In this document: one piece after another, positions 1 through 64,000 of the stretch
Layout of the letters: every line of letters begins with the position of its first letter
How positions within the stretch are numbered: position 1 is the stretch's first letter
DNA from: Anaerolineaceae bacterium
GTDB lineage: Bacteria > Chloroflexota > Anaerolineae > Anaerolineales > Anaerolineaceae
Length of the DNA stretch: 64,000 nt
Assembly: GCA_016841525.1 (NCBI GenBank)
Contig: JAENYZ010000006.1
Location: forward strand, 180,509 to 244,508
Direction: 5' to 3'
Made by a program: the position numbers and the translations under genes
The notes under the pieces: model-generated
Database searches by the model: none
Seen by the model: the letters and a program-made list of their open reading frames with translations, nothing else
What the model was told of the DNA's origin: nothing

Positions 1-517
1 ACCTGACCATATTTTCACCAGCTGGGCCAATAGTGGCAGAGCGAACCTGGTCATCACCGAAAATTTCGCGGATTTTTTCTTCTGTTTCATAAGTACCCAA
101 ACCCAGGAGTTTGTCAGCTGGTAGAAACTCCACACGATCATCATCGATGAATAAGTATATCCAGTCTTTACTTGCACCGTGGATGACAACGCCGTCCCAT
201 TGTGCCCGTTTCAAGGCAACAGAAAACCAGCTTCCTGAAAGACTATCACCGATGACACCGGTTAATGGTGATTTTGATGCCAGGCCATATTTACCACCTA
301 CAGGGACTGGTGTGCCTGAAAAGATGCCGTTTGCAAAGCAAATTGGATTTCCAGGATCATATGCATCACATCCTACTTTGATGTTTTCCCAGCAGAGGCG
401 AGTTGCCATGCAAACGCCACCGATATAAATTTTGTACCACTCTTCAGGTTTTTCTTCTGACCAGTGTTTTCGTTCATCCAGGTCTATGTGCAGAATTTTT
501 CCACTGTATCCATGCAT
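1..517 (-). CDS. aor: Aldehyde:ferredoxin oxidoreductase (tungsto/molybdopterin enzyme), N-terminal part; the 3' end lies outside the window
   Basis: Absent from the ORF track because it runs off the edge. Reverse translation from ATG at 515-517 gives MHGYSGKILHIDLDERKHW..IGGVCMATRL..GKYGLASKSPLTGVIGDSLSGSWF..TIGPAGENMV, typical of the AOR N-terminal domain. AAGGAG lies about 8 nt upstream. Confidence 0.8.
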   Translation of the reverse strand, partial: MHGYSGKILHIDLDERKHWSEEKPEEWYKIYIGGVCMATRLCWENIKVGCDAYDPGNPICFANGIFSGTPVPVGGKYGLASKSPLTGVIGDSLSGSWFSVALKRAQWDGVVIHGASKDWIYLFIDDDRVEFLPADKLLGLGTYETEEKIREIFGDDQVRSATIGPAGENMVR

Positions 518-787
518 GAGGTCTCTCCTTATTTTGACGTAAAGGATTGTCTTGAGAATTTATATCATAGTTTTATGAAAAGTATAAGCGCTCAATCAAT
601 AGATAATTAAAAGGTAAAACAAGTCCAAATATGCAACTTATTTATACTATTGGTGTAGGACAAACAATAGTGAAAGATGTAATTTTAAGAGGTGAGTAAT
701 ATCAATAAATCAATTTGTAAAAATTTTCACAATAATATTGAATTTAATTCACGATAAATATACAAATTCAATTGAGAAAAATCTCGA

Positions 788-2377
788 TCAAATAACGTGT
801 TCAGGGAGAAACATTTCCGAATCCTTAAATATACGAGCAGTTTGTGTGTGGAATGCAGGAAATTTTGTAAATGCATCAGCAGGCGACCCATTGAAAATAA
901 TTTTCCCTGCTTCAATGATAACGACCCTATCAGCTAAACCTGCGGCAAACTCAACATCATGTGTTACAAGTAAAATCCCTTTGCCAAAATTCCGCCATTC
1001 TTTGAAGAGAAGGGATAATTGGTTTTTCGCCGTATAATCCAGGCCTCGAGTAGGTTCGTCTAAAAAAATTATGTCAGGATCATGAATTGTGACAGTAGCC
1101 AGAGCGACGCGCTGCCTTTCGCCAACGGAAAGATCCCTTGGGTGTTGGTTCAATTTTTCTGCAAGCTTGAATTGTTGAAGAAAATCGATCAAATCTTGAT
1201 CAGTCTTTTCAAGCCCATGGTTTTTCAGGGTGATCTTTAATTCGTCGAGGATTGTTTCAGCAAATAGCAAATCATTTGGGTTTTGTGGTAAGTAACCGAT
1301 TTGATTTAATATCCTGGTGATGGGCAAATCTGAAAAATTTTGACTCTTAAAAAATTTCTCGCCCACGGAATCCATTAATCCTAAAATTGATCTTAACAAA
1401 CTTGTCTTTCCTGATCCGTTTTTCCCAAGAAGAACAAGGATTTCTGATTGCTTCAAGCTAAAAGATATATTCTTAAGGATTGGCTCCTGATTAAATTGTG
1501 CAGAGAGGTGCTTAATTTCTAGAATTGATTCAGAATTTGTTTCTTGTAAAACCGGTTGAACCAATTTGATACCAGGCTTTCTGTTACTGCTCACATTCTT
1601 TGGAAAATCCTCAACGGTTAACGGCAGCGGATTGAGTCCTAGTTTTTTCCCGATCGCCACAACTGGCGGCAGATTTTGTAAATGAGGGATGATCTGGCTC
1701 GGACTCCCCATGTTCAGATTGTGGTCATTATTCATTTTTATGACATTGTCGGTGTAGGGCAGCAGCCTTTCGAGTCTGTGCTCTGAGATCAGGATTGTTA
1801 GATCTGTATTTTTCTTTAATGAAACGCATAATCTTAATATTTGATCTGCTGAAATGGGGTCAAGCTGTGATGTGGGTTCGTCCAAAAGCAAAACTTTCGG
1901 ATTTGTCACAAGCACACTGGCAATCGCGACCTTTTGTTTTTCTCCTCCAGAAATTTCATGGATCGACCGGTAACGAATTGAGGATAATTCCAGGCGTTCA
2001 ATTATTTCATCAACACGAGCGTGCATTTCTGTCCTTGTCACCCCCATGTTTTCCAGAGCGAAGGCAATTTCATCTTCCACAATATCAAAGACAAACTGCG
2101 CTTCAGGCTCTTGGAACACAAATCCGACATTTGATGCAAGCATTTCAGGTCCATCATTGATTGGGTCAGACCCAAATACATCAATCTTCCCCGATATTGT
2201 GCCCCCTGAAAAATGCGGTACGAGACCGTTGATGCACCGCAAGAAAGTAGATTTGCCGCTCCCTGATGGGCCGATAATCAGGGTTAGGGTGCCTTGTTTG
2301 ATTTGACAATCAACATTTTCAAGCGCATATTGAGAAGTATTTGGATATTTAAAGGATAAGCCTTCAATATTAATCAT
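788..2377 (-). CDS. ECF transporter ATPase, fused EcfA-EcfA' (two ABC cassettes)
   Basis: Walker A GPSGSGKST and GKNGSGKTS. Signatures ISGGEKQKVAIA and LSVGERQRVALA. Walker B LLLDEPTS and IFLDEPTR. Start moved from 2413 to ATG 2377 (MINIEGLSFKY), giving an 8-nt overlap with the upstream T gene. Confidence 0.85.
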   Translation of the reverse strand: MINIEGLSFKYPNTSQYALENVDCQIKQGTLTLIIGPSGSGKSTFLRCINGLVPHFSGGTISGKIDVFGSDPINDGPEMLASNVGFVFQEPEAQFVFDIVEDEIAFALENMGVTRTEMHARVDEIIERLELSSIRYRSIHEISGGEKQKVAIASVLVTNPKVLLLDEPTSQLDPISADQILRLCVSLKKNTDLTILISEHRLERLLPYTDNVIKMNNDHNLNMGSPSQIIPHLQNLPPVVAIGKKLGLNPLPLTVEDFPKNVSSNRKPGIKLVQPVLQETNSESILEIKHLSAQFNQEPILKNISFSLKQSEILVLLGKNGSGKTSLLRSILGLMDSVGEKFFKSQNFSDLPITRILNQIGYLPQNPNDLLFAETILDELKITLKNHGLEKTDQDLIDFLQQFKLAEKLNQHPRDLSVGERQRVALATVTIHDPDIIFLDEPTRGLDYTAKNQLSLLFKEWRNFGKGILLVTHDVEFAAGLADRVVIIEAGKIIFNGSPADAFTKFPAFHTQTARIFKDSEMFLPEHVI

Positions 2378-3386
2378 GGTCGGACACCAGTATGGGCAAA
2401 ATTGGAATAGCACTCAGCAAGACGCCTCCAATATTGAACGATGGCATGGATAATTGCGGATAGGGTGAGTAAGAAAAGCTGTTCTCAAAGAATACAGCAG
2501 ATATGATTTGCAAAATAATTGAAGTTAGAAAAACGATGCTTAAAAGGATATCGATTTTTTGCCAGGGAACCTGGTGATAATGCGTGACCTTAAACTCGCT
2601 GCCTTTTTTAATAAGGGTCAGGATAATGATGCTTCCACCAACTACATATAGAAAAATGCTGATGACTTGTGGGTATGCATATAAATTCAAAATCCATCCG
2701 GAAAAAATTGAAAAAGTGCCAAAAACCAGGCTGATCACCGCTAAATTTGCATTGTTTCTCCTGGAAACAGCGTGAAAACCTCTCGATGTCATTGATTCTG
2801 AAAGAATTATGGCGTCTTCAAGGCTGGTTACAATCAAAGGTAATAGGATAGGCAGCCAATCAGATATCTTTTTCATAGGGTTCCCACGAATCATTTGTGC
2901 TTCTTTGATTTCCCTGGCTCTTTGTTGAATAGAAGGGAAAAAGGTCAACGCCAATGTGGCAGTCATCCCAATTGGATGGAAGGCACGTGGTATCAACCGA
3001 CTCAGCTGTTTCACGCTCAAAGCTAAATTGAAAATGTTGATACTGAGATAAAGTGATCCAATGATCAGACCGTTAATGGCACCATAGATGAGTGATTCAA
3101 GGGTGATATCTCCACCAACCAGGAGCCAGTTTTCAGGGAATTGGAATAATTTAGTAAGACCTATGTGCGTAAATAAACCGTTTACAAGTGATGAGATCAA
3201 AACCATTGAGATAAGAAAGCGAAAGTTAAGACCAATCCAGGCTTTTCTATGCTGTGCCTTTGCTTTATGATTCCCAAGGGTGAACAGGACAATCAAAACA
3301 AGCAATAAGTAAATTGGATTTCTTGTTGAGAGAACGAAGATAATTGTGTTAATCAGCCACAAAACCCAAATATATGCGTTTTTCAT
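2370..3386 (-). CDS. ECF transporter transmembrane (EcfT/CbiQ-like) component with an extra C-terminal membrane extension
   Basis: Polytopic membrane protein with EcfT-like coupling region QQRAREIKEAQMIRG..LEDAIILSESMTSRGF. Start moved to ATG 3386 (MKNAYIW), an ATGA overlap with the S gene stop. At about 338 aa it is longer than the usual ~265-aa EcfT. Confidence 0.7.
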   Translation of the reverse strand: MKNAYIWVLWLINTIIFVLSTRNPIYLLLVLIVLFTLGNHKAKAQHRKAWIGLNFRFLISMVLISSLVNGLFTHIGLTKLFQFPENWLLVGGDITLESLIYGAINGLIIGSLYLSINIFNLALSVKQLSRLIPRAFHPIGMTATLALTFFPSIQQRAREIKEAQMIRGNPMKKISDWLPILLPLIVTSLEDAIILSESMTSRGFHAVSRRNNANLAVISLVFGTFSIFSGWILNLYAYPQVISIFLYVVGGSIIILTLIKKGSEFKVTHYHQVPWQKIDILLSIVFLTSIILQIISAVFFENSFSYSPYPQLSMPSFNIGGVLLSAIPILPILVSDHD

Positions 3387-4189
3387 GATGGTTTTGACCC
3401 TTCCGAGTGAAATGAGAAACGCTGGTAAAAACGTTGAAATACCTTTAAGAATGGGCGTGCCATAGTCAGCATGATAAGAATATTGCCAATTGAGCGGGTG
3501 ATGTCCCAAATGACAGAAGTCGCCAAATAATATGCACCGTATTTGCCCAGGTTTTCCAGCAGGCTGGCACTCTGACTCCAAGATGATCCCGCGCCACCGC
3601 CAAGGAAAGGCCAGAACCAGAGGTTCATTATCAATCCATATAGCATTCCCCAAAACGCGCTAAATAAGGTCAATACTAAAACTTCACCAAACTTTTCTTT
3701 TAAATGGAGTTTATTGTTTATATAAGATACTATGGATGCGGTCTGACCCACCCAGCCTGCTGTGATCATCTGTCCTGGTAACCAGGGTCCGATGCCGCCT
3801 GTAATCAAACCTGAAACGAACATGGTCATCGCTCCCATCAGGAAACCGATTCGACTACCAAAGAAGTAACCCACCAATATGATCAGGAAAAACGTTGGGC
3901 TAAACCCTGCAGGACCAGGTATTGCATTCTCAAGAAAACGCAAGCCAGCATTAATAGATATTAAGACACCTAAAAAGGCAATCATTTTATTGTCCAGAAC
4001 GGAAGATTGTGTTTCAATAAAAACAATTGCCAGGCACAAAATGATGATCAGACTGACCACAATTGGAAAAGCTGAAGATTGTATTTCAGTATTCCGAGCC
4101 TGGGGAAGAATAAAGGGTGCCAGAAGGCTCAAAAGACCGATTAGAAAAACAAAGATGTTTGTCAAAATCCCTGTAAGCGTTTTTTTCAT
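3383..4189 (-). CDS. ECF S-component-like integral membrane protein (putative corrinoid-specific)
   Basis: 268 aa, multi-TM and glycine-rich helices, with no soluble domain. It sits between the surface protein and the T/AA' genes with 4-nt ATGA overlaps on both sides. Substrate is inferred only from the cobalamin riboswitch. Confidence 0.55.
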   Translation of the reverse strand: MKKTLTGILTNIFVFLIGLLSLLAPFILPQARNTEIQSSAFPIVVSLIIILCLAIVFIETQSSVLDNKMIAFLGVLISINAGLRFLENAIPGPAGFSPTFFLIILVGYFFGSRIGFLMGAMTMFVSGLITGGIGPWLPGQMITAGWVGQTASIVSYINNKLHLKEKFGEVLVLTLFSAFWGMLYGLIMNLWFWPFLGGGAGSSWSQSASLLENLGKYGAYYLATSVIWDITRSIGNILIMLTMARPFLKVFQRFYQRFSFHSEGSKPS

Positions 4190-6672
4190 GCCTGCTTTCG
4201 GATGTATTTGAAATAAATGAAAACTGCCAGGAGAATTCCGAAGGTTGCAATGATTACGAGAGGGAGGGGATTAAATTGCTCTGCTTCTTCATCCTCAAAC
4301 CTCGTCTCATTTCGTGTTTGTTCTCCTGTCGTTTCTGGCGTTTCTGTCACAAAGCTTTCAGTTAGAGAGGGTTCAGTCATTTGTGGTGATTGCTGTGAAT
4401 CTTGCTTATTAAAATTACCATCTTGAGATCTAAAGAGATCTCCGTAGTTAAGATAGGATTGGACTTGATAATTTTTTAACACAGCTGTTCCACAAATTTC
4501 ACTTAAGTTTGTTCCATATGAAGGCGGTTTGGATGGAAATTCTTCCCAACTCGTCAAGTACCATGCCTGGATGCTGCCAGGCACAACTTCTGTTTGAGCC
4601 GCGCCGGTTTCATAAAACTGCCATTCTCTTCCATCCCAATACCAGTAAGACCAGTAAAGGGTGTCATCGTTAGGATTATTGAATCCTTCAATAGTATTAA
4701 TAAATCCGCCCTCAGAATCCACGTTTAGACCGGAGGAGTCTAAAAGCGTCATGCCTGATACTGAATTTTCATCAAGTGCGACACATCTTTTAATGATTTT
4801 ACCTTGTTGATTGGGGTCGATAATTAAAGCGGCATAAGGTTTAGTTTCGGGAGGTGTTACCATGTAGCTTCCATCAAACAGGGCCAACAAAGATGCTGTT
4901 GTTCCCATCAAATTATCGTCTGGATAGTCCCATGAGAAAACGAAGGCACCATTTGTCTTTTGAAAGGAAAGTAAATCTGGTAATGGGCTGAAGTTTTTCT
5001 CAGTATTCCAATCAGAACTTGATTCACCCAGGGCATTAAGTGCCATCAAGACAAAAGCTGTTGTGCTTGAATCACCCCAACCACCATCCTGCGATTGCAT
5101 TTCGTTGATATATGCCAAACCCATCTGGATGCTTGGGTCATCCCTGCTGACATTTGCTGCCAATAATGCCTGGATGGCTATTGCAGTATTGTCAGGCCAG
5201 ATGCCAGTGCCGGCGGCGTATTCCCAGCCGCCATTCTCTTTTTGTAGTGTTTTTAACGTATCGATTGCACCTTCTGGAATTTCTTCATCAGCTGCTGCAA
5301 GACCAAGGATAGCCATTGCCTGATGCCAGGTGTTCTCGGCGTCACCAAAGGCATTAACATTTGGGTCATACGTCTCCAGGAGCATTGTCACCAGGTTTTT
5401 GCCAGCAAACATCTTTGGATTTTCACCACTTGCGACCAGGCCAAGGATGAGCTTTCCAAGGGCATCCGGACCATTTTCAAGATAAGAATCAAGATTAGTG
5501 ACAATATAATCCGAAGGACTTATTTTGTTTTTGGTTATGGAATCCGGATCCCATCCGGCGGCTCGCAAAGCTAAAATGACATCCATGGTTTGCCCGACGG
5601 CGCCCCAACCGCCATCTGACCCCTGGTTTTCGATGATGTAATCAAAAGCGTGGCTTGCTCGCTTGACATAGCCTAAAGCATAAAGCGGCTGCCCTGACAG
5701 ACCGAGCAAGGCTTCTGCTGTTGAATATGCGTTTCCGTATTCACCGCCAATCATGCCATTTTCTTTTAGCAATGTGAGAAGTGCTTGCAAGGGATCTGAA
5801 CCTTCTCTTAGCCAGCTTTCATCCAGGGGATTTTCACCAATTGCGCTTATTGCCTGAAGGATCATGCCTGTCGTGTTTGCATTGGTGGTCGAGTCCCATT
5901 GTGTTTGCCATCCGCCATTGTTTTGTTGATTATTTTTAAGAAAATCGATCGCATTTTGAATTTCAGTTAGGTTTGCGTTGTCATGGTCAGATGCCATTAA
6001 TGCCATAACGGCTAAAGGTGTCATGTCAAGGAAACCACCAAAGCCATCATTCCAGCTGCCGTCATCATCTTGAGCATCGGTAAGCCAATCAACGGCCTCC
6101 GTTGGAATTGGAGCATGGTTTGCCGACAAGCCCAAAATAGCCCATACCTGGTCCGTCACGTTGTCAACCGTTGCAGTCCCATAAACGCCCGTTGTTAAAT
6201 CGTAGCGGCTGGTAATTTCGTATATATAATCAACAGGATCCTCGCCAAAATGCCTCGGATTATTATTTGCAGCAGCGATTGCTGTTAGGAGTTGGCCGGC
6301 TCTTGCGACATTAAATGCAGGTGCTTCACTATCAGACTTGTTGACCCAATCGTAACCAGAAACCGACAGAAAATCACTGGGAAGTTTTCCTGAAGGTGAC
6401 TGCAGATAGTCCTGTGGGTAATGATTTGCGGCCAGTGCTAAAACTGTGCGAATTGTGGCAGGGACACTTGACGTTTCCTCAATCCAACGAATACCGCCAT
6501 CTTGATTGAGTTGGGTTTTGAGGTAAGCAAATGCCCTTTCAATGTGCGTTTGGGGAATTTCCTGGCGAGAATGCTTTTGTATAGGATTGGCAATAACCCC
6601 AGGCAAGGATAAGGTGAATAAAGCAAATAACGAAAAAATTATGAATACAGTTTTAAGAACGGTTTTTGTCAC
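4186..6672 (-). CDS. Secreted, C-terminally membrane-anchored protein: prenyltransferase/terpene-cyclase-like alpha/alpha-toroid repeats plus a DUF4430 (transcobalamin beta-domain-like) module
   Basis: GTG start with a Sec signal (..LSLPGVIANP). About 8 repeats of the QDGGW type: QDGGIRW, DDGSWNDGFGG, NNGGWQTQW, SDGGWGAVG, ENGGWEYAAG, QDGGWGDSS, TNGAFVFSW. The DUF4430-like stretch is GGFINTIEGF..LYWSYWYWDGREWQF..GSIQAW. An acidic linker and final TM helix (LPLVIIATFGILLAVFIYF) follow. Confidence 0.7.
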   Translation of the reverse strand: MTKTVLKTVFIIFSLFALFTLSLPGVIANPIQKHSRQEIPQTHIERAFAYLKTQLNQDGGIRWIEETSSVPATIRTVLALAANHYPQDYLQSPSGKLPSDFLSVSGYDWVNKSDSEAPAFNVARAGQLLTAIAAANNNPRHFGEDPVDYIYEITSRYDLTTGVYGTATVDNVTDQVWAILGLSANHAPIPTEAVDWLTDAQDDDGSWNDGFGGFLDMTPLAVMALMASDHDNANLTEIQNAIDFLKNNQQNNGGWQTQWDSTTNANTTGMILQAISAIGENPLDESWLREGSDPLQALLTLLKENGMIGGEYGNAYSTAEALLGLSGQPLYALGYVKRASHAFDYIIENQGSDGGWGAVGQTMDVILALRAAGWDPDSITKNKISPSDYIVTNLDSYLENGPDALGKLILGLVASGENPKMFAGKNLVTMLLETYDPNVNAFGDAENTWHQAMAILGLAAADEEIPEGAIDTLKTLQKENGGWEYAAGTGIWPDNTAIAIQALLAANVSRDDPSIQMGLAYINEMQSQDGGWGDSSTTAFVLMALNALGESSSDWNTEKNFSPLPDLLSFQKTNGAFVFSWDYPDDNLMGTTASLLALFDGSYMVTPPETKPYAALIIDPNQQGKIIKRCVALDENSVSGMTLLDSSGLNVDSEGGFINTIEGFNNPNDDTLYWSYWYWDGREWQFYETGAAQTEVVPGSIQAWYLTSWEEFPSKPPSYGTNLSEICGTAVLKNYQVQSYLNYGDLFRSQDGNFNKQDSQQSPQMTEPSLTESFVTETPETTGEQTRNETRFEDEEAEQFNPLPLVIIATFGILLAVFIYFKYIRKQA

Positions 6673-6693
6673 AGCGCAAATCCTTTTTTAATG

Positions 6694-6720
6694 AAAAACG
6701 ACCTTTTCGTGAAAAGGTCG
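6694..6720 (-). terminator. Intrinsic terminator/attenuator of the B12 riboswitch
   Basis: Perfect 9-bp stem (6699-6707 cgacctttt with 6712-6720 aaaaggtcg), a 4-nt loop, then UUUUU on the minus strand (6694-6698). Confidence 0.8.
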
Positions 6721-6945
6721 TTAAATCATAACGCCCAGGTTGGGCGACAGGATGAGGTCGGAACTATTTAAAAAATCCGATACCCAAACTGCCTTTCCAC
6801 GAAGTGTTTTGGGTCACAAAGGGCGGGTTATCGGACTTCACCAATGGTGTTACCGTTGCGGGACAGTGCTGGACTTTCACCAGCTTCCCCCATTGTGCAC
6901 CTTGCATCCGGGCAGGAGGTGCACCCTTTATGGCTTATTTACTTA
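6694..6945 (-). promoter_or_regulatory. Cobalamin (B12) riboswitch with terminator expression platform
   Basis: The minus-strand RNA contains AAUGGGGGAAGCUGGUGAAAGUCCAGCACUGUCCCGCAACGGUAACACC, the conserved GGUGAAA-UCC / CCCGCAACGGUAA core. A B12-box-like GAAGUCCGAUAACCCGCCC follows, then a terminator hairpin just before the GTG start at 6672. Confidence 0.85.
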
Positions 6946-6951
6946 ACCACA

Positions 6952-6980
6952 ATTCTAATGGTAAATTGTGCTATTGTCAA
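6952..6980 (-). promoter_or_regulatory. Sigma-70-like promoter for the B12-riboswitch operon
   Basis: Minus strand reads TTGACA (6975-6980), a 17-nt spacer, then TAGAAT (6952-6957). Confidence 0.6.
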
Positions 6981-6997
6981 AGCAGACAATAGCACAA
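6966..6997 (-). terminator. Hairpin terminator ending the upstream (7025-13682) operon
   Basis: Perfect 13-bp inverted repeat ttgtgctattgtc / gacaatagcacaa with a 6-nt loop, 28 nt after the stop of the 7025 gene. The U-tract is weak (UUUAC). Confidence 0.55.
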
Positions 6998-7024
6998 AAC
7001 TGACATCTGTTGAAACTTAAATTA

Positions 7025-7447
7025 TTATTTAAGATTGATGGCAATGACATCCTTGACCTGAAGTTTGCTTGACAAATCAGGCATGACCATACGCAGGATG
7101 TCTTCATCGAATGCAACGATACAATTTGCACAGCTCAAGGCTTCTGCAAGCGGCATTTCTGCTTCATAGCCGTCGGAAGCTGTAAAGACGAGGGTTTCCC
7201 CGTCAGTGAGATTGGCGTCCTGCAATAGGTCGATAAGCGCAACACCTTGATAGGTTGTTGTTTCACCGTCCTTATTTGTGTAGTCGGCAGACAGCGTGTC
7301 ATAGGCTTCTAATTCTGACAGGGAAAATTCTTCTGAACCGACTATCAGGACGGCGGTTTCCGTTACCACTGCTTCTGGCGTTTGACTGCAGGCAGCAAGT
7401 AAGGCAACTAGAATAAACAGACTGGTGAATAAGAATGATTTTTTCAT
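7025..7447 (-). CDS. Small lipoprotein consisting of one copy of the operon's ~100-aa secreted module
   Basis: Lipobox LLAAC|S. Module signature TYQGVALIDLLQDANL..LVFTASDGYEAEMPL. AAAGGA RBS. Confidence 0.6.
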   Translation of the reverse strand: MKKSFLFTSLFILVALLAACSQTPEAVVTETAVLIVGSEEFSLSELEAYDTLSADYTNKDGETTTYQGVALIDLLQDANLTDGETLVFTASDGYEAEMPLAEALSCANCIVAFDEDILRMVMPDLSSKLQVKDVIAINLK

Positions 7448-7475
7448 GGTGATCCTTTCTTAATATAGATTGCTG

Positions 7476-7970
7476 TTATTTGTGAACAATGATCTCAGTA
7501 ACTTGAAATACCCAACGATTGGCTGGCGTCATGGGGAAAACCAGCCGAATGGGACCAGCGTCTGGTTCAGCATCGACAATCCATTCGCCAGCTTGTGTAA
7601 GGGCGACAATCCCATCGACCATTTCGTCTTTACTGATTTCAATAGCGTAACCGTCGGCTGCGATTGCGGTAATTGTGCTGATATCATCCGGAGCACCAAC
7701 TTTTTCTAAGAGTAAGGCAAGTGGAACACCGCTAAAAGAACGGACCTCGTCTTCTCCCCGTGATTTTTCCATGAGTACTTCATTCAAATCAACCAGTTCC
7801 ATTTCGGATAATTCGGCGAATGAAAATGTTGTTGGGTTGTCCACATCTCCAGAAATGGAGAGCTCCCATTCAACTTTGGGTGTGCTACCACAGGCGGTGA
7901 GGAGCATGGAAATGCATATCAGCACTACCCATTTTGAAATATTTACTTTTGGTTGCCCGACTTTAACCAT
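7476..7970 (-). CDS. Small lipoprotein, one copy of the secreted module
   Basis: Lipobox LLTAC|G. Signature SFSGVPLALLLEKVGA..ITAIAADGYAIEIS..GPIRLVFP..WVFQVTEIIV. AAGGAG RBS. Confidence 0.6.
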   Translation of the reverse strand: MVKVGQPKVNISKWVVLICISMLLTACGSTPKVEWELSISGDVDNPTTFSFAELSEMELVDLNEVLMEKSRGEDEVRSFSGVPLALLLEKVGAPDDISTITAIAADGYAIEISKDEMVDGIVALTQAGEWIVDAEPDAGPIRLVFPMTPANRWVFQVTEIIVHK

Positions 7971-7980
7971 ATCAACTCCT

Positions 7981-9111
7981 TTATTTCTCGATAAAAATGA
8001 TGGGAATAATTAGATCGGCGGCTGTTAAGGTGCCATGGTTTCCGCCGTCCTCTGTTTTGTGCATGCCATGGTCGGCAAAGATTGTGATCAGGGTGTCTTC
8101 TGGCAGCCTTATGAAAATTTCTTCCAAATAACTGTCAACCTGGATAATAGATGCTTCATATTCTGAAGAAAAAGGTCCGTATTGATGCCCCATATCGTCG
8201 ATGTCATGAAAATGAATATAAAGCAAATCTGGCATATCCGAGAGGATGACTTCAAGGCTGTTTTCAAAGACATTATCATTTGTGATGCCATTTTCATCCC
8301 GATCACCGCTTAAAATTGTTTCAGCATTTCTCAAGTTGAATGCCAGGCTGTGTCCTTCTACAGCGATTACCGATTTACTATTTTCTGCAAAAAGATCAAA
8401 AAGGGTTTTGGATGTGGTCTTGCGATAACCATAACCATAAACTTTGTTTTCTTTTGGCAATGTACTGGTTAAAAGCGCTGCTGATGAGGATGTTGTAATG
8501 GGTGGAAATACCGTTATTCCCTGCTGAACCCCGTTTAATTGCTCAAAGAAAGGTAATTTTCCCGTATCAATTAATGATGTGAGGATATCGTAATTAAGAC
8601 CATCCAGGAAAATCATGACGGCATGATCCCAAATGCCTGATTCGGTCAAACGAACCTGGCCATTGGCGTTGGGTAATTCTGGCAAAGTAAAGGCATAAGC
8701 AATGGTCGGGGCAATATCCATAATTGAGTAATAATTGGAAATTGAAGGCGCATCAATTTCAATTTGATCCGCGGATATCATTTTGTCGTCTTCCAATGTG
8801 ATTTCACCGGATTCTCGAATTGTTGCTGTCTCACCTATTTCATCCCAGACATAGGTTAAGCTTGCTTCGCTTTCTGATATGAATGTGATTTCATCTACGA
8901 GGGTGTAGCCAAGATCATATAACATTTGACCCAGGGGGATTTCACTGGTTTCTTCCTCGTAATTATCGATATAGAATTTGACGCTTTCTTGATTGATCAC
9001 GCCAATATTGCGTCCATCTTCAAAGACCTCGATTTTCCAGGCAGGTTTACAGGCAGAAAATAAGAAAACAAAGGACAGCAAGAGGATGATTTTTGTTTTG
9101 TTTTTTATCAT
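7981..9111 (-). CDS. Lipoprotein: N-terminal module copy plus a nucleotide pyrophosphatase/phosphodiesterase (alkaline-phosphatase superfamily) domain
   Basis: Lipobox LFSAC|K. AlkP/NPP motifs: VMIFLDGLNYD (metal Asp), PPITTSSSAALLT (Thr/Ser nucleophile region), HFHDIDDMGHQYGP and IFADHGMH. Confidence 0.7.
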   Translation of the reverse strand: MIKNKTKIILLLSFVFLFSACKPAWKIEVFEDGRNIGVINQESVKFYIDNYEEETSEIPLGQMLYDLGYTLVDEITFISESEASLTYVWDEIGETATIRESGEITLEDDKMISADQIEIDAPSISNYYSIMDIAPTIAYAFTLPELPNANGQVRLTESGIWDHAVMIFLDGLNYDILTSLIDTGKLPFFEQLNGVQQGITVFPPITTSSSAALLTSTLPKENKVYGYGYRKTTSKTLFDLFAENSKSVIAVEGHSLAFNLRNAETILSGDRDENGITNDNVFENSLEVILSDMPDLLYIHFHDIDDMGHQYGPFSSEYEASIIQVDSYLEEIFIRLPEDTLITIFADHGMHKTEDGGNHGTLTAADLIIPIIFIEK

Positions 9112-9113
9112 TT

Positions 9114-10034
9114 CTAATTTGACTCGATTTCCACAATTTGAGTTGGCCAGACGCTTCTTCCACGATCTGGTAAGACGAGGGTAACCTCATCTTTGACGAT
9201 TGCGATGATTGCATTTTGAATTTCATCTGCCGTTAATTCTATAACCTCACCGTTAGAATCTGTGATGATAACGACATCCGGAGAAGTGGTCTTTAGCAGG
9301 TCCAATAGTCTAGGCCCTTCAACCCAGTTTGCGACCATTGCATGGCTCAGGTTCCCAGTATCATCGGAAAGCATGACATCTGATCCTTCGACTGTTAACC
9401 GCATTGTGTCCCCTAATAACAGCCTTCCAATCGAAGTCGCTTCACCATCAATCGTGAGGGGTCTGTCTTTCCCAACAATCGTGATCCGATTGATGCCTTT
9501 CAGCCAGGTTGAATTATGAATGGTTTCTGTTATAAAACGAACGCCATCAATATAAGGAACTAACATCGCCGTTTCATCGAGGTATTGGTATTCGATTGTC
9601 GTTAATCCACCATCATTGGTTATGAATGTTACGGTTTCAAACTCCTGGACGCCGTGCATTTCCAGAAAATTTAGTAATGTGATATGTGTCCCTAAATTTT
9701 CTTGATCAGGAATGACCTGATGGATCCTCACAAAGCTTGGGTCTGGAACATCTCCTGTTAATTCGACGATCTCAGAAAATGGGATATTTGTTAGTTCAAC
9801 AGACCCATGTTCGTCATGACAGGTTTCGCAGGAATGAAAATCCACTGAATCATGGCATTCTGCACATTCGTTCATCTCCAATCCCTCTTTCCAGAGCAAG
9901 CCCAAGCCGTATTCCTGCAGTAAAGAAACTGGCATTGGTTTTGCAGTGATGACAAGCGCGATGATCACACCAAATAACGAAATGGTGAAAACGATAAGAA
10001 AGATGATGATAGGCTTTGATTGATACTTCTTCAT
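9114..10034 (-). CDS. N-terminally membrane-anchored protein with two CXXCH motifs followed by two module copies
   Basis: One TM helix (IIIFLIVFTISLFGVIIALVI), then ECAECHDSVDFHSCETCHDEHG (9816-9866), then two module-like segments. Start set to ATG 10034 (ATGA overlap with the EcfT stop, GGAG 7 nt upstream) rather than 10046. Confidence 0.6.
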   Translation of the reverse strand: MKKYQSKPIIIFLIVFTISLFGVIIALVITAKPMPVSLLQEYGLGLLWKEGLEMNECAECHDSVDFHSCETCHDEHGSVELTNIPFSEIVELTGDVPDPSFVRIHQVIPDQENLGTHITLLNFLEMHGVQEFETVTFITNDGGLTTIEYQYLDETAMLVPYIDGVRFITETIHNSTWLKGINRITIVGKDRPLTIDGEATSIGRLLLGDTMRLTVEGSDVMLSDDTGNLSHAMVANWVEGPRLLDLLKTTSPDVVIITDSNGEVIELTADEIQNAIIAIVKDEVTLVLPDRGRSVWPTQIVEIESN

Positions 10035-10816
10035 AGAGTTCTCCAATAATTCAAAAGAAATAAACTGCCAAAGTAAAATATCAAAATCAAGCTGACAAAT
10101 AAATCAAGTCGAGTTGCTTTTGGGGCTCTGTGAAACGTTCGTTCAGTTTGCCTTCCAAAACCTCTTCCTTCCATACTGAATACCAGCTTATCCGTTCGAC
10201 GAAGTGCGCTAATCAGAAGGGGTGTCAAGAATTGTTTGATAAGATTCAGGATTTTAATAACGCTTCCCTGGTCGTACCGAACACCACGTAGAAGCTGTGC
10301 TTTATAAATGATTTGTCCCTCTTCTTCAAGGATGGGTGCCAACCTTATTGCGGTCACAAGCATAAACCCATACCGGTAAGGTAAACCAATTTTCATCAAT
10401 GCATATGCAATGTCATTGGGTTTTGTGGTCAGGATAAAGAGATAACTCGAAAAAATGATCAATAGAAAACGACTGCTTATGAGTAAGCCCAGATTAAGTC
10501 CGTTTGATGTAATCTGTAAAAAACCGATACCAGGATCCAGAAGATTTTTACCTTGTTTATCAAAGAGAATATAAAGCACAAAGAGCATGAGGCCTGTTGC
10601 TAAAGCCATTCGAAAGCCTCTCACTGTTAAGATATCGGGTTTGATCAACAACAGCAGGATTAAGCTAAAGAAAGCAGTGATGGCGAGCAGTTCCGCCCAG
10701 TTTACGATGAAGGCAAAAGTTGTAGTGAGCAGTAGCCAGGTAAATTTTGTTATTGGATAAAGACGGTGCAAAAGGCTGTGACCAGGGGAGTAGGTGAGCT
10801 TATGCATAGATTTCAC
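10031..10816 (-). CDS. ecfT: ECF transporter transmembrane component EcfT (CbiQ family)
   Basis: About 260-aa polytopic protein with EcfT coupling motifs IIYKAQLLRGV..LISALRRTDKLVFSMEGRGF. It overlaps the ATPase gene end; the start could be 10816 or 10807. Confidence 0.8.
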   Translation of the reverse strand: MKSMHKLTYSPGHSLLHRLYPITKFTWLLLTTTFAFIVNWAELLAITAFFSLILLLLIKPDILTVRGFRMALATGLMLFVLYILFDKQGKNLLDPGIGFLQITSNGLNLGLLISSRFLLIIFSSYLFILTTKPNDIAYALMKIGLPYRYGFMLVTAIRLAPILEEEGQIIYKAQLLRGVRYDQGSVIKILNLIKQFLTPLLISALRRTDKLVFSMEGRGFGRQTERTFHRAPKATRLDLFVSLILIFYFGSLFLLNYWRTL

Positions 10817-12299
10817 TCAATCTCTTATTGGGAACAAATGAATCAAAACCCGAGGTTCTTAAGGTTTCAAAAGCTAAATCTACAGGCTGGTCCAGTAAAA
10901 TTCTTCCCTCATCAAGGAAGATCAAACGACGACAAAAAGTTTCGGTAAGCTGGGGATGATGGTTTACTAATAAAACAGAATTTCCAAGTTTCGTATAGTC
11001 ATAAAGAATGTTCATCCAGATGATTGCATTCGCCATATCCTGACCAATTAATAATTCATCAATTATGAGAAGCCTTGGGTTGTGAAGCATGGCTGCTAAT
11101 AGATTCAAGCGTCGTTTTTCACCATAACTCAGACGTTGTGGGTGATCATCCACTCGATCTAACAATTCAATTTGTTTGAGCCAATTTTTCGCTTGATTTA
11201 CGATGTCTTCTGTAAGAAACTTGAGATTTTTTGATGTGAATATCAATTCATCCAGAACAGATTGCGTAAATAATTGGTGATCTGGATTTTGAAAAATATA
11301 TCCTACATCTTTTACGAGTTCGGATGTTCTAATATTTGGGGATGCCTGGTTGAAAAAGCGAAGGCTTCCACTGCTTGGCCGATGAAAACCAACCAAAGAT
11401 TGTAGTAAAGTGCTTTTCCCACTTCCGTTTGGTCCCATAAGGGCAATAAACTCGCCAGGAGCAATTTTGAAATTAATGCCCTGGAGAATAATTTTGTCCT
11501 GAATTTTCACTTCAAGGTTTTCCGCATCTACCAAAATGCCATTGTTTTGATTTTGATGAGAAGTTCTCCCAGTAAAGGAGAGATTTATCCTGTTGCTGGA
11601 TTCAGAAAGATATTGGTCATTTCCAAAGGGTTTGATTTCACCCTGGTCAAGCATAAATAATTTTGGATTTAGATCTAGAAGTTGGGATAATTTATGCTCA
11701 AATATGATTACAGTCAAACCCATAGACTGGTGTAAGCTGTGAAGGGTTTGGAAAATATTTCGGGTAGCTATGGGATCTAAATTTGATGTCGGTTCATCAA
11801 GGATCAGCAAGTCAGGCGATAGGGCAAGCATGGATGCAATCGCGACCTTTTGCTTTTCTCCGCCTGATAGCGTCGCTAAGTCGCGGCCTCTGAGGTTTAA
11901 ACCTCTGACAATCGCCAGTGATTTATTAATTTTGTCTTCGATTTCATCTGGTGTAACACACAAGTTTTCAAGACCAAAGGCAATTTCATCGTCAACATTG
12001 AGTGTGCAAAATTGATCTTCAGGGTTTTGCTGAACATACCCAACTTTTCTGCTGGCTTCATAAAGGGGGAGCTGGGTCATATCTTCGCTGTTGATAATAA
12101 TTTTTCCTGAATAATTTGCTGTATCATCCTGAAATAAAAAACCTGCCAGGGCTGTACCGAAGGTTGATTTTCCACAGCCAGACTTACCTGTGATCACAAC
12201 GAAATCGCCGCGATAGATTTCAAAATGCAAATCACGAAACACAGGTGTATCCTCACCAGGATATGTATAAGAAAAATCACTTACCTTGACCCAGCTCAT
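10800..12299 (-). CDS. ECF transporter ATPase, fused EcfA-EcfA'
   Basis: Cassette 1: GKSGCGKST, LSGGEKQKVAIA, LILDEPTS. Cassette 2: GPNGSGKST, LSYGEKRRLNLL, LIIDELLIGQD. Confidence 0.85.
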   Translation of the reverse strand: MSWVKVSDFSYTYPGEDTPVFRDLHFEIYRGDFVVITGKSGCGKSTFGTALAGFLFQDDTANYSGKIIINSEDMTQLPLYEASRKVGYVQQNPEDQFCTLNVDDEIAFGLENLCVTPDEIEDKINKSLAIVRGLNLRGRDLATLSGGEKQKVAIASMLALSPDLLILDEPTSNLDPIATRNIFQTLHSLHQSMGLTVIIFEHKLSQLLDLNPKLFMLDQGEIKPFGNDQYLSESSNRINLSFTGRTSHQNQNNGILVDAENLEVKIQDKIILQGINFKIAPGEFIALMGPNGSGKSTLLQSLVGFHRPSSGSLRFFNQASPNIRTSELVKDVGYIFQNPDHQLFTQSVLDELIFTSKNLKFLTEDIVNQAKNWLKQIELLDRVDDHPQRLSYGEKRRLNLLAAMLHNPRLLIIDELLIGQDMANAIIWMNILYDYTKLGNSVLLVNHHPQLTETFCRRLIFLDEGRILLDQPVDLAFETLRTSGFDSFVPNKRLSEIYA

Positions 12300-12302
12300 C
12301 GA

Positions 12303-13682
12303 TTAATTAATTTCTATACTTGAAACAGGGTAAACAAGAACATCACCGGTCATTTCAGCAAGCACATAACTGATTCCTTTGTCCTCAATCAAAATGAATA
12401 ACCGAATGTCGTTATTTTGGTCAATTTTCTCCCAATCAAGCGTGAGATTTTGCCCTGTTTCTGATTTGAAGAGGACTTGGGATATGTTACTTCCTGTTGC
12501 TGATGCTTCAATGACTTTCCACACGGGCACACCCTGAAGCTTCTGAGATCCTTCAGGAAGTGCAATTTGTGTACTGTCCATCTCTGATATCCAGTTTTTA
12601 GCTTCAAATAAAAATATTCCACCCTGCGGCATATTGACTTCGAGTGCTTTAGCAGCAATCAACCGAATTTCTATTACATTCCGAACCCAGGCTTTATTAC
12701 TTTCTGGCCCGACAATATCAAATGAGGCATTTTGGCCACGTCCTTGTTGAACCAGAAGAATGTTTTCATTTTCAATAAGTTCTTCAAGGCTAATCATGAA
12801 GGCATAGCCATCAGATGCTTCAATCAGGATGGTGTTGGTGTCTTTATTAGGTTCCGCATAATTAATAATCTCACTCAATTGGAAGCCTTCGTATGAAGTG
12901 AGAACGCCGCGATAATCCATTTGGCGAGAGATTTTATTAATTTTTAGTTCGTTATTTGGAAATTCAATGGCATTTTCTACTGCGCCTGAAATTTTAACGG
13001 TTTCAGCACCTTTAAGTGTTGTTAACAAAATGGATATAAAGGCTGCAGCAAATATCAACGCACTGAACAGGATGATCCATCCCAATTTTTGCAGCTTTTC
13101 TTTTTGTGTTGGCAATTTTACAACGCCAGCATTTGTGAGCATATTGATCAACCAATAAGGCAAAAGTCCTGCAAAGACGAAACCTGAGAGAGCAGCCAGA
13201 AGGAATAAGATCGCAATAGCACTCAAGCCGAGAATATTTAATGGTATGGTCGCAAATATTTGAAAAACCAGAACATTGGATCCTGATGCCAATCCACCTG
13301 CGAGCAGATAAGCAAGCAAGGACCTTTTATTGCGAAACAAAAGAAATCCGAAATCAACCAAAATTCCAGCAATCAGATCGACCAATAAGATAATGATTCC
13401 ATGGCTGTTCCCACTAAAAAGTTCGACGGCACCTTTTAAGATGCCCATGACAATGCCCGTCCCTGGCTTTTGAATAATCCCAAAGGCAATTACAATCCAC
13501 AGGACGTGCAATCCAGCTGCCCATTGTGTCCCGCCCGGGAAACCAAGGGCTGCCTGAACAAGATCACCAAGTGCGTTGATATAAGTGCCGGTGACACCTC
13601 CAAGTGCCGCCAGCACAGCCATAATTAACAAATTGTGGGTTGAAAAATAAAAGGATTTGTTATTTCCTTCTTGTGTTGTCAA
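12303..13682 (-). CDS. ECF S-component-like membrane core fused through an extra TM helix to two extracytoplasmic module copies
   Basis: TTG start 8 nt after AAGGAG. About 190 aa of small hydrophobic helices (..GGVTGTYINALG..AAGLHVLWIVIAFG..) are followed by TM helix LGWIILFSALIFAAAFISILL. Then come SYEGFQLSEIINYA..LIEASDGYAFMISL and KLQGVPVWKVIEA.. Confidence 0.6.
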   Translation of the reverse strand: MTTQEGNNKSFYFSTHNLLIMAVLAALGGVTGTYINALGDLVQAALGFPGGTQWAAGLHVLWIVIAFGIIQKPGTGIVMGILKGAVELFSGNSHGIIILLVDLIAGILVDFGFLLFRNKRSLLAYLLAGGLASGSNVLVFQIFATIPLNILGLSAIAILFLLAALSGFVFAGLLPYWLINMLTNAGVVKLPTQKEKLQKLGWIILFSALIFAAAFISILLTTLKGAETVKISGAVENAIEFPNNELKINKISRQMDYRGVLTSYEGFQLSEIINYAEPNKDTNTILIEASDGYAFMISLEELIENENILLVQQGRGQNASFDIVGPESNKAWVRNVIEIRLIAAKALEVNMPQGGIFLFEAKNWISEMDSTQIALPEGSQKLQGVPVWKVIEASATGSNISQVLFKSETGQNLTLDWEKIDQNNDIRLFILIEDKGISYVLAEMTGDVLVYPVSSIEIN

Positions 13683-13684
13683 AG

Positions 13685-13710
13685 AAAAAGCTCCTTCCAG
13701 AAAAAGGAGC
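13685..13710 (-). terminator. Terminator / RBS-sequestering hairpin of the leader
   Basis: GCUCCUU-(7 nt)-AAGGAGC followed by UUUUUCU, then the TTG start. The 3' arm is the Shine-Dalgarno sequence. The 5' arm (CUCCUUUUU) can alternatively pair with the aptamer's 3' strand GGAAAGGAG. Confidence 0.7.
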
Positions 13711-13754
13711 GCACAAAAACAAAACGATCTATAATTTATCGTGTTGTTGTGTTG

Positions 13755-13849
13755 ATCTCCTTTCCAAATACGGGAGGCAAGTACGTTTCCATTCTTACCC
13801 TATCGGTCTGAGTGCCATAGCAGCACATTAGGCAAGCAGACTCGAAGAT
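13755..13849 (-). promoter_or_regulatory. Candidate riboswitch aptamer, resembling the Moco (molybdenum/tungsten cofactor) RNA motif
   Basis: The minus-strand RNA is AUCUUCGAGUCUGC..UAUGGCACUCAGACCGAUAGGGUAAGAAUGGAAACGUACUUGCCUCCCGUAUUUGGAAAGGAGAU. P1 pairs AUCUUC with GGAGAU. Internal helices are GUCUG/CAGAC and GGUAAG/CUUGCC. The islands CGAG, GGCACUC, GCCUCCC and GAAAGGAG appear in the order I recall for RF01055. This rests on my memory of the consensus, not a covariance-model score. Confidence 0.5.
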
Positions 13850-13876
13850 ACTACAACTAATTATTCGATTATTGAT

Positions 13877-13904
13877 ATTTTAACACAGGCAGTCATTCGG
13901 TCAA
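13877..13904 (-). promoter_or_regulatory. Sigma-70-like promoter for the second ECF operon
   Basis: Minus strand reads TTGACC (13899-13904), a 16-nt spacer, then TAAAAT (13877-13882). Confidence 0.6.
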
Positions 13905-13968
13905 GGTGCTGAATATCATGCATTTCTTGTGAGAATGATTAAGATTGGTATGTATAGCTTCATAAACC

Positions 13969-13995
13969 CAATGCCCCAGGGTCGCTGGGGCATTG
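13969..13995 (-). terminator. Hairpin terminator after the TPR-C25 gene
   Basis: 10-bp perfect stem caatgcccca / tggggcattg with a 7-nt loop, about 60 nt after the stop at 14055. The downstream GGUUUAU tract is weak. Confidence 0.5.
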
Positions 13996-14054
13996 TTATC
14001 TCATGTGGCATTTTAGAGACACTCAGGAGATTTGAATGGTTTGCCACAAGGGTT

Positions 14055-23733: not shown

Positions 23734-25784
23734 TACTCAAGCATGCCTTTCTTTTTCACCAGGAATATTCTAAAAATTGTGCCTCCTGTGTAACTGTCCA
23801 CCTCAATTTTACCTTTATGGGCATTAATAATCCTTTGTGTTATTGCTAACCCCAGGCCAGTACCATGATCAGAACCTGTAACAAATGGTTTAAACAAATG
23901 TGCTTTGATTTCATCAGGAATGCCGTGCCCTGAATCTGTCAGGATCACCTGGTAAAATTTCCGATCTTCTTCAAGTTCAGGTTCGGTAATGCGAATGCCC
24001 AGGGTGCCTCCTTCTTCGCTCATTGAATTCACAGAATTACTGATGATATTTGTAAAAACTTGTTCCAGTGCTCTCAGGTCGCCTTCAACAATAGGATTGA
24101 CAATCTGTGATTCGTAATAAGACGAAATGTTCAAACGGAGCAGCCTTGGGTGCCATCTGTCTAAAATATGCCTTAACATGAAGTCCAGGTCCACCCCAGA
24201 CATTTTGTATTCCAGGGGCTTGGCAAATGAAAGCACGCTTTCCATCAAGTAAAGCAATTTATTGCATTCATCCCGCATGTTATCAATCCATTTAAGATTT
24301 TCATCACCCTCAGATAAATTGTCTTCAATGACTTCCAGCGAAAGCATGATTGCGTTAATAGGGTTTCGCACCTCATGGGCAAAAATCGCCATGACTTCTC
24401 CCAGTATGGCGCGCTGTTCCAGTTGTTTTCTGGCCGCCTGGTTCTGTTCTTGCTGGCTGATGTCCTTGATTAAAATGATAATTGAAAGGACATGTCCATT
24501 TTGCATAACCGGGGACATCATTATTTGAGCAGGGAAGGACGTGCCATTGCGATGGTGCAATGTCAGGTCGCCGCCTGTGAGGGTTGGAATGCCTTGCCTG
24601 GCTGATGAGAGTGCAGAACCAAGCGATTCGGACCCAATCAAGATGGAATCAATTGGCTGCCGCAAGGCTTCAACATTGGCGTAACCAAGGATCGTTTCAA
24701 TAGCAGGATTGGTCTCTGCAATGGTCAGATCTGGAGCGAGGATAATAACACCTTCGTCAAGATTCTCAATTATCTCATTTTGAATTTTTACAACTTGCCT
24801 GATTTTACTTGAGAGATTTTTTAAATTTTGAAGGGAAATCTGGTCTTCCATTATTTCTGTTATGTAAACAGCTAATAGTTCTGTGAGGGGAAGGCTTACC
24901 TGTGTTGGAGCTGACTGTTTACTTCCGGCTAATAACAGACCAAATTTTGCCTCTTCATTTCCAAGAGGTGCTGTGATCAGAAATTTATAACCTGCATTTG
25001 CAGCAGTCTTTTGAAGATGGGTCTTTGGTGGAATTTCGGACCGCCACTCGACCGTGTCTGATGCGTTGACCAGGTCCTCACCCGATAGAACCTTTGGGAA
25101 TTCGGAAGCCATACGCTCATCATTGGACTGAAATTGCATCAATTGTGGTTTTCCACCGCTGGCTTTATAGATTGAGACAAACTCAGTCTCTAAAATTCTC
25201 GCTGATTCCTTAACAATATGTGAGAGTGTCTCAGAGAGGTTATTCTTGTTTTCATTCTTGAATAGTATTTTCAGGTTCTCGATAAATTTAACCTGTTCAT
25301 GGATACTTGATTGGCTCGTTGTTATCCCCTCAGGCTGAAAAGTCAGGAGAAGCAAATTCTGTTTATGGGTGAGGGGAAAGATCTTCACCCTAACAGGGAT
25401 CAAAGGCTGTTTCTTGTGCTTTAGAAAGGCTTTTTGGTCATGTCCAGAGATTGGATCGGTGTCTGAAATGTCAGGAAGAAGATTTTCAATTGGCTGTCCA
25501 AGGAAATCTTTTTCCCCAAGATTTGTCAGCAAAAACAGGGGGTTGTTGGCTGTAAGAATTTTGTTTTCTGTTTGGTTGTAAATAATTGCCGGATCCTGAA
25601 TTAAATCAATTAAGGTCAGGATCGTTTGAATCCCTTCATTCTTTGAAAATTCAACATTTGCCAGGCTTTCGGTAATATTTTGGGTCACATTGTACTCAAG
25701 CAGTTGCAAATTTTTCGATTCGGCGTAGGTGTGCTGGCAAAATGCCCTCCATTGCGCGATATTTTGCGACAGTTCTGCGTGCAA
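23733..25784 (-). CDS. Soluble sensor histidine kinase (PAS/GAF sensory region, HisKA, HATPase)
   Basis: H-box FAHEVRNPINAI. ATPase boxes NIISNSVNSM, DSGHGIPDE and GTGLGLAI. No TM segments. A 1-nt TAATG overlap links it to the regulator gene. The listed start is TTG 25784 and remains uncertain. Confidence 0.8.
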   Translation of the reverse strand: MHAELSQNIAQWRAFCQHTYAESKNLQLLEYNVTQNITESLANVEFSKNEGIQTILTLIDLIQDPAIIYNQTENKILTANNPLFLLTNLGEKDFLGQPIENLLPDISDTDPISGHDQKAFLKHKKQPLIPVRVKIFPLTHKQNLLLLTFQPEGITTSQSSIHEQVKFIENLKILFKNENKNNLSETLSHIVKESARILETEFVSIYKASGGKPQLMQFQSNDERMASEFPKVLSGEDLVNASDTVEWRSEIPPKTHLQKTAANAGYKFLITAPLGNEEAKFGLLLAGSKQSAPTQVSLPLTELLAVYITEIMEDQISLQNLKNLSSKIRQVVKIQNEIIENLDEGVIILAPDLTIAETNPAIETILGYANVEALRQPIDSILIGSESLGSALSSARQGIPTLTGGDLTLHHRNGTSFPAQIMMSPVMQNGHVLSIIILIKDISQQEQNQAARKQLEQRAILGEVMAIFAHEVRNPINAIMLSLEVIEDNLSEGDENLKWIDNMRDECNKLLYLMESVLSFAKPLEYKMSGVDLDFMLRHILDRWHPRLLRLNISSYYESQIVNPIVEGDLRALEQVFTNIISNSVNSMSEEGGTLGIRITEPELEEDRKFYQVILTDSGHGIPDEIKAHLFKPFVTGSDHGTGLGLAITQRIINAHKGKIEVDSYTGGTIFRIFLVKKKGMLE

Positions 25785-27129
25785 CCTGAATGCCTTGCTT
25801 TTCCAGGCTTTTGCGTATTTCCGTATCGTTCATCGCATGATTTTCGTTCTCAATAATGTTGCGCATAATTGCTCTGACAGATAAACTGCGATCAAAAAAA
25901 GTGGACATTGGAATGATCTTCCGGTTTGGGAGCTGAACCGTCTTGTTCGCTACAGCTCTTGAAATTGTGGATTCATGAACATCTAAATTTTCTGCTACCT
26001 CAGCCCGGGTTAATGGCTCAAGATGGACATCACCATGAATTATAAATGATTTTTGCACCTCAACGATTTTCTCCATGAGTTGGCGCATGGTGTTGTTACG
26101 CTGCTGAATGCATTTGATGAGCAGTGACGCTTTATCAAGATCCTTTTTCCATTCTTCTTGTTTTTCTTCGGATTGTTCTTTTAAGGCTTTTTTGAATAAT
26201 GGATTTAATCGCAGGGTGCCCCGAGATGGGGTGATGATCTCAATGATCAGGGGGTTCCCGGGTTTATTGTCGAGATAATAAATCAAAATATCGGGTTGAT
26301 GAAATACGTCTGGTGTGTTGTCATTGGGCTGTCTGAAGGTTCCCCAATTTGCACGAGCAGGGAAGGGATTAAGATTTTCGCTGATGTAGTGGGAGACGAG
26401 TTTAATCTTTTGAACGCTGGTCCCAAGCTTTTTTGCCAGTTCGCTGTACTGCCGCTTTTGTAATAATTCGAATTCTTCTGAAATTGCTCGACGAACAAAT
26501 TCTGGAATATTTGAAGATTCAGATAAGAACTCTACCTGTGCTAACAATGCTTCCTTGATATTTCTTGCTGAAACTCCCAGGGGATCACAGCGCTTGATTT
26601 TCTTAAGGACTGCTTCAACTTTGCCGGGTGTTGTGTGATGAAAACGACAAATTTCGCGAACTTCTATGGCTAAGAATCCATCATCATCGAGATTCGTCAG
26701 AATCATCGCAGCAATTTCACGCTCGTCCTTTTCTAATTCTGGTGCGACCTGGCGCAGGACATATGTGGGAAGGTTGAGTGGAATAGAAGAGTATGGATCT
26801 TCTGGCATATCGTCGCTGTAGGACTTACCAGAACCGCTGTAGTTGTAAAAATCATCTCTGGGAGAAACAAATACAATTGTTTCATCAGAGTCGAGAGATT
26901 TAGGCTGGCTGCAAATAGGGCAGGGACCTTGCGGCGGCAATTTTCTTCCGCACATCGGACATCTTCGTTCGTTAACCAGTTCAAGAGCCGGGTTTTTGGA
27001 TAATTCGACGTCAATGGTTTGCAATAATTCGGTGGACGTCATATAGAGCAAGGTCATCGTTTGCGCTATGTGCGCTGATGTCATCGGGCTCTGTACTTGG
27101 TTTTGTCCTTGATACTGGTTAAGTCTCAT
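25696..27129 (-). CDS. rpoN: RNA polymerase sigma-54 factor with a Cys4 insertion in region II
   Basis: RpoN box ARRTVAKYR. Region I MRLNQYQGQNQ..LLYMTSTELLQTI. Start moved to ATG 27129 (AGGAG 8 nt upstream) from 27177. Confidence 0.9.
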   Translation of the reverse strand: MRLNQYQGQNQVQSPMTSAHIAQTMTLLYMTSTELLQTIDVELSKNPALELVNERRCPMCGRKLPPQGPCPICSQPKSLDSDETIVFVSPRDDFYNYSGSGKSYSDDMPEDPYSSIPLNLPTYVLRQVAPELEKDEREIAAMILTNLDDDGFLAIEVREICRFHHTTPGKVEAVLKKIKRCDPLGVSARNIKEALLAQVEFLSESSNIPEFVRRAISEEFELLQKRQYSELAKKLGTSVQKIKLVSHYISENLNPFPARANWGTFRQPNDNTPDVFHQPDILIYYLDNKPGNPLIIEIITPSRGTLRLNPLFKKALKEQSEEKQEEWKKDLDKASLLIKCIQQRNNTMRQLMEKIVEVQKSFIIHGDVHLEPLTRAEVAENLDVHESTISRAVANKTVQLPNRKIIPMSTFFDRSLSVRAIMRNIIENENHAMNDTEIRKSLEKQGIQVARRTVAKYRAMEGILPAHLRRIEKFATA

Positions 27130-27265
27130 AATCTCAGCTCCTGGAATCATTATAAATGAATAATGCATTTGTTGCAAGAAGCATGCCAGGTATTTTCAGG
27201 AGCAGGTTTATAGACTATCCTTCGGGTGGTAAAATGCACTTATCCTAATTTGTGAGGCTTTTTTT

Positions 27266-28615
27266 ATGAGATTGACAATCGTGGGTGGTGGTTTAGCTGG
27301 GTGCGAGGCAGCATGGCAAGCGGCAGAAAGGGGAATTGGTGTTGATTTATATGAGATGCGGCCAGAACAAATGACAGGTGCCCATCGAACTGGCAATTTG
27401 GCTGAACTGGTTTGCTCCAATTCACTGGGTTCCAATTTACCCAACAGGGCATCGGGATTATTAAAAGAAGAGCTTCGCAGGCTTGGTTCATTACTCATTG
27501 CTTGTGGAGATGCAAGTTCCTTACCAGCAGGGGGAGCTCTGGCAGTTGATCGTGATGCGTTTTCCGCTTGTGTGCAGGTAAAAATCGAAAATCATCCCAA
27601 TATCAGGCTCATCCACGAGGAAATAACAGATATTCCTGAGGTTCCATCTGTATTAGCGTCTGGTCCTTTAACGTCTCCTAAATTATTAAAAGCTTTACAG
27701 GATTTTACAGGGGAGAAGCAATTATTTTTTTATGATGCAATTGCACCGATTGTTCATTTTGATTCAATCAATATGGAAGTTGCTTATCGGGCAAATCGTT
27801 ATGATCAGGGTGACTCGCAGGATGGGGACTATATCAACTGCCCTTTAAATGTAGAAGAATTTCAACGGTTTCGAGAGGCTTTACTTTCATCAAAAAGAAT
27901 TCCTTTGAAGGATTTTGAAGAGGAGATCGAGACTGGTGTAGATGCGGGAAGTGGGCAGTATTTCCAGGGCTGTCAACCTGTCGAGGTTATTGCTGCTTCA
28001 GGAGAAAAGTCTTTGGCTTTTGGACCAATGCGACCAGCAGGTTTACCCAACCCCAAAACTGGTCGTTGGCCTTATGCTGTTGTTCAGTTACGGCAGGATA
28101 ATCTGGCAGCGGATTTGTATAACATGGTAGGTTTTCAGACAAACCTCCTTTTTAGTGAACAAGAGCGTGTCTTCAGACTTATTCCGGGCTTGGAGAATGC
28201 GAGCTTTGAGCGTTTTGGTCAGATGCACCGCAATGCTTACATTACATCTCCATGCTTATTGTATGAAAATCTAGCTTTTAAAAAGAATCCAGGTAGTTTT
28301 GCTGCCGGACAGCTTTCGGGTATTGAAGGCTATGCAGGTAATATCGCTTCAGGTTTAGTTGCTGGAATTAATGTTACAAGGTTTATTCGGGGATTACCAC
28401 CATTGAAATTACCTATTACAACAATGACAGGTGCTTTAATTCATTACATAACCCACGCTGAAGCCAAGGATTTTCAACCTATGAAAGCAATGTTTGGATT
28501 GCTTCCCAAACCTGAAGATGATCTCCACCGGTCAAAAAAGGATCGTTATTCATTTTATTCGCAAAGGGCTTTAACGGATTTAGATCAATATCTATTGGAA
28601 GTGAAAGGATTTTAA
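27266..28615 (+). CDS. trmFO: Methylenetetrahydrofolate--tRNA-(uracil54-C5)-methyltransferase
   Basis: N-terminal FAD fold IVGGGLAGCEAAWQAA, ~450 aa, with full-length Gid/TrmFO-like sequence. Confidence 0.85.
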   Translation: MRLTIVGGGLAGCEAAWQAAERGIGVDLYEMRPEQMTGAHRTGNLAELVCSNSLGSNLPNRASGLLKEELRRLGSLLIACGDASSLPAGGALAVDRDAFSACVQVKIENHPNIRLIHEEITDIPEVPSVLASGPLTSPKLLKALQDFTGEKQLFFYDAIAPIVHFDSINMEVAYRANRYDQGDSQDGDYINCPLNVEEFQRFREALLSSKRIPLKDFEEEIETGVDAGSGQYFQGCQPVEVIAASGEKSLAFGPMRPAGLPNPKTGRWPYAVVQLRQDNLAADLYNMVGFQTNLLFSEQERVFRLIPGLENASFERFGQMHRNAYITSPCLLYENLAFKKNPGSFAAGQLSGIEGYAGNIASGLVAGINVTRFIRGLPPLKLPITTMTGALIHYITHAEAKDFQPMKAMFGLLPKPEDDLHRSKKDRYSFYSQRALTDLDQYLLEVKGF

Positions 28616-28650
28616 ATTGAGAGGTGTTATTCGTGACAATTAAGACTTTT

Positions 28651-28672
28651 ATCCTTGTTTCAAGGATTTTTT
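28651..28672 (+). terminator. Weak intrinsic terminator after trmFO
   Basis: atccttg-ttt-caaggat followed by ttttt. Confidence 0.45.
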
Positions 28673-28745
28673 ACCTGGGTGAAATTCTATAGGATGATTT
28701 ATAATTCCTTTTACTCACCAATAGATTACAAGGATAAATTTCAAA

Positions 28746-29921
28746 ATGATTATTGAGTCAGCCAAAAGAGTTTCACAAGTAAAACCCTATTTCTTTGCCA
28801 ATTTGGGAGATACTATTGAGGCATTAAAAAAATCTGGTAAGGATATCATACGGCTGGATATTGGATCGCCAGATTTACCGCCAAAGGATTTTATTATTGA
28901 AACGCTTGTTGACGCAGCAAGACGACCAGATATGCATGGCTACGGTCAATCTGGCGGTTCAGATTCTTTACGAAAGGCTTTTGCTTCATACTATGCACGG
29001 CGTTTTGGGATTGATCTTGATCCGAACCGAGAACTTGTGGGTTTGATTGGATCAAAAGAGGGATTATTTAACCTCAGCCAGGTGATCTTAAATAAGGGTG
29101 ATTTTGTTTTGATGCCCGATCCTGGATATCCAGTTTATGGGGTAGGCGCTATTATCACGCGAGCCAAACCCCATTATATGCCGCTGTTAGCTGAAAATGA
29201 CTTTCTACCTGATCTTGAAGCTATCCCCACCGAAATTGCAAAACAGGCAAAATTGATGTGGCTGAATTACCCCAATAATCCTACCGGTGCTGTTGCACCC
29301 TACGAATTTTTTGAAAAAGTTATCGCCTTTGCAAAACGAAACGAAATTATCATTGCTCATGATGCACCTTATGTCGATGTGTGTTTTGATAATTATGAAG
29401 CACCAAGCATCCTTCAGGTACCTGGCGCAAAAGAGGTGACAGTAGAATTCAATTCGCTTTCAAAAACATATAATATGGCAGGATGGCGAGTGGGCGTGGC
29501 AGCAGGTAATCGTGAGATTGTTCGTTTACTGAGGGTATATAAGAGTCAGCTTGATTCATCACACTTTAAACCAATTATGGAGGCAGCAAAGGCTGCACTT
29601 TTGGGTGATCAATCATGGATAGCTGAACGGAATATGGTTTATCAAAAAAGGCGAGATATCATTGTTTCTACCTTACGGGAATTGGACTTTGATTTCGAAG
29701 TACCAAAAGCATCATTGTATGTCTGGGCAAGAATTCCATCGCCCTATGTTGACAGCATCGCTTTTTGTGATGAATTGTTACATGCTACTGGGGTGAGCAT
29801 CACTCCTGGTGAGGTATACGGTGCATCGGGGGCTGGTTACGTACGTATTTCGCTTGTGACGCCTGAAGATATTTTAGAAGAAGCAATGTGTCGTTTGAAA
29901 AAATGGATGAAAGGAAACTGA
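28746..29921 (+). CDS. Class I/II PLP-dependent aminotransferase (LL-diaminopimelate/aspartate aminotransferase-like)
   Basis: NYPNNPTG and the PLP-lysine motif SLSKTYNMAGWRVG. Confidence 0.7.
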   Translation: MIIESAKRVSQVKPYFFANLGDTIEALKKSGKDIIRLDIGSPDLPPKDFIIETLVDAARRPDMHGYGQSGGSDSLRKAFASYYARRFGIDLDPNRELVGLIGSKEGLFNLSQVILNKGDFVLMPDPGYPVYGVGAIITRAKPHYMPLLAENDFLPDLEAIPTEIAKQAKLMWLNYPNNPTGAVAPYEFFEKVIAFAKRNEIIIAHDAPYVDVCFDNYEAPSILQVPGAKEVTVEFNSLSKTYNMAGWRVGVAAGNREIVRLLRVYKSQLDSSHFKPIMEAAKAALLGDQSWIAERNMVYQKRRDIIVSTLRELDFDFEVPKASLYVWARIPSPYVDSIAFCDELLHATGVSITPGEVYGASGAGYVRISLVTPEDILEEAMCRLKKWMKGN

Positions 29922-31256
29922 GTGACTAAATTAATTGATACGACAGCGCCACAGGAAAAAGCACTTTTAATCGGGGTCAGCCTTTTTTCTGATAAAAAAT
30001 TATTACCATTAGAAGACTCACTGGAAGAATTATCCTTGTTGGCTGATACAGCCGGTGTTGAAGTTGTGGGGACTATCACTCAAAACCTGAACACGCCCAA
30101 CCCAAAGACTTTTATTGGGTCTGGAAAAGTTGAAGAGGTGAAAATTCTTGCTCAAGAGCTTGGCGCGGATATGGTGATATTCGATAATGTATTATCGCCC
30201 CGGCATCAACGAGAATTAGAGGAAGGGCTTGGAGAGTCTATCCGGGTTATTGATCGAACGGCATTAATACTGGATATTTTTGCACAACACGCAAACACAA
30301 GTGAAGGTGGTTTGCAGGTTGAATTGGCACAATATGAATACCGCTTGCCCAGATTGACACGAGCCTGGACACATCTTGCCCGTCAGGCAGGTGGTGGTGG
30401 GGGTCGTGCAGGCGGTGTTGGGGGTGTTGGTTTGCGTGGCCCCGGTGAAACCCAGTTAGAGGTTGACCGCCGCATTATTTCACGACGTATTGAATTTCTC
30501 AAAGAAGAGTTAGAAAAGGTACGGGCGCATCGTTCGCGATATCGTCAGCGCCGCAAGAAGACTCGAATCCCTGTTATTGCCCTGGTTGGTTATACTAACG
30601 CTGGCAAATCGACTTTGCTCAACAGATTAGCCAGCTCGGATGTTTATGTCGCGGACCAATTGTTTGCGACATTGGATCCGACAACAAGGCGTGTTGAACT
30701 TCCTGGCGGACAGGCAGTTTTATTTACAGATACGGTTGGGTTTATTCAAAAACTTCCTACCGAATTGGTGGCGGCTTTTCGTGCAACCCTGGAAGAAATT
30801 TCTGATGCAGATGTGCTATTGCACGTTGTAGATATCACCCACAGAAATGCCAGTGCGCAGGCAAAATCAGTCCAGGAGACCCTGATCGATATTGGGGCTG
30901 GGGATATCCCTATGGTCACAGCGTTTAACAAAATTGACCTGTTGAAAGACCCTGAGGCCGCGGTTGATAATTTAGAGGAATTTACTGGTACTTTCCCAAT
31001 TTCAGCCCGGACAGGTCAGGGAATAGAAGCATTGCTTTCGGCTATCGAAAGTGAGTTATTTGAGACTTACATTGAGCTGGATGTTTTAATCCCCTACCAG
31101 GAGGGACAGCTGATTTCAAAATTACATGAATTTGGCCAGGTTCATGAAATTGAAAACTTGGAGGAAGGGACAAGGATTAAAGGGCTGATACCAAGACGGT
31201 TTATGCACCAATTTGAGCCTTATTTCATTCCAGATCCTGATGACGATGAATTTTGA
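29922..31256 (+). CDS. hflX: GTPase HflX
   Basis: GTG start. Glycine-rich HflX N-domain (GGGGGRAGGVGGVGLRGPGE). G1 GYTNAGKST, G3 DTVGF, G4 NKID. Confidence 0.9.
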   Translation: MTKLIDTTAPQEKALLIGVSLFSDKKLLPLEDSLEELSLLADTAGVEVVGTITQNLNTPNPKTFIGSGKVEEVKILAQELGADMVIFDNVLSPRHQRELEEGLGESIRVIDRTALILDIFAQHANTSEGGLQVELAQYEYRLPRLTRAWTHLARQAGGGGGRAGGVGGVGLRGPGETQLEVDRRIISRRIEFLKEELEKVRAHRSRYRQRRKKTRIPVIALVGYTNAGKSTLLNRLASSDVYVADQLFATLDPTTRRVELPGGQAVLFTDTVGFIQKLPTELVAAFRATLEEISDADVLLHVVDITHRNASAQAKSVQETLIDIGAGDIPMVTAFNKIDLLKDPEAAVDNLEEFTGTFPISARTGQGIEALLSAIESELFETYIELDVLIPYQEGQLISKLHEFGQVHEIENLEEGTRIKGLIPRRFMHQFEPYFIPDPDDDEF

Positions 31257-31260
31257 GTAC

Positions 31261-31292
31261 AAAAAAAGCTGGGCTACTGAGCCCAGCTTTTT
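31261..31292. terminator. Bidirectional intrinsic terminator between hflX and rpmF
   Basis: A7-gctgggct-actg-agcccagc-T5. Confidence 0.8.
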
Positions 31293-31311
31293 GATTGATG
31301 CGATTTAAGAA

Positions 31312-31500
31312 TTATTCTCGTTCGGTAATATCAAGAATTTCCCGGCCCTGGTAATGTCCGCAGTTAGGGCAGACACGGTGAGGTAAACGGGTCTCGCCGC
31401 AGTTAGGGCATACGACAACATTACGAGCTTTGAGCGCATCATGGGCACGTCGTCGGTCACGTCGACCAGGGGAAACTTTTCGTTTTGGAAGAGGGGTCAT
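31312..31500 (-). CDS. rpmF: 50S ribosomal protein L32 (Cys4 zinc-ribbon form)
   Basis: PKRKVSPGRRDRRRAH..CPNCGE..CPNCG. Confidence 0.9.
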   Translation of the reverse strand: MTPLPKRKVSPGRRDRRRAHDALKARNVVVCPNCGETRLPHRVCPNCGHYQGREILDITERE

Positions 31501-31545
31501 CTTACACTCCTTAAAATTCTATAATTATTCCAATTTAGCCAAAGG

Positions 31546-31574
31546 ATTATACCGGCACTTGGGGTGTGCGTCAA
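31546..31574 (-). promoter_or_regulatory. Sigma-70-like promoter for rpmF
   Basis: Minus strand reads TTGACG, a 17-nt spacer, then TATAAT. TAAGGAG RBS lies downstream. Confidence 0.65.
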
Positions 31575-31608
31575 GCATGATGCGACATATGCAGGCTGCT
31601 ATTATAGA

Positions 31609-31869
31609 TCAGGATTCGTCCACAAAGTCGGAAAGGTCCTCATCTTCGAAATCGCCCCTTTCCATGGCTTCTAACAAATCTACAGCTGCGGTTACCTGCG
31701 ATTCTGGCACAAGGACTTTTACCTGTCCTAAACGTCCAGCAGAAAGGCCTAATGTTCGGCCGATGCTTTCCTGGCTCAGGGTTACATTTAGACCCTGTGC
31801 TTCAAGAAAACCTTTGATCATCTCAGCTTCCAGTTGTCCTTCTGTTGAATAAACCTGTATTAATTTCAT
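31609..31869 (-). CDS. DUF2007-like small protein (putative signal-transducing fold)
   Basis: KLIQVYSTEGQLEAEMIKGFLEAQGLNV.. pattern with an acidic tail. Start set to ATG 31869 (AAGGTG upstream). Confidence 0.5.
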   Translation of the reverse strand: MKLIQVYSTEGQLEAEMIKGFLEAQGLNVTLSQESIGRTLGLSAGRLGQVKVLVPESQVTAAVDLLEAMERGDFEDEDLSDFVDES

Positions 31870-31883
31870 TTGAGGACACCTTT

Positions 31884-33092
31884 TCACTTTCTTATTAATT
31901 TTGAAATTGCCCGGGTGTAAGCTGATAAGGCTTCATCAGGTTTGTCTTGTTTTAGGGAAAGGTCACCGATTAATTCCCACAAGAGATTGCTTTTTTCTTT
32001 GTCAGTGGCTGTTGCTTCCTTTGCCCAAATCTTTATTTCTTCTAAATATTCCGATTTCTTAACGTAAGTCTGGAAAATCTCAAAAGAGGGTTCAATTTCG
32101 CCCTGGTCAAGGAGGTATTTAGCAAATTTCAATGTTTTCGGCAATTCTGGAGATAGAAGCTCTTCCTCATGCCAATGACTTTCATCAGCATCTAATTCTT
32201 CCACATTTTCGATATCCAAAGTCGGTACCTGTTCAATTAACATTTCACCTTCAAATAGTGTTTCGTCTGGAGGAATTTCTTCTTCCGCAATTGATAAATC
32301 TTCTGCAACTTGATCTTCTATAAACACCTCATTCTCAGCAAATTGTTCTTCGTATTCTTCATCGGGCTGATCAATTGCCAAAGGTGCTGCTTCAATGGGT
32401 TGATCATCAATAACCACTTCATCTTCCGTCTCGATGGGCGCAATGATGACGGGCTTTGTCGCTTCATCGGGGTTGAATGCTTCATCCTCAAATACCATGT
32501 TTTCTGATATCTCAGTTTCTGGTTCTTCGATCATCTCTTCAAGCCAATCTGGCAATTCTTCTTGCTCCTCATTTTGCTGATCGAGTCCATTTTCACTCTT
32601 TTCAAGATTATCTGAGGCTTCCAGATCAAATTGAGAAATTTCAACGAAACCTTCGTCCGACTGAACAATTTCATTTATAGCTTCAGTATTTTCGTTTTGA
32701 ATGTTTTCTTCTATGGGTTCTTCTGTATCCCAGGAATCGTACATTGATTTAAAATGAATGGCATCCGACTTTTCTTGTTCTTCTTCAATATGTTCGTCTG
32801 AGATTTGTTCGTCCCCACCAGCCTGGGAGAGGGTATTGATCCAATCCGGCAAATCACCCTGTTTCACTGGAAGATTCTGCAAATCCTGAAGAACGGCATT
32901 GTCGTCCTCATCAGTGTTCTCTAAAATTTCTTTAACCCATTGTCCAGAAGAATTCAATACGGATTCACTTGCTTCATCTTCTGGGGGTAGATCGTCCATT
33001 TCAGAAAAATCGTCATTGTGTTCTTCATTCTGGGATGAGTCAATGTCAGAATTTGCTTTTTCAGAATTTTCTTTATCGTATTGATCGTCCAT
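31884..33092 (-). CDS. Hyper-acidic protein with a C-terminal TPR-like helical region
   Basis: About 400 aa dominated by D/E/Q, with two LPDW motifs (GDLPDWINTL and EELPDWLEEM). The tail is ..ALSAYTRAISKLIRK. Start moved to ATG 33092 because the longer ORF (to 33194) runs through the rpoD terminator and a promoter. Confidence 0.55.
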   Translation of the reverse strand: MDDQYDKENSEKANSDIDSSQNEEHNDDFSEMDDLPPEDEASESVLNSSGQWVKEILENTDEDDNAVLQDLQNLPVKQGDLPDWINTLSQAGGDEQISDEHIEEEQEKSDAIHFKSMYDSWDTEEPIEENIQNENTEAINEIVQSDEGFVEISQFDLEASDNLEKSENGLDQQNEEQEELPDWLEEMIEEPETEISENMVFEDEAFNPDEATKPVIIAPIETEDEVVIDDQPIEAAPLAIDQPDEEYEEQFAENEVFIEDQVAEDLSIAEEEIPPDETLFEGEMLIEQVPTLDIENVEELDADESHWHEEELLSPELPKTLKFAKYLLDQGEIEPSFEIFQTYVKKSEYLEEIKIWAKEATATDKEKSNLLWELIGDLSLKQDKPDEALSAYTRAISKLIRK

Positions 33093-33147
33093 GGTTGGTC
33101 CATTCGTATTAGTCAAGATTGGCAGGTAATCATCATCATAATAAATT

Positions 33148-33176
33148 ATGATACGTTGATATTTTATCATGGTCAA
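33148..33176 (-). promoter_or_regulatory. Sigma-70-like promoter for the acidic-protein gene
   Basis: Minus strand reads TTGACC (33171-33176), a 17-nt spacer, then TATCAT (33148-33153). Confidence 0.5.
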
Positions 33177-33177
33177 G

Positions 33178-33205
33178 AAAAAACCGTTCCCCAATCGGAA
33201 CGGTT
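33178..33205 (-). terminator. Intrinsic terminator of rpoD
   Basis: aaccgttcc / ggaacggtt 9-bp stem with a 6-nt loop, followed by UUUUUU on the minus strand. Confidence 0.8.
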
Positions 33206-33218
33206 CGTGTTTATTATC

Positions 33219-34427
33219 TTACTCGTTCAAATAATCACGGAGGCGGCGTTTAATCGATGGGTGCCGAAGACGGCTGAGCGCTTGCGCTTCGATCTGCCGC
33301 ACTCTTTCACGTGTTACACCCATTTTTCTTCCTACTTCTTCCAGTGTGTAGGATTGACCGTCTAAAAGACCATAACGAAGCTGTAAAATCCTGACTTCTC
33401 TTGGCGGTAAGGAATCTAATACCAAACCCAAATGCTCTTTGAGGAGATTATAGGTTGCAGTGTCGTCTGGCGGGGGTGCTTCGTCATCTTCAATGAAATC
33501 GCCCAACATTGAATCTTCTTCGTCATCAGTAGGCAATTCGAGGGATAATGGCCGACGAGCGACCTGGATCATATTTTCCACTTTTTTAGGTGGGACTTCT
33601 AAAGTTTCAGCCAGCTCTTCAACCGTTGGCCCACGTCCCAAGCGCTGTGTCAACTGATGTTGAATTCGCAGAAGTTTATTGATTTGATCACCCATGTGTA
33701 CAGGCACGCGAATGGTTCTACCCTGGTCCGCTATGGCGCGAGTAACCGCCTGCCTGATCCACCATGTGGCATAGGTGCTGAATTTATGACCCCGTCGGTA
33801 TTCAAATTTCTTTGTTGCTCGAATTAATCCAATATTACCTTCCTGGATCAGGTCTAAGAAGGGGACACCTCTTCCCATGTATTTCTTTGCCACGCTGATA
33901 ACAAGCCTCGAGTTGGCTGTGATCAAGTGTTCACGGGCGGACCAACCATCTTCAATCAGGTGCCGTAGCTCAGTTCGACGCCTTGTTGTGACATTTCCCC
34001 GAGCTAATTCTTCTCTTGCCATACGTCCGCTTTCAATACGCTGTGCAAGTTCAACTTCTTCCACAGCTGTTAGCAGCGGTACACGACTGACTTCTTTTAG
34101 ATAAAGGCCAATGGTGTCATCTGTGTCAATATTTGCTAAATCATCTGATGCCTTAGATTTCTCATCTTTTACGGCATCAGATTTGTCTTCTTCTCTCTTG
34201 AGTTCTTCATCAGAGGGGTCGATTAGAAGTTCTGCATCTTCAATATATGGAATACCGGCACTTATTAAGGCAGCAAATGCCTTTTCGAGCTGACCAACAT
34301 CCTGTTCAGCGTTTGGAAAAAATTGGAGAATATCGTCAATAGTTACAAATGATTTGTTTCTACCTATTTGAATGAGTCGTGCAAGAGGAGAAGTGTTCTT
34401 ACCACCATTAGATTTTTCACTCGTCAT
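33219..34427 (-). CDS. rpoD: Primary RNA polymerase sigma-70 factor
   Basis: Regions 1.2-4.2 are present: [53 protein letters not shown] and [20 protein letters not shown]. Confidence 0.9.
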
Positions 34428-34738
34428 GTCTTATTTACCCATTGGTTTCTTCTATTTTGTGAGATTAGAATATTAAAAGTCTCACATAAAGTAAAGATTA
34501 TGGTTCTATCGAGTTAGCTTTAAAAGTTAGACTTGAGAATACTATTTTTTTTCGAAAAAATCAACAGCCTGGGGAAGGAAAAATCTTTTAAGTGAAAAGT
34601 AAAGTTGAATGTCAATTAATAGCTGGAAGTTTTTAATGAAAACATCTCATGCAGAATCTCAATAGTATGTACAGGTCAAATTCATTAATTGACCAGTAAC
34701 AAACTGGCTGGTAAAATTCCCACGGGTTCCAATTAACT

Positions 34739-35980
34739 ATGAAAAGATATCAAAAAACGAAAATTTCACAATATTTGATTTTAGGCTTGACAATTGTCAG
34801 CCTTGCAGCGGCAGGGTTTGCAAGCTTGCTCGTGATGCAGCGAGTTCCATTTGAAGATCATTTTGTTCTTAACTGGGCTGCCGGTAGGGTATGGCTTTTA
34901 GAGGGGATCAACCCATATAATGAGGCAGAAATTTTTCAAAGAGCTAAAGCGGCTGTTGAGGAATCTCGCTTTTTAGCGACATTACCTGATGAAACGGTTC
35001 AATTAAATCCATTGTTAAACCTGGCCTTTTATTTGCCTTTCAGCCTGATCCCTTATCAAATCAGCCGCATATTATGGGTCATGGCTTTGACAATTGCGGT
35101 TCTTCTGATTGGATACTTAAGTCTTCTTATTACAAATTGGAAAATTACGACAATAGCGAAAATTATAATACTGCTTGCAGGTTTATTATGGGTACCTGGT
35201 ATCGCTACCATCATCACCGGGCAGCTCTCGCCAATTGTGATCCTGCTTGTGTTGACCAGTCTATATTTGTTTTTGCAGGGTCAGGATAATGCTGCAGGTT
35301 TTATTCTTGCATTGACTTCAGGTTCCTTTTACATAACCGGACTGGTTATTTTCCTGTTTTTTACTTATGCAATTATAAGGCGTCGATGGTCCTTCATTAC
35401 TGCTTATGGTGCCGGGCTTGCCTTTTTAGTAATTGTTTCACTATTACTAATTCCTACCTGGCCGAAGGATTGGCTCATTATCCTCATTGAGAATTATGAA
35501 AATCTTAACCTGGTACAAACGCCTTTGATGACACTTGCCTCATTGCTTCCTGGTATTGAAGATTTTCTTTCAATATTGCTCCATATCATTTTTATTGTAT
35601 TTTATGTTTTCCTGCTTATTCGTCTCCGGTCAAAATCTGAGCGCGTTTTTGTTTGGAATGCTCTTGCAGCGCTCGTTGTTTCTTCTCTTTTGAATATTCG
35701 TGGCTCGATAGCATATTTATTTCTTTTACTTCCGGCAATATTGCTGGTATTTAGATTTTTAACAGAACGGCTGGGCTTGTTTGGCAGAATTATTACCTGG
35801 ATTTTTATTGGTTTACTGGTTGCCATCCCCTGGTACGCATCACTGCCTGTTGAGAACATTACAGTCTCATCATCACTTTCCTCAGTGGTGATTTGGCTTC
35901 CGATTCTGGTCATTATTGGTATGAATTGGATTCGTTGGTGGGCAATCAAGATACCAAAATTGCCCTTCGAATCTTCTTAG
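34739..35980 (+). CDS. Polytopic membrane protein, GT87/DUF2029-like glycosyltransferase
   Basis: About 11 predicted TM helices. N-terminal loop FEDHFVLNWAAGRVWLLEGINPYN resembles the DUF2029 signature. Confidence 0.45.
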   Translation: MKRYQKTKISQYLILGLTIVSLAAAGFASLLVMQRVPFEDHFVLNWAAGRVWLLEGINPYNEAEIFQRAKAAVEESRFLATLPDETVQLNPLLNLAFYLPFSLIPYQISRILWVMALTIAVLLIGYLSLLITNWKITTIAKIIILLAGLLWVPGIATIITGQLSPIVILLVLTSLYLFLQGQDNAAGFILALTSGSFYITGLVIFLFFTYAIIRRRWSFITAYGAGLAFLVIVSLLLIPTWPKDWLIILIENYENLNLVQTPLMTLASLLPGIEDFLSILLHIIFIVFYVFLLIRLRSKSERVFVWNALAALVVSSLLNIRGSIAYLFLLLPAILLVFRFLTERLGLFGRIITWIFIGLLVAIPWYASLPVENITVSSSLSSVVIWLPILVIIGMNWIRWWAIKIPKLPFESS

Positions 35981-36126
35981 GATTTTCAAGTAAACTGAGT
36001 ATGATGGTTGTCAAATTATGCTATACTTTGATGGATTTGCGTTTTTGACCTCTTGAGTGATCTCAACTTGTTTTGAAGAGATTATTTTTAATTAGTAAAT
36101 TTTTATCGATTGGAGGAAAAAGATTT

Positions 36127-37296
36127 ATGAAGAAAAGAATTGGTGTTTTGACTGGCGGCGGTGATGTTCCTGGTTTGAATCCGGCGATTAAGGAAGTAGT
36201 CCTTAATGCACTTGAAGCTGATTACGAAGTGATTGGTATCCGGAGAGGTTGGGGAGGACTGCTTTGGTATAATTTGGATGAGCCAGCCACACATGATTAT
36301 TACATAAAAAATTTGGCAAGAAACGACGTCCGAAGTATTGACCGTACTGGTGGAACATTTTTGCACACTTCACGGACTAATCCTCAGAATGTGCGGGCTA
36401 AGGATGTCCCGGATTTCTTGAAAACTTCAGGCCTGGGTGTTGAGATAGATGACAAGGGTACGATGGACTTTACTGCGCACATCCTTAAGGTCCTTGATCA
36501 CCTGGGAATTGAGGTGCTTGTTACCATAGGCGGCGATGATACATTAAGTTATTCTGTTAGGCTCAATCGAGAAGGCTTCCCTGTGGTTGGAATTCCAAAG
36601 ACGATGGATAACGATGTATTTGGAACAGATTATTGCATTGGTTTCTCCACTGCAGTGACTCGATCTGTTGATTTGATCACGCAATTGCGAACATCGGTTG
36701 GTTCACATGAGCGTATTGGTGTCTTTGAACTCTTTGGGCGTAATTCTGGTGAAACTAGCCTTGCAAGCGCATATTTATCTTATGTGGATCGGGCAATTAT
36801 TTCAGAAGTCCCCTTTGATATGGAGAAACTCGCTTATTTCCTTCATGAAGATAAGCGAAACAATCCTTCGAATTACGCCATTGTCACTGTTTCAGAAGGC
36901 GCAGTTATGGAAGGTGGAGATATCATTGAATCTGGCCCGCAGGATGCTTATGGTCATAGAAAACTTGGCGGTATCGGTGAAATCGTCGCTGATGAAATTA
37001 AACGAATTACAAAACAGCATATTATGTATCAAAAATTTGCTTATGTCATGCGCTCCGGTGCGCCTGACTCACTTGACCGGATGGTGGCAATGTCGTTTGG
37101 TAATTTAGCCATGCAATTGGTTCAACGCGAGGAATTCGGAAAATTGACAGCGCTTCAAGGCGGCAGATACACAACTGTTCCGATTGACATAGTGCTGAGC
37201 GGCAAAAAGCGTGTCGATGTTGAAGCATATTACGACAAGGAAAATTACAAACCCAAAGTTAAGGATTTCCTTGGTGTACCAATGTTCTTAACCTAA
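36127..37296 (+). CDS. pfp: 6-phosphofructokinase, with residues of the PPi-dependent type
   Basis: [25 protein letters not shown] and [10 protein letters not shown]. Start moved to ATG 36127 with GGAGG 11 nt upstream. Confidence 0.8.
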
Positions 37297-37310
37297 AATA
37301 TGTAATTAAA

Positions 37311-37339
37311 GCCCGTGAAATTTTCTTCACGGGCTTTTT
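37311..37339 (+). terminator. Intrinsic terminator after pfk
   Basis: gcccgtgaa-attttc-ttcacgggc followed by ttttt. Confidence 0.8.
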
Positions 37340-37360
37340 AGTTGGATAGGAATTGACTTT

Positions 37361-37864
37361 ATGCCAGTATCTGACCAGGGCGCCAGTGACAATCGATATA
37401 TGGTTGTTCCCAGAAACTTAATCTTTTTATTTGATGACAAGGATCGTGTATTGTTAATCAAAGGGTCATCACAAAAAAAATTATGGTCGGGCTTATATAA
37501 TGCAATCGGTGGGCATATTGAACGCGGTGAGGATGTTATTGAAGGCGCTTATCGAGAACTTAAAGAAGAAACTGGGATTTCGGATGTGCTTCTCCAGGTT
37601 TGTGGGCTAATCACAATCGATGTGAGTGAATGCGCAGGCGTTTTGCTTTTCTTATTTAAGGGAATTTATAATGAAAAAGCATTTACTAATTCTTCTGAGG
37701 GAAAATTATTTTGGAAATCTATTAATGTCACAAATTATGATGAACTCGTTGAAGATTTACTAGTTTTGCTGCCGAGGGTTGTTAAACATGAACCTGGGGA
37801 CCCTTTGATCATTGGCAAATACCATTATGACAAGCAAGGAAACATGATCGTCAACCTGCAATAA
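37361..37864 (+). CDS. NUDIX hydrolase
   Basis: Nudix box GGHIERGEDVIEGAYRELKEETG. Confidence 0.8.
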   Translation: MPVSDQGASDNRYMVVPRNLIFLFDDKDRVLLIKGSSQKKLWSGLYNAIGGHIERGEDVIEGAYRELKEETGISDVLLQVCGLITIDVSECAGVLLFLFKGIYNEKAFTNSSEGKLFWKSINVTNYDELVEDLLVLLPRVVKHEPGDPLIIGKYHYDKQGNMIVNLQ

Positions 37865-38411
37865 TTTTTTCATAGAAAATCAAAAGGGTATCCCCGTAAT
37901 CTCTTCTGTCAAATTCCTTAAACTTCGTATAGCCATAAGTTTCATCAATTTCTTTTGGGTGAATCTGAACAATAATTACACCAGAGTCAACCAGCCATCC
38001 TGTATTCTCATCAAGTTCTTGCATTGCCTTATGCCACAGCCCTTTATATTGTGGTGGGGCAATAAAAATGAAATCATAAGACCTATCGATTTCTCCCCGT
38101 AAAAATGCAAATGCATCCTTTTTCATAACATCTGCGTACGGCGTAAGTTGAGTGGCAGCTAAGTTCTTTTGAATTATTTTATAGGCACGGTAGTTTGTAT
38201 CCAGGAACAGGACATAATCTGCACCACGTGACAATGCTTCTATACCTACGGCGCCTGTTCCACCAAAAAGATCCAAAAAAGTCTTATCGTAAATATCCAG
38301 ACCAATGATATTGAAAAGGGCTTCTTTAACCCGGTCTGTGATTGGGCGAGTTGAATCGCCAGGAACACTTGATAAATTTATACCTTTTGCACTTCCAGAA
38401 ATAACACGCAT
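37851..38411 (-). CDS. rsmD: 16S rRNA (guanine966-N2)-methyltransferase RsmD-like
   Basis: MRVISGSAKG..STRPITDRVKEALFN..DLFGGTGAVGIEALSRGA. The start could be 38411 or 38432. Confidence 0.7.
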   Translation of the reverse strand: MRVISGSAKGINLSSVPGDSTRPITDRVKEALFNIIGLDIYDKTFLDLFGGTGAVGIEALSRGADYVLFLDTNYRAYKIIQKNLAATQLTPYADVMKKDAFAFLRGEIDRSYDFIFIAPPQYKGLWHKAMQELDENTGWLVDSGVIIVQIHPKEIDETYGYTKFKEFDRRDYGDTLLIFYEKIIAG

Positions 38412-38432
38412 AAACAACCGCCTTAACGTCAA

Positions 38433-38945
38433 TTAATCCGTTTCTTGAATAGAACTTCGTCTCGAATGATCGGATTTTATTATCTCACCGTCTGGAACAT
38501 TCCCGTAAGTGTAGTAGCGGTTCGCAAAGAAGTTCCAAAACGAAACAATGATAATGCTGATGGCAAGTGCAAGGTTTTGACTGATAACCATGTTTTTCAA
38601 TGGCAATGATAAGCTCATACCATCTAAAAAATATAATAAGTATTTATCTAACCACGGCACCAAAGGTGATCTAATAAGGATGCCAATGAGGTTAATTATA
38701 AGGAATTGTAATAATTGCTTTGGTGCAGCCTTTGAGCGCGATTCCGGGTAGGTCCAATAACGATTCCAGAGAAAATTGTTGATCACAGCACAAACAAATG
38801 AAATGCCCTGTGCCCAAATTAATGGCGTGTTTATCACAAGGCGTAGAAAATTCATTACGCCAAAGTCAACAATCGTGCCTGTCATGCCTACGATAGAAAA
38901 TTTTAAGAAGCGAATTCTTTCTCGCTTGTTATTAATCAAACTCAT
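38433..38945 (-). CDS. GtrA-family membrane protein
   Basis: [22 protein letters not shown].., four TM helices, GtrA-like. Confidence 0.7.
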
Positions 38946-39898
38946 AAGTTCAATTTTGCTTTAAAATAGGGAATTGTTTTGGCCAAGCCATCTTTTAGGC
39001 TTACCTCAGGTTCCCATTGAAGGATCGTTTTTGCTCTTGTGATATCCGGCTGTCTTCTTTGTGGGTCACTTCCTAGGCGCTTTGCCATTTTAATAATCGT
39101 ACCAGCCTTATTTTCGATAAGCTCATTTACCAAATTTGCAAATTCAAGAATGCTTGTTTCTGATGGGTTGCCGATATTGACAGGTTCATGAAAGTCGCTA
39201 CTCATCAGTCGGAAGATGCCCTCAATAAGGTCATCGACGTAACAGAAACTGCGCGTCTGTTCCCCATTGCCATAGATCGTCAATGGTTCACCTCGCAAAG
39301 ACTGCTGAATAAAATTGGGAACGACTCGACCATCATCCAGGCGCATCCTGGGACCGTAAGTATTAAAAATACGAACAATGCGGGTGTCAATGTTGTGAAA
39401 TCGATGATAAGCCATCGTCAGCGCTTCTGCAAAACGTTTTGCTTCATCGTAAACGGATCTTGCACCAATTGGGTCAACGTGCCCTCTGTAAGTCTCCTTC
39501 TGAGGATGCTCCTGAGGGTCACCATAAATTTCGCTCGTGGATGCCAACAAAAATTTTGCATTATGCGCCCGTGCTACTCCTAAAGAATTATGTGTCCCTA
39601 ATGCGCCTGCTTTCATGGTTTGAATGGGAAGGTTAGGATAACCCAGGGGAGAAGCAGGGTTTGGACTGGCAGGAGAAGCAAAATGCAAAACATAATCAAT
39701 CTTTCCAGGTGCAAATATGAAATTTGAGACATCGTGTCGAATAAAACTGAAATTTTGGTTACCTGCTAGGTGCACCAAATTACTTTGGTTCCCGGTGATG
39801 AAATTATCCATCCCGATGACCTCATGTCCTTCTTTAATCAAACGATCTGTCAGGTGCGAACCTAAAAAGCCTGCTGCACCAGTTAATAAGATACGCAT
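38942..39898 (-). CDS. uxs: UDP-glucuronate decarboxylase / NAD-dependent sugar epimerase-dehydratase
   Basis: [23 protein letters not shown] and YDEAKR. Start moved to ATG 39898 (GGAG upstream). Confidence 0.75.
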
Positions 39899-40042
39899 GT
39901 TTTGTGCTCCAGTTTCAAGATTTATTTTCCATAATTTTTTGCATGTTACTGCAGCAATTTTACCAGCAAGAAGCATGTGGTGGGAGTTTTTTAATGGAGT
40001 ATAATCAGTCAGCTAATAATTCAAAGGTACATAAAAGGTTTT

Positions 40043-40615
40043 ATGGAAGAAAATAATCAACATAATCTCTTAGGAAAAATCGAAGCATTATTATTTGTTT
40101 CGTCCGGGTTGATCAGTGTCTATCAACTGTCTCAAGCGCTTCAGGTCAGCGAAATTGAAATTGAAGCAGGCCTGAATGAATTGGACACTCATTACAAACA
40201 AAATGGGCATGGATTAAGATTGATGCGCGTTAAAACAAAGGTGCAATTGACCACGGATCCATCCATTAGCGAGGATGTTGAAACCTTTCTCGGTTTGGAA
40301 GCAACCTCCACGCTCTCTCAAGCAGCACTTGAAGCACTTGCAATTATTGCTTACAAACAACCAGTCACAAGGCCTGAGGTCGATGTAATTCGTGGCGTCA
40401 ACAGTGATGGTGTTTTACGAACTTTATTATCAAAGGGATTAATCGAGGAATTGGGTCGTGCTGATACACCTGGTCGACCAATTTATTACGGCACATCACC
40501 AGAGTTCTTGCAATATTTTGGACTGGAAAGCCTGGATGCGCTTCCATATATTGATTTTGGTGCATTAGAAGAACAAATGATGGATAATGGAACAAAGGAA
40601 GTGTTAAAAACCTGA
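40043..40615 (+). CDS. scpB: Segregation and condensation protein B
   Basis: IEALLFVSS.., LSQAALEALAIIAYKQPVTRPEVDVIRGV and GRPIYYGTS. Confidence 0.85.
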   Translation: MEENNQHNLLGKIEALLFVSSGLISVYQLSQALQVSEIEIEAGLNELDTHYKQNGHGLRLMRVKTKVQLTTDPSISEDVETFLGLEATSTLSQAALEALAIIAYKQPVTRPEVDVIRGVNSDGVLRTLLSKGLIEELGRADTPGRPIYYGTSPEFLQYFGLESLDALPYIDFGALEEQMMDNGTKEVLKT

Positions 40616-41343
40616 TGGCAGAAGAACGAGTTCAAAAATTATTATCTCGAGCAGGACACGGCTCTCGACGCGGATGTGAGAAGTTTATTGAGGAAGGTCG
40701 AGTTACAGTCAATGGTGAGAAGATCAAGCTTGGTGCAAAAGCTGACCCAAAAATTGATGACATTCAATTGGATGGTGTTTCAATTGGGAAACCAGAGAAA
40801 AAGGTTTATATTGCGTTAAATAAACCGAAAAATACGCTCTCATTGAATGCACCTGAGGATCCGCGCCCTTCAATTTTTGATTTAATCCCCGATGAACGAC
40901 ATCTTTATCCTGTCGGACGTTTGGATTTTGATAGTGAGGGTTTGGTCTTATTGACTAACGACGGTCGTTTGGCTAATCGCCTGACACATCCTCGTTATGA
41001 ACATGATAAAGAATATGAGGTTCGGGTAACACGACGCCCTGATGATGAGCAATTGGCAATATGGCGACGGGGAGTGGTACTTGAAGATGGTTATCGGACT
41101 TTACCTGCTGAAATTGAGGTAAAAACTTACACAAAAAGCGGTGCATGGCTTAAAGTGGTTTTACGTGAAGGCAAAAACAGACAGATCCGGCGAACTGGCC
41201 AGCGTATTGGCCTGCCAGTCCGTCAGATCCGTCGAGTAAGGATTGGCCCTATTGAGTTGGGTAAGCTGCAAACAGGTAATTTCCGTTATTTGAAACCCGA
41301 TGAAATTGAAACCTTACGAAAATACGCAGGCTTATCAGATTAA
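40615..41343 (+). CDS. rluB: Pseudouridine synthase, RsuA/RluB family (S4 domain plus catalytic domain)
   Basis: RVQKLLSRAGHGSRR (S4), GRLDFDSEGLVLLTNDG and GKNRQIRR. Confidence 0.8.
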   Translation: MAEERVQKLLSRAGHGSRRGCEKFIEEGRVTVNGEKIKLGAKADPKIDDIQLDGVSIGKPEKKVYIALNKPKNTLSLNAPEDPRPSIFDLIPDERHLYPVGRLDFDSEGLVLLTNDGRLANRLTHPRYEHDKEYEVRVTRRPDDEQLAIWRRGVVLEDGYRTLPAEIEVKTYTKSGAWLKVVLREGKNRQIRRTGQRIGLPVRQIRRVRIGPIELGKLQTGNFRYLKPDEIETLRKYAGLSD

Positions 41344-41356
41344 GAAATCTTTCTTT

Positions 41357-42055
41357 TTATTTTTCTGATTTGAATAAATCATTAATTTTGTTGAGCAAAT
41401 CTGGAGAAATTTCTTCTTCTATCTTTCTATCAATTTTTCTTATCGTTCTTCTTAAAGCTTCAACTTCGACAATAGGGGTGGAGGCACCTTCAACATTGCC
41501 GATGACAGCTTTTGGATGCAATGACACCAGGATATTGTTGATTGGGGGAATTGAATCATTTCCCAGGTTTTCTTCAAGAAACTTACGCACCTGGGCTTCC
41601 CGTGTTGCAACATCTTTTTCAGGCTTGCTCAGGTTTTCCTGGCCAAAAAATTTCATCATGACATTGCCACCCTTTTGCTTCCATTTTCCGTCGTAATATA
41701 TTTCACCACCCACGGAGACTGGTACTGGTATCCAAATTCCGTGAGGGCTTGTTAGCAGCATCGGGACAGGGCTTGCATAAACAAAGAAGGTGTAATCATT
41801 GTTCAACTTTGACAGGTTGCTGGCAATAATTTCGTCAAACCTTGGAGATCGGCCGAATCGGGTAACAAAGAAAGTACTGATCTGCGCAACAACAAAGCCG
41901 ACAATCAAGGCACCAAGGGATAATAAGGTTCGTGTTGGATCGGGTCTAATATTTAATATCAAGCCGCCTATAAGAATAGCGATTCCCAAAATAGATGTAA
42001 TATTTCCGATTTTCTTATTTCGGTCAATAAGTTTGTCATTTGTTATTTGTTTCAT
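41357..42055 (-). CDS. Membrane protein with two N-terminal TM helices and a NERD-like soluble domain
   Basis: Two TM helices, then ..NDYTFFVYASPVPMLLTSPHGIWIPVPVSVGGEI.. The NERD resemblance is weak. Confidence 0.35.
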   Translation of the reverse strand: MKQITNDKLIDRNKKIGNITSILGIAILIGGLILNIRPDPTRTLLSLGALIVGFVVAQISTFFVTRFGRSPRFDEIIASNLSKLNNDYTFFVYASPVPMLLTSPHGIWIPVPVSVGGEIYYDGKWKQKGGNVMMKFFGQENLSKPEKDVATREAQVRKFLEENLGNDSIPPINNILVSLHPKAVIGNVEGASTPIVEVEALRRTIRKIDRKIEEEISPDLLNKINDLFKSEK

Positions 42056-42070
42056 TCATTTTCCTTAATA

Positions 42071-43066
42071 TTATGATAGCGATACTGTGATTGCACTTCG
42101 TAATTCTTCGAGAAGATGATTGTCAACAGCTTGCTTTGCTTCGCGAATTGCGCTGACAATTGCTTTTGCATCCGAACGTCCATGTCCGACAAATACGAGT
42201 GCATCGATCCCTAATAATGGTGCTGCACCGACTTCCGAAGGATCCAGCATGCTTCTAAGTTTACCAAAGGCAGGCTTTGCGAGTAAACCACCCATCTTTG
42301 TGCGGAAAGAGGACATCAGTTCTTCTTTTAGAATATCAACAATTAATTTTGCCACGGCTTCAGTGGATTTCAATACGACATTTCCAGTAAAGCCATCCGT
42401 AACAACAACATCAGCTTCTCCGCCAAAAAGCTCCTTACCCTCAACATTGCCAAAAAAATTAATTTGCTTTTCTTTATCAAGCAGGGGGAATGTCTCTCTG
42501 ACAAGATTATTGCCTTTGCCTTCCTCTTCGCCATTTGAAAGTAAGCCGATCCGTGGAGACGCAATATTTAGCATGGTTTGTGCGTAAATCTTGCCCATAA
42601 TTGCAAACTGAACAAGAAATTCTGGGCGGCATTCTGCATTTGCGCCAATGTCCAGAACAACTGCCTTTCCATTCCGAACAGGGAAGACGCCACAGAGACA
42701 GGGACGAATCACACCTTCAATGTCTCCAAAGGTTTTCTTAGCGAAATACATTGCCATTCCAGTGTTCCCGGCGGTTACGAAGGCATCACCGCGACCTTCC
42801 TTCACCAATCCCATACCAACTTTCATTGAGTTTTGTTTTTTAGCGCGCGCCTCAACGATATGGTCGCTCATGTCCAAAGCTTCAGGTGCATGGGCAATTT
42901 TCACTCGTGATCTATCACCTGGGACACTCTTCAGCAATGACTCAAGTTCAGTTTCATTCCCAACCAGAATAATTTCCTCATTGAGTTCATTGGAAGCAAT
43001 GACAGCACCTTGAATTTCAGGACCAGGGCGATCATCACTGCCCATTGCATCTAATATGATTGTCAT
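42071..43066 (-). CDS. plsX: Phosphate acyltransferase PlsX
   Basis: ILDAMGSDDRPGPE.., GNTGMAMY and DGFTGNVVLK. Start moved to ATG 43066 with AAGGAG upstream. Confidence 0.9.
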   Translation of the reverse strand: MTIILDAMGSDDRPGPEIQGAVIASNELNEEIILVGNETELESLLKSVPGDRSRVKIAHAPEALDMSDHIVEARAKKQNSMKVGMGLVKEGRGDAFVTAGNTGMAMYFAKKTFGDIEGVIRPCLCGVFPVRNGKAVVLDIGANAECRPEFLVQFAIMGKIYAQTMLNIASPRIGLLSNGEEEGKGNNLVRETFPLLDKEKQINFFGNVEGKELFGGEADVVVTDGFTGNVVLKSTEAVAKLIVDILKEELMSSFRTKMGGLLAKPAFGKLRSMLDPSEVGAAPLLGIDALVFVGHGRSDAKAIVSAIREAKQAVDNHLLEELRSAITVSLS

Positions 43067-43096
43067 GATTATTCTCCTTTTTACCCTCAATTTTGC

Positions 43097-43124
43097 TTGA
43101 CAACAAACCTGAGCAGGATATAAT
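43097..43124 (+). promoter_or_regulatory. Consensus sigma-70 promoter for tRNA-Leu
   Basis: TTGACA (43097-43102), a 16-nt spacer, then TATAAT (43119-43124), 14 nt before the tRNA 5' end. Confidence 0.7.
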
Positions 43125-43137
43125 TACTTCTGCTCAA

Positions 43138-43219
43138 GCGCTGGTGCTGGAACTGGCAGACAGGCGTGGTTGAGGGCCACGTGCCGCAAGGCGTGAGGGT
43201 TCGACTCCCTCCCAGCGCA
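43138..43219 (+). tRNA. tRNA-Leu (anticodon GAG), CCA not encoded
   Basis: Manual cloverleaf: acceptor GCGCTGG/CCAGCGC, D arm CTG-GAACTGGCAGA-CAG, anticodon stem CGTGG/CCACG with loop TTGAGGG, a 13-nt variable arm TGCCGCAAGGCGT, T arm GAGGG-TTCGACT-CCCTC and discriminator A. Confidence 0.9.
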
Positions 43220-43227
43220 TTGACGAA

Positions 43228-43259
43228 CAAGCACAAATCGCTGTGCTTGTTTTTATTTT
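43228..43259 (+). terminator. Intrinsic terminator after tRNA-Leu
   Basis: caagcaca-aatcgc-tgtgcttg followed by tttttatttt. Confidence 0.75.
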
Positions 43260-43266
43260 AATCGCC

Positions 43267-44685
43267 TTAAGGGAATTCTTGTGAAAGCCAGGTCATGGGA
43301 TTCACAGGTGTTCCCGAAATATCTATTTCAAAATGAAGGTGCGGTCCAGCAGAGCGCCCAGTATTCCCAATTTGGCCAAGCAAATCACCTGGTTGGACAA
43401 AGTCACCCACTGAAACATTAAATTCAGACATATGCCAGTATCCAGAAAATACACCCCAGCCATGATCAATTAAAATCGCTTTTCCTTTGATAGTTAATTC
43501 CTCTGCCAGAACAACTTTCCCGGCAGCAGGGGCGTAGATGTTCAAATTCGGGGCACAAACACCGAAATCCATACCTGTATGGTAGAAAAACAAACCCCCG
43601 TTATTATAATCTCGTCGCTGGCCAAATTGACTATTTATACAGGGCTCATCCACTGGATATTGAAAAAGTCCATCCCAATATCTTTCGGGAGTGAATTTAT
43701 TGAGAATTTGATAAAGATATTCATCTTCTTCTCGGATTACGGTTTCATCTAGGTAATCCTCAGGAACATTAACCCATTCATTACCATAACCACCGGCTTC
43801 AAGAAGGACAAGCTGCTCAAATGTAGAAGTGCTCCCATCTTCTGAAGTTAAAATAATTTTAAGTGGATAAGCTGCAGGTTCTTCCAATGCATGAATGCCA
43901 AGAAAACTATAATAAGTTTCTCCATCTTCTGTAAAGAAATGTAATTCCTTATCATTGAAAGTGCCTGAAAATTCACTTGGTGTGCTGGAAATTATTTCTA
44001 GCTGTAATGTCTCTCCCTGGATGATGGGGAGGTTGTTGAATGAAATTGCTGATACATTTGGTATTGGGCTTTGGTCTGCTGTAACTTCTGCAGAAATAAA
44101 AAATTGTTCACCAGGAAGAATATCCCAACTGCCAGACAACTGGTTATTTGGCAGGGTTTCCCATTGAGAAATGCCAGTTCGGATTGCGTATTCAAGGATT
44201 GTTTCATCCACAGCGGCAGTATGTGCTGAAGATTTTGTTGGTTTGGATTCGTCGATAGGAATGATGAATGTCTGCCCGGCAATGGCTTCTGAGGGACTGG
44301 AAAGCTTGTTGAGAAAAATAAGATCCGCTGCTTTGCTTCCATATTGCCGGGACAAACCAAGCAGGGAGGTGCCATATTGAAGGACTTGGGAGGTTAATAA
44401 TCCGGAAATACCCTCTAAACCCGGGATGATAAGCTGCTGGTTTATGTTCAATGCATTTGGATCAGTAATGCCATTTGCTGATTGGATATCCTCAGCTGAA
44501 ACGCCAAACCTGAGGGCAATGGTATTCAGTGTGTCTCCTGGCTGGACGATATACACAGGGCCATTCTCTTGATTTCGCCCACTTGCAGCAGCCGGGAGTG
44601 TTGAAGTGCCAAAAAAGAGAACAAGTAGAATTACGCTTGCAATGTATTTTAATTTATTTTTGTAATTATTCATCAAAAAACTCAT
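43267..44685 (-). CDS. Secreted LysM-domain M23 metalloendopeptidase
   Basis: Signal peptide. LysM YIVQPGDTLNTIALRFGVSAEDI. M23 motifs HTGMDF and GNTGRSAGPHLHFE. Confidence 0.85.
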   Translation of the reverse strand: MSFLMNNYKNKLKYIASVILLVLFFGTSTLPAAASGRNQENGPVYIVQPGDTLNTIALRFGVSAEDIQSANGITDPNALNINQQLIIPGLEGISGLLTSQVLQYGTSLLGLSRQYGSKAADLIFLNKLSSPSEAIAGQTFIIPIDESKPTKSSAHTAAVDETILEYAIRTGISQWETLPNNQLSGSWDILPGEQFFISAEVTADQSPIPNVSAISFNNLPIIQGETLQLEIISSTPSEFSGTFNDKELHFFTEDGETYYSFLGIHALEEPAAYPLKIILTSEDGSTSTFEQLVLLEAGGYGNEWVNVPEDYLDETVIREEDEYLYQILNKFTPERYWDGLFQYPVDEPCINSQFGQRRDYNNGGLFFYHTGMDFGVCAPNLNIYAPAAGKVVLAEELTIKGKAILIDHGWGVFSGYWHMSEFNVSVGDFVQPGDLLGQIGNTGRSAGPHLHFEIDISGTPVNPMTWLSQEFP

Positions 44686-44794
44686 AAAAACCCTTTATGA
44701 TTCGCCTGAAGCTGAAGTAGAATAAGGGAACATTTAGCAATATTCAAGTAACAAGTTTACCATAGCCACATTAAGAAGGGAAAGGAATCACAAC

Positions 44795-45559
44795 GTGAAA
44801 ATCACAACCTGGAATGTCAACGGTTATCGTGCGATACTGAGGAAAGAGGCACTGACATGGGTGGAAAGTATCAAACCCGATGTTCTATGTTTGCAAGAAA
44901 CAAAATTGCAATTGGACCAGATCAACGATGATGAAGCTAGTTTGGACGGGTATGAGGCTGTATGGAACTCTGCCGAAAGAAAGGGGTACAGCGGTGTTGT
45001 AACTTTTCATAAAAAAGCACCGGTTTCTGTTGAAAAAGGATTAGGCTTCGAAGAATTTGATAATGAAGGTCGGGTAATTCGAACGATTTATGAAGATTTC
45101 ACCCTTTTCAATATTTATTTCCCTAATGGTGGACAGGATAATAAGCGGGTGCCTTATAAACTTGATTTTTACGAAAAGCTTCTGAATATTTGTGATGATT
45201 TACACGATAAAGGCGAAAACATCATCATTACCGGTGATTTCAATACCGCTCACAATGAAATCGACCTGAAAAATCCAAAATCAAATGAAAAAAATACGGG
45301 TTTCCTTCCGGAGGAGAGGGTATGGATTGACAAATATCTGGAGCATAATTTTGTTGATGCATTCCGGGAACTTTATCCGGAACGTGAAGATTATACCTGG
45401 TGGAGTTACCGTTATAATGCTCGGTCAAAGGATATTGGCTGGCGATTGGATTATTTCCTGGTTTCGCAACAGTTGATGAACAGGGTTGAAGATGTGGTCA
45501 TTCACAACGAGATCATGGGCTCTGACCACTGTCCGGTAAGTCTGATCCTCTTAGGTTAG
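44795..45559 (+). CDS. xth: Exodeoxyribonuclease III
   Basis: GTG start. KITTWNVNG, LCLQETK, GDFNTAH and SDHCPV. Confidence 0.9.
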   Translation: MKITTWNVNGYRAILRKEALTWVESIKPDVLCLQETKLQLDQINDDEASLDGYEAVWNSAERKGYSGVVTFHKKAPVSVEKGLGFEEFDNEGRVIRTIYEDFTLFNIYFPNGGQDNKRVPYKLDFYEKLLNICDDLHDKGENIIITGDFNTAHNEIDLKNPKSNEKNTGFLPEERVWIDKYLEHNFVDAFRELYPEREDYTWWSYRYNARSKDIGWRLDYFLVSQQLMNRVEDVVIHNEIMGSDHCPVSLILLG

Positions 45560-45571
45560 TCATTAAAAAAC

Positions 45572-45606
45572 AAAAGGCGTTGGTCAAAATAGCCAACGCC
45601 TTTTTT
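45572..45606. terminator. Bidirectional terminator between xth and gcvPB
   Basis: aaaa-ggcgttgg-tcaaaatag-ccaacgcc-tttttt. Confidence 0.8.
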
Positions 45607-45622
45607 GATACATGATTTAGTT

Positions 45623-47080
45623 TTATTCAGGTATCCAACAGCACAAGACCAGGTCTCGGGCAGCCTTGACCTCGTCACAGCGACGGATGGGGGTGGTGAA
45701 AGGTGCGCCATGAAGCAGTTCTGGTTTTTCCCGAGCTTCTTTTGCAATTGACTTCAATGCAGAAGCAAAAGTATCCAAAGTGTCTTTATTTTCGGTCTCG
45801 GTTGGTTCTATCATCAGCGCTTCATGCACAATTAAGGGGAAATAGTTTGTCGGCGGGTGGAAGCCATAATCCATCAACCGTTTGCTAATGTCCAGTGCAT
45901 GGACATCGGGGATGTCCTCCCAGGCACCTTCGACAACAAATTCATGCATGCAAGTGCGATCATAAGGTAGGGTATAGTCCTGCTTGACTTTAGCCATCAA
46001 ATAGTTGGCGTTCAAGACTGCTTTTTCAGCGATGTCACGCAGACCTTTGGTGCCGTGCATGGCAATATAGGTGTATGCACGAATGTGCACCCCAAAGTGC
46101 CCGTAAAATGATTTCATTCGCCCTATCGAAAGCTTTGGCTCATAAAAATCAAACAAAGGCGGCGTTCCATCGTCTCCTTCTTCGACAATCGTCACAATTG
46201 GGCTTGGGAGATATTCTGCTAAGTGTTCTGCTACACCCACAGGCCCTGAACCAGGTCCGCCACCGCCGTGGGGGGTCGAAAAAGTCTTGTGTAAATTGAA
46301 GTGCATGATGTCAAACCCGACATCACCAGGCCTGATAATACCAAGCAAAGCATTGAGGTTGGCACCATCACCATAAACCAGTCCACCAGCCTCATGGACC
46401 AGGCGGATAACTTCTTCAACATTTTCATCAAATAACCCGAGGGTGTTCGGATTGGTCAGCATTAAGCCTGCCAAGGTCTCATCACATTCATTTTTTAAAG
46501 CTTCAATATCGACATTGCCGCGTTCATCCGAAGGCAGGGGGATGACATTAAAGCCACTCATCGATGAGGTCGCGGGATTTGTACCGTGAGCTGAGTCAGG
46601 TATCAAGATCTTAACGCGTTTGTCGTTTTTATTGATTTGGTGATACTTCTTAATGATCAACGCACCAACAAGCTCACCCTGGGCACCTGCTGCAGGTGAT
46701 AAGCTCACACGATAAAAACCACTGATTTCTTGTAAAAACTCTTGAAGCGTGTGCATCAAGTACAGATTTCCCTGAACTGTAATGCTTGGCTGAAGAGGGT
46801 GTGTATGGGCTAACCCTGGCAGGCGTGCAACTTCCTCGTTGATTTTTGGGTTGTATTTCATTGTGCAGGATCCCAAAGGATAAAATCCGCCGTCAATCGA
46901 GTAGTTCAATTTCGAGAGATTTGTGAAATGTCTGATAACATCCAGTTCTGATAGCTCTGGTAAATTGATCTCGGTTCGTAAAAAGGCATCTGGAAGCGCC
47001 TGTACAGGTACATCAGGTTCGGGGAATCGAACACCTTGGCGACCAGGCTGTGATAATTCGTAAATCGTTTTCTCAGTCAT
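45623..47080 (-). CDS. gcvPB: Glycine dehydrogenase (aminomethyl-transferring) subunit 2
   Basis: Full-length GcvPB-like sequence, including the PLP-lysine region FNLHKTFSTPHGGGGPG. Confidence 0.9.
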   Translation of the reverse strand: MTEKTIYELSQPGRQGVRFPEPDVPVQALPDAFLRTEINLPELSELDVIRHFTNLSKLNYSIDGGFYPLGSCTMKYNPKINEEVARLPGLAHTHPLQPSITVQGNLYLMHTLQEFLQEISGFYRVSLSPAAGAQGELVGALIIKKYHQINKNDKRVKILIPDSAHGTNPATSSMSGFNVIPLPSDERGNVDIEALKNECDETLAGLMLTNPNTLGLFDENVEEVIRLVHEAGGLVYGDGANLNALLGIIRPGDVGFDIMHFNLHKTFSTPHGGGGPGSGPVGVAEHLAEYLPSPIVTIVEEGDDGTPPLFDFYEPKLSIGRMKSFYGHFGVHIRAYTYIAMHGTKGLRDIAEKAVLNANYLMAKVKQDYTLPYDRTCMHEFVVEGAWEDIPDVHALDISKRLMDYGFHPPTNYFPLIVHEALMIEPTETENKDTLDTFASALKSIAKEAREKPELLHGAPFTTPIRRCDEVKAARDLVLCCWIPE

Positions 47081-48428
47081 GATTTACCTCTTTCAGCGCT
47101 TCAACAAATTCATCGATGTCATATTTTGAGATTTTCTCAGTAACGGCGATCAGTATATGATTTTGCATTTCTGGGTATGTCTCGCTCAGGTCATAACCTG
47201 CAAGGATCCAGTGTTCCTGCAAGTGATGAATTATATCAGCTGCTGGTTTTGGCGTTTTTATGACAAATTCGTGGAAGAAAGGTGTTTCTGGAAAAGCTAA
47301 TTCATATCCGGGCAAATCTGTAATCTGCTCAGCCGCGTAGTGGGCTTTTTGATAACAAAGATTTGCGACTTGTTTGAACCCGGATTTTCCAAGCAGGCTC
47401 AAGTAAACAGCCGCAGCCAGCGCCATTAAGCCCTGGTTGGTGCAAATATTTGAAGTTGACTTTTCCCTGCGTATGTGCTGTTCTCTGGCAGTAAGTGTCA
47501 GGACATAAGCGCGCTGACCTTCTTCATCCTCTGTTTCGCCGACTAAACGACCGGCTAATTTTCTGACGTATTTTTGCTTAGTTGTAAAGATGCCCAAATA
47601 CGGACCGCCATAGGAAAGGGGGATACCTAAGGGCTGACCATCGCCAACAGCGATGTCGACATCAAATTCTCCTGGTGGTTTCAATAAACCAAGGGCAGTG
47701 GGATTGAAGACAAAAGCAACTAGCGCCCCTTCTTGATGTGCAATTTCCACCAAATTCGTATAGTCGATTATCCTGCCAAAGAAATCCGGGTATTGGACAA
47801 TAACAATGGCCGTGTTATTATCAATTTTATCGATAAAACTTTGCATTTCCGCATCAAAGCCTGTCACAGCATCGTCACCTTCAACCAGTACATCATCCAA
47901 ACCTTGCATATAGGTACGGATTGTCTCTCTGTATTGCGGGTTGACAGCTCTGGAGACAAGAACTTTCTTTCTTTTTCCTCTGAAGAAATGGTATGCAAGG
48001 TTAGCAGCCTCTGCGGCAGCCGTTGCACCATCATAATGAGAGGCGTTGCTGATATCCATGCCTGTTAATTCTGCCATCAGCGATTGAAACTCGAATATTG
48101 CCTGAAGTGTGCCTTGGGAAACTTCGGGTTGGTAGGGGGTGTACGCAGTGTAAAATTCACCACGTCTGAGCAGCATATCAACTGCGGCTGGAATGTAGTG
48201 ATTATATGCACCTGCACCTAAGAAGGATACAAAATCATCTGTAGATGCATTTGCTGAGGCTATTTCTTGCAATTCAGAAGATGCTTCCATCTCAGTCAAT
48301 GCTTCAGGAAGATCAAGTTCCGGAAAACGGTGACGCTCCGGAACTTTTACAAAAAGATCTTCGATTGTATTGACCCCGATCACCCTCAGCATCTCCTCAA
48401 TTTCTTGGGGGGTATGAGGTGTATACAT
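47073..48428 (-). CDS. gcvPA: Glycine dehydrogenase (aminomethyl-transferring) subunit 1
   Basis: GAGAYNHYIPAAV..YTPYQPEVSQGTLQ. An 8-nt overlap with gcvPB. Confidence 0.9.
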   Translation of the reverse strand: MYTPHTPQEIEEMLRVIGVNTIEDLFVKVPERHRFPELDLPEALTEMEASSELQEIASANASTDDFVSFLGAGAYNHYIPAAVDMLLRRGEFYTAYTPYQPEVSQGTLQAIFEFQSLMAELTGMDISNASHYDGATAAAEAANLAYHFFRGKRKKVLVSRAVNPQYRETIRTYMQGLDDVLVEGDDAVTGFDAEMQSFIDKIDNNTAIVIVQYPDFFGRIIDYTNLVEIAHQEGALVAFVFNPTALGLLKPPGEFDVDIAVGDGQPLGIPLSYGGPYLGIFTTKQKYVRKLAGRLVGETEDEEGQRAYVLTLTAREQHIRREKSTSNICTNQGLMALAAAVYLSLLGKSGFKQVANLCYQKAHYAAEQITDLPGYELAFPETPFFHEFVIKTPKPAADIIHHLQEHWILAGYDLSETYPEMQNHILIAVTEKISKYDIDEFVEALKEVNHD

Positions 48429-48430
48429 GA

Positions 48431-48820
48431 TTACTCGCGATCTGCGTTGTAAGCTTCGTATTCGGATGCGGTCATGAGGTCGTCCAGCTCAGATGTATCA
48501 TCCAGTTTTATCCTGACAAGCCAGGCTTTTTCATAAGGATCACTGTTTAAGAGTTCCGGGGCATCAGCCAGATCTTCATTTACTGCAAGGATTTCACCTG
48601 AAGCAGGAAATATGACATCTGCAGCCGCTTTTACAGATTCAACAGTTGCTACGGTGTCACCTTTGTTGACTGCATCACCTTCATCAATCATGAATTCGAC
48701 ATAAACAACATCTGACAACTGGTCCTGAGCAAAATCAGAAATTCCAATTGTTGCTTCATCGCCATCCAACTTGACCCATTCATCAGTTCTTGCGTACTTT
48801 AATCCATCGGGTGTTTTCAT
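48431..48820 (-). CDS. gcvH: Glycine cleavage system protein H
   Basis: Lipoyl-lysine motif VESVKAA. YARTDEWV. Confidence 0.9.
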   Translation of the reverse strand: MKTPDGLKYARTDEWVKLDGDEATIGISDFAQDQLSDVVYVEFMIDEGDAVNKGDTVATVESVKAAADVIFPASGEILAVNEDLADAPELLNSDPYEKAWLVRIKLDDTSELDDLMTASEYEAYNADRE

Positions 48821-48912
48821 AAGGGCCTCCTTATATTAAATTATTTTGACAGTAAAAAATGGGGTCCTCTGTCAGGCGTTATTTCTTCTGCATGTTCAGA
48901 GGTGTCTGTTTA

Positions 48913-48990
48913 ATGGGTCTCCTTTACCTGAGAGTTTCAGCTTATTGCCTTGCCCCTTCGGTGCCGAGTAAAAACGCGGTCTCTTCCCAT
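48913..48990 (-). promoter_or_regulatory. Glycine riboswitch, single aptamer
   Basis: The minus-strand RNA is AUGGGAAGAGACCGCG..CUCGGCACCGAAGGGGCAAGGC..AAACUCUCAGGUAAAGGAGACCCAU. P1 pairs AUGGG with CCCAU. The conserved GGAGA, CACCGAAGGGGCAA and CUCAGGNAAAGGA blocks are present. A U6 tract lies downstream at about 48856-48861. Confidence 0.85.
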
Positions 48991-49013
48991 TAACATCTAA
49001 CTTTTGTAATTTG

Positions 49014-49042
49014 ATTTTAAAACCACCCCTATTAATTGTCAA
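49014..49042 (-). promoter_or_regulatory. Sigma-70-like promoter for the glycine riboswitch and gcvH-PA-PB
   Basis: Minus strand reads TTGACA (49037-49042), a 17-nt spacer, then TAAAAT (49014-49019). Confidence 0.65.
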
Positions 49043-49080
49043 GGAACTTTGATCAAGGTGAGTCAGAACTACAATAGTGC

Positions 49081-50898
49081 TTATTTTTTAACATATTTTT
49101 TGGTTTCTTCGACATATTCCAGGGACTGATGTCGGAAGTAGGTGTTATATAATTCTGAATAATGTTCGCCTTGCTCCATCAAGAAATCATGACTGCCCTC
49201 TTCAATGATGTCGCCATTTCTCATCACTAATATTCGATCAGCAGAACGGACCGTAGATAAGCGATGGGCAATCAATATGCTGGTTGTTTCTGAGAGGATC
49301 ATGTCCAGCGCAGTCTGAATTTGAGTCTCGGTGAAAGGATCAATGCTTGCTGTTGCTTCATCAAGGATGAAAATTGAGGGTTTTTGTATTAAAACGCGCA
49401 TCAATGCCACAAGCTGCCGCTGCCCCATAGACAGTTGTGAACCACGTTCGCCAACCTGGGTATCCAAACCATTGGGTAAAGCTTCAAGCCACTCGCCATC
49501 GCCAATTTTCCTACCGATATTGAGGATTTCTTCACGACTGCATTTCGGACAGCCGTATTGGATATTTTCTTGAACTGTCCCTGAAAATAAGAATGGCACC
49601 TGGGAAACAATGCCCATATGTCTTCGAAGAGAAACAAGATCAAAGTCACGAATATCAATATTATCTATGTAGATTTCACCGCTTTGAAACTCGTAAAATC
49701 TCGCAATGAGCCTGCCAATCGATGTTTTCCCAGCCCCAGTATGTCCAACAAGGGCTAGTGTTTCACCTGGTTCAATGGGGAGTGTGAAATCTTTCAATAC
49801 TGCTTCTTCAGAGGTGTAACTGAAGTCGACGTTGATCATATCAATTCGCCCCTGTAAATCTTTGGGAACGATTGAGTCATTTTGAATAACAGAGTGTTCC
49901 GCATCGATCAGGGCAAAAATGCGTTCAGCTGCTGAAAAACCAGTCTGAACGTTGGTCCAGAAAGAAGAAATGCTCATTACTGGCATTAAAAACCGGTCAA
50001 GCGTTGAAAGGAATAGATACCAGGCGCCAGCTGAAACGAAACCTTCGAGAACAGTCATAGCACCAAAATAGATCATTAATGCAGTTGCAATACCGCCGAT
50101 TGTACGTAATACAGGAAAAACGACAGATAGGATTAAACCCCGCTTGATATTTACCTTGTATGAAGTCTGATTGGCTTCATCAAATTCCTCGTAAATTTTG
50201 TCTTCTTGTCGAAAATTCTTGGCGATTGCAATCCCGCTGATAGTTTCCTTAATGGTCGAGTTGACATTTGCCATTGCGCGCATACCGTCTCTGGTCACCT
50301 GGCGAGCGGCATGCCGATATTGCATCACAAGGTAGAAGATGATTGGAATGAGCAGAAAAACAGCTAAAGCTAATCGCCACTCGGTTTGCAGCAATACTAC
50401 AGCGAGGATGACAGATGTAATCAACTGCATGAAAACATCTGTTGAAAGGGTGATTAGCTGACCAAATTCACGTGTATCGGAAGTAATCCGAGAAACTATT
50501 TTCCCTGATTGAAAGTGGTCATGGAAAGAAAGGTCCTGCCTGACCGACGCTTGAAAGGCATCAGTGGCGAGTTCTCGAATGAGTTCCGCAATGGTTCTTG
50601 CAGAATAACGTCTTCTCAACAGATTTGTGAACCAACTCATCACTCCCAGGAGAAGGATGATGCCTGACAAGGTGAAGACGTACTTGTTTGTAATTGTTTC
50701 CTGCGTTACACGATCCAAACCATTGGCGACAATCACGGGTATATATGCTTCGATAACTGAATGAAGGACAATTGATGTGCCAATAATGATCAACCTTTTG
50801 GATTGATTCTTGAAATAATCAAAAATTCTACTGATCAGCTTTCTGTCAGAATACTGTCGATCATATTTTTCTGCGGCTAAACCTGAAAAGAAACCCAT
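49081..50898 (-). CDS. ABC exporter half-transporter (TMD-NBD), consensus-site subunit
   Basis: Six TM helices plus an NBD: GHTGAGKTS, atypical signature LSMGQRQL and Walker B ILDEATASID with the catalytic Glu. Confidence 0.85.
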   Translation of the reverse strand: MGFFSGLAAEKYDRQYSDRKLISRIFDYFKNQSKRLIIIGTSIVLHSVIEAYIPVIVANGLDRVTQETITNKYVFTLSGIILLLGVMSWFTNLLRRRYSARTIAELIRELATDAFQASVRQDLSFHDHFQSGKIVSRITSDTREFGQLITLSTDVFMQLITSVILAVVLLQTEWRLALAVFLLIPIIFYLVMQYRHAARQVTRDGMRAMANVNSTIKETISGIAIAKNFRQEDKIYEEFDEANQTSYKVNIKRGLILSVVFPVLRTIGGIATALMIYFGAMTVLEGFVSAGAWYLFLSTLDRFLMPVMSISSFWTNVQTGFSAAERIFALIDAEHSVIQNDSIVPKDLQGRIDMINVDFSYTSEEAVLKDFTLPIEPGETLALVGHTGAGKTSIGRLIARFYEFQSGEIYIDNIDIRDFDLVSLRRHMGIVSQVPFLFSGTVQENIQYGCPKCSREEILNIGRKIGDGEWLEALPNGLDTQVGERGSQLSMGQRQLVALMRVLIQKPSIFILDEATASIDPFTETQIQTALDMILSETTSILIAHRLSTVRSADRILVMRNGDIIEEGSHDFLMEQGEHYSELYNTYFRHQSLEYVEETKKYVKK

Positions 50899-50900
50899 AA

Positions 50901-52670
50901 TTACTCGCTAAAGATTCTTTGATAAGATTTTGACTTCTCCATCAATTCTTCGTGACTGCCAACTGCTACAACTTCACCCTGACGCATTACAACGATTTGA
51001 TTTGCCCACCGAATTTGAGACAGCCGGTGTGTAATGATTAATGTGGTTCGTCCTTCTGCTGCTCTAAAAATGGCTTTTTGAATTTGATCTTCGGTTTCAC
51101 TATCAATAGCACTCGTGGAGTCGTCCAGAACCAAAATTCTTGGCGAGGTTAAAAATGCTCTTGCAAGGGCTAATCTCTGCCTTTGTCCCCCAGATAATGT
51201 TGCACCTCTTTCGCCAATGATGGTTTCATAACCGTCCCCAAAACTGGTGATAAAATCGTGTGCCTGTGCTTCTTTGGCTGCCCGGATCACTTCTTCTCTT
51301 GTTGCGTCTTGTTTTCCAAAGGCAATGTTTTCAGCAATGGAGCGGGAAAATAAGAAGACATCCTGTTCAATGATAGAAATTTGATTCCTTAGTTCCTCAA
51401 GATACCAGTCTCGAACATCAACACCATCCACCATCACTGCGCCTTTTTGGACATCAAATGTGCGATTAATTAGCTTTACTAAAGAAGTTTTTCCAGACCC
51501 GGTTTGGCCTACAATTGCCACAGTTTGGCCAGGTTCAATTTTCAGTGTGATATTTCTCAAGACTAGATCGCTGCTCTCATAGCCAAATTCAACATTTTTA
51601 AACTCAATAGCACCTTCAATTGCCTCGGCATAACCTTTGAGGTTCTGATCGAGATTATTTTCTGTTTTTAATAGTTCTAATATTCTTTCAGCGCCTGCTA
51701 AACCTAGAGAAATTTGAGAATAAGCAAACAGGGATACAAAAGTTGGGAACCCCAATAAGGATAATATACCAAAATAACCGATAACGTCTCCAATGTTGAT
51801 CTGCCCTTGCTTGAGTAAAAGGAGCGCGTGCATTAAGCCAACAGCCATTGTTATTGCTAATAGCAGCATGGGTAAGAAACGGCTCTCAATGTCACCTTGT
51901 TCGACCGAGACATCACGATAATCGATAGCATTTTGACGAAAATTATCGATTTCGCTATCTTCTTGCGCAGAACCTTTCACAATTTCAACGCCATCGATGG
52001 CCTCAGCAAGGCGGCTGTTCATAGCACCGAAAGTTTGACGAACTTTACTCGTGACCGGGTTGAGAATTGTTAAATAATGCCATAAAGCCAGGGCGTAAAG
52101 AATGATGAATGCTATTGGGGTTGCGATTAATGCAATGTGATATGTCGGCGCAACAAATAAAGGGATGAATAAGAAATTTAAGGAGCCAACAACGAGATTC
52201 AGTCCTGGGCTAAACATATAATTAACTTCACGTACATCGTTTGTTGCCCTCGCCATAAGGTCTCCAACCGATTGAAGGTTATGGAAGGTCATGCTTTTGC
52301 CCAGGAGGTTTACATATAATTCTTGCCGAACATACCTTTCGATATTTTGAGCGATGACCTCAAAACCAAAATTACGGCTGAATTGAAGAAAGCCTCTTAG
52401 TGTTTGTGAGAGACCAACAATCAAAGCAAATCGCCCTATTGTTGCCATGCTGGGATTGGGGTCCAATATTTCGTTAAAAGCCCGACCAATATACACAGGA
52501 ACGACCCCTGCAAGGGCTGCATTGCTGGTCGCACCAATCAGCGCGACAAGAATCCAAGCCCACTGGTGAATCGTATGAGATAAAATCCAGAGAATTTTTG
52601 TTTTTCTGTTTGTAGAATATTTTGTATCAAAACTGAATTCAGAAATGTTTTCAACGTTTTCTTGGGTCAT
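50901..52670 (-). CDS. ABC exporter half-transporter (TMD-NBD), degenerate-site subunit
   Basis: GQTGSGKTS and LSGGQRQR. Walker B LVLDDSTSAID has Asp in place of the catalytic Glu. Confidence 0.85.
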   Translation of the reverse strand: MTQENVENISEFSFDTKYSTNRKTKILWILSHTIHQWAWILVALIGATSNAALAGVVPVYIGRAFNEILDPNPSMATIGRFALIVGLSQTLRGFLQFSRNFGFEVIAQNIERYVRQELYVNLLGKSMTFHNLQSVGDLMARATNDVREVNYMFSPGLNLVVGSLNFLFIPLFVAPTYHIALIATPIAFIILYALALWHYLTILNPVTSKVRQTFGAMNSRLAEAIDGVEIVKGSAQEDSEIDNFRQNAIDYRDVSVEQGDIESRFLPMLLLAITMAVGLMHALLLLKQGQINIGDVIGYFGILSLLGFPTFVSLFAYSQISLGLAGAERILELLKTENNLDQNLKGYAEAIEGAIEFKNVEFGYESSDLVLRNITLKIEPGQTVAIVGQTGSGKTSLVKLINRTFDVQKGAVMVDGVDVRDWYLEELRNQISIIEQDVFLFSRSIAENIAFGKQDATREEVIRAAKEAQAHDFITSFGDGYETIIGERGATLSGGQRQRLALARAFLTSPRILVLDDSTSAIDSETEDQIQKAIFRAAEGRTTLIITHRLSQIRWANQIVVMRQGEVVAVGSHEELMEKSKSYQRIFSE

Positions 52671-54808
52671 TTATCCGAATTTTCTTTCATGGATAGGGCT
52701 ATCCGATTTCTTTCTTCTTCAATAGATACGATTATCACTTCGACAATATCTCCCACTTTTAGTGATACATTCGCAGGAATCTTTGAGCGATGTAGCAATC
52801 CATCGATTTTGACACCGATGTCGACAAATGCACCAAAGTCTACAACATTTCGAATTGTACCCTTTAATTGCATTCCCTGGGATAAATCTTTCATGCTGAG
52901 AACGTCAGTGCGCAGAATTGGTTTTGGTAAATCTTCGCGCGGATCTCGTCCTGGATGAGAAAGCTCATCAAGGATATCTGTAAGGGTGGCAGATCCAGTA
53001 TTTAGAGATTTTGCCAGCATATCGAGATCTTTGGATGTTTTAATTTCGTTAATCTTCTTTACTTTTTCTCCGATAGTAATTTCATCTGATAAACCAAAAC
53101 GGTCAATTATAAGGGATGCTAAATCATAACTTTCCGGGTGAATTGCTGTTGCATCCAATGGGTTATCGCTATTCCTGATTCTTAAAAAGCCGGCTGCCTG
53201 TTCAAAAGTTTTCGGACCTAAACCCTGGACTTTAAATAAAGCTTGCCTGTTCGCGAATGGTCCATTTTCCTCTCGAAAGGAAACGATTTTTTCGGCAAGC
53301 GTTGGTCCGATGCCAGCTACATGGGATAGAAGTTCTGCAGATGCTGTGTTAATTTCCACGCCGACAGAATTGACAACGGATTCAACGACCTGATCAAGTG
53401 CATCGGACAGTTTAGATTGATTTAAATCATGTTGATAAAGGCCAACACCCACTGATCTCGGATCAATTTTTACAAGTTCTGCGAGCGGGTCCTGAACTCG
53501 ACGTGCTATTGAGACAGCACCTCGCATACTAACATCCAAATCGGGAAATTCTTTCCTTGCTACCGGACTGGCACTATAGACGCTTGCGCCAGCTTCACTG
53601 GTAATTAGATAGTGCAAAGACTTCTCTTGCTTTGTGATTTCAGCGATTAATTGTTCTGTTTCCCGTGAAGCGGTCCCGTTCCCAATGACAATCAGTGAAA
53701 CCTTAAATTGATTAATGAGGTTTATCAAAACGCTATAAGCCTGTTCAAGCTTGTTGTGAGGTGGATGAGGGTAAATGGTATCAGCAGCAAGGTATTTCCC
53801 GTTAGGATCAATCACAACGACCTTAGAGCCTGTTCGAAATCCCGGATCTATCCCTAAGATGGTGCGATCGCTAATAGGAGGTTGCGTTAGAAGTGCTCTA
53901 AAATTTTTGGCAAATACTTGAATTGCGTGCTCTTCTGCTTTTTCATTGATATCACGCCGAGTATCTCTGCTGATGGTAGGTAATAAAAGCCGTTTTGCGC
54001 CATCTTCCATTGCTGAAATAAAGATTTCATAAAACAAGGATTGCTCTTTTGGCTGAAATTGCCTGAATATTATTGATTTCCAATCTCGTTCCTCAATTTG
54101 GACGTGAACTCGGAGTACGTTCTCATTTTCACCCCGATTTATCGCAAGAGTTTGATGTGGGTGCAGGTTTTTTATTCTCTGTTCAAATTGATAATAATCC
54201 TGGTAGACTTGCCGTTCGTCATTTGCATCGGAACGTTTCTCACAGGTTATTATTCCAGAATTTGCTGCCAAATCTCGCAATTCTTTCCGTATAGTCATAT
54301 GCTCGCTAATGATTTCAGCGATGATATCACTTGCACCAGAAATTGCTTCATCAGGTTTTATTGAGCTATTGTCATAATAAGGAGGGATGAAGTCTTCAAT
54401 TGTTGGATGGATGATAGGCTGTTCCAGGATCAGCATCGCAAGGGGCTCCAGTCCTTTTTCTCTGGCAGCCATTGCGCGAGTTTTCTTTTTTTGTTTGTAA
54501 GGCTGATATAAATCTTCCAGATAGGTCAGGGTATCTGCTTCTAAAATCTCTTTTTCAAGTTGAGATGTCAATTTTCCAGATTCCCTGATAGCATTTAAAA
54601 TAGAATTTCGGCGATCTTCTAAATTTTCCAGACGATTGAGTTCATCTTTGATATTTCGGATTTCCACTTCATCAAGATTTCCTGTCAGCTCTTTACGATA
54701 CCTGGCGATAAATGGAATTGTGTTGTCCTCTTTAATTAAGGCGACAGTGTTCTTAACTTTGGAATTGGGGAGATTCAATTTATTGGCAATTGATTTTATG
54801 TGATCCAT
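52667..54808 (-). CDS. tex: Tex-like transcription accessory protein (YqgF, HhH and S1 domains)
   Basis: IPFIARYRKE.. at the N-terminus, YqgF-like ILGIDPGFRTG, an HhH region and C-terminal S1 GTIRNVVDFGAFVDIG. Confidence 0.9.
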   Translation of the reverse strand: MDHIKSIANKLNLPNSKVKNTVALIKEDNTIPFIARYRKELTGNLDEVEIRNIKDELNRLENLEDRRNSILNAIRESGKLTSQLEKEILEADTLTYLEDLYQPYKQKKKTRAMAAREKGLEPLAMLILEQPIIHPTIEDFIPPYYDNSSIKPDEAISGASDIIAEIISEHMTIRKELRDLAANSGIITCEKRSDANDERQVYQDYYQFEQRIKNLHPHQTLAINRGENENVLRVHVQIEERDWKSIIFRQFQPKEQSLFYEIFISAMEDGAKRLLLPTISRDTRRDINEKAEEHAIQVFAKNFRALLTQPPISDRTILGIDPGFRTGSKVVVIDPNGKYLAADTIYPHPPHNKLEQAYSVLINLINQFKVSLIVIGNGTASRETEQLIAEITKQEKSLHYLITSEAGASVYSASPVARKEFPDLDVSMRGAVSIARRVQDPLAELVKIDPRSVGVGLYQHDLNQSKLSDALDQVVESVVNSVGVEINTASAELLSHVAGIGPTLAEKIVSFREENGPFANRQALFKVQGLGPKTFEQAAGFLRIRNSDNPLDATAIHPESYDLASLIIDRFGLSDEITIGEKVKKINEIKTSKDLDMLAKSLNTGSATLTDILDELSHPGRDPREDLPKPILRTDVLSMKDLSQGMQLKGTIRNVVDFGAFVDIGVKIDGLLHRSKIPANVSLKVGDIVEVIIVSIEEERNRIALSMKENSDK

Positions 54809-54941
54809 ATTTTTGACATTTTCTTATAAATTGGCTATTGAGTGCGGGAATGTGTATTGTAACATCAAAATGGGGCAGATCATTACCTTTTTAAAAATTT
54901 GAATAGGGTTGACCTTATTGACAGCCTATGATAAACTATTG

Positions 54942-54970
54942 TTGACAATTAATCAGATTAATCCTATTAA
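54942..54970 (+). promoter_or_regulatory. Sigma-70-like promoter overlapping a triple ATTAAT array
   Basis: TTGACA (54942-54947), a 17-nt spacer, then TATTAA (54965-54970). ATTAAT occurs at 54948, 54957 and 54966. Confidence 0.5.
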
Positions 54971-54980
54971 TGATTATGTT

Positions 54981-55679
54981 ATGACTTCCCAAGCGATCCA
55001 AAACCAACTATCAGATTTTCTATCCTTTCTTGCCAAAGAAGCATTGAAGGGGACAGAATATCTTCCAAGCCTGAATGAATTAAGCAGTACTCTGGGTATG
55101 AGCGTTGCGAGGCTCCGGGAAGAACTGCAGGTTGCCCGAGCAATGGGTCTGGTTGAGGTAAAGCCAAGGGTTGGAATAAAGTGCTTGCCGTATTCTTTCA
55201 CACCTTCTGTTTCGAATAGTTTAGCCTTTGCAGTAAGCACAAACAAAGAATTGTTTCGCCAATTTTCTGATTTACGCAGCCACGTGGAAGCTTCTTACTG
55301 GTACCAGGCAGTCAGCAATCTAACTGAAGATGATCACTACGAACTCAATCAAATTATTATCCAAGCCCAAAGAAAATTAAAATCTGATCCAATACAAATC
55401 CCTCATGAGGAGCATCGTCAGCTTCACCTTGCTATTTATCGACGGTTGGACAATTTGTTTGTTTTGGGAATTTTGGAATCGTACTGGGATATTTACGAAG
55501 CCGTAGGATTAAATGTTTTTGAAGATCAAAAATACCTGGAAAGGGTTTGGGATTACCATCAGCAAATGGTGGACTCAATTACAAATAATGACTTCCTCTC
55601 AGGATATCAAGCATTAATTGCACATATGGACTTATTATTTCAACGTGATCAAGAAAATTCACTGATCCGTTTTGAGTAA
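54981..55679 (+). CDS. GntR-family (FadR/FCD subfamily) transcriptional regulator
   Basis: wHTH LPSLNELSSTLGMSVARLREELQVARAMGLVEVKPRVG plus a helical FCD-like C-terminal domain. Start set to ATG 54981 rather than TTG 54909. Confidence 0.75.
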   Translation: MTSQAIQNQLSDFLSFLAKEALKGTEYLPSLNELSSTLGMSVARLREELQVARAMGLVEVKPRVGIKCLPYSFTPSVSNSLAFAVSTNKELFRQFSDLRSHVEASYWYQAVSNLTEDDHYELNQIIIQAQRKLKSDPIQIPHEEHRQLHLAIYRRLDNLFVLGILESYWDIYEAVGLNVFEDQKYLERVWDYHQQMVDSITNNDFLSGYQALIAHMDLLFQRDQENSLIRFE

Positions 55680-55699
55680 AGCTTTTGGAAGGAGCTTTT

Positions 55700-57532
55700 A
55701 TGGTTAAAGATGTTGAAACGGCACATAAAGACGGATCCTCACAAGGTGCAAATGTCAATGACTTTTGTATGACTATTTGCACTGTCAATGGTTCTGGTAG
55801 TGCAACAGCGAACACGACATTGCTGAGGTCCTTGTTCCATATGGGGATCCCGGTCTCAGGGAAAAATATTTTTCCCTCAAATATCAAAGGATTACCAACA
55901 TGGTTTTCCATTCGCACCTCAAAGGATGGTTACCTTGCCCGGGTTGCACACGATGACATCATCGTCCAAATGAACCCGATGACTTTTGAAGAGGACTTGA
56001 AATTCAATGTTTCCGGTGGGGTTGTCTTTTACGCAGATCATATTGACATGTCAATTGATCGTGATGATGTGATTGTCTACCCTATGCCGGTTAAGGATCT
56101 GATTAAAGAAGCGGATGTGCCAAGAAATTTGCAGGATTACATGCAAAATATGGTTTATGTGGGTATCGTCAGCCAGATGTTAGGCATTGATTTAGATGTC
56201 GTTCATCAATCATTATTAAGTCAATTCAAACAAAAAACTTCGGTTGCTGAGTCCAATTTTGCAGTGGTCAAATTAGCAGCAGATTGGGCAAGGGATAAGC
56301 TCGAAAAGAAGGATACCTATCGTGTTGAAGCCATGCCGCCTTTGGAGGGTTACATCATGGCAGATGGAAACACAGCGGGTGCCTTAGGTGCTATTTATGG
56401 CGGTTTCCAATTTTGCGGTTGGTATCCGATTACGCCAGCAACCAGCCTGGCAGAATCTCTAAACATTTTCGCTCCAACCTTGAGAAAAGATCCCGAAACG
56501 GGGAAGAATAATTTCGCTATTGTCCAGGCGGAAGATGAGCTCGCATCGATTGGTATGGCGATAGGCGCTGGTTGGGCAGGGCTTCGCTCGATGACATCAA
56601 CATCAGGCCCCGGGATCAGTTTGATGACCGAATATATGGGCCTGGCATACTTTGCGGAAGTCCCTGTTGTCGTTTGGGATGTTCAGCGTGTAGGTCCCAG
56701 CACTGGTTTGCCAACAAGGACTAGCCAGGGTGATTTGTTGTTGGATTATTACCTTGGTCACGGTGATACACGTCAAATAGTAATCATCCCGTCAACAGTC
56801 AATGAATGTTTTGAATTTGGCTGGAAGGCCTTTGATATTGCAGAAAAATATCAAACCCCAGTCATCGTCTTAAGTGACCTTGATTTAGGTATGAATGTGT
56901 GGATGACAAAGGAATTTCAATACCCAGACAAACCCATTGATCGTGGAAAAGTTTTATGGGAAGATGATTTTGAAAAATTCAAGGGAGAATGGGGAAGATA
57001 CCTTGATGTAGATGGTGATGGCATCCCGTATCGAACACTTATGGGGAACTGCCATGAAAAAGCAGCTTATTTTGCAAGGGGTACCGGCCACGATGAGTTT
57101 GGCAATTACAGCGAAGACCCTGATGTCTGGCGGCAGAATTTGGATCGCATAAAATGTAAATTAGATAATTCCAGAGAGTATTTGCCAAAACCAGTATTCC
57201 GCACACAGCAAGGTGCAAAGATTGGCTTGATTGGCATGGGCTCAACGGAACCTGCAATCTTAGAGGCACAGGATAAATTGCTTGAGTTGGGGATTTCCAC
57301 AGATTACATGCGAATAAGGGCGCTGCCAACTTCTAATGAAGTGCTTGAATTTATCAAGTCGCATGAGCGAAATTACGTCATCGAATTAAACCAAGATGGT
57401 CAACTGCGACAAATCTTGACCACTGATTACTGTGAAGAAATTTCGCCTTTGTATTCACTTGCATACATCGATGGTTTGCCGATGACCGCTAATTACATCA
57501 TCCAGGCAATTTCCGAAAAGGAGGACATTTAG
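55700..57532 (+). CDS. korA: 2-oxoacid:ferredoxin oxidoreductase, alpha subunit
   Basis: About 610-aa KorA-type sequence (..GNTAGALGAIYGG..YPITPAT..AEDELASIGMAIGA..). GGAAGGAG RBS before ATG 55700. Confidence 0.75.
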   Translation: MVKDVETAHKDGSSQGANVNDFCMTICTVNGSGSATANTTLLRSLFHMGIPVSGKNIFPSNIKGLPTWFSIRTSKDGYLARVAHDDIIVQMNPMTFEEDLKFNVSGGVVFYADHIDMSIDRDDVIVYPMPVKDLIKEADVPRNLQDYMQNMVYVGIVSQMLGIDLDVVHQSLLSQFKQKTSVAESNFAVVKLAADWARDKLEKKDTYRVEAMPPLEGYIMADGNTAGALGAIYGGFQFCGWYPITPATSLAESLNIFAPTLRKDPETGKNNFAIVQAEDELASIGMAIGAGWAGLRSMTSTSGPGISLMTEYMGLAYFAEVPVVVWDVQRVGPSTGLPTRTSQGDLLLDYYLGHGDTRQIVIIPSTVNECFEFGWKAFDIAEKYQTPVIVLSDLDLGMNVWMTKEFQYPDKPIDRGKVLWEDDFEKFKGEWGRYLDVDGDGIPYRTLMGNCHEKAAYFARGTGHDEFGNYSEDPDVWRQNLDRIKCKLDNSREYLPKPVFRTQQGAKIGLIGMGSTEPAILEAQDKLLELGISTDYMRIRALPTSNEVLEFIKSHERNYVIELNQDGQLRQILTTDYCEEISPLYSLAYIDGLPMTANYIIQAISEKEDI

Positions 57533-58567
57533 ATGTCTGAGAAAAAAACAGATACAAATGCTATTGGATTGAGCCGTACAGATTATCGCGGCGAACGATC
57601 AACACTGTGTCCTGGCTGCGGTCACAACACCATTTCTGCTCAAATCATCACAGCTTGCTATGAAATGGGTATTGATCCTCATCAGATTGTGAAGTTTAGC
57701 GGAATTGGCTGCTCAAGTAAAAGCCCAACTTATTTTCTAAGCCAGTCCTTTGGTTTCAATGGTTTGCATGGGCGTATGCCTTCGATGGCTTTAGGTGCTG
57801 CTTTTGCTGATACTACCATCAAGGTCCTGGGAATCTCAGGTGATGGGGATACAGCCAGCATTGGGCTTGGTCAATTTAAGCATCTTGTCAGGCGCAACTT
57901 ACCAATTGTTTATATTGTTGAAAACAACGGCGTTTATGGACTGACCAAAGGTCAGTTTTCTGCGACAGCTGAAAGGGGTTTGGAATTGAAACACCAGGGA
58001 CAAAATCCTTTTTTACCCATTGATATTGCCAAAGAAGCTTTGATTGGCAACGCAAGTTTTGTCGCACGTTCTTTTGCTGGGGATCCAAAACAAGTGCGAG
58101 AACTACTCAAAGCGGCATTCAGCCACCGTGGTACATCCGTCCTGGATATCATCAGTCCTTGTGTCAGTTTCAATAACCGTGAAGACACTTTGCACTCCTA
58201 TCAGTGGGGACGTCAACATGAAGCACCCTTACATGATATCGCTTATGTTCCCACCCGGCGAGCAATTATCCTGGACGAGTTTAAAGAAGGGGAAACTAAA
58301 GAGGTCACACTGCATGATGGGTCAGTTGTGATTTTGAAAAAACTTGAGCATGAGTACGACCCAACAGATAAATGGCAGGCGTTGAAAATGCTTGAAGAAG
58401 CAGAGAAAAATCGATGGCTTTTGACGGGATTAATTTATGTTGACCCTGAACAGCCCACGCTTTATGATTATCTCAATTTATCAGAGGAACCTCTTAATCG
58501 GATATCTTCAGAACAATTACGTCCGAGTCAAGAAACTTTACAGGAAATTAATAAGAGTATGCTGTAA
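57533..58567 (+). CDS. korB: 2-oxoacid:ferredoxin oxidoreductase, beta (TPP-binding) subunit
   Basis: CPGCGH.., the TPP motif ISGDGDTASIG..ENNGVYGLTKGQ. Confidence 0.8.
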   Translation: MSEKKTDTNAIGLSRTDYRGERSTLCPGCGHNTISAQIITACYEMGIDPHQIVKFSGIGCSSKSPTYFLSQSFGFNGLHGRMPSMALGAAFADTTIKVLGISGDGDTASIGLGQFKHLVRRNLPIVYIVENNGVYGLTKGQFSATAERGLELKHQGQNPFLPIDIAKEALIGNASFVARSFAGDPKQVRELLKAAFSHRGTSVLDIISPCVSFNNREDTLHSYQWGRQHEAPLHDIAYVPTRRAIILDEFKEGETKEVTLHDGSVVILKKLEHEYDPTDKWQALKMLEEAEKNRWLLTGLIYVDPEQPTLYDYLNLSEEPLNRISSEQLRPSQETLQEINKSML

Positions 58568-58587
58568 CAATTTTCACGTTTCAAATT

Positions 58588-58628
58588 AAAGAAACCGGCA
58601 CTGATTTTCAGCTACCGGTTTCTATTTT
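58588..58628. terminator. Bidirectional terminator between korB and pyk
   Basis: aaagaaaccgg..(16 nt)..ccggtttct followed by attttta. Confidence 0.65.
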
Positions 58629-58642
58629 TAAATTATATTTTT

Positions 58643-60097
58643 TTAGATATAGCCTAAAGTATGCAAAAGCGCGAGGTTAGGCTGTCTGAACGCTCCAACG
58701 GGGAATCCGGAAATGAGAATGACTTGTTGACCCTTCTTAAGCCTGGTTGTTGTTGCAATTGCCGTTTCAACATGCTTGATCATCATTTCAAGGGTATCAG
58801 CGTATGGCACCAGGAGCGGTGTGACACCCCAATACAAACTCATTTGTTGAAAAGTACAAAGTTCCGGTGTAAACGCAAGTATGGGCACATCGGGTCTTGT
58901 TTTAGACATTAATCTTGCAGTTCTACCAGATTGGGTAAAGACAACAATTGCGGCGACGTTTCGATCTTTAGCCAACTCCCTCGCTGCCCTGGTGATAGAG
59001 ACGGGATCACTTTGCTGTGCCATTTCAGTTTCAAAAGAGACATTTCCCCATTTTGAAAAATTAGCCTCCGCAGTCTTGATGATTGACACCATCATTTGTA
59101 CACTTTCCAGTGGATAGTGACCTGCAGCAGTCTCTCCTGAAAGCATGACAGCGTCTGTACCGTCAAAAACGGCGTTGGCAACATCCGTGGCTTCAGCACG
59201 GGTAGGGCGCGGGTTGTTGATCATTGAATCCAACATTTGCGTTGCTGTGATCACCAACTTGGCATGGGCATTGGCACAAGCTATGATTTCTTTCTGTGCA
59301 ATGGGGACGGCTGCGGGTGACATTTCAACACCAAGATCACCACGTGCAACCATGACACCATCAGTCACCTTCATAATTTCATCTAAATCATCCAACGCTT
59401 CAGGGCGTTCTAATTTTGCAATAATCGGAGTTTTTGCTGCCCAATCATTCGGGGCATATTCCTTTATTGCGTTTCGTACTGTAACAATGTCCTCAGCTTT
59501 TTTAACAAAAGAGATGGCGACCATGTCGACACCTTTTTCAAGGCCAAACTTCAAGTCTTCACGATCTTTTTCAGTAAAGCTGGGCATCGTCAGGTTCGCT
59601 CCTGGCAGGTTAACGCCTTTATTGGATTTGAGCATCCCACCCAGGGTAACCACTGCTTCAATTCGTTCTCCATCGATGGACTGAACTTCCATCTCAATTT
59701 GTCCATCATCGAGAAGGATGTGATTGGTCGGTTTGAGTGCTTTGTGAAGATCCGGAATTTCAAATGGAATAAAAATATCCTCTTCATCAACAACAAAGGA
59801 CTCTGAAGAACTCAATGTTACCTGGTCACCAGCTTTTAACTCGATTTTTCCTTCAGGGAGTTTTCCAATGCGAAGTTTTGGCCCTTGCAGATCTTGAAGA
59901 ATGGTAATTGCCACCCCCATTTCATCGGCAATCTCTCTAATCAAATCGATAAGCCTGGCATGTTCTTCATGCGTGCCATGGGAAAAATTTAGCCGAGCAA
60001 CATTCAAACCGGCGGAGATCAAAGACTGTATCATAGACCGAGTATTGCTGCTTGGTCCCAAGGTGCACACAATTTTTGCGAAACGATCCATGGTCAA
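58643..60097 (-). CDS. pyk: Pyruvate kinase
   Basis: KIVCTLGPSS, MVARGDLGVE and TQMLDSM. Confidence 0.9.
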   Translation of the reverse strand: MTMDRFAKIVCTLGPSSNTRSMIQSLISAGLNVARLNFSHGTHEEHARLIDLIREIADEMGVAITILQDLQGPKLRIGKLPEGKIELKAGDQVTLSSSESFVVDEEDIFIPFEIPDLHKALKPTNHILLDDGQIEMEVQSIDGERIEAVVTLGGMLKSNKGVNLPGANLTMPSFTEKDREDLKFGLEKGVDMVAISFVKKAEDIVTVRNAIKEYAPNDWAAKTPIIAKLERPEALDDLDEIMKVTDGVMVARGDLGVEMSPAAVPIAQKEIIACANAHAKLVITATQMLDSMINNPRPTRAEATDVANAVFDGTDAVMLSGETAAGHYPLESVQMMVSIIKTAEANFSKWGNVSFETEMAQQSDPVSITRAARELAKDRNVAAIVVFTQSGRTARLMSKTRPDVPILAFTPELCTFQQMSLYWGVTPLLVPYADTLEMMIKHVETAIATTTRLKKGQQVILISGFPVGAFRQPNLALLHTLGYI

Positions 60098-60116
60098 CTC
60101 CCTTGAAAAATGAAAA

Positions 60117-61322
60117 CTAATCTAATAAGAGAACTTCTCTCAAAATGGGCAGCATCCAATCCACGGTCTCCTGATCAATAATCAAAGGAGGTGCAAGGCG
60201 GAGGATGTGTTTATGGGTCTCTTTGACGAGGATCCCTTTCTTCTTTAACACTTCAGCAAATCGTCGTGCCCCGCCTAATTCGTGTTTTAATTCCACGCCA
60301 ATTAATAAACCTTTACCGCGAATATCCTTGATGTTCTTTTTTGGTATTTCCTCAAGGTATTCAAGAATATACTCGCCCATTTTCTGAGCTTTCTCTATCA
60401 AGTGTTCTTCTTCGATGACTTCGAGTGCTGCTATCCCCACAGCTGCAGCAAGTGGGTTACCGCCAAAAGTCGAACCATGTTCACCGGGTTGAATTAAACC
60501 AAGAATGTCTTTATCTGCAAGCACAGCAGAGACAGGATAGAAACCTCCTGAAAGTGCCTTTCCGATCACAGTAATATCCGGTCGGACATTTTCATGATGG
60601 GAAGCAAACAATGCCCCGGTGCGACCAAGTCCAGTTTGGATTTCATCAGCAATCAACAAGATATTGTTTTCTTTGCAAATTTCAGCTACAGCTTTCAGAT
60701 ATCCATCGGGAGGAAGGATAATGCCATTTTCTCCCTGTAGCGGTTCCAGCATTATTGCCGCTGTATTTTCATTGATCGCTGCTTTGATCGCGTCTATGCT
60801 GCCATATTCAACGACAGGAAAACCGGGAGTAAAAGGCCCAAAATCATACTTATATTCTTCTGTCGTTGTGAAGGATATGATGGTGGTTGTCCTGCCGTGA
60901 AAATTGCCCTCAGCAACTATGATTTCTGCTTTATATCGAGGAATTTTCTTGGTGACATATGCCCATTTTCTTGCGACTTTAATAGCTGTTTCAACAGCTT
61001 CTGCACCGCTGTTCATGGGCAATGACATCTCATAACCCGTCATATCAGAAAGCTTTTTATAAAATAAGCCAAGCTTGTCATTACGAAAAGCCCTGGATGT
61101 CAGGGTCAGCCTGTCAAGCTGGTCGATCATGGCTTCTTTTATTTTCGGATGGTTATGACCCTGGTTTAATGCTGAATAAGCACTCAAGCAGTCTAAATAG
61201 CGATTGCCTTCAACATCATATACCCAAACACCTTCTCCTTTTTCAATAACAACATCAAGGGGGTGGTAATTATGGGCACCATATTCTTCTTCAAGTTCGA
61301 TATAGTAATTGCTATTTGACAT
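60117..61322 (-). CDS. rocD: Ornithine--oxo-acid aminotransferase (class III)
   Basis: [38 protein letters not shown]. Start moved to ATG 61322 with GGAGGGG upstream. Confidence 0.8.
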
Positions 61323-62247
61323 CCTGATCCCCTCCGAGTAATTCAACTAAAATTGCTTTTTGAGCATGCATTCTGTTTTCAGCCTGTTCGAACAATCGTG
61401 AGTGGGAGCCATCTGCCACTTCATCTGTGATTTCCTGACCTCGATGGGCGGGAAGGCAATGCATGACGATAACTTCGGGTTTTGCAAGATTAACGATACT
61501 TTGATTCACCTGGTAGGGTGGGAATACTTTTTCTCGTTTCTTAGCTTCTTCTTCCTGTCCCATACTTGTCCATGTATCTGTATATATGACATCTGCTCCC
61601 TCTGCAGCTTCCTTTGGATCGTGTAAGGTTGTCACCGAACCGCCTGAGATTGATGCATATTCCTTCCCAAGGTTAATATCAGATTCGGGCATATCATAAT
61701 CTTCAGGATTGGCAATGCGGAAATCCGCACCCAATTTTGTGACTATTTTCATGAGAGAAACAGCAACATTGTTACCATCGCCGATATATGAAACAGTAAG
61801 ACCCTTTAGGCTTCCAAATTCCTCGTATAAGGTGAGCGCATCTGCCATTGCTTGGCAAGGATGGTTGTAGTCACTGAGCCCGTTAATAACTGGAACCTGT
61901 GACCATTTTGCCAGTTCAAGAATGTGATCATGGGAAAAGACTCTCGCCATGATTACTTGAACATATCCAGATAAAACCCTTGCTACATCAGCAATGGACT
62001 CACGTTTACCCAATCCAATTTCCTGCGGTGAGAGATATAATGCATCGCCTCCTAATGTTCGCATTGCCATGTCAAAACTGACCCGAGTTCGCAAGCTAGG
62101 TTTTTGAAAAACCATCGCAAGGACTTTGTTTTTTAAGATGGGTCGAAATACGCCTGATTTCAATTCTTTTTTGAGTTTTACACTCAAATCAAGCAATCCG
62201 TTGATTTCCTGTTGTGAGAAATCGGCTATGTTAAGAAAGTGTTTCAT
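61312..62247 (-). CDS. argF: Ornithine carbamoyltransferase
   Basis: [16 protein letters not shown] and HCLPAHRG. Confidence 0.9.
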
Positions 62248-62283
62248 AAAATCTCCTGATTATGGTGGGTTAGGTACTTTAAT

Positions 62284-63126
62284 TTATTCTCGCGAAATAT
62301 CTGCAAGATTGACAACTCGTTTTTCGCCCTCAATAAAGGCAATTCCCTGAAAGAGGGTGATAAATTGTGCGATACCCAGGGAAAAGAGGATGCCCGTAAT
62401 AAACAAATTAACCAGTAAAAGGCTTCTCGGTAAATTCTTGTTAAAAGTCCGAATCTGGCTTTCAGTATCCTTAATTATCCTTCGATACTCTACCAAAATA
62501 TCCTGGGCATCTTCCAAATCGGTTTCAAATTTAGACATGTCGTCTGATAATTCTGATAAATTATCGTTGAGCAATATTAGACCTTCTGAAGTGTCAGAAA
62601 GGCTGATTTCCATCGTTTCAAGTGACTCAGGTATGTTATCCATGCTGCTGGCGACAGAATCAAGGCTGGTATGTAATGGCACTTCGGGTTGATATTTTGC
62701 ACCTAAAAATGGGATCGCAGCGATGATCGATAAAGTGCGATCAATCAGCTCAGCGCTAGTAGCGGCAGAGGATAATGCCACTTGAGTTTCAATAAGGGTT
62801 TGGCGAAGGTCATCACCAACCAACACAGCAGATGATTCCATAGAGCTTGAAATGCCATTGAGTGTTCCATCAAGATTATCAAAAGTTGAAATGATAATAT
62901 CAAGATTGGCGTTGACATTATCAAGGGCACTGTCCAGGACAATTAATCCCTGGTCTGTGTTTACAAGCGTATCTTCAATTGATTCGCTAATTCCCGATAA
63001 ACCCCGCTGAAACCCGGGTTTAATGACCCAGCTGAGAATTATTCCAGCAATTGAAAATATCAAACCCAAAGAGGATAAAACAATCAAGATTTTTCCCAAG
63101 GTGGTATAGCTTATTTTTGTTTTCAT
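62284..63126 (-). CDS. Membrane protein with terminal TM helices flanking a Ser/Asp/Leu-rich helical ectodomain
   Basis: An N-terminal TM helix (ILIVLSSLGLIFSIAGIILSWVI) and a C-terminal one (LLLVNLFITGILFSLGIAQFITLF). No recognisable family. Confidence 0.4.
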   Translation of the reverse strand: MKTKISYTTLGKILIVLSSLGLIFSIAGIILSWVIKPGFQRGLSGISESIEDTLVNTDQGLIVLDSALDNVNANLDIIISTFDNLDGTLNGISSSMESSAVLVGDDLRQTLIETQVALSSAATSAELIDRTLSIIAAIPFLGAKYQPEVPLHTSLDSVASSMDNIPESLETMEISLSDTSEGLILLNDNLSELSDDMSKFETDLEDAQDILVEYRRIIKDTESQIRTFNKNLPRSLLLVNLFITGILFSLGIAQFITLFQGIAFIEGEKRVVNLADISRE

Positions 63127-63575
63127 TAGAATTTCTCCTGAAATTGCTTTTTCGTCATCAGGAAAATTTTATCCTGAATCTTCCACATTTCCTCTTTTTC
63201 GTCGAGCTCATAATGATCATAACCTGATAAGTGAAGCGTGCCATGAATTGCTAAAAATGCAATTTCTTCGTCAAGGGATAAATCATAGTCAGCCGCTTGT
63301 TCTGAGGCTGTTTCAATTGAGATAATGATGTCACCCAGGTATAAATTGCCGGTATCGGGGTCTATAAAATTTTGGGTAAAGGAAAGAACATCGGTTGCTT
63401 TTGATTCACCGCGATAGGTTTGATTAAGTTCAGCAATCTCTCGGTCATCCGTTAATTGGACGGTGATATCCACATCCAATTTATCAAGATATGAAAGCGT
63501 ATTTTCAATGGCGGCTTTAATCAATGATAAATCGATCTCAGCCAGAATATCATGTGATTTCTGTATCGTAATCAT
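63126..63575 (-). CDS. ybeY: rRNA maturation endoribonuclease YbeY
   Basis: Zinc motif HGTLHLSGYDH. Confidence 0.9.
   Translation of the reverse strand: MITIQKSHDILAEIDLSLIKAAIENTLSYLDKLDVDITVQLTDDREIAELNQTYRGESKATDVLSFTQNFIDPDTGNLYLGDIIISIETASEQAADYDLSLDEEIAFLAIHGTLHLSGYDHYELDEKEEMWKIQDKIFLMTKKQFQEKF

Positions 63576-64000: not shown

Follow-up and report, generated by a model that had tools for sequence, protein, structure and literature searches.

A riboswitch-preceded ECF operon of an Anaerolineae bacterium and its predicted transcobalamin-like surface protein

A four-gene locus of a Brevefilum-like Anaerolineae genome probably encodes a riboswitch-gated, dedicated (group I) ECF corrinoid importer that possesses its own surface receptor. 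ECF transporters are usually described as having no substrate-binding protein, and the ways in which most monoderm bacteria acquire B12 are poorly known. The genome (3.2 Mb, 97% complete) is that of a B12-dependent filamentous anaerobe. The genes are arranged on the minus strand in the order A, S, T, AA', all four downstream of a cobalamin riboswitch. Positions below are those of the window, i.e., the whole 64,000-nucleotide stretch of DNA that was analysed.

6952-6980, minus strand: predicted sigma-70-type promoter, -35 TTGACA (6980-6975), 17-nt spacer, -10 TAGAAT (6957-6952)
6805-6943, minus strand: cobalamin riboswitch aptamer (RF00174, covariance-model match), short form without most of the P6 extension
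6690-6722, minus strand: predicted intrinsic terminator, 11-bp stem, 4-nt loop and T-run, with a terminator-like site scored at 6722-6697
4186-6672, minus strand: gene A, GTG start, 828-aa membrane-anchored surface protein, putative corrinoid receptor
3383-4189, minus strand: gene S, 268-aa ECF S component (PF12822, ECF_trnsprt), its start overlapping the stop of A
2370-3386, minus strand: gene T, 338-aa ECF T component of the CbiQ family (PF02361), ATG at 3386, overlapping S
788-2377, minus strand: gene AA', 529-aa fused double ECF ATPase (two ABC_tran domains), ATG at 2377, overlapping T

An earlier note on this DNA had described a strong B12 riboswitch followed by four overlapping genes. 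The covariance match to RF00174 indeed scores 61.7 bits (E 7.7e-13), above the gathering score of 31.5, and spans the full model (1-189). The junctions are likewise exactly as described: ATGA overlaps for A/S and S/T and an 8-nt overlap for T/AA'. The aptamer is the sole RF00174 match of the whole genome. Upstream, the predicted promoter agrees with the consensus at 11 of 12 positions and is the best of the region. The terminator hairpin, which recurs in both the MFE and the centroid folds of the leader, is located between the aptamer and the start codon and is, as judged from the sequence, the expression platform of a predicted transcriptional OFF switch. At low intracellular cobamide, the empty aptamer would allow read-through of the terminator at 6722-6697 and thereby expression of the four coupled genes; at high cobamide, the switch would be closed.

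As read from its genes, the host shows a use of B12, since three proteins score above the B12-binding cut-off of Pfam, including a 1245-aa frame of MetH size, yet neither CbiD nor CbiB nor CobS was found in the 97%-complete genome. Among carriers of the A-S-T-AA' system, genomes without CbiD are not enriched.

The most distinctive product of the operon is the protein encoded by gene A, present in one copy in the genome. Its predicted parts are as follows.

Residues 1-28 (6589-6672, minus strand): Sec-type signal peptide, hydropathy peak at 5-23, predicted cleavage after VIA (VIA/NP)
Residues 38-328 (5689-6561, minus strand): alpha/alpha toroid 1, four QW-like repeats, matched by PF13243 and PF13249
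Residues 334-601 (4870-5673, minus strand): alpha/alpha toroid 2, four QW-like repeats, aligning with the transcobalamin alpha domain
Residues 610-730 (4483-4845, minus strand): transcobalamin-type beta-grasp (SLBB) domain, from a structure match and invariant residues
Residues 750-800 (4273-4425, minus strand): disordered stalk of high Glu, Thr and Gln content, pLDDT <50 at 756-800
Residues 803-827 (4192-4266, minus strand): C-terminal transmembrane anchor followed by a basic tail on the cytoplasmic side, helix 803-827 in the model

In the structural model, the N-terminus forms a helix (2-21) followed by a segment of low pLDDT (22-35). Together with the predicted signal peptide, the C-terminal transmembrane segment (803-821, hydropathy 2.61, followed by KYIRKQA) agrees with the secreted, C-terminally anchored protein that had been claimed. 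The claimed eight or so QDGGW-type repeats are also present, at residues 56, 202, 250, 304, 352, 479, 527 and 573; they are distributed over two separate toroids and not over one. The protein passes the Pfam cut-offs of SQHop_cyclase_C, SQHop_cyclase_N and Prenyltrans, with 66.9 and 46.7 bits for PF13243 and PF13249, respectively, both over cut-off. On the structural side, toroid 1 resembles terpene cyclases with VIA Z 21-23.5 over residues 38-328, and toroid 2 resembles squalene-hopene cyclase (SHC) with Z about 24 over residues 334-601. A role as a class II terpene cyclase of the squalene-hopene type is unlikely: the QW repeats and the toroid are there and the catalytic DxDD motif (D.DD) is missing throughout A, where WPDNTA takes the place of the DVDDTA of SHC in the alignment, with D-[NS]-T-[AS] family-wide. 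The beta domain carries a YWSYWxWDG motif and a conserved cysteine pair (C630, C727).

The likeness of A to the animal B12 carriers is best seen at the level of the fold. When the AF2 model of the whole protein (pLDDT 87.8) was submitted to Foldseek, transcobalamin (TC) and haptocorrin (HC) accounted for the top 13 PDB matches (E 4e-11 to 3e-9) and intrinsic factor (IF) ranked 17 and 24, the three carriers together spanning E 4e-11 to 3e-8. This bears out the transcobalamin-like two-part architecture proposed in the earlier note. Whole carrier chains (residues 8-409) align to residues 334-709 of the A model with VIA Z 19.3-20.6. Moreover, in an exhaustive structure search of 48,161 chains, the beta domain alone (model pLDDT 87.9) matched TC, IF, HC and 3u7z only, with Z 12.0-12.5, the next match being at 7.4. 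The domain model shows strands 14-20 and 28-33, a helix 41-47, a hairpin 52-55/58-62 and strands 73-80, 85-87 and 102-109. [quoted passage not shown]

Sequence profiles do not recover this relationship directly. PF14478 (DUF4430) matches neither the beta domain of A at E <= 1 nor any protein of the host genome; it does match 17 of 46 homologous beta domains (best E 7.6e-5). The DUF4430-like character claimed for this domain therefore stands by fold and by relatives and fails for A's own sequence. Similarly, PF01122 (Cobalamin_bind) gives no match to A at E <= 0.01 nor to toroid 2 alone at E <= 0.1, while of eight single-toroid relatives, seven match it below the threshold (best 24.5 bits, cut-off 25), and a beta-domain profile search of the PDB recovered no TC sequence. 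Because these profiles miss, the link between A and TC is structural and transitive. TC, IF and HC (PDB 2BB5, 2BB6, 2PMV, 4KKI) have the same order as A, an alpha/alpha toroid and then a beta-grasp domain; identity is 12-17%, and A differs by an additional N-terminal toroid, a membrane anchor and another domain placement. Relative to the toroid, the modelled beta domain is positioned in a manner unlike that of TC (rmsd about 22 A with both domains aligned), and thus a TC-like sandwich in A stays a proposal.

The three genes following A all pass curated family cut-offs, in agreement with the S-like, T and AA' assignments made earlier. S scores 40.6 bits against PF12822 (cut-off 30.7, residues 68-242) and has eight transmembrane helices predicted by a TM scan, two of them extra at the N-terminus. 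T scores 42.1 bits against PF02361 (cut-off 25); it is extended C-terminally by about 130 aa, with extra transmembrane segments at 215-334, and has two arginine-containing motifs, IRG at 166-168 and SRG at 201-203, which we take to be the canonical ECF coupling-helix motifs. AA' passes both members of the NCBIfam ECF_ATPase_1/ECF_ATPase_2 pair, TIGR04520 with 343 bits (cut-off 315) and TIGR04521 with 330.3 bits (cut-off 330), and has Walker A motifs at residues 36 and 318. By its family matches, with S (PF12822), T (PF02361) and two A-type ATPase domains, the operon is a predicted dedicated (group I) ECF module. A comparison of S with CbrT and BtuM had been suggested. S is an ECF S component and is not CbrT- or BtuM-like at the sequence level, the level at which all PDB chains were searched up to E 10 with phmmer and a 54-sequence profile: neither CbrT nor BtuM was matched, and the sole PDB match was FolT, a weak one (E 0.03). 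Members of the S family are about 270 aa long and are found in Chloroflexota and Actinomycetota. Chloroflexota are abundant in sediments and digesters.

The A-S-T-AA' operon, intact or rearranged, is kept across Chloroflexota and Dormibacterota. In 28 of 30 related loci from the two phyla, RF00174 immediately precedes the genes on their own strand, with A identity down to 28%. Whatever the arrangement, the relatives examined always have toroid and SLBB together with S, T and AA' behind the riboswitch. Both toroid/SLBB domain orders occur, and some operons contain a second SLBB paralogue. In 12 loci, SLBB is fused to S, the N-terminus of which then bears a signal peptide, the SLBB domain and a Pro/Thr linker; this covalent fusion argues for a direct cooperation. 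The riboswitch, the folds, the related loci and these fusions together support the claim that a cell-surface corrinoid-capture protein feeds a dedicated ECF importer.

The following mechanism may be envisaged, in which we infer corrinoid binding by A, its hand-over to S and the topology. A would be exported by means of its signal peptide and held by the C-terminal helix and the stalk of about 50 residues, thereby exposing the two alpha/alpha toroids and the beta-grasp (SLBB) domain outside the cell. Toroid 2 and SLBB, ordered as in transcobalamin and intrinsic factor, would sandwich the corrinoid, which A would then pass to the 8-TM S component. T and the fused AA' ATPase would drive S to release it into the cytoplasm. 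Toroid 1 might be a second site or a selector among cobamides. Chances seem evenly balanced that the locus is a prototype, specific for corrinoids, of ECF import assisted by a receptor, where a TC-like ectodomain hands cobamides directly to an enlarged 8-TM S; the SLBB-S fusion of relatives could be this A-to-S coupling made covalent.

A different division of labour would have the ECF module import the corrinoid alone. A would then hand nothing to S and would act at the surface under B12 limitation in another way: it might, for instance, sequester corrinoids or keep a store of them out of the reach of competitors, discriminate between cobamides or hold the complex in the envelope. The unpacked position of the beta domain on toroid 2 in the model and the absence of an assigned role for toroid 1 in the receptor reading speak in its favour, as does ECF-CbrT of Lactobacillus delbrueckii, an ECF-type ABC importer of cobalamin and cobinamide that needs no extracellular partner for B12 transport (PMC5997447). 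ECF-CbrT relies on a shared group II ECF module (PMC5997447), whereas a dedicated module and A occur here, and the present S (268 aa, eight predicted TM) has no sequence match to CbrT. Translational coupling of A and S, the constant association of toroid and SLBB with the riboswitch-controlled S, T and AA', and the covalent joining of SLBB to S make this explanation unlikely.

That an ECF system may work with an extracytoplasmic partner was also put forward in the earlier note; this view is supported and has precedents (PMC1796856; 10.1101/864751). Burroughs, Balaji, Iyer and Aravind predicted in 2007 toroid and SLBB surface proteins in CbiO/CbiQ operons and proposed that such proteins scavenge B12 or B12 precursors (PMC1796856). 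Their systems share with the present one a toroid joined to a TC-type beta-grasp domain in a protein that is secreted or at the surface, a CbiQ-like membrane protein and an ATPase of the ECF type, as well as both domain orders and the second SLBB paralogue in some operons. They were described mainly in Gram-positive bacteria and archaea, and no riboswitch link was reported there (PMC1796856). The present system differs by its two toroids, by the use of a C-terminal TM anchor in place of a sortase signal, by its distribution in Chloroflexota and Dormibacterota, by the riboswitch in nearly all related loci and by the SLBB-S fusions. The locus belongs to a system type already predicted in 2007, and the substrate evidence is here stronger than that published.

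A second precedent raises the question of the substrate. In Lactobacillus sakei, Lsa1836-1840 comprises a dedicated ECF (S, AA', T) and extracellular proteins modelled on the TC alpha and beta domains, which were proposed to scavenge the substrate, claimed to be heme, for the S component (10.1101/864751). By description, this system is alike in that a dedicated ECF is encoded with TC-like extracellular parts; its alpha-like part and its beta-like part are encoded as separate proteins, with no riboswitch reported, whereas here they are fused, with an extra toroid and a cobalamin riboswitch. Heme or another non-corrin tetrapyrrole might accordingly be imagined as the substrate of the Anaerolineae importer as well. 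Deletion of lsa1836-1840 reduced heme uptake (10.1101/864751), and this sole studied relative of the system type is linked to heme and not to B12. In addition, PF14478 is present in the control genomes of Lactococcus lactis and Methanosarcina acetivorans, where RF00174 finds nothing, so that a B12 riboswitch does not accompany the PF14478 family in every case. Nevertheless, a heme-type substrate is quite improbable in view of the cobalamin riboswitch directly upstream here and in so many related loci, which is also the only B12 riboswitch of the genome, and of an organism that needs B12 without detected CbiD, CbiB or CobS.

Finally, since B12 riboswitches also control B12-independent isozymes (e.g., metE), the locus might import an unrelated compound needed when B12 is scarce, or A might be an extracellular enzyme built on toroids, akin to a terpene cyclase or a glycoside hydrolase, its strongest sequence matches being squalene-hopene cyclase repeats and its VIA Z to cyclases (about 24) exceeding that to TC (about 20), but both variants are highly improbable given that A is predicted to be secreted, that its beta domain matches corrinoid carriers and 3u7z only, and that single-toroid orthologues match, below threshold, the eukaryotic cobalamin-binding family PF01122.

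For the preferred reading, a corrinoid importer with its own surface receptor, a parallel from diderms may be drawn. BtuG of Bacteroides, described by Wexler and colleagues in eLife in 2018, is reportedly a surface lipoprotein encoded in a B12-riboswitch-controlled uptake locus, which captures corrinoids and feeds a transporter. The logic of riboswitch-controlled surface capture is the same as that proposed here, but BtuG is a beta-propeller feeding the TonB-dependent BtuB, and both its fold and the class of its transporter are unrelated. Because of the riboswitch link in two phyla, the SLBB-S fusion and a B12-using host in which no CbiD, CbiB or CobS was found, the locus and its relatives make the cleanest computational case so far for a bacterial TC-like surface protein working with an ECF importer on corrinoids. 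If the direct hand-over from A to S is real, this would be the first demonstrated case of an ECF transporter that depends on a binding protein outside the cytoplasm, and A the first transcobalamin homologue from bacteria with proven B12 binding. The A ectodomain, predicted to be soluble and well modelled, suits tests of whether the B12 carriers of animals have, as proposed, a bacterial origin. The S-component family is present in about a fifth of sampled Chloroflexota genomes, and the system may therefore be a major route of cobamide sharing in sediments and digesters.

The B12 operon is read from the minus strand of the window and consists of a leader followed by four genes, which encode the predicted toroid surface protein A and the S component, the T component and the fused double ATPase (AA') of an ECF system:

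6980-6952, minus: promoter-like site upstream of the aptamer, the best of the region (TTGACA, 17 nt, TAGAAT)
6805-6943, minus: cobalamin riboswitch aptamer (Rfam RF00174, 61.7 bits, gathering score 31.5, E 7.7e-13)
6722-6697, minus: 11-bp hairpin with a T-run, downstream of the aptamer
4186-6672, minus: gene A, 828 aa, GTG start
3383-4189, minus: gene S, 268 aa, PF12822 above the curated cut-off
2370-3386, minus: gene T, 338 aa, CbiQ (Pfam) above the curated cut-off
788-2377, minus: gene AA', 529 aa, two ECF-type ATPase domains (Pfam and NCBIfam) above the curated cut-offs

The strong B12 riboswitch that the earlier note had placed upstream of these genes thus clears the gathering score, and the coupled junctions (ATGA, ATGA and an 8-nt overlap) are as it had described them. 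The hairpin is present in both the MFE and the centroid folds of the leader. As judged from the sequence, the succession of promoter-like site, aptamer and hairpin is the layout of a putative transcriptional OFF switch. Four RNA libraries from a single sediment study yielded contigs that match most of the operon (95-99% identity); the A/S junction is spanned by one contig, and another runs from the leader into A. Such contigs can neither exclude DNA carry-over nor show levels, and the evidence they give for transcription of the operon is weak.

The aptamer is the single RF00174 match in the whole genome (search of a 3.2-Mb, 97%-complete assembly), on contig C4, and the operon is the host's only B12-gated locus. 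The sole Peripla_BP_2 binding protein is found on contig C5. In this genome, CbiD, CobS and CbiB were not found. The Pfam cut-off for B12 binding is exceeded by three proteins, of which one lies in a MetH-sized frame (1245 aa). The host therefore appears to need ready-made cobamides.

Protein A, a single-copy protein in its genome, has the features of the secreted, C-terminally anchored protein with about eight repeats that had been claimed: a hydrophobic N-terminal signal ending at VIA/NP, eight QW-like motifs, and a TM helix at the C-terminus, after which the sequence reads KYIRKQA. Squalene-hopene cyclase (SHC) and prenyltransferase toroid repeats are detected by Pfam above curated cut-offs. 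Below cut-off, NCBIfam gives the SCO2321 family, a toroid membrane protein, and the SCO2322 family at residues 672-746. The closest homologues, about 830 aa long, belong to Brevefilum and other Anaerolineaceae MAGs and carry no annotation beyond 'prenyltransferase/squalene oxidase repeat-containing protein'; PF28005 is listed for many of them. A search of a large protein collection for shorter or split forms returned chiefly fragments and single toroids with uninformative names.

An AlphaFold2 model of A built on 65 homologues (pLDDT 87.8, pTM 0.83) comprises helical repeats (41-568), a beta domain (577-727), a disordered stretch (756-800) and a terminal helix (803-827). The comparison with transcobalamin (TC) and intrinsic factor (IF) structures that the earlier note had called for was favourable. 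Among PDB entries, the top 13 Foldseek matches are TC and haptocorrin (HC), with E from 4e-11 to 3e-9, and IF ranks 17 and 24, interleaved with SHC and drimenyl diphosphate synthase. Two toroids are delineated in A by VIA, at 38-328 and 334-601, each with Z of 21-24 to terpene cyclases. Whole chains of TC, IF and HC (residues 8-409) align to 334-709 of the model with Z about 20 (VIA). The rmsd of this two-domain alignment is about 22 Å, and the domains of the model are therefore placed unlike those in the crystal structures.

The beta domain was also refolded alone (residues 600-750, 46 homologous domains, pLDDT 87.9) and compared, without Foldseek, with all 48,161 PDB representatives. Bovine TC, the isolated human TC beta domain, 3u7z from Ruminococcus gnavus, IF and HC occupy the top five places (Z 12.0-12.5), and the next match is a generic beta-grasp with Z 7.4. 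The Foldseek result for this domain agrees. The hairpin that follows the helix in the model is the defining trait of the transcobalamin-like SLBB clade, that is, of the TC-type beta-grasp domain (PMC1796856). Of the DUF4430-like character proposed for this domain, the TC-type fold stands, and PF14478 (DUF4430) matches 17 of the 46 homologous domains; the same profile misses the window's own domain, with no match in its stretch (E <= 1) or in the whole genome (E <= 0.01). The beta-domain profile gave only chance-level matches to PDB sequences, TC being absent from them. The eukaryotic cobalamin-binding family PF01122 has no match in A (E <= 0.01) or in toroid 2 (E <= 0.1). Seven of eight single-toroid relatives match it below threshold (best 24.5 bits, cut-off 25), which is a faint link, by sequence, between bacterial toroids and the TC alpha domain. 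Sub-threshold matches are seen in single-toroid orthologues of riboswitch-controlled operons: P0141, L060:4206-5342, L061:5788-6948 and L081:5842-6945.

In a pattern scan with each species represented by a single genome, 80 related loci were recovered, from Anaerolineae, Caldilineales, Chloroflexia, Dehalococcoidia-like lineages and Dormibacterota, and the toroid gene is invariably accompanied by S, T and AA' (ORF calling and BLAST). In the Brevefilum type, a toroid-toroid-SLBB-TM protein precedes S, T and AA'; in the Caldilineales type, the SLBB domain is N-terminal to the toroids; in the Dehalococcoidia-like and Dormibacterota types, toroid and SLBB proteins are separate and the order is toroid, (SLBB), T, AA', S. 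Of the 30 loci tested, 28 have an RF00174 match directly upstream and in the same orientation, at identities of A as low as 28%; the two exceptions, L043 and L030, have no match at gathering score. Anaerolineae aptamers, that of the window (6805-6943) included, are of a short form (about 139 nt, 48-68 bits) that lacks 59 P6-extension positions of the model, whereas those of Dormibacterota operons are full-length (about 172 nt, 92-103 bits; L049:5414-5586, L053:5646-5817, L074:5427-5596). Ligand selectivity may differ between the two forms.

The observation made in the earlier note is therefore real, and its interpretation is supported: A is probably a corrinoid-capture receptor feeding a riboswitch-gated ECF importer. 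In such a model, the switch would open when cobamide is low, and A, once exported, would be kept at the surface by a stalk. Toroid 2 and the SLBB domain would take up the corrinoid in the manner of TC and hand it to the enlarged S component, uptake being powered by T and the fused AA'. The RNA elements, the architecture, the folds, the conservation and the fusions described below rest on observation; corrinoid binding, hand-over and topology are what we infer here.

It may also be imagined that A plays an accessory role at the surface with no hand-over to S. This is unlikely in view of 12 loci where the toroid gene is followed by one whose product begins with a signal peptide and an SLBB domain and continues through a long Pro/Thr linker and a TM helix into an S component, so that the S component carries a tethered extracytoplasmic binding domain of its own. 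These fusions argue for the SLBB domain acting on the S component. They occur in Caldilineales-type relatives (L034:8118-10154, L036:8189-10381, L037:2475-4610, L040:8046-10250 and eight further loci). Aligned by hhalign, the fused SLBB domains and the beta-domain family reach a probability of 100, with an E-value inflated by one fused member inside the latter alignment; the aligned region includes the YW.Y...W motif.

This kind of system is already known from prediction. Secreted bacterial proteins with toroid and SLBB domains in both orders, in operons with CbiO-like and CbiQ-like genes, were described by Burroughs et al. (2007), who proposed that such proteins scavenge B12 and that animal transcobalamin is of bacterial origin (PMC1796856). 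Verplaetse and colleagues reported that in the L. sakei ECF operon lsa1836-1840 the extracellular proteins resembling the alpha and beta parts of transcobalamin are encoded separately, and that deletion of the operon lowers heme uptake (bioRxiv 10.1101/864751). Heme or another tetrapyrrole as the substrate, as claimed for L. sakei, is improbable here, where the operon stands behind a cobalamin riboswitch. It is very improbable that the substrate is unrelated or that A is an enzyme; an extracellular cyclase is unlikely, since A lacks the DxDD motif and is degenerate where the SHC catalytic motif aligns.

In comparison, ECF-CbrT imports B12 without any partner (PMC5997447), and the S component it uses shows no sequence relationship to the present one. 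Neither CbrT nor BtuM, the two comparisons suggested in the earlier note, was matched when the S protein and its profile were searched against PDB sequences. Literature searches found neither a description of such an operon type with a cobalamin riboswitch nor B12-binding data for such systems. The new details are the double toroid, the TM anchor, the range across Chloroflexota and Dormibacterota, and the SLBB-S fusions, and the case for a corrinoid as substrate is now much stronger.

S and T both exceed the canonical size of ECF subunits, and these sizes are kept within the clade. S has two additional N-terminal TM helices ahead of the PF12822 core, and T is lengthened at its C-terminus by a conserved stretch of about 130 aa, in which three or four additional TM helices are predicted. 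By profile search, 64 of the 301 Chloroflexota genomes sampled (G000 and 300 others, including the unpublished G173 and G272) carry the S family, which is single-copy and patchy in its spread. CbiD is absent in 52 of these 64 carriers versus 207 of 237 non-carriers, and one genus has both the S family and CbiD. With no enrichment of carriers for CbiD-less genomes, the system is not confined to auxotrophs. Within one order, the two other genomes of the window's genus both carry the S family, which was found in 0/6 genomes from other genera of that genus's family and in 0/19 genomes of family f2.

Immediately upstream of the B12 operon, an operon preceded by a Moco/Tuco riboswitch (74.5 bits) occupies 7025-13859 (minus) and encodes a second dedicated ECF system. 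It includes a PF09819-type S component, a phosphodiesterase and several secreted modules that resemble Oxidored_molyb, and the B12 operon promoter is overlapped by its terminator region. On the other side, the N-terminal domain of an aldehyde:ferredoxin oxidoreductase, a tungstopterin enzyme, is encoded at 2-517 (minus) and starts 270 nt downstream of AA', after an AT-rich gap in which no terminator-like site was found. Finally, a glycine riboswitch aptamer (RF00504, 61.3 bits) is located at 48905-48998 (minus).

Follow-up and report, generated by a model that had tools for sequence, protein, structure and literature searches.

The window, i.e., the whole 64,000-nucleotide stretch of Anaerolineaceae DNA that was analyzed, contains a minus-strand operon of seven genes centered on an ECF-type transporter (Table 1). 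The spacings along the operon are +3, -17, -4, +2, +10, and +28, the value of -4 holding when the gene for the protein with two CxxCH motifs starts at the ATG at 10034; this is likely to be its true start, because the length then matches the 306 aa of most homologues. Coordinates and spacings bear out the sequence-only reading of this DNA, which had described seven packed, codirectional genes, and profile matches support the identities that it had assigned to the S component (PF09819), the two ABC_tran domains, CbiQ/EcfT, and the PF01663 enzyme. Outside the operon, at a distance of ~6.5 kb, lie the N-terminal 172 codons of an aldehyde:ferredoxin oxidoreductase (AOR) gene that runs past the left edge of the window; this member of a tungstopterin enzyme family had also been recognized earlier, and a PF02730 match agrees. 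The adjacent operon follows the same layout for B12, in that a cobalamin riboswitch is combined with genes for a large surface protein and for an ECF importer.

Table 1. Features of the operon, its leader, and the AOR gene
Feature	Position	Strand	Evidence or remark
Operon, whole	7025-13682	minus	Seven tightly packed codirectional ORFs
140-aa lipoprotein (lipo140), module G	7025-7447	minus	PF00174, 22.7 bits, just under gathering
164-aa lipoprotein (lipo164), module F	7476-7970	minus	PF00174, 44.7 bits vs. gathering 24
Lipoprotein with NPP-type phosphodiesterase	7981-9111	minus	PF01663, 81.2 bits
2xCxxCH protein, N-in single-TM anchor, modules C and D	9114-10046 (or 10034)	minus	No Pfam family
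CxxCH protein, module C	residues ~84-200		NDGG in place of DGY
CxxCH protein, module D	residues 196-310		hhalign, 95.7% to lipo164
EcfT, transmembrane coupling component	10031-10816	minus	PF02361 CbiQ, 110.8 bits
Fused EcfA-EcfA' ATPase, two ABC_tran domains	10800-12299	minus	PF00005, 195 bits in two stretches; TIGR04520, 314 bits
S-fusion: ECF S component, seventh helix, two predicted extracytoplasmic domains	12303-13682	minus	
S-fusion residues 346-459 + stop, module B, divergent copy without DGY	12303-12647	minus	hhalign
S-fusion residues 224-345, module A, SUOX/PruR-like pterin-binding fold	12648-13013	minus	hhalign, 99.8% to lipo164 module
S-fusion residues 196-222, seventh TM helix	13017-13097	minus	AF2 helix 196-222
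S-fusion residues 1-195, S-component core, six TM helices, YkoE/PF09819 family	13098-13682	minus	PF09819, 68.5 bits
Expression platform	13683-13710	minus	9-bp hairpin GCUCCUUUU/UCU/GGAAGGAGC burying Shine-Dalgarno sequence
Moco/Tuco riboswitch aptamer, P3-less variant	13741-13859	minus	RF01055, 74.5 bits vs. gathering score 36
Promoter-like site, sigma70-like	13877-13904	minus	TTGACC, 16-nt spacer, extended -10 TGnTAAAAT
AOR N-terminal domain, outside operon	2-517	minus	PF02730, 181.4 bits

A Moco/Tuco riboswitch in the leader

The resemblance of the leader to Moco RNA, which had been noted by eye, holds in a search with RF01055, where the aptamer scores far above threshold (E = 3.7e-16) and its alignment has gaps at the P3 columns. 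An aptamer of this P3-less type is present in 30/30 leaders of the clade with two-module S-fusions, across which protein identity spans 35 to 100%, and its helices P1, P2, and P4 show compensatory changes among these leaders; no THF, TPP, or FMN elements were found in the 30 operons. The promoter-like site, located ~18 nt upstream of the aptamer, matches 10 of 12 sigma70 consensus positions and has the TG. This agrees with the single promoter proposed ahead of the operon as a consensus match only, of a kind no commoner in the region than expected from shuffling.

The sequestor hairpin of the expression platform is followed by UUUUUCUU and then by a UUG start, and its 5' arm could alternatively pair with the 3' GGAAAGGAG of the aptamer. 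Computed duplex energies are -13.3 kcal/mol for the sequestor versus -10.7 kcal/mol for the antisequestor, and the computed fold with aptamer and sequestor has -54.0 kcal/mol, compared to -50.2 kcal/mol for the fold in which the Shine-Dalgarno sequence is free. This mutually exclusive arrangement is kept in 25 of the 30 leaders, and terminator hairpins are found in the other five. The predicted logic is that of an OFF switch operated by the cofactor, i.e., end-product repression, as expected of a supply function.

The S-fusion and the anchored helper proteins

The core of the S-fusion matches YkoE (5EDL; molecule name, "HMP/thiamine permease") in profile searches (E = 8.6e-10), and 5EDL is also the best Foldseek match of its AF2 model (TM-score of 0.71 on the target). 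It is related to a binder of an organic heterocycle, thiamin, rather than to the metal S components CbiM/NikM. A Lys-rich loop, KLPTQKEKLQKLGW, precedes the seventh helix. S components have an N-in/C-in topology, and this, together with the positive-inside rule, suggests that the two C-terminal domains lie outside the cell. The first of these, module A, displays the motifs RQM-x-YRG, GFQL..II, SDGYAF, and SNKAW, with Y293, W332, and K330 invariant in 68 homologues; its PF00174 score of 17.8 bits is subthreshold, and its Foldseek matches are SorA, YedY, and PruR. Module B, for which no Pfam match was found, is joined by hhalign to module A (96.5%) and lipo140 (94.7%) and shows weak recurring similarity to fn3 repeats, so that it is possibly a structural or Ig-like domain.

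The CxxCH protein has a CAECH-x7-CETCH motif, a putative diheme c site with probable heme attachment; both CxxCH motifs are invariant among 54 homologues, and distant homologues have a single one. Its AF2 model (pLDDT, 80.6; low in the heme region) has PruR (7KOS; E = 5.6e-4) and YedY as its best Foldseek matches, and the NCBIfam "GEGP diheme protein" model overlaps the module region. The enzymatic domain of the NPP lipoprotein is predicted to be a phosphodiesterase/pyrophosphatase of the alkaline phosphatase superfamily with intact metal and nucleophile motifs: alignment with PhnA (1EI6) places its Thr nucleophile in FPPITT, and the motifs DG, FPPxT, HD..D.GH, ADHG, and GNHG are kept in 19 orthologues.

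Judged by its sequence, lipo164 is the best-preserved SUOX-type molybdopterin-binding domain among the modules. It matches the PDB profiles of SorA (E = 8e-6 across residues 35 to 162) and PruR (E = 2.5e-5), and it aligns with nearly the whole Moco domain of SorA, including PIRLVxP..W, thereby keeping more of the cleft than PruR does. In place of the Mo-ligating Cys of SorA it has Met67, and the mature protein is Cys free; M67, DGY, and PIRxVxP..W are all invariant. Lipo140 (98.6% to lipo164 by hhalign) also has DGY, together with a CxxC (C105, C108) that is invariant in 16 orthologues.

A family of SUOX-like modules

The claim that one module recurs seven times in the operon stands for most of the copies. 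Profile-profile comparison joins five segments at 94 to 99.8% probability, namely, S-fusion residues 224 to 345 and 346 to 459, lipo164, lipo140, and the C-terminal module of the CxxCH protein. Module C of the latter is a probable sixth, supported indirectly by weak in-register HMM matches, by E values of 0.003 to 0.03 against the S-fusion modules of other loci, and by an AF2 model with PruR and YedY as its best PDB matches. The seventh, candidate module E, had been claimed in the N-terminal ~100 aa of the NPP lipoprotein, whose best probability is 52%, to the N-terminal CxxCH segment only. As for the fold, PF00174, the SorA/PruR profile matches, and Foldseek (SorA, nitrate reductase, SoxC, YedY, and PruR) converge on the SUOX/YedY-type molybdopterin-binding fold suggested earlier, and the family tests pointed neither to DUF4430 nor to another family; SorA, YedY, and PruR are the nearest solved relatives.

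Catalytic SUOX enzymes are defined by a Mo-ligating Cys. This residue is absent from every module, and the module proteins bear Sec/lipoprotein export signals, with no twin-arginine signals found among them, which argues for a binding rather than an enzymatic function of the modules and for their exit from the cell without cofactor. The DGY tyrosine, kept in only 3 of the 7 modules (A, lipo164, and lipo140), aligns with Y104 of PruR, an experimentally shown pterin binder in whose crystal structures this residue stacks on the pterin ring; PruR binds monapterin/neopterin and not Moco (PMC11194511).

Conservation and gene neighborhoods

Operon order and riboswitch are conserved across Anaerolineae genomes; all seven genes occur in the same order at 15 of 33 genome loci, and shorter contigs agree as far as they reach. 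In three distant relatives (L026, L029, and L033), a stand-alone module gene forms a separate, divergent transcription unit with its own RF01055 riboswitch, which in these cases has the P3 hairpin. This ties the module protein itself, beyond the transporter, to Moco/Tuco. Furthermore, the occurrence of both proposed specificity classes, P3-containing and P3-less, suggests that the common denominator is the pterin and not one metal, the link between P3 and Moco/Tuco specificity being itself a bioinformatic proposal (PMC2408646). More distant operons with one-module S-fusions (L038 to L044) yielded neither RF01055 nor any other Rfam element; Mo/W-linked regulation in orthologues, which the sequence-only reading had made one test of its model, is thus found for every operon of the two-module clade and is missing from these relatives.

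The module is fused to NPP in L040 and here (via candidate module E), and in L038 and L044 it is fused to a Metallophos phosphoesterase unrelated to NPP (blastp E values of 1e-38 and 1e-31, by transitive homology). Distant loci also have an HdrD/DsrK-like Fer4+CCG membrane protein within or next to the operon, as a partner of the CxxCH protein. At L040, a cytochrome c assembly gene adjoins the operon.

A possible pyranopterin cofactor importer

On the basis of these observations, we tentatively propose, with a probability of about 0.45, that the operon encodes a cofactor-repressed ECF-type importer that captures, processes, and imports pyranopterin cofactor species. The ligands might be molybdopterin, with or without bound Mo or W, or dinucleotide derivatives of these forms, and the precursor cPMP is a further possibility; ligand identity and transport direction are inferred here, as is what the NPP and CxxCH proteins do. 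The route for pterin cofactor or Mo/W that had been hypothesized earlier is favored by the riboswitch, the fold, the AOR gene, and regulation in the two-module clade, and riboswitch-free distant relatives count against it. Its pterin branch is strengthened over the oxyanion branch by the binder-like modules, their pterin-binding solved relatives, the phosphoesterase fusions, and the TupA and MoeA-PBP fusion of Brevefilum fermentans, where tungstate uptake is thereby already covered (bioRxiv 10.1101/2024.07.23.604723). The literature searched yielded neither a described bacterial transporter of molybdopterin cofactor nor a prior description of this system, and no better candidate than this operon has so far emerged for such uptake.

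In the proposed mechanism, the cofactor-bound aptamer would retain its 3' GGAAAGGAG, leaving GCUCCUUUU to pair with the Shine-Dalgarno sequence; the resulting hairpin, after which a U-run comes, would keep the operon off. When the cofactor is scarce, GGAAAGGAG and GCUCCUUUU would pair, freeing the ribosome-binding site for expression. The cell, a member of the Chloroflexota, is assumed to be monoderm, and the products would assemble on the outside of its cytoplasmic membrane as three groups: a dedicated EcfAA'-EcfT energizer, the YkoE-family S component with its two displayed domains, and four anchored helpers. The copies with a stacking tyrosine and PIRxVxP..W (module A, lipo164, and lipo140) might hold the ligand by its pterin moiety; the phosphodiesterase of the NPP lipoprotein might trim MGD and MCD to the mononucleotide-free pterin used by AOR-type enzymes, and the two independent phosphoesterase-family fusions fit such extracellular cleavage of a dinucleotide cofactor. 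The CxxCH protein may supply or remove electrons, keeping the pterin/dithiolene in a transportable redox state, before the ligand is passed to the S core for ATP-driven import. Tungsten could be loaded intracellularly by MoeA and TupABC, which are documented in Brevefilum.

Several points weigh against import of the cofactor: PruR, which among small proteins is the nearest in structure, has pterins other than Moco as its ligands (PMC11194511); in Eubacterium limosum, Moco/Tuco riboswitches also control iron ABC transporters and FocA, whose connection to the cofactor is only indirect (PMC11725836); the L038-L044 operons are riboswitch free; and the stacking tyrosine is confined to three modules. 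The first three, as well as the binding of thiamin by YkoE, favor import of another phosphorylated or nucleotide-linked heterocycle, which could be a different pterin (derived from folate, neopterin, or biopterin), a flavin, or a compound derived from thiamin; its control by a Tuco riboswitch in Anaerolineae would then reflect nothing more than a joint need for this nutrient and tungstoenzymes. Phosphoesterase partners would suit this too, being typical of the uptake of FAD, NAD, and TPP after extracellular hydrolysis. We nevertheless consider it unlikely, given the Moco/Tuco aptamer in every two-module operon to the exclusion of THF, TPP, and FMN elements, the Moco riboswitch of the stand-alone module gene, and the fuller cleft of lipo164. 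Metal import is known among ECF systems (CbiMNQO and NikMNQO), and here the modules might bind tungstate, molybdate, or thio-oxyanions, which are dominant in sulfidic digesters, with redox processing by the heme protein; the CxxCH and CCG proteins could act on metal species. In its favor, modABC and tupABC are the classic targets of Moco/Tuco riboswitches (PMC2408646, PMC3766115), and aptamers without P3 have been linked to tungsten metabolism (PMC2408646, PMC11725836). However, the solved relatives of the modules bind pterins, not free oxyanions (PMC11194511), the S core is of the YkoE rather than the CbiM/NikM family, recurrent phosphoesterase fusion would serve no purpose in oxyanion uptake, and TupA is already encoded in Brevefilum fermentans (bioRxiv 10.1101/2024.07.23.604723), all of which make this quite unlikely.

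The invariant CxxCH motifs, the Fer4+CCG protein and cytochrome c assembly gene at distant loci, and the module region shared with the diheme protein model would also suit a system that is not chiefly an importer but an extracytoplasmic electron transfer enzyme, built of SUOX-like domains and the c-type heme protein, joined in relatives by the CCG protein; the ECF module would deliver or exchange the cofactor of this enzyme. The missing Mo-ligating Cys and cofactor-free export by Sec rather than Tat render it very improbable; moreover, ECF systems are known only as importers, and a cofactor-OFF switch runs counter to the needs of an enzyme that consumes the cofactor. One of the top structural matches, PruR, senses pterins in the periplasm and controls DcpA (PMC11194511), and the modules could by analogy be extracellular pterin sensors that modulate the transporter or signal to the cell instead of capturing a substrate. 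That is hardly credible for domains covalently fused to a transporter S component and to hydrolases, in an operon with no GGDEF/EAL partner or other signaling gene, where the PW motif and operon context of PruR are absent.

Regarding the proposed uptake of a pyranopterin cofactor, free Moco/MPT is chemically labile, a point of less weight in anoxic digesters, and a complete moaA/moaC/moaDE pathway in the carriers would make a salvage role less compelling. The rescue of Ruegeria moaD/moaE mutants in coculture indicates that molybdopterin is exchanged between bacteria (PMC10041152).

Organization of the operon and its ECF core

The region running from 13904 down to 7025 on the minus strand forms one compact transcription unit, in which a promoter match and a riboswitch-containing leader precede seven genes. 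The coordinates of the open reading frames reproduce the tight spacings (+3, -17, -4, +2, +10, and +28 nt) of the earlier sequence-only reading, the -4 value assuming that gene 4 starts with the ATG at 10034, which gives it the 306-aa length of most homologues. The next transcription unit begins 45 nt past the last gene, with a promoter-like site and a cobalamin riboswitch of its own.

Coordinates of features in the window and in related loci (L0xx, related genome loci or contigs)
Feature	Position	Strand	Remarks
RF01055 Moco/Tuco aptamer	13741-13859	-	74.5 bits against gathering 36, E 3.7e-16
Sigma70-like match TTGACC-16-TGnTAAAAT	13904-13877	-	~18 nt upstream of the RF01055 aptamer
Adjacent B12 operon	788-6980	-	riboswitch, surface protein, ECF genes in that order
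Promoter-like TTGACA-17-TAGAAT	6980-6952	-	in front of the B12 operon
Cobalamin riboswitch RF00174	6805-6943	-	61.7 bits
Aldehyde:ferredoxin oxidoreductase (AOR), N-terminal 172 codons	2-517	-	PF02730, 181 bits; runs off the window edge
Second RF01055, P3-containing, before single-module lipoprotein gene	L029 18094-18242; L033 18254-18398; L026 19528-19715	-	
CCG-domain membrane protein, ~5-6 TM helices, in or next to the operon	L029 13580-15502; L040 15004-16410	L029 +; L040 -	also in L026, L031, L033
Metallophos (PF00149, calcineurin-like) phosphoesterase with C-terminal SUOX-like module	L038 1848-3467; L044 38-1603	+	

The first three genes encode the S-component, EcfT, and two EcfA domains of an ECF transporter. 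Gene 1 (459 aa), which we term the S-fusion, has an S-component of the PF09819 family (68.5 bits against a cutoff of 25.2), and this core matches YkoE (PDB 5EDL), both in profile comparison (E 8.6e-10) and at rank 1 in Foldseek (target TM-score 0.71). Gene 2 is a fused EcfA-EcfA' (EcfAA') matched by PF00005 in two stretches (195 bits), by TIGR04520 at 314.2 bits (cutoff 315), and by TIGR01166 at 249 bits (cutoff 211.8), while gene 3 is an EcfT (PF02361, 110.8 bits). The AlphaFold2 model of the S-fusion (mean pLDDT 81.6) has six helices and, behind a loop rich in Lys, a seventh helix (residues 196-222), followed by two domains rich in beta structure (229-342 and 347-458); with a pTM of only 0.50, it is read for its single domains and not for their arrangement. 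Behind YkoE, Foldseek lists SorA, nitrate reductase, SoxC, and YedY, each matched by its Moco domain, together with the pterin-binding protein PruR. S-components have both their N and C termini in the cytoplasm, and the seventh helix should therefore put the two added domains outside the cell.

ECF transporters by definition work without extracytoplasmic solute-binding proteins. This operon would depart from that definition, as it encodes, besides the two S-fusion domains, four anchored proteins with related domains: a protein with two CxxCH motifs (gene 4), a lipoprotein with an NPP-type phosphodiesterase domain (gene 5), and lipoproteins of 164 and 140 aa (genes 6 and 7; lipo164 and lipo140). 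We infer that these extracytoplasmic domains act as binding proteins.

Extracytoplasmic modules related to SUOX and PruR domains

The sequence-only reading had counted seven copies of a recurrent module: A and B in the S-fusion, C and D in the CxxCH protein, E in the NPP lipoprotein, F in lipo164, and G in lipo140. Profile-profile comparisons, using orthologue alignments from 33 related loci, link five of these (A, B, F, G, and the C-terminal CxxCH-protein domain D) at 94-99.8% probability, and HMM-sequence searches agree. Module C, the N-terminal domain of the CxxCH protein, has weak in-register links, matches S-fusion modules of other loci at E 0.003-0.03, and has a predicted strand and helix order like that of the other modules minus their long hairpin; it probably belongs to the family. 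The N-terminal ~100 aa of the NPP lipoprotein reached at best 52.7% in HMM comparison (hhalign), and then only to the preceding segment. The count thus stands at five demonstrable copies and one probable one, the seventh being unverified.

The proposed likeness of the modules to the SUOX/YedY domain was borne out by sequence and structure. PF00174 matches lipo164 at 44.7 bits, above gathering, and lipo140 at 22.7 bits, just below it; the remaining modules are sub-threshold or linked by profile-profile comparison only. Using a 35-sequence profile, residues 35-162 of lipo164 align with residues 70-222 of SorA, nearly the whole of its Moco-binding domain, at E 8e-6, taking in the GVPL..LL, DG(Y), and P(I/L)RLVxP..W segments, and the same comparison recovers PruR at E 2.5e-5. 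Foldseek retrieves PruR with the models of both the S-fusion and the CxxCH protein at target TM-scores of 0.45-0.62, and for the latter model (pLDDT 80.6) PruR is the best match (E 5.6e-4), followed by YedY. Membership in DUF4430 or another family was rejected, there being no such matches for any module.

Although the modules share the fold of the Moco-binding domain with the SUOX molybdoenzymes (SorA, 2BLF; YedY/MsrP, 1XDQ; sulfite oxidase; assimilatory nitrate reductase), they lack the Mo-ligating Cys, the dimerization, heme b5, or cytochrome partner domains, and the Tat signal, and they are small (~100-135 aa), multiplied, and fused to nonenzymatic or hydrolytic partners. The SorA segment QCSGNSRG, which holds the Mo-ligating Cys, corresponds to VLMEKSRGE in lipo164, with an invariant Met67 at the Cys position. 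No mature module has a Cys there and most have none at all, with no Cys found in mature lipo164, in modules A and B, or in C and D outside the CxxCH motifs. In module A, an invariant Met255 (RQMDYRG) occupies the same position, at which PruR has a Trp. The signal peptides of the module proteins, inspected by eye, are of the lipoprotein or TM-anchor type and lack a twin arginine, so that the domains would leave the cell unfolded and cofactor free. Because the Mo-ligating Cys is missing, the public annotation of these modules as "molybdopterin-dependent oxidoreductase" or "YedYZ catalytic subunit" is not tenable.

PruR (PDB 7KOS, 7KOU, 7RKB, 7KP2, and 7KOM) is an experimentally characterized Cys-less SUOX-fold protein in which the pterin is held between a Tyr and a Trp (PMC11194511). 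It ranks at or near the top among the sequence and structure matches to the modules and, like them, is small and secreted and has no catalytic partner domain. Its pterin-stacking Y104 (A. tumefaciens numbering) aligns with the Tyr of the DGY motif of modules A, F, and G, the only three that keep this putative ligand-contacting residue (it is missing in B, C, D, and E), and the position of PruR N102 is an Asp. A conserved C-terminal Trp (W153 in lipo164, W332 in the S-fusion) plausibly corresponds to PruR W160, the alignment having ended short of it. PruR differs in its truncated hairpin with a PW motif, whereas lipo164 keeps the hairpin region as LMEKSRGE, with Met at the Cys position, and the modules retain more of the SorA cleft segments (PIRLVxP..W). 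On these residues, the modules are thus predicted to be noncatalytic binders of the SUOX/PruR kind.

Two modules have features of their own. Module B, which lacks the DGY motif, shows repeated weak similarity to fn3 domains, and its residues 395-456 are matched in 16 stretches by P0466, a receptor tyrosine phosphatase of eukaryotic type (2052 aa) that contains 15 fn3 domains. This match indicates a generic fn3/Ig-like beta-sandwich character, and module B may be a structural spacer. In lipo140 (7025-7447, minus strand), an invariant CxxC (SCANC, residues 105-108) follows 12 residues after DGY, and the extracytoplasmic domain has no further Cys. The pair may form a redox-active disulfide or else bind the metal or dithiolene of the cofactor.

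Phosphodiesterase and putative redox partners

The CxxCH protein matches no Pfam family and consists of an N-in membrane anchor, a CAECH-x7-CETCH segment that is invariant in 54 homologues, and two beta-rich domains. The CxxCH motifs, lying in the extracytoplasmic segment, are putative heme attachment sites. The gene 5 lipoprotein is a predicted enzyme with an NPP-type phosphodiesterase domain (PF01663, 81.2 bits) whose motifs DG, FPPITT, HDIDDMGH, ADHG, and GNHG, comprising the metal ligands and the Thr nucleophile, are conserved in 19 orthologues; its alignment to PhnA (1EI6) covers the nucleophile region.

Distant loci with two-module S-fusions encode, between EcfT and the CxxCH gene, a membrane protein of 640-700 aa with two [4Fe-4S] motifs and two CCG domains (HdrD/DsrK-like). 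Where this protein is present, the CxxCH protein has a single CxxCH, and in L040 the CCG protein itself starts with a CxxCH. Its place in or beside the operon, together with the single-CxxCH partner and this CxxCH start, suggests that in these distant relatives electrons can cross the membrane to the modules at the surface. A cytochrome c assembly gene (CcsA-like) is adjacent in L040.

Two kinds of Moco/Tuco aptamer in one system

The leader had been said to resemble the Moco RNA motif, and the RF01055 search indeed scored above gathering (see table), the leader having the conserved core and helices P1, P2, P4, and P5. The aptamer occurs in every related locus with upstream DNA (49.6-85.2 bits in the relatives' leaders in an Rfam check of the most distant loci), and among 29 aligned leaders, helices P1, P2, and P4 have undergone compensatory changes. 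The P3 hairpin is absent, its columns being gapped in the window leader and in all 30 operon leaders. In three loci (L026, L029, and L033), the lipo164 homologue is transcribed divergently and behind its own RF01055 aptamer (43-63 bits), which has the P3 hairpin, unlike the S-fusion riboswitch of the same loci. A published hypothesis assigns aptamers without P3 to the metabolism of the tungsten cofactor and those with P3 to Moco (Regulski et al., PMC2408646; also PMC11725836). The presence of both proposed specificity classes in one system argues that it serves the shared part of both cofactors, the pterin.

Downstream of the aptamer, CUCCUUUCC is followed in 25 of the 30 leaders by a short loop, AAGGAG(C), a U-run, and the start codon, whereas five GC-rich leaders have terminator hairpins instead, with CCUUUCC in the 5' arm. 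CUCCUUUCC pairs with either the Shine-Dalgarno (SD) sequence or the conserved 3' GGAAAGGAG of the aptamer, and in the window leader the two mutually exclusive folds have energies of -54.0 kcal/mol with the aptamer and sequestor formed and -50.2 kcal/mol with the anti-sequestor formed and the SD sequence free. From this architecture we infer an OFF switch, in which the cofactor-bound aptamer would bury the SD sequence; ligand-dependent control is here predicted from the alternative pairings and their conservation. An OFF switch of this architecture has been shown experimentally for E. coli moaA (PMC2408646).

Conservation and related architectures

Scanning one genome per species recovered 33 loci with S-fusion identities of 35-85%, all labeled Anaerolineae/Chloroflexota (Brevefilum and relatives) except one 2-kb contig binned as Kosmotogaceae. 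This contig (JBNGCV010000184.1), which carries an S-fusion and EcfAA' at 77-80% identity to those of the window, was rejected as evidence for another phylum and is most likely mis-binned Anaerolineae DNA. All seven genes are found in the same order in 15 of the 33 loci, and the shorter contigs agree as far as they reach. The flanks of the distant loci (glycogen phosphorylase-like, DUF1848, amidohydrolase, SDR, and MFS genes) include nothing Mo-related.

An exhaustive HMMER search of 1.84 billion representatives yielded 283 clusters related to the S-fusion, 48 of them at E<=1e-30. They comprise fusions with two modules, fusions with one (329-383 aa, 28-36% identity), and plain S-components as a third architecture. 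Around the one-module fusions, the same set of parts recurs. In L040 and L041, the S-fusion, EcfAA', and EcfT are accompanied by two further module proteins, a lipoprotein with two modules (PF00174, 47.8 bits) and a TM-anchored protein with a single CxxCH, and also by an NPP enzyme, a CCG-domain protein, and a gene for cytochrome c assembly, and L042 and L043 have a 634-aa multimodule protein (PF00174, 45.9 bits). In L038 and L044, the Metallophos fusions lie immediately upstream of the one-module S-fusion, EcfAA', and EcfT genes, and their C-terminal 150 aa are a module by blastp (E 1e-38 to the L042 module and 1e-31 to a 223-aa module protein of L038). These two loci are of low GC content (30-34%), and L044 has a second, unfused PF09819 S-component. 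The module has thus been joined independently to two unrelated phosphoesterase families, a putative heme anchor, and a transporter subunit, and the recurrence of such partners indicates that the function includes redox chemistry and the cleavage of phosphoesters.

One-module loci have no RF01055 at gathering or at E<=0.5 and no other Rfam element. The prediction that orthologous operons keep Mo/W-linked regulation therefore holds for the two-module operons, all of whose leaders have the aptamer, but not for their one-module relatives, and the Moco/Tuco regulatory link is a property of the Anaerolineae two-module clade.

A candidate importer of pyranopterin cofactors

The best-supported model, to which we give a probability of roughly 0.45, is that the system is a scavenging importer of pyranopterin cofactor species. 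It fits the OFF riboswitch, the pterin-binding fold, the organic-ligand S-core of the YkoE type, the ecto-phosphodiesterase, and the AOR gene (tungstopterin enzyme family), which the sequence-only reading had noted in the window and which lies directly downstream of the B12 ECF operon, ~6.5 kb from the seven-gene operon; no riboswitch was detected ahead of this truncated gene. MGD and MCD forms dominate in the enzymes of other bacteria, while AOR needs nucleotide-free W-bis-MPT. Cleaving the dinucleotide forms would benefit an organism with that need. That molybdopterin is exchanged between bacteria is seen in the rescue of moaD and moaE mutants in co-culture (PMC10041152). Two observations weaken the scavenging model: Tuco riboswitches are also found on iron transporters (PMC11725836), and the one-module relatives are riboswitch free. 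Import of another phosphorylated heterocycle appears rather unlikely.

Oxyanion import would group the operon with the modABC and tupABC genes of known Moco/Tuco regulons, which also include moaABCDE and W/Mo enzymes. The operon shares with these regulons the RF01055 aptamer, here in the P3-less variant associated with tungsten metabolism, and an SD-sequestering OFF platform like that of E. coli moaA; however, the genes it controls are not biosynthetic and not mod, tup, or wtp, and they include no Mo/W enzyme. Brevefilum fermentans reportedly encodes TupA as well as a MoeA-PBP fusion, to which tungsten insertion is attributed (bioRxiv 10.1101/2024.07.23.604723). The metal is therefore already provided for, both in uptake and in insertion, and it is the pterin for which an import step would be missing; we consider oxyanion import distinctly unlikely. 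An extracytoplasmic redox enzyme would have suitable company in the CxxCH and CCG proteins, but with no Mo-ligating Cys in the modules, this is very unlikely. A sensor is suggested by PruR, a proteobacterial monapterin sensor encoded with the diguanylate cyclase/phosphodiesterase DcpA; the operon, in contrast, has a transporter context, Moco/Tuco regulation, and no GGDEF/EAL gene, and a sensory role is highly improbable.

The scavenging importer may represent the first dedicated prokaryotic uptake machine for the Mo/W pyranopterin cofactor or its precursors (bacterial Moco/MPT), a proposal that is plausible at somewhat less than even odds. The machine would be an ECF importer with fused and free extracytoplasmic pterin-binding domains, an ecto-phosphodiesterase, and a heme redox partner, in this respect unlike all described ECF systems.

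Relationship to known systems

The individual parts (ECF modules, RF01055, the SUOX/PruR fold, and the NPP domain) are already known. The closest transporter is YkoEDC, the group I ECF system for thiamin/HMP, which shares the six-TM PF09819 S-core and an EcfT (PF02361) with duplicated EcfA in the same operon, and as in many vitamin ECF systems, expression is under a cofactor riboswitch. It differs from the present operon, which has a seventh TM helix and two extracytoplasmic domains on the S-component, four extra surface-anchored proteins (binding domains, CxxCH protein, and phosphodiesterase), and a Moco/Tuco rather than a TPP riboswitch. For dinucleotide cofactors, hydrolysis of the NadN/UshA type precedes NR/NMN or riboflavin uptake. 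Such processing and the neighboring B12 operon resemble the proposed system in that a hydrolase or binder anchored at the surface acts ahead of a vitamin importer, but the binding domains of the latter system are of another fold and it has redox partners. The Chlamydomonas Moco carrier protein is eukaryotic and of a fold unrelated to the modules. Moco carrier and transfer proteins in general, being eukaryotic with unrelated folds, and dietary Moco in C. elegans offer a functional analogy only, that of noncatalytic holders and a cofactor obtained from outside (PMC7849362, PMC9793310).

The route of Moco between and into cells is poorly understood (PMC9793310), and a 2013 survey of riboswitch-controlled coenzyme transporters had none for Moco (PMC3766115). 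In the literature searched, we found no bacterial uptake system or transporter described for molybdopterin or Moco and no ECF or Moco transporter under a Moco riboswitch; nor did it describe an S-component to which extracytoplasmic binding domains are fused, paralogous binders anchored as a set alongside an ECF transporter, a heme partner and ecto-phosphodiesterase in the same ECF operon, or Moco/Tuco riboswitch control of such a system.

In nematodes, Moco from the diet sustains life (PMC7849362). If the scavenging model is true, Moco/Tuco would be traded like a vitamin in anaerobic communities, some Anaerolineae would be partial Moco auxotrophs, and the cofactor would join the vitamins whose sharing shapes the communities of anaerobic digesters and sediments. 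The system would then break the textbook rule of ECF transporters without extracytoplasmic binding domains and give a function to many proteins mis-annotated as "molybdopterin-dependent oxidoreductase" or "YedYZ catalytic subunit," while the binding modules could serve as stabilizing carriers for a notoriously labile cofactor. With a riboswitch-tagged, conserved, and experimentally tractable gene set, its passage across a membrane would become directly testable.

Genomic neighborhood

The surface protein of the adjacent B12 operon has 828 aa, a C-terminal anchor, prenyltransferase/squalene-cyclase-like repeats (SCO2321-like), and a weak Cobalamin_bind match, and it is followed by an S-component (PF12822), EcfT, and a fused EcfAA'. 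This shared design suggests that pairing an ECF importer with a surface capture protein is routine in these Anaerolineae. As a Mo/W context, the flanking genes were rejected, since none of them (TPR giants, a sigma-54 two-component pair, and the B12 operon) is Mo-related. The TPR giants are two very large repeat proteins (879 and 1804 aa; 14055-22111, minus strand) encoded immediately upstream of the operon and syntenic with it in ~20 related loci. A 615-aa ORF at 55685-57532, considered as an AOR, was likewise rejected, being a 2-oxoacid:ferredoxin oxidoreductase (POR_N/POR). Farther away, a glycine riboswitch (RF00504; 48905-48998, minus strand; 61.3 bits) lies upstream of two gcvP subunit genes (47073-48428 and 45623-47080), an ordinary arrangement.

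Follow-up and report, generated by a model that had tools for sequence, protein, structure and literature searches.

Gene Organization of the Locus

The window analyzed here, i.e., the whole stretch of 64,000 nt, contains on its minus strand an operon of seven genes spanning from position 13682 down to 7025, as well as the start of an oxidoreductase gene that extends beyond the window:

12303–13682 (minus strand): S-fusion, 459 aa, with a TTG start (PF09819; PDB 5edl, YkoE; weak match to PF00174)
10800–12299 (minus strand): fused EcfA-EcfA′ ATPase, 499 aa, with two ABC_tran domains (TIGR04520, TIGR04521)
10031–10816 (minus strand): ECF T component, CbiQ family
9114–10046 (minus strand): membrane-anchored CxxCH protein (unk310), with two conserved CxxCH motifs and PruR-like modules
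7981–9111 (minus strand): lipoprotein NPP376, with a type I phosphodiesterase/nucleotide pyrophosphatase domain of the alkaline-phosphatase superfamily (PF01663; lipobox)
7476–7970 (minus strand): lipo164, a 164-aa lipoprotein with one SUOX/PruR-like module (PF00174, 44.7 bits)
7025–7447 (minus strand): lipo140, a second SUOX/PruR-like lipoprotein of 140 aa, the last gene of the operon (PF00174, 22.7 bits)
2–517 (minus strand): 5′ end of a tungsten-type aldehyde:ferredoxin oxidoreductase (AOR) gene, which runs off the window (AFOR_N, 181 bits)

The operon thus encodes a complete ECF importer set of the YkoEDC type (dedicated group I), with an S component, A and A′ ATPases and a T component. 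In the S-fusion, a YkoE-type S component is followed by an extra transmembrane (TM) helix (residues ca. 198–222) and by two SUOX/PruR-like modules (ca. 229–343 and ca. 347–458; HHalign, 95–97%), and its AlphaFold2 model (pLDDT 80.5) retrieved 5edl, SorA, YedY and PruR with Foldseek. The earlier note on this DNA had not seen the fusion partner of this protein, and had also left Moco and Tuco undivided. Unk310 is probably translated from the ATG at 10034, which would yield 306 aa; it matches lipo164 (HHalign, 96%), its best fold matches are to PruR, and its homologs are all annotated as hypothetical. The S-fusion, unk310 and an 879-aa protein received no informative name from NCBIfam. The catalytic motifs of NPP376 align with those of PhnA and ENPP6, and the best PDB sequence match of lipo164 is PruR (7kos), with its DGY motif aligned to N102-D-Y104 of PruR. 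Lipo140, in turn, matches lipo164 with HHalign (98.4%), and is followed by the next promoter and a cobalamin riboswitch, which belong to a second ECF operon running from 6943 down to 788.

The synteny of the seven genes is maintained across Anaerolineaceae down to 35% identity; metagenome-assembled genomes with the operon include those of OY776562.1, JAXGYD010000001.1 and JAENZD010000001.1. Among 31 orthologous loci with upstream DNA, the aptamer described below was complete in 28 and truncated by the contig end in one, while the operons of loci L023 and L029 have no riboswitch. Three distant relatives (L025, L026, and L032) contain a lipo164 ortholog preceded by its own Moco riboswitch, which in L026 (18094–18242) and L032 includes helix P3, and distant operons also encode a DsrMK/HdrD-like membrane Fe-S protein.

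The Operon Leader Contains a P3-less RF01055 Aptamer

The features found upstream of the S-fusion gene are the following:

13877–13904 (minus strand): promoter-like site, TTGACC, 16-nt spacer and TG-extended TAAAAT (10/12 hexamer matches; consensus match only)
13741–13859 (minus strand): RF01055 aptamer, P3-less subtype (Rfam match plus covariation, 28 orthologs)
13755–13849 (minus strand): aptamer core closed by P1
13849–13844 with 13760–13755 (minus strand): P1, AUCUUC with GGAGAU; 100% paired across 28 sequences, with changes from A-U to C-G and from U-G to C-G
13806–13841 (minus strand): P2, GUCUG (13841–13837) with CAGAC (13810–13806); six pairs with compensatory changes
13775–13800 (minus strand): P4 and GAAA tetraloop, GGUAAG (13799–13794) with CUUGCC (13781–13776); five pairs with compensatory changes
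13773–13771 with 13766–13764 (minus strand): P5, short
13724–13742 (minus strand): linker hairpin, ACGAU-N9-AUCGU, separating aptamer and terminator
13681–13710 (minus strand): intrinsic terminator and SD-sequestering hairpin, GCUCCUUUU-UCU-GGAAGGAGC followed by UUUUUCUUU

Comparison with Rfam identified positions 13741–13859 as a Moco/Tuco element (RF01055) with 74.5 bits (gathering score, 36; E = 3.7e-16), and with the match covering the complete model (1–135 of 135); no other Rfam family matched the leader. This agrees with the class that the earlier note had assigned from sequence islands, and with its statement that the element is not a cobalamin, TPP, FMN, THF or preQ1 riboswitch. Not all of those islands were equally informative: CGAG, GCCUCCC and GAAAGGAG show little or no variation in the 28 orthologs, but GGCACUC corresponds to the variable 3′ strand of P2. 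The P1 helix and the two inner helices described before, GUCUG/CAGAC and GGUAAG/CUUGCC, are present as proposed, and to them we can add P5 and an internal loop in P2 resembling a tetraloop receptor (CCUAAU/UAUGG in the window vs. the canonical CCUAAG/UAUGG), both absent from that description. P2 is further extended by the pairing of UGCC (13834–13831) with GGCA (13816–13813).

An Rfam search and a covariation analysis of homologous leaders had been suggested before as checks of this assignment, and both turned out positive. Standard pairs occupied 94.1% of the pair cells in the alignment of the 28 orthologous leaders, in comparison to 39–46% in slid controls, and compensatory changes occurred at 14 of the 29 pairs; none of 500 shuffles reached the observed values. 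Helices P1, P2, P4, and P5 are all supported by covariation, as exemplified by a pair in P4 (alignment columns 74/85) that is AU in 11 sequences, GC in another 11 and CG in three. In these 28 sequences, the unpaired core segments CGAG (after P1), CCUCCC and GGAAAGG consist of columns without variation or with at least 90% conservation; the P4 loop is GAAA in 27 of them and AAAA in that from locus L005, and the AAAC core is invariant. A chance match and a different riboswitch class were rejected by the Rfam and covariation results. The leader is, therefore, a genuine Moco/Tuco riboswitch and a new member of RF01055, the RNA itself being ordinary.

The positions of the RF01055 model corresponding to P3 are deleted in the window aptamer, while P1, P2, P4, and P5 are present, and P3 was likewise absent from all 28 leaders of the ECF operons. 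Variants without P3 constitute the proposed Tuco class (Regulski et al., 2008, PMC2408646), and this absence places the element in that subtype, as far as the correlation between lack of P3 and Tuco, which derives from gene context only (PMC2408646), can be extended. The window element resembles this subtype in its full-length match, in having P1, P2 with the receptor, P4 with GAAA, P5 and the conserved junction nucleotides, in the lack of P3, as in 58 of the 176 original examples, and in a host with tungsten metabolism (PMC2408646). It differs from the set described in 2008 in that the phylum of the host, Chloroflexota (Anaerolineaceae), was not on that list (PMC2408646), and in that the genes controlled are not for Moco biosynthesis, modABC/tupABC or a known Moco/Tuco enzyme. 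Indeed, the genes of the window operon relate neither to synthesis of molybdopterin (MPT) nor to any known use of Tuco. The RNA thus adds to a family known since 2008 a well-formed member from Chloroflexota with an unusually clean platform, combining terminator and SD sequestration.

The Predicted Ligand

The tungsten cofactor is the most likely ligand in this member of Anaerolineaceae, an organism that uses tungsten. Tungsten-cofactor metabolism in the host is indicated by the AFOR_N fragment at the edge of the window, 13 kb away from the riboswitch, and by the full-length AOR gene in contig L033; the AOR is a likely consumer of the cofactor. A relative, B. fermentans, has tupA, a MoeA-PBP fusion and AORs, with tupA and the MoeA-PBP fusion known only from there. 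Contig L033, which is near-identical to the window, was reached through a 99%-identical lipo164.

The RNA might instead sense Moco, either metal form or a metal-free pyranopterin intermediate, with the lack of P3 being no determinant of specificity, which we consider doubtful although it deserves serious attention. Apart from the correlative nature of the link between P3 and Tuco, this reading draws on loci L026 and L032, where a P3-containing copy upstream of the lipo164 ortholog regulates part of the same gene set as the P3-less copy. If P3 set the metal specificity, this arrangement would divide a single system between two ligands, and it fits a strict Mo/W split awkwardly. Against it stand the tungsten-type AOR gene near the operon, the tupA gene and MoeA-PBP fusion of B. 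fermentans, and the response in a tungsten context of all five P3-less elements from Eubacterium limosum (PMC11725836). In the literature that we searched, there was no report of in vitro ligand binding for any RF01055 member.

The Expression Platform Is Consistent with a Ligand-OFF Switch

From the promoter-like site, transcription would start at around position 13870. Downstream of the aptamer, GCUCCUU (13710–13704) pairs with AAGGAGC (13696–13690), and these are followed by UUUUUCUUU; a terminator scan found the same hairpin as nine pairs with a 3-nt loop. The SD sequence AAGGAG (13691–13696) lies within the 3′ arm of the terminator, 8 nt ahead of the TTG start codon (13682–13680), in agreement with the earlier description of a terminator whose 3′ arm is the SD. 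Equally confirmed was the proposed antiterminator, a pairing of 9 bp, including two G-U pairs, between GGAAAGGAG (13765–13757) and CUCCUUUUU (13709–13701). This partner of GGAAAGGAG is the 5′ arm of the terminator, whereas GGAAAGGAG itself has four bases in common with the 3′ strand of P1 (GGAGAU, 13755–13760).

The predicted energies were −10.1 kcal/mol for the terminator hairpin and −9.1 kcal/mol for the antiterminator duplex. Because the unconstrained minimum free energy (MFE) structure of the whole leader was a mixed fold, with neither P1 nor the proposed antiterminator formed, the analysis of the switch was based on constrained and truncated folds. With the antiterminator forced (ON), the MFE was −47.6 kcal/mol, vs. 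−48.3 kcal/mol with P1 and the terminator forced (OFF), so that both states are nearly isoenergetic; additionally, a transcript ending before the 3′ arm of the terminator folded into the antiterminator. The arrangement GCUCCUU-loop-AGGAGC-U-run-UUG occurs in 22 of the 28 orthologous leaders, and in most orthologs the 5′ arm of the terminator is a perfect complement of GGAAAGGAG; since a strict terminator finder missed several orthologs, due to mismatches and long loops, a motif-based count was added. A linker hairpin is present in all 22 linkers from the Brevefilum clade (40–51 nt), in spite of their unrelated sequences. The near-isoenergetic forced folds, the antiterminator in the truncated transcript and the platform in 22 of 28 leaders support that the terminator and an antiterminator using the 3′ strand of P1 are mutually exclusive, and support the ligand-OFF logic (P1 vs. 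antiterminator vs. terminator/anti-SD) put forward previously. These structures are computed, and we infer their dependence on the ligand.

Under this model, in the absence of ligand GGAAAGGAG, which comprises the 3′ strand of P5, J5/1 and the 3′ strand of P1, would pair with CUCCUUUUU ca. 45 nt downstream, with the linker hairpin bringing both strands together; the antiterminator would block the terminator and leave the SD free, allowing transcription and translation of the operon. Upon binding of the ligand, GGAAAGGAG would be retained by P1 and P5, and CUCCUU would pair with AAGGAG, generating an intrinsic terminator that would also bury the SD of the TTG start. The best explanation for the leader (13690–13859, minus strand), and very probably the correct one, is thus that it is a P3-less RF01055 riboswitch turning the seven-gene operon (13682 to 7025) off when the metal-pyranopterin cofactor is sufficient.

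The terminator is modest (−10.1 kcal/mol, 7–9 bp), and control could therefore be mainly translational. Taken further, the hairpin at 13710–13690 would only sequester the SD, with translational control and no termination of transcription; besides the short stem, this would suit the poor U-run of some orthologs (L009 and L013 have no U, with spacers of 0 and 2 nt) and the translational control of three out of five Tuco switches in E. limosum (PMC11725836). We consider it rather improbable, because in the window and in most orthologs at least five U directly follow the hairpin, and the more distant loci L026 and L028 have strong GC-rich terminators separate from the SD, which indicates that termination is the conserved output.

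The closest counterparts of this platform are the Tuco riboswitches at fetABC1 and focA of E. limosum, also P3-less RF01055 elements followed by a terminator hairpin and transporter operons; they too work as OFF switches, and in this organism the genes behind P3-less, terminator-type elements are derepressed under tungsten limitation (PMC11725836). Unlike in fetABC1 and focA, one hairpin in the window would act as both terminator and SD sequester. Likewise, the transporters of E. limosum are either FocA or classical ABC systems with an annotation as iron transporters (PMC11725836), whereas the window operon encodes an ECF importer with modules of a pterin-binding fold.

The Extracytoplasmic Modules Are PruR-like

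The modules of the operon proteins are mutually homologous (HHalign probability of 94–98%), and their Foldseek matches include SorA, YedY, SoxC and PruR, among them a neopterin complex. The pterin-contacting N-x-Y of PruR aligns with an invariant D-G-Y in the modules. At the position of the Cys that ligates Mo, the lipo164 orthologs contain Glu, Arg or Asp; the extracytoplasmic domains of the S-fusion have no Cys at all, and the signal peptides of the operon proteins have a lipobox or are of Sec type, with no twin-arginine motif in any of them. The modules thus lack the conserved Cys Mo ligand and the Tat export of SUOX-family molybdoenzymes, and their SUOX-like fold, predicted secretion, lack of the Mo-ligating Cys and retention of the pterin-stacking Tyr are those expected of putative non-enzymatic pterin-binding proteins.

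The modules share with PruR (PDB 7kos, 7kom, 7kp2, and 7rkb; PMC11194511) the condition of small secreted SUOX-fold modules without a Mo-ligating Cys and with the Tyr of N/D-x-Y conserved; PruR entries were among the best fold matches of the S-fusion and were the best for unk310, and lipo164 is similar to PruR in length. By contrast, PruR is the partner of the c-di-GMP enzyme DcpA in signaling of Proteobacteria and has a Trp at the Cys position (PMC11194511), whereas the window modules contain Glu, Arg or Asp, number five to seven, are attached to a transporter by fusion or linkage, and are controlled by a Moco riboswitch. No DcpA-like gene was found in the operon, indicating that the modules are PruR-like but not orthologs of PruR; they would therefore work as PruR modules do, as putative pterin binders.

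A Candidate Uptake System for a Molybdopterin-Type Cofactor

Few guides to the substrate of a transporter are as reliable as the context of a riboswitch, and the conserved gene set described here, with its modules of a pterin-binding fold and its ECF importer, is marked by a Moco-family riboswitch in two independent placements. We tentatively propose, with confidence only slightly short of even, that the operon functions in the salvage of a molybdopterin-type cofactor or precursor. In this view, the extracytoplasmic SUOX/PruR-like modules, five to seven in number, together with the CxxCH redox protein and the nucleotide pyrophosphatase, would capture and process the cofactor or its precursor from the anoxic environment on behalf of the dedicated YkoEDC-type ECF importer; the pyrophosphatase could cleave the dinucleotide forms MGD or MCD, and the ECF module would take up the processed product. 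It is quite possible, if somewhat less assured, that this is the first candidate bacterial system for uptake of a molybdopterin-type cofactor, whether Tuco, Moco, MPT free of metal, or a precursor that comes from MGD or MCD. It would consist of an ECF importer with multiple extracytoplasmic PruR/SUOX-like capture modules, two of them joined to the S component by way of a seventh TM helix, and would include the secreted nucleotide pyrophosphatase and the CxxCH redox protein.

We know of no bacterial transporter for Moco, Tuco or molybdopterin, and the passage of pterins across membranes was considered unexplained in a 2026 review (PMC13259868). Our literature searches found no published precedent for a Moco riboswitch with an ECF system, for Moco with an ECF transporter, or for a fusion of an S component to extracellular domains. 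Still, parts of the arrangement are familiar. The TPP riboswitch-ykoFEDC system is a riboswitch-controlled ECF vitamin importer and, as in it and in the cobalamin ECF operon of the window, a cofactor-sensing OFF riboswitch precedes an S-AA′-T operon; a YkoE-family S component and a fused, duplicated ATPase are also shared with importers of this type. The differences reside in the class of riboswitch, in an S component with a seventh TM helix and two extracytoplasmic modules, and in four additional accessory proteins that are secreted or anchored; to our knowledge, ECF importers normally operate without extracytoplasmic binding proteins. Similarly, in the NadN/PnuC system for NAD the cofactor is cleaved outside the cell before its uptake, and there too the importer, which takes up the vitamin moiety, is encoded alongside a secreted nucleotide pyrophosphatase, although a substrate such as MGD or MCD is hypothetical here.

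Regulation by Tuco is in itself no proof of a pterin substrate, because elsewhere Tuco riboswitches control transporters annotated as iron transporters (PMC11725836). The operon might accordingly import a non-pterin compound, such as tungstate, molybdate, iron or a thiamine-like molecule as with YkoE, with the riboswitch merely coordinating its supply with the status of the cofactor. The S component does belong to the YkoE family, tupABC and "Fe ABC" transporters are found under Tuco riboswitches in E. limosum (PMC11725836), and the CxxCH motifs could relate to handling of metal or heme. Nevertheless, at least five modules match the SUOX/PruR fold and keep the pterin-contact motif, one module gene is separately under a Moco riboswitch, and it is not obvious what a nucleotide pyrophosphatase would do in metal uptake, which makes this reading unlikely. 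Besides, ECF systems are not known to us to carry oxyanions.

It is very unlikely that the extracytoplasmic proteins form a Moco-dependent redox system similar to YedYZ/MsrPQ, whose output would be tuned by the riboswitch to the supply of cofactor. Annotation pipelines do name lipo164 [quoted passage not shown] and the conserved CxxCH motifs, together with the DsrMK/HdrD-like Fe-S protein of distant operons, suggest electron transfer. However, Moco enzymes loaded with their cofactor are normally exported by Tat, in contrast with the lipobox and Sec-type signal peptides of these proteins, and the Mo-ligating Cys is missing as described above; moreover, an OFF switch would stop the enzyme exactly when the cofactor is abundant, and a redox system would not account for the tight fusion with an ECF importer. 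There is also scant probability that the RNA of this clade has drifted toward a non-Moco pterin (neopterin or monapterin) salvaged by the operon, since the core is canonical for RF01055, with CGAG, CCUCCC and GGAAAGG invariant and a score as high as that of typical members, even if PruR binds small pterins and not Moco (PMC11194511) and the modules are of PruR size.

Several points weigh against cofactor salvage: Moco and MPT are very labile, the truncated cleft of PruR-type modules has been argued to be too small for the whole Moco (PMC11194511), lipo164 is of PruR-like length, and L023 and L029 have the operon but no riboswitch. If this function is true, the modules would be binding proteins that might stabilize the cofactor. 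The sharing of Mo/W cofactors in anaerobic communities, e.g., in digesters, would then become testable, and the clusters combining P3-less and P3-containing riboswitches would offer a natural system for studying discrimination between Moco and Tuco. As for the rest of the 64-kb window, the AOR fragment was the only other Moco-related gene; the minus-strand genes at 37.8–40 kb, tentatively taken from their sizes as moaA, moaB/C, and mobA, were identified with Pfam as those for a sugar epimerase/dehydratase, a GtrA-family protein and a methyltransferase.

Identity of the leader RNA

The leader of the S-fusion gene, the first of the regulated operon, contains the following elements, given in order of transcription.

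13904–13877, minus strand: promoter-like site, TTGACC-16-TGnTAAAAT
13849–13844 with 13760–13755, minus strand: aptamer-closing helix P1, AUCUUC with GGAGAU
13742–13724, minus strand: linker hairpin
13710–13690, minus strand: hairpin GCUCCUUUU-UCU-GGAAGGAGC, followed by UUUUUCUUU
13682, minus strand: TTG start codon of the S-fusion gene

When the entire window was searched against Rfam 15 with gathering thresholds as cut-offs, this leader was matched to RF01055 (Molybdenum/Tungsten cofactor riboswitch; 13741–13859, minus strand), with 74.5 bits against a threshold of 36 bits, an E-value of 3.7e-16 and full coverage of the model, and to no other family. This is the Moco/Tuco (molybdenum/tungsten cofactor) class that the earlier note had assigned from the sequence alone, and a check of the minus-strand sequence located all the helices it had listed, each at the position given there; the RNA is a further member of an already known riboswitch family. 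Among the sequence islands named in support of that assignment, CGAG, CCUCCC and GGAAAGG show no or almost no variation in 28 aptamers, whereas GGCACUC falls in a variable strand of P2.

The RF01055 alignment of the leader includes P1, P2, P4 with a GAAA tetraloop, and P5, while the P3 hairpin of the model is deleted. The family has been split by the presence or absence of P3, and the RNAs lacking it (58 of 176), which occur in organisms with tungsten-cofactor metabolism, were proposed to sense Tuco (Regulski et al., 2008; PMC2408646). Eubacterium limosum contains five such P3-less elements, and tungsten limitation derepressed the genes behind the two that are of the terminator type, according to a 2024 study (PMC11725836).

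Conservation of the aptamer

The S-fusion protein has more than 570 homologs of ca. 458 aa; those that are named derive from MAGs of Anaerolineaceae/Chloroflexota. When one genome for each GTDB species was scanned, 32 loci came up, almost all of them in Brevefilum or other members of the Anaerolineaceae; 28 of these loci have a complete aptamer upstream of the S-fusion ortholog, and in one more (L012) it is cut by the contig end. The upstream DNA is absent from locus L007, and searches upstream of the orthologous operons in L023 and L029 gave no RF01055 match. L023 shows a promoter-like sequence where the aptamer would be, and in L029, a high-GC contig binned as 'Rickettsiales', another gene ends shortly upstream of the S-fusion gene.

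RNAalifold recovered the Rfam architecture from an alignment of the 28 aptamers. Standard pairs occupy 94.1% of the pair cells, but only 39–46% when partners are slid by 1–3 columns, and compensatory double changes occur in 14 of the 29 pairs (89 cells, versus 26 expected from shuffles); in 500 shuffles neither the observed paired fraction nor the observed covariation score was reached. These covariation statistics come from related sequences and are to be read accordingly, yet the slid control retains this relatedness and scores far lower. The covariation proposed as a check in the earlier note is thus present.

Expression platform

The AAGGAG Shine-Dalgarno sequence (SD) lies inside the 3′ arm of the 13710–13690 hairpin, 8 nt ahead of the TTG codon, and GGAAAGGAG (13765–13757) is complementary to CUCCUUUUU (13709–13701) over 9 bp, including two G-U pairs. 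Forced folds gave minimum free energies of −47.6 kcal/mol for the antiterminator and −48.3 kcal/mol for P1 plus terminator, and the antiterminator is the default fold of a transcript that stops before the 3′ arm of the terminator. Such a modeled balance between ON and OFF folds would be expected of a switch that is tipped by ligand binding to its aptamer.

The arrangement GCUCCUU-loop-(A)AGGAG(C/U)-U-rich spacer-UUG/GUG is found 41–52 nt past the aptamer in 22 of the 28 leaders. The 5′ arm is CUCCUUUCC in most of these 22, a perfect Watson-Crick complement of GGAAAGGAG, and the duplex energies of ortholog 5′ arms with GGAAAGGAG go down to −14.6 kcal/mol. The linkers between aptamer and terminator fold as hairpins in 22 of 22 despite their unrelated sequences. 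In the more distant loci L026 and L028 the terminators are strong, GC-rich and do not overlap the SD, which indicates that termination is the conserved output; SD sequestration is an extra feature of the Brevefilum clade. The near-equal folds, the default antiterminator and the recurrent platform all agree with the ligand-OFF logic put forward in the earlier note. We consider it very probable that the leader works as a P3-less RF01055 riboswitch which, with abundant ligand, would terminate transcription and mask the SD, a ligand dependence that we infer.

The regulated operon

Seven close-packed genes, with gaps or overlaps of at most 28 nt, extend from 13682 to 7025 on the minus strand.

Gene 1: S-fusion, 459 aa, with a YkoE-family ECF S component (PF09819; PDB 5edl) as its N-terminal half
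Gene 2: fused EcfA-A' ATPase
Gene 3, 10031–10816, minus strand: ECF T component
Gene 4, 9114–10046, minus strand: membrane-anchored protein of 306–310 aa with two strictly conserved CxxCH motifs
Gene 5: lipoprotein with a type I phosphodiesterase/nucleotide pyrophosphatase domain (NPP) that keeps the alkaline-phosphatase-superfamily catalytic motifs
Genes 6 and 7: small lipoproteins matching PF00174, the molybdopterin-binding domain of sulfite-oxidase-family (SUOX) enzymes, with 44.7 and 22.7 bits

In protein 1, the S component is followed by a K-rich loop, a seventh TM helix and 235 C-terminal residues forming two beta-rich domains. All homologs of the CxxCH protein are annotated as 'hypothetical'. 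For two genes the mechanically called ORF probably begins too far upstream: the ECF T gene has a 258-aa call in the closely related 470-kb contig L033, and the CxxCH protein probably starts at the ATG at 10034, since its homologs have 306 aa.

The gene order is kept in all loci long enough to show it, down to 35–40% identity. Signs of decay or assembly error appear in L031 (13634–15409; CxxCH gene absent, matches to NPP and to the 164-aa lipoprotein lipo164 truncated), L021 (10215–12095; only partial S-fusion and ATPase matches) and L011 (in-frame stop and broken first CxxCH in the ortholog of the CxxCH protein). Distant operons (L026, 13580–15502, plus strand; equivalent gaps in L025, L028, and L032) have an extra gene between those for the ECF T component and the CxxCH protein. 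Its 640-aa product, with five N-terminal TM helices, a 4Fe-4S dicluster domain and two CCG domains, resembles DsrMK or HdrD and, taken with the CxxCH protein, suggests that electrons may be delivered to the outside; we speculate that this could keep a pterin reduced. The L026 CxxCH-protein ortholog has a single CxxCH motif.

SUOX/PruR-like modules

In an AlphaFold2 model of protein 1 (pLDDT 80.5), the N-terminal half matches YkoE, and the matches of the C-terminal half are to sulfite dehydrogenase, YedY, SoxC, nitrate reductase and the pterin-binding PruR proteins, including one neopterin complex. Profile-profile comparisons showed mutual homology, with 94–98% probability, among both beta-rich domains of protein 1, both small lipoproteins and the C-terminal half of protein 4, whose model has PruR as best fold match; two more segments gave weaker matches. 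The best PDB sequence match of lipo164 is PruR from A. tumefaciens, with its conserved D-G-Y aligned to PruR N102-D-Y104, which contact the pterin (PMC11194511). The D-G-Y and a Trp are invariant across the S-fusion family. Because lipo164 orthologs have Glu, Arg or Asp where SUOX enzymes have the Mo-ligating Cys, and because the signal peptides, of lipobox or Sec type, show no twin-arginine motif, these modules look like apo binding modules outside the cell and not like molybdoenzymes.

Possible function of the operon

An OFF switch that senses an end product typically controls the synthesis or uptake of that product. This switch, combined with a vitamin-type ECF importer and multiple pterin-fold capture modules, leads us to propose, tentatively and at somewhat less than even odds, that the operon may serve to import a molybdopterin-type cofactor, or a precursor of one, for salvage. 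By analogy with NAD, which is cleaved extracellularly before uptake, the secreted nucleotide pyrophosphatase could split the dinucleotide forms MGD or MCD and so set the pterin moiety free. Counting against salvage, the cofactor is labile. Additionally, the clefts of PruR-type proteins have been considered not long enough for the entire Moco (PMC11194511), and some transporters under Tuco riboswitches carry an iron annotation (PMC11725836). In the literature searched, which omitted most subscription journals, we found no paper linking Moco riboswitches to ECF transporters or PruR-like proteins; how pterins cross membranes is unknown, according to a 2026 review (PMC13259868).

Second riboswitch, tungsten use and genomic neighbors

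In the distant loci L025, L026, and L032 the lipo164 ortholog is on the opposite strand, with its own RF01055 riboswitch (43–63 bits) directly upstream.

L026, 18094–18242, minus strand: second RF01055 copy
L032, 18254–18398, minus strand: second RF01055 copy
L025, 19528–19715, minus strand: second RF01055 copy

The SUOX-like binding protein is therefore tied twice to Moco-family riboswitches. The second copy contains P3 in L026 and L032, while that before the ECF genes is P3-less; both subtypes in one cluster argue for caution in equating P3 absence with tungsten specificity.

The window edge cuts the gene for a tungsten-type aldehyde:ferredoxin oxidoreductase (AOR; 5′ end at 2–517, minus strand; AFOR_N, 181 bits), which is full length in L033 (lipo164 99% identical) and followed there by genes for a 4Fe-4S protein and an FAD oxidoreductase. 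The relative Brevefilum fermentans has two tungsten AORs (PMC5481317) and a MoeA-PBP fusion near tupA (PMC11291035). With this gene and this literature, the Tuco reading therefore fits the criteria of Regulski et al. The 271-nt gap ahead of the AOR gene gave no riboswitch hit; the gene's promoter-proximal neighbor is an ECF operon under a cobalamin riboswitch.

6805–6943, minus strand: cobalamin riboswitch (RF00174, 61.7 bits)
4186–6672, minus strand: 828-aa anchored protein
3383–4189, minus strand: ECF S component
2370–3653, minus strand: CbiQ-family T component
788–2413, minus strand: double ABC ATPase
48905–48998, minus strand: glycine riboswitch (RF00504, 61.3 bits, one aptamer detected)

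The cobalamin riboswitch has its own promoter (TTGACA-17-TAGAAT, 6980–6952) and two terminator-like hairpins (6746–6732 and 6722–6697), and the 828-aa protein has squalene-cyclase/prenyltransferase-like alpha-alpha toroid domains. Lying right next to the Moco-riboswitch operon, these genes resemble another ECF importer for a cofactor, one that has an extracytoplasmic accessory protein; the synteny extends to L003 and L009. The glycine riboswitch is in its classical context, upstream of gcvH (48431–48820) and two glycine-cleavage P-protein subunit genes (47073–48428 and 45623–47080), all on the minus strand.

Directly upstream of the Moco-riboswitch operon (14055–22111, minus strand) are two very large genes, for a 1804-aa TPR-repeat protein and an 879-aa protein, both syntenic with the operon across the Brevefilum clade, a synteny that more distant relatives do not share. 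The 879-aa protein had no domain hit in Pfam scans, but Peptidase_C25 is listed for it in the precomputed L033 table; a hairpin, CCCCAG-CGAC-CUGGGG, comes after its gene. The products of three adjacent genes at 22552–27177 (minus strand) are a sigma-54 factor, a PAS histidine kinase and a sigma-54-dependent response regulator, a set notable in Chloroflexota and unrelated to the riboswitch.
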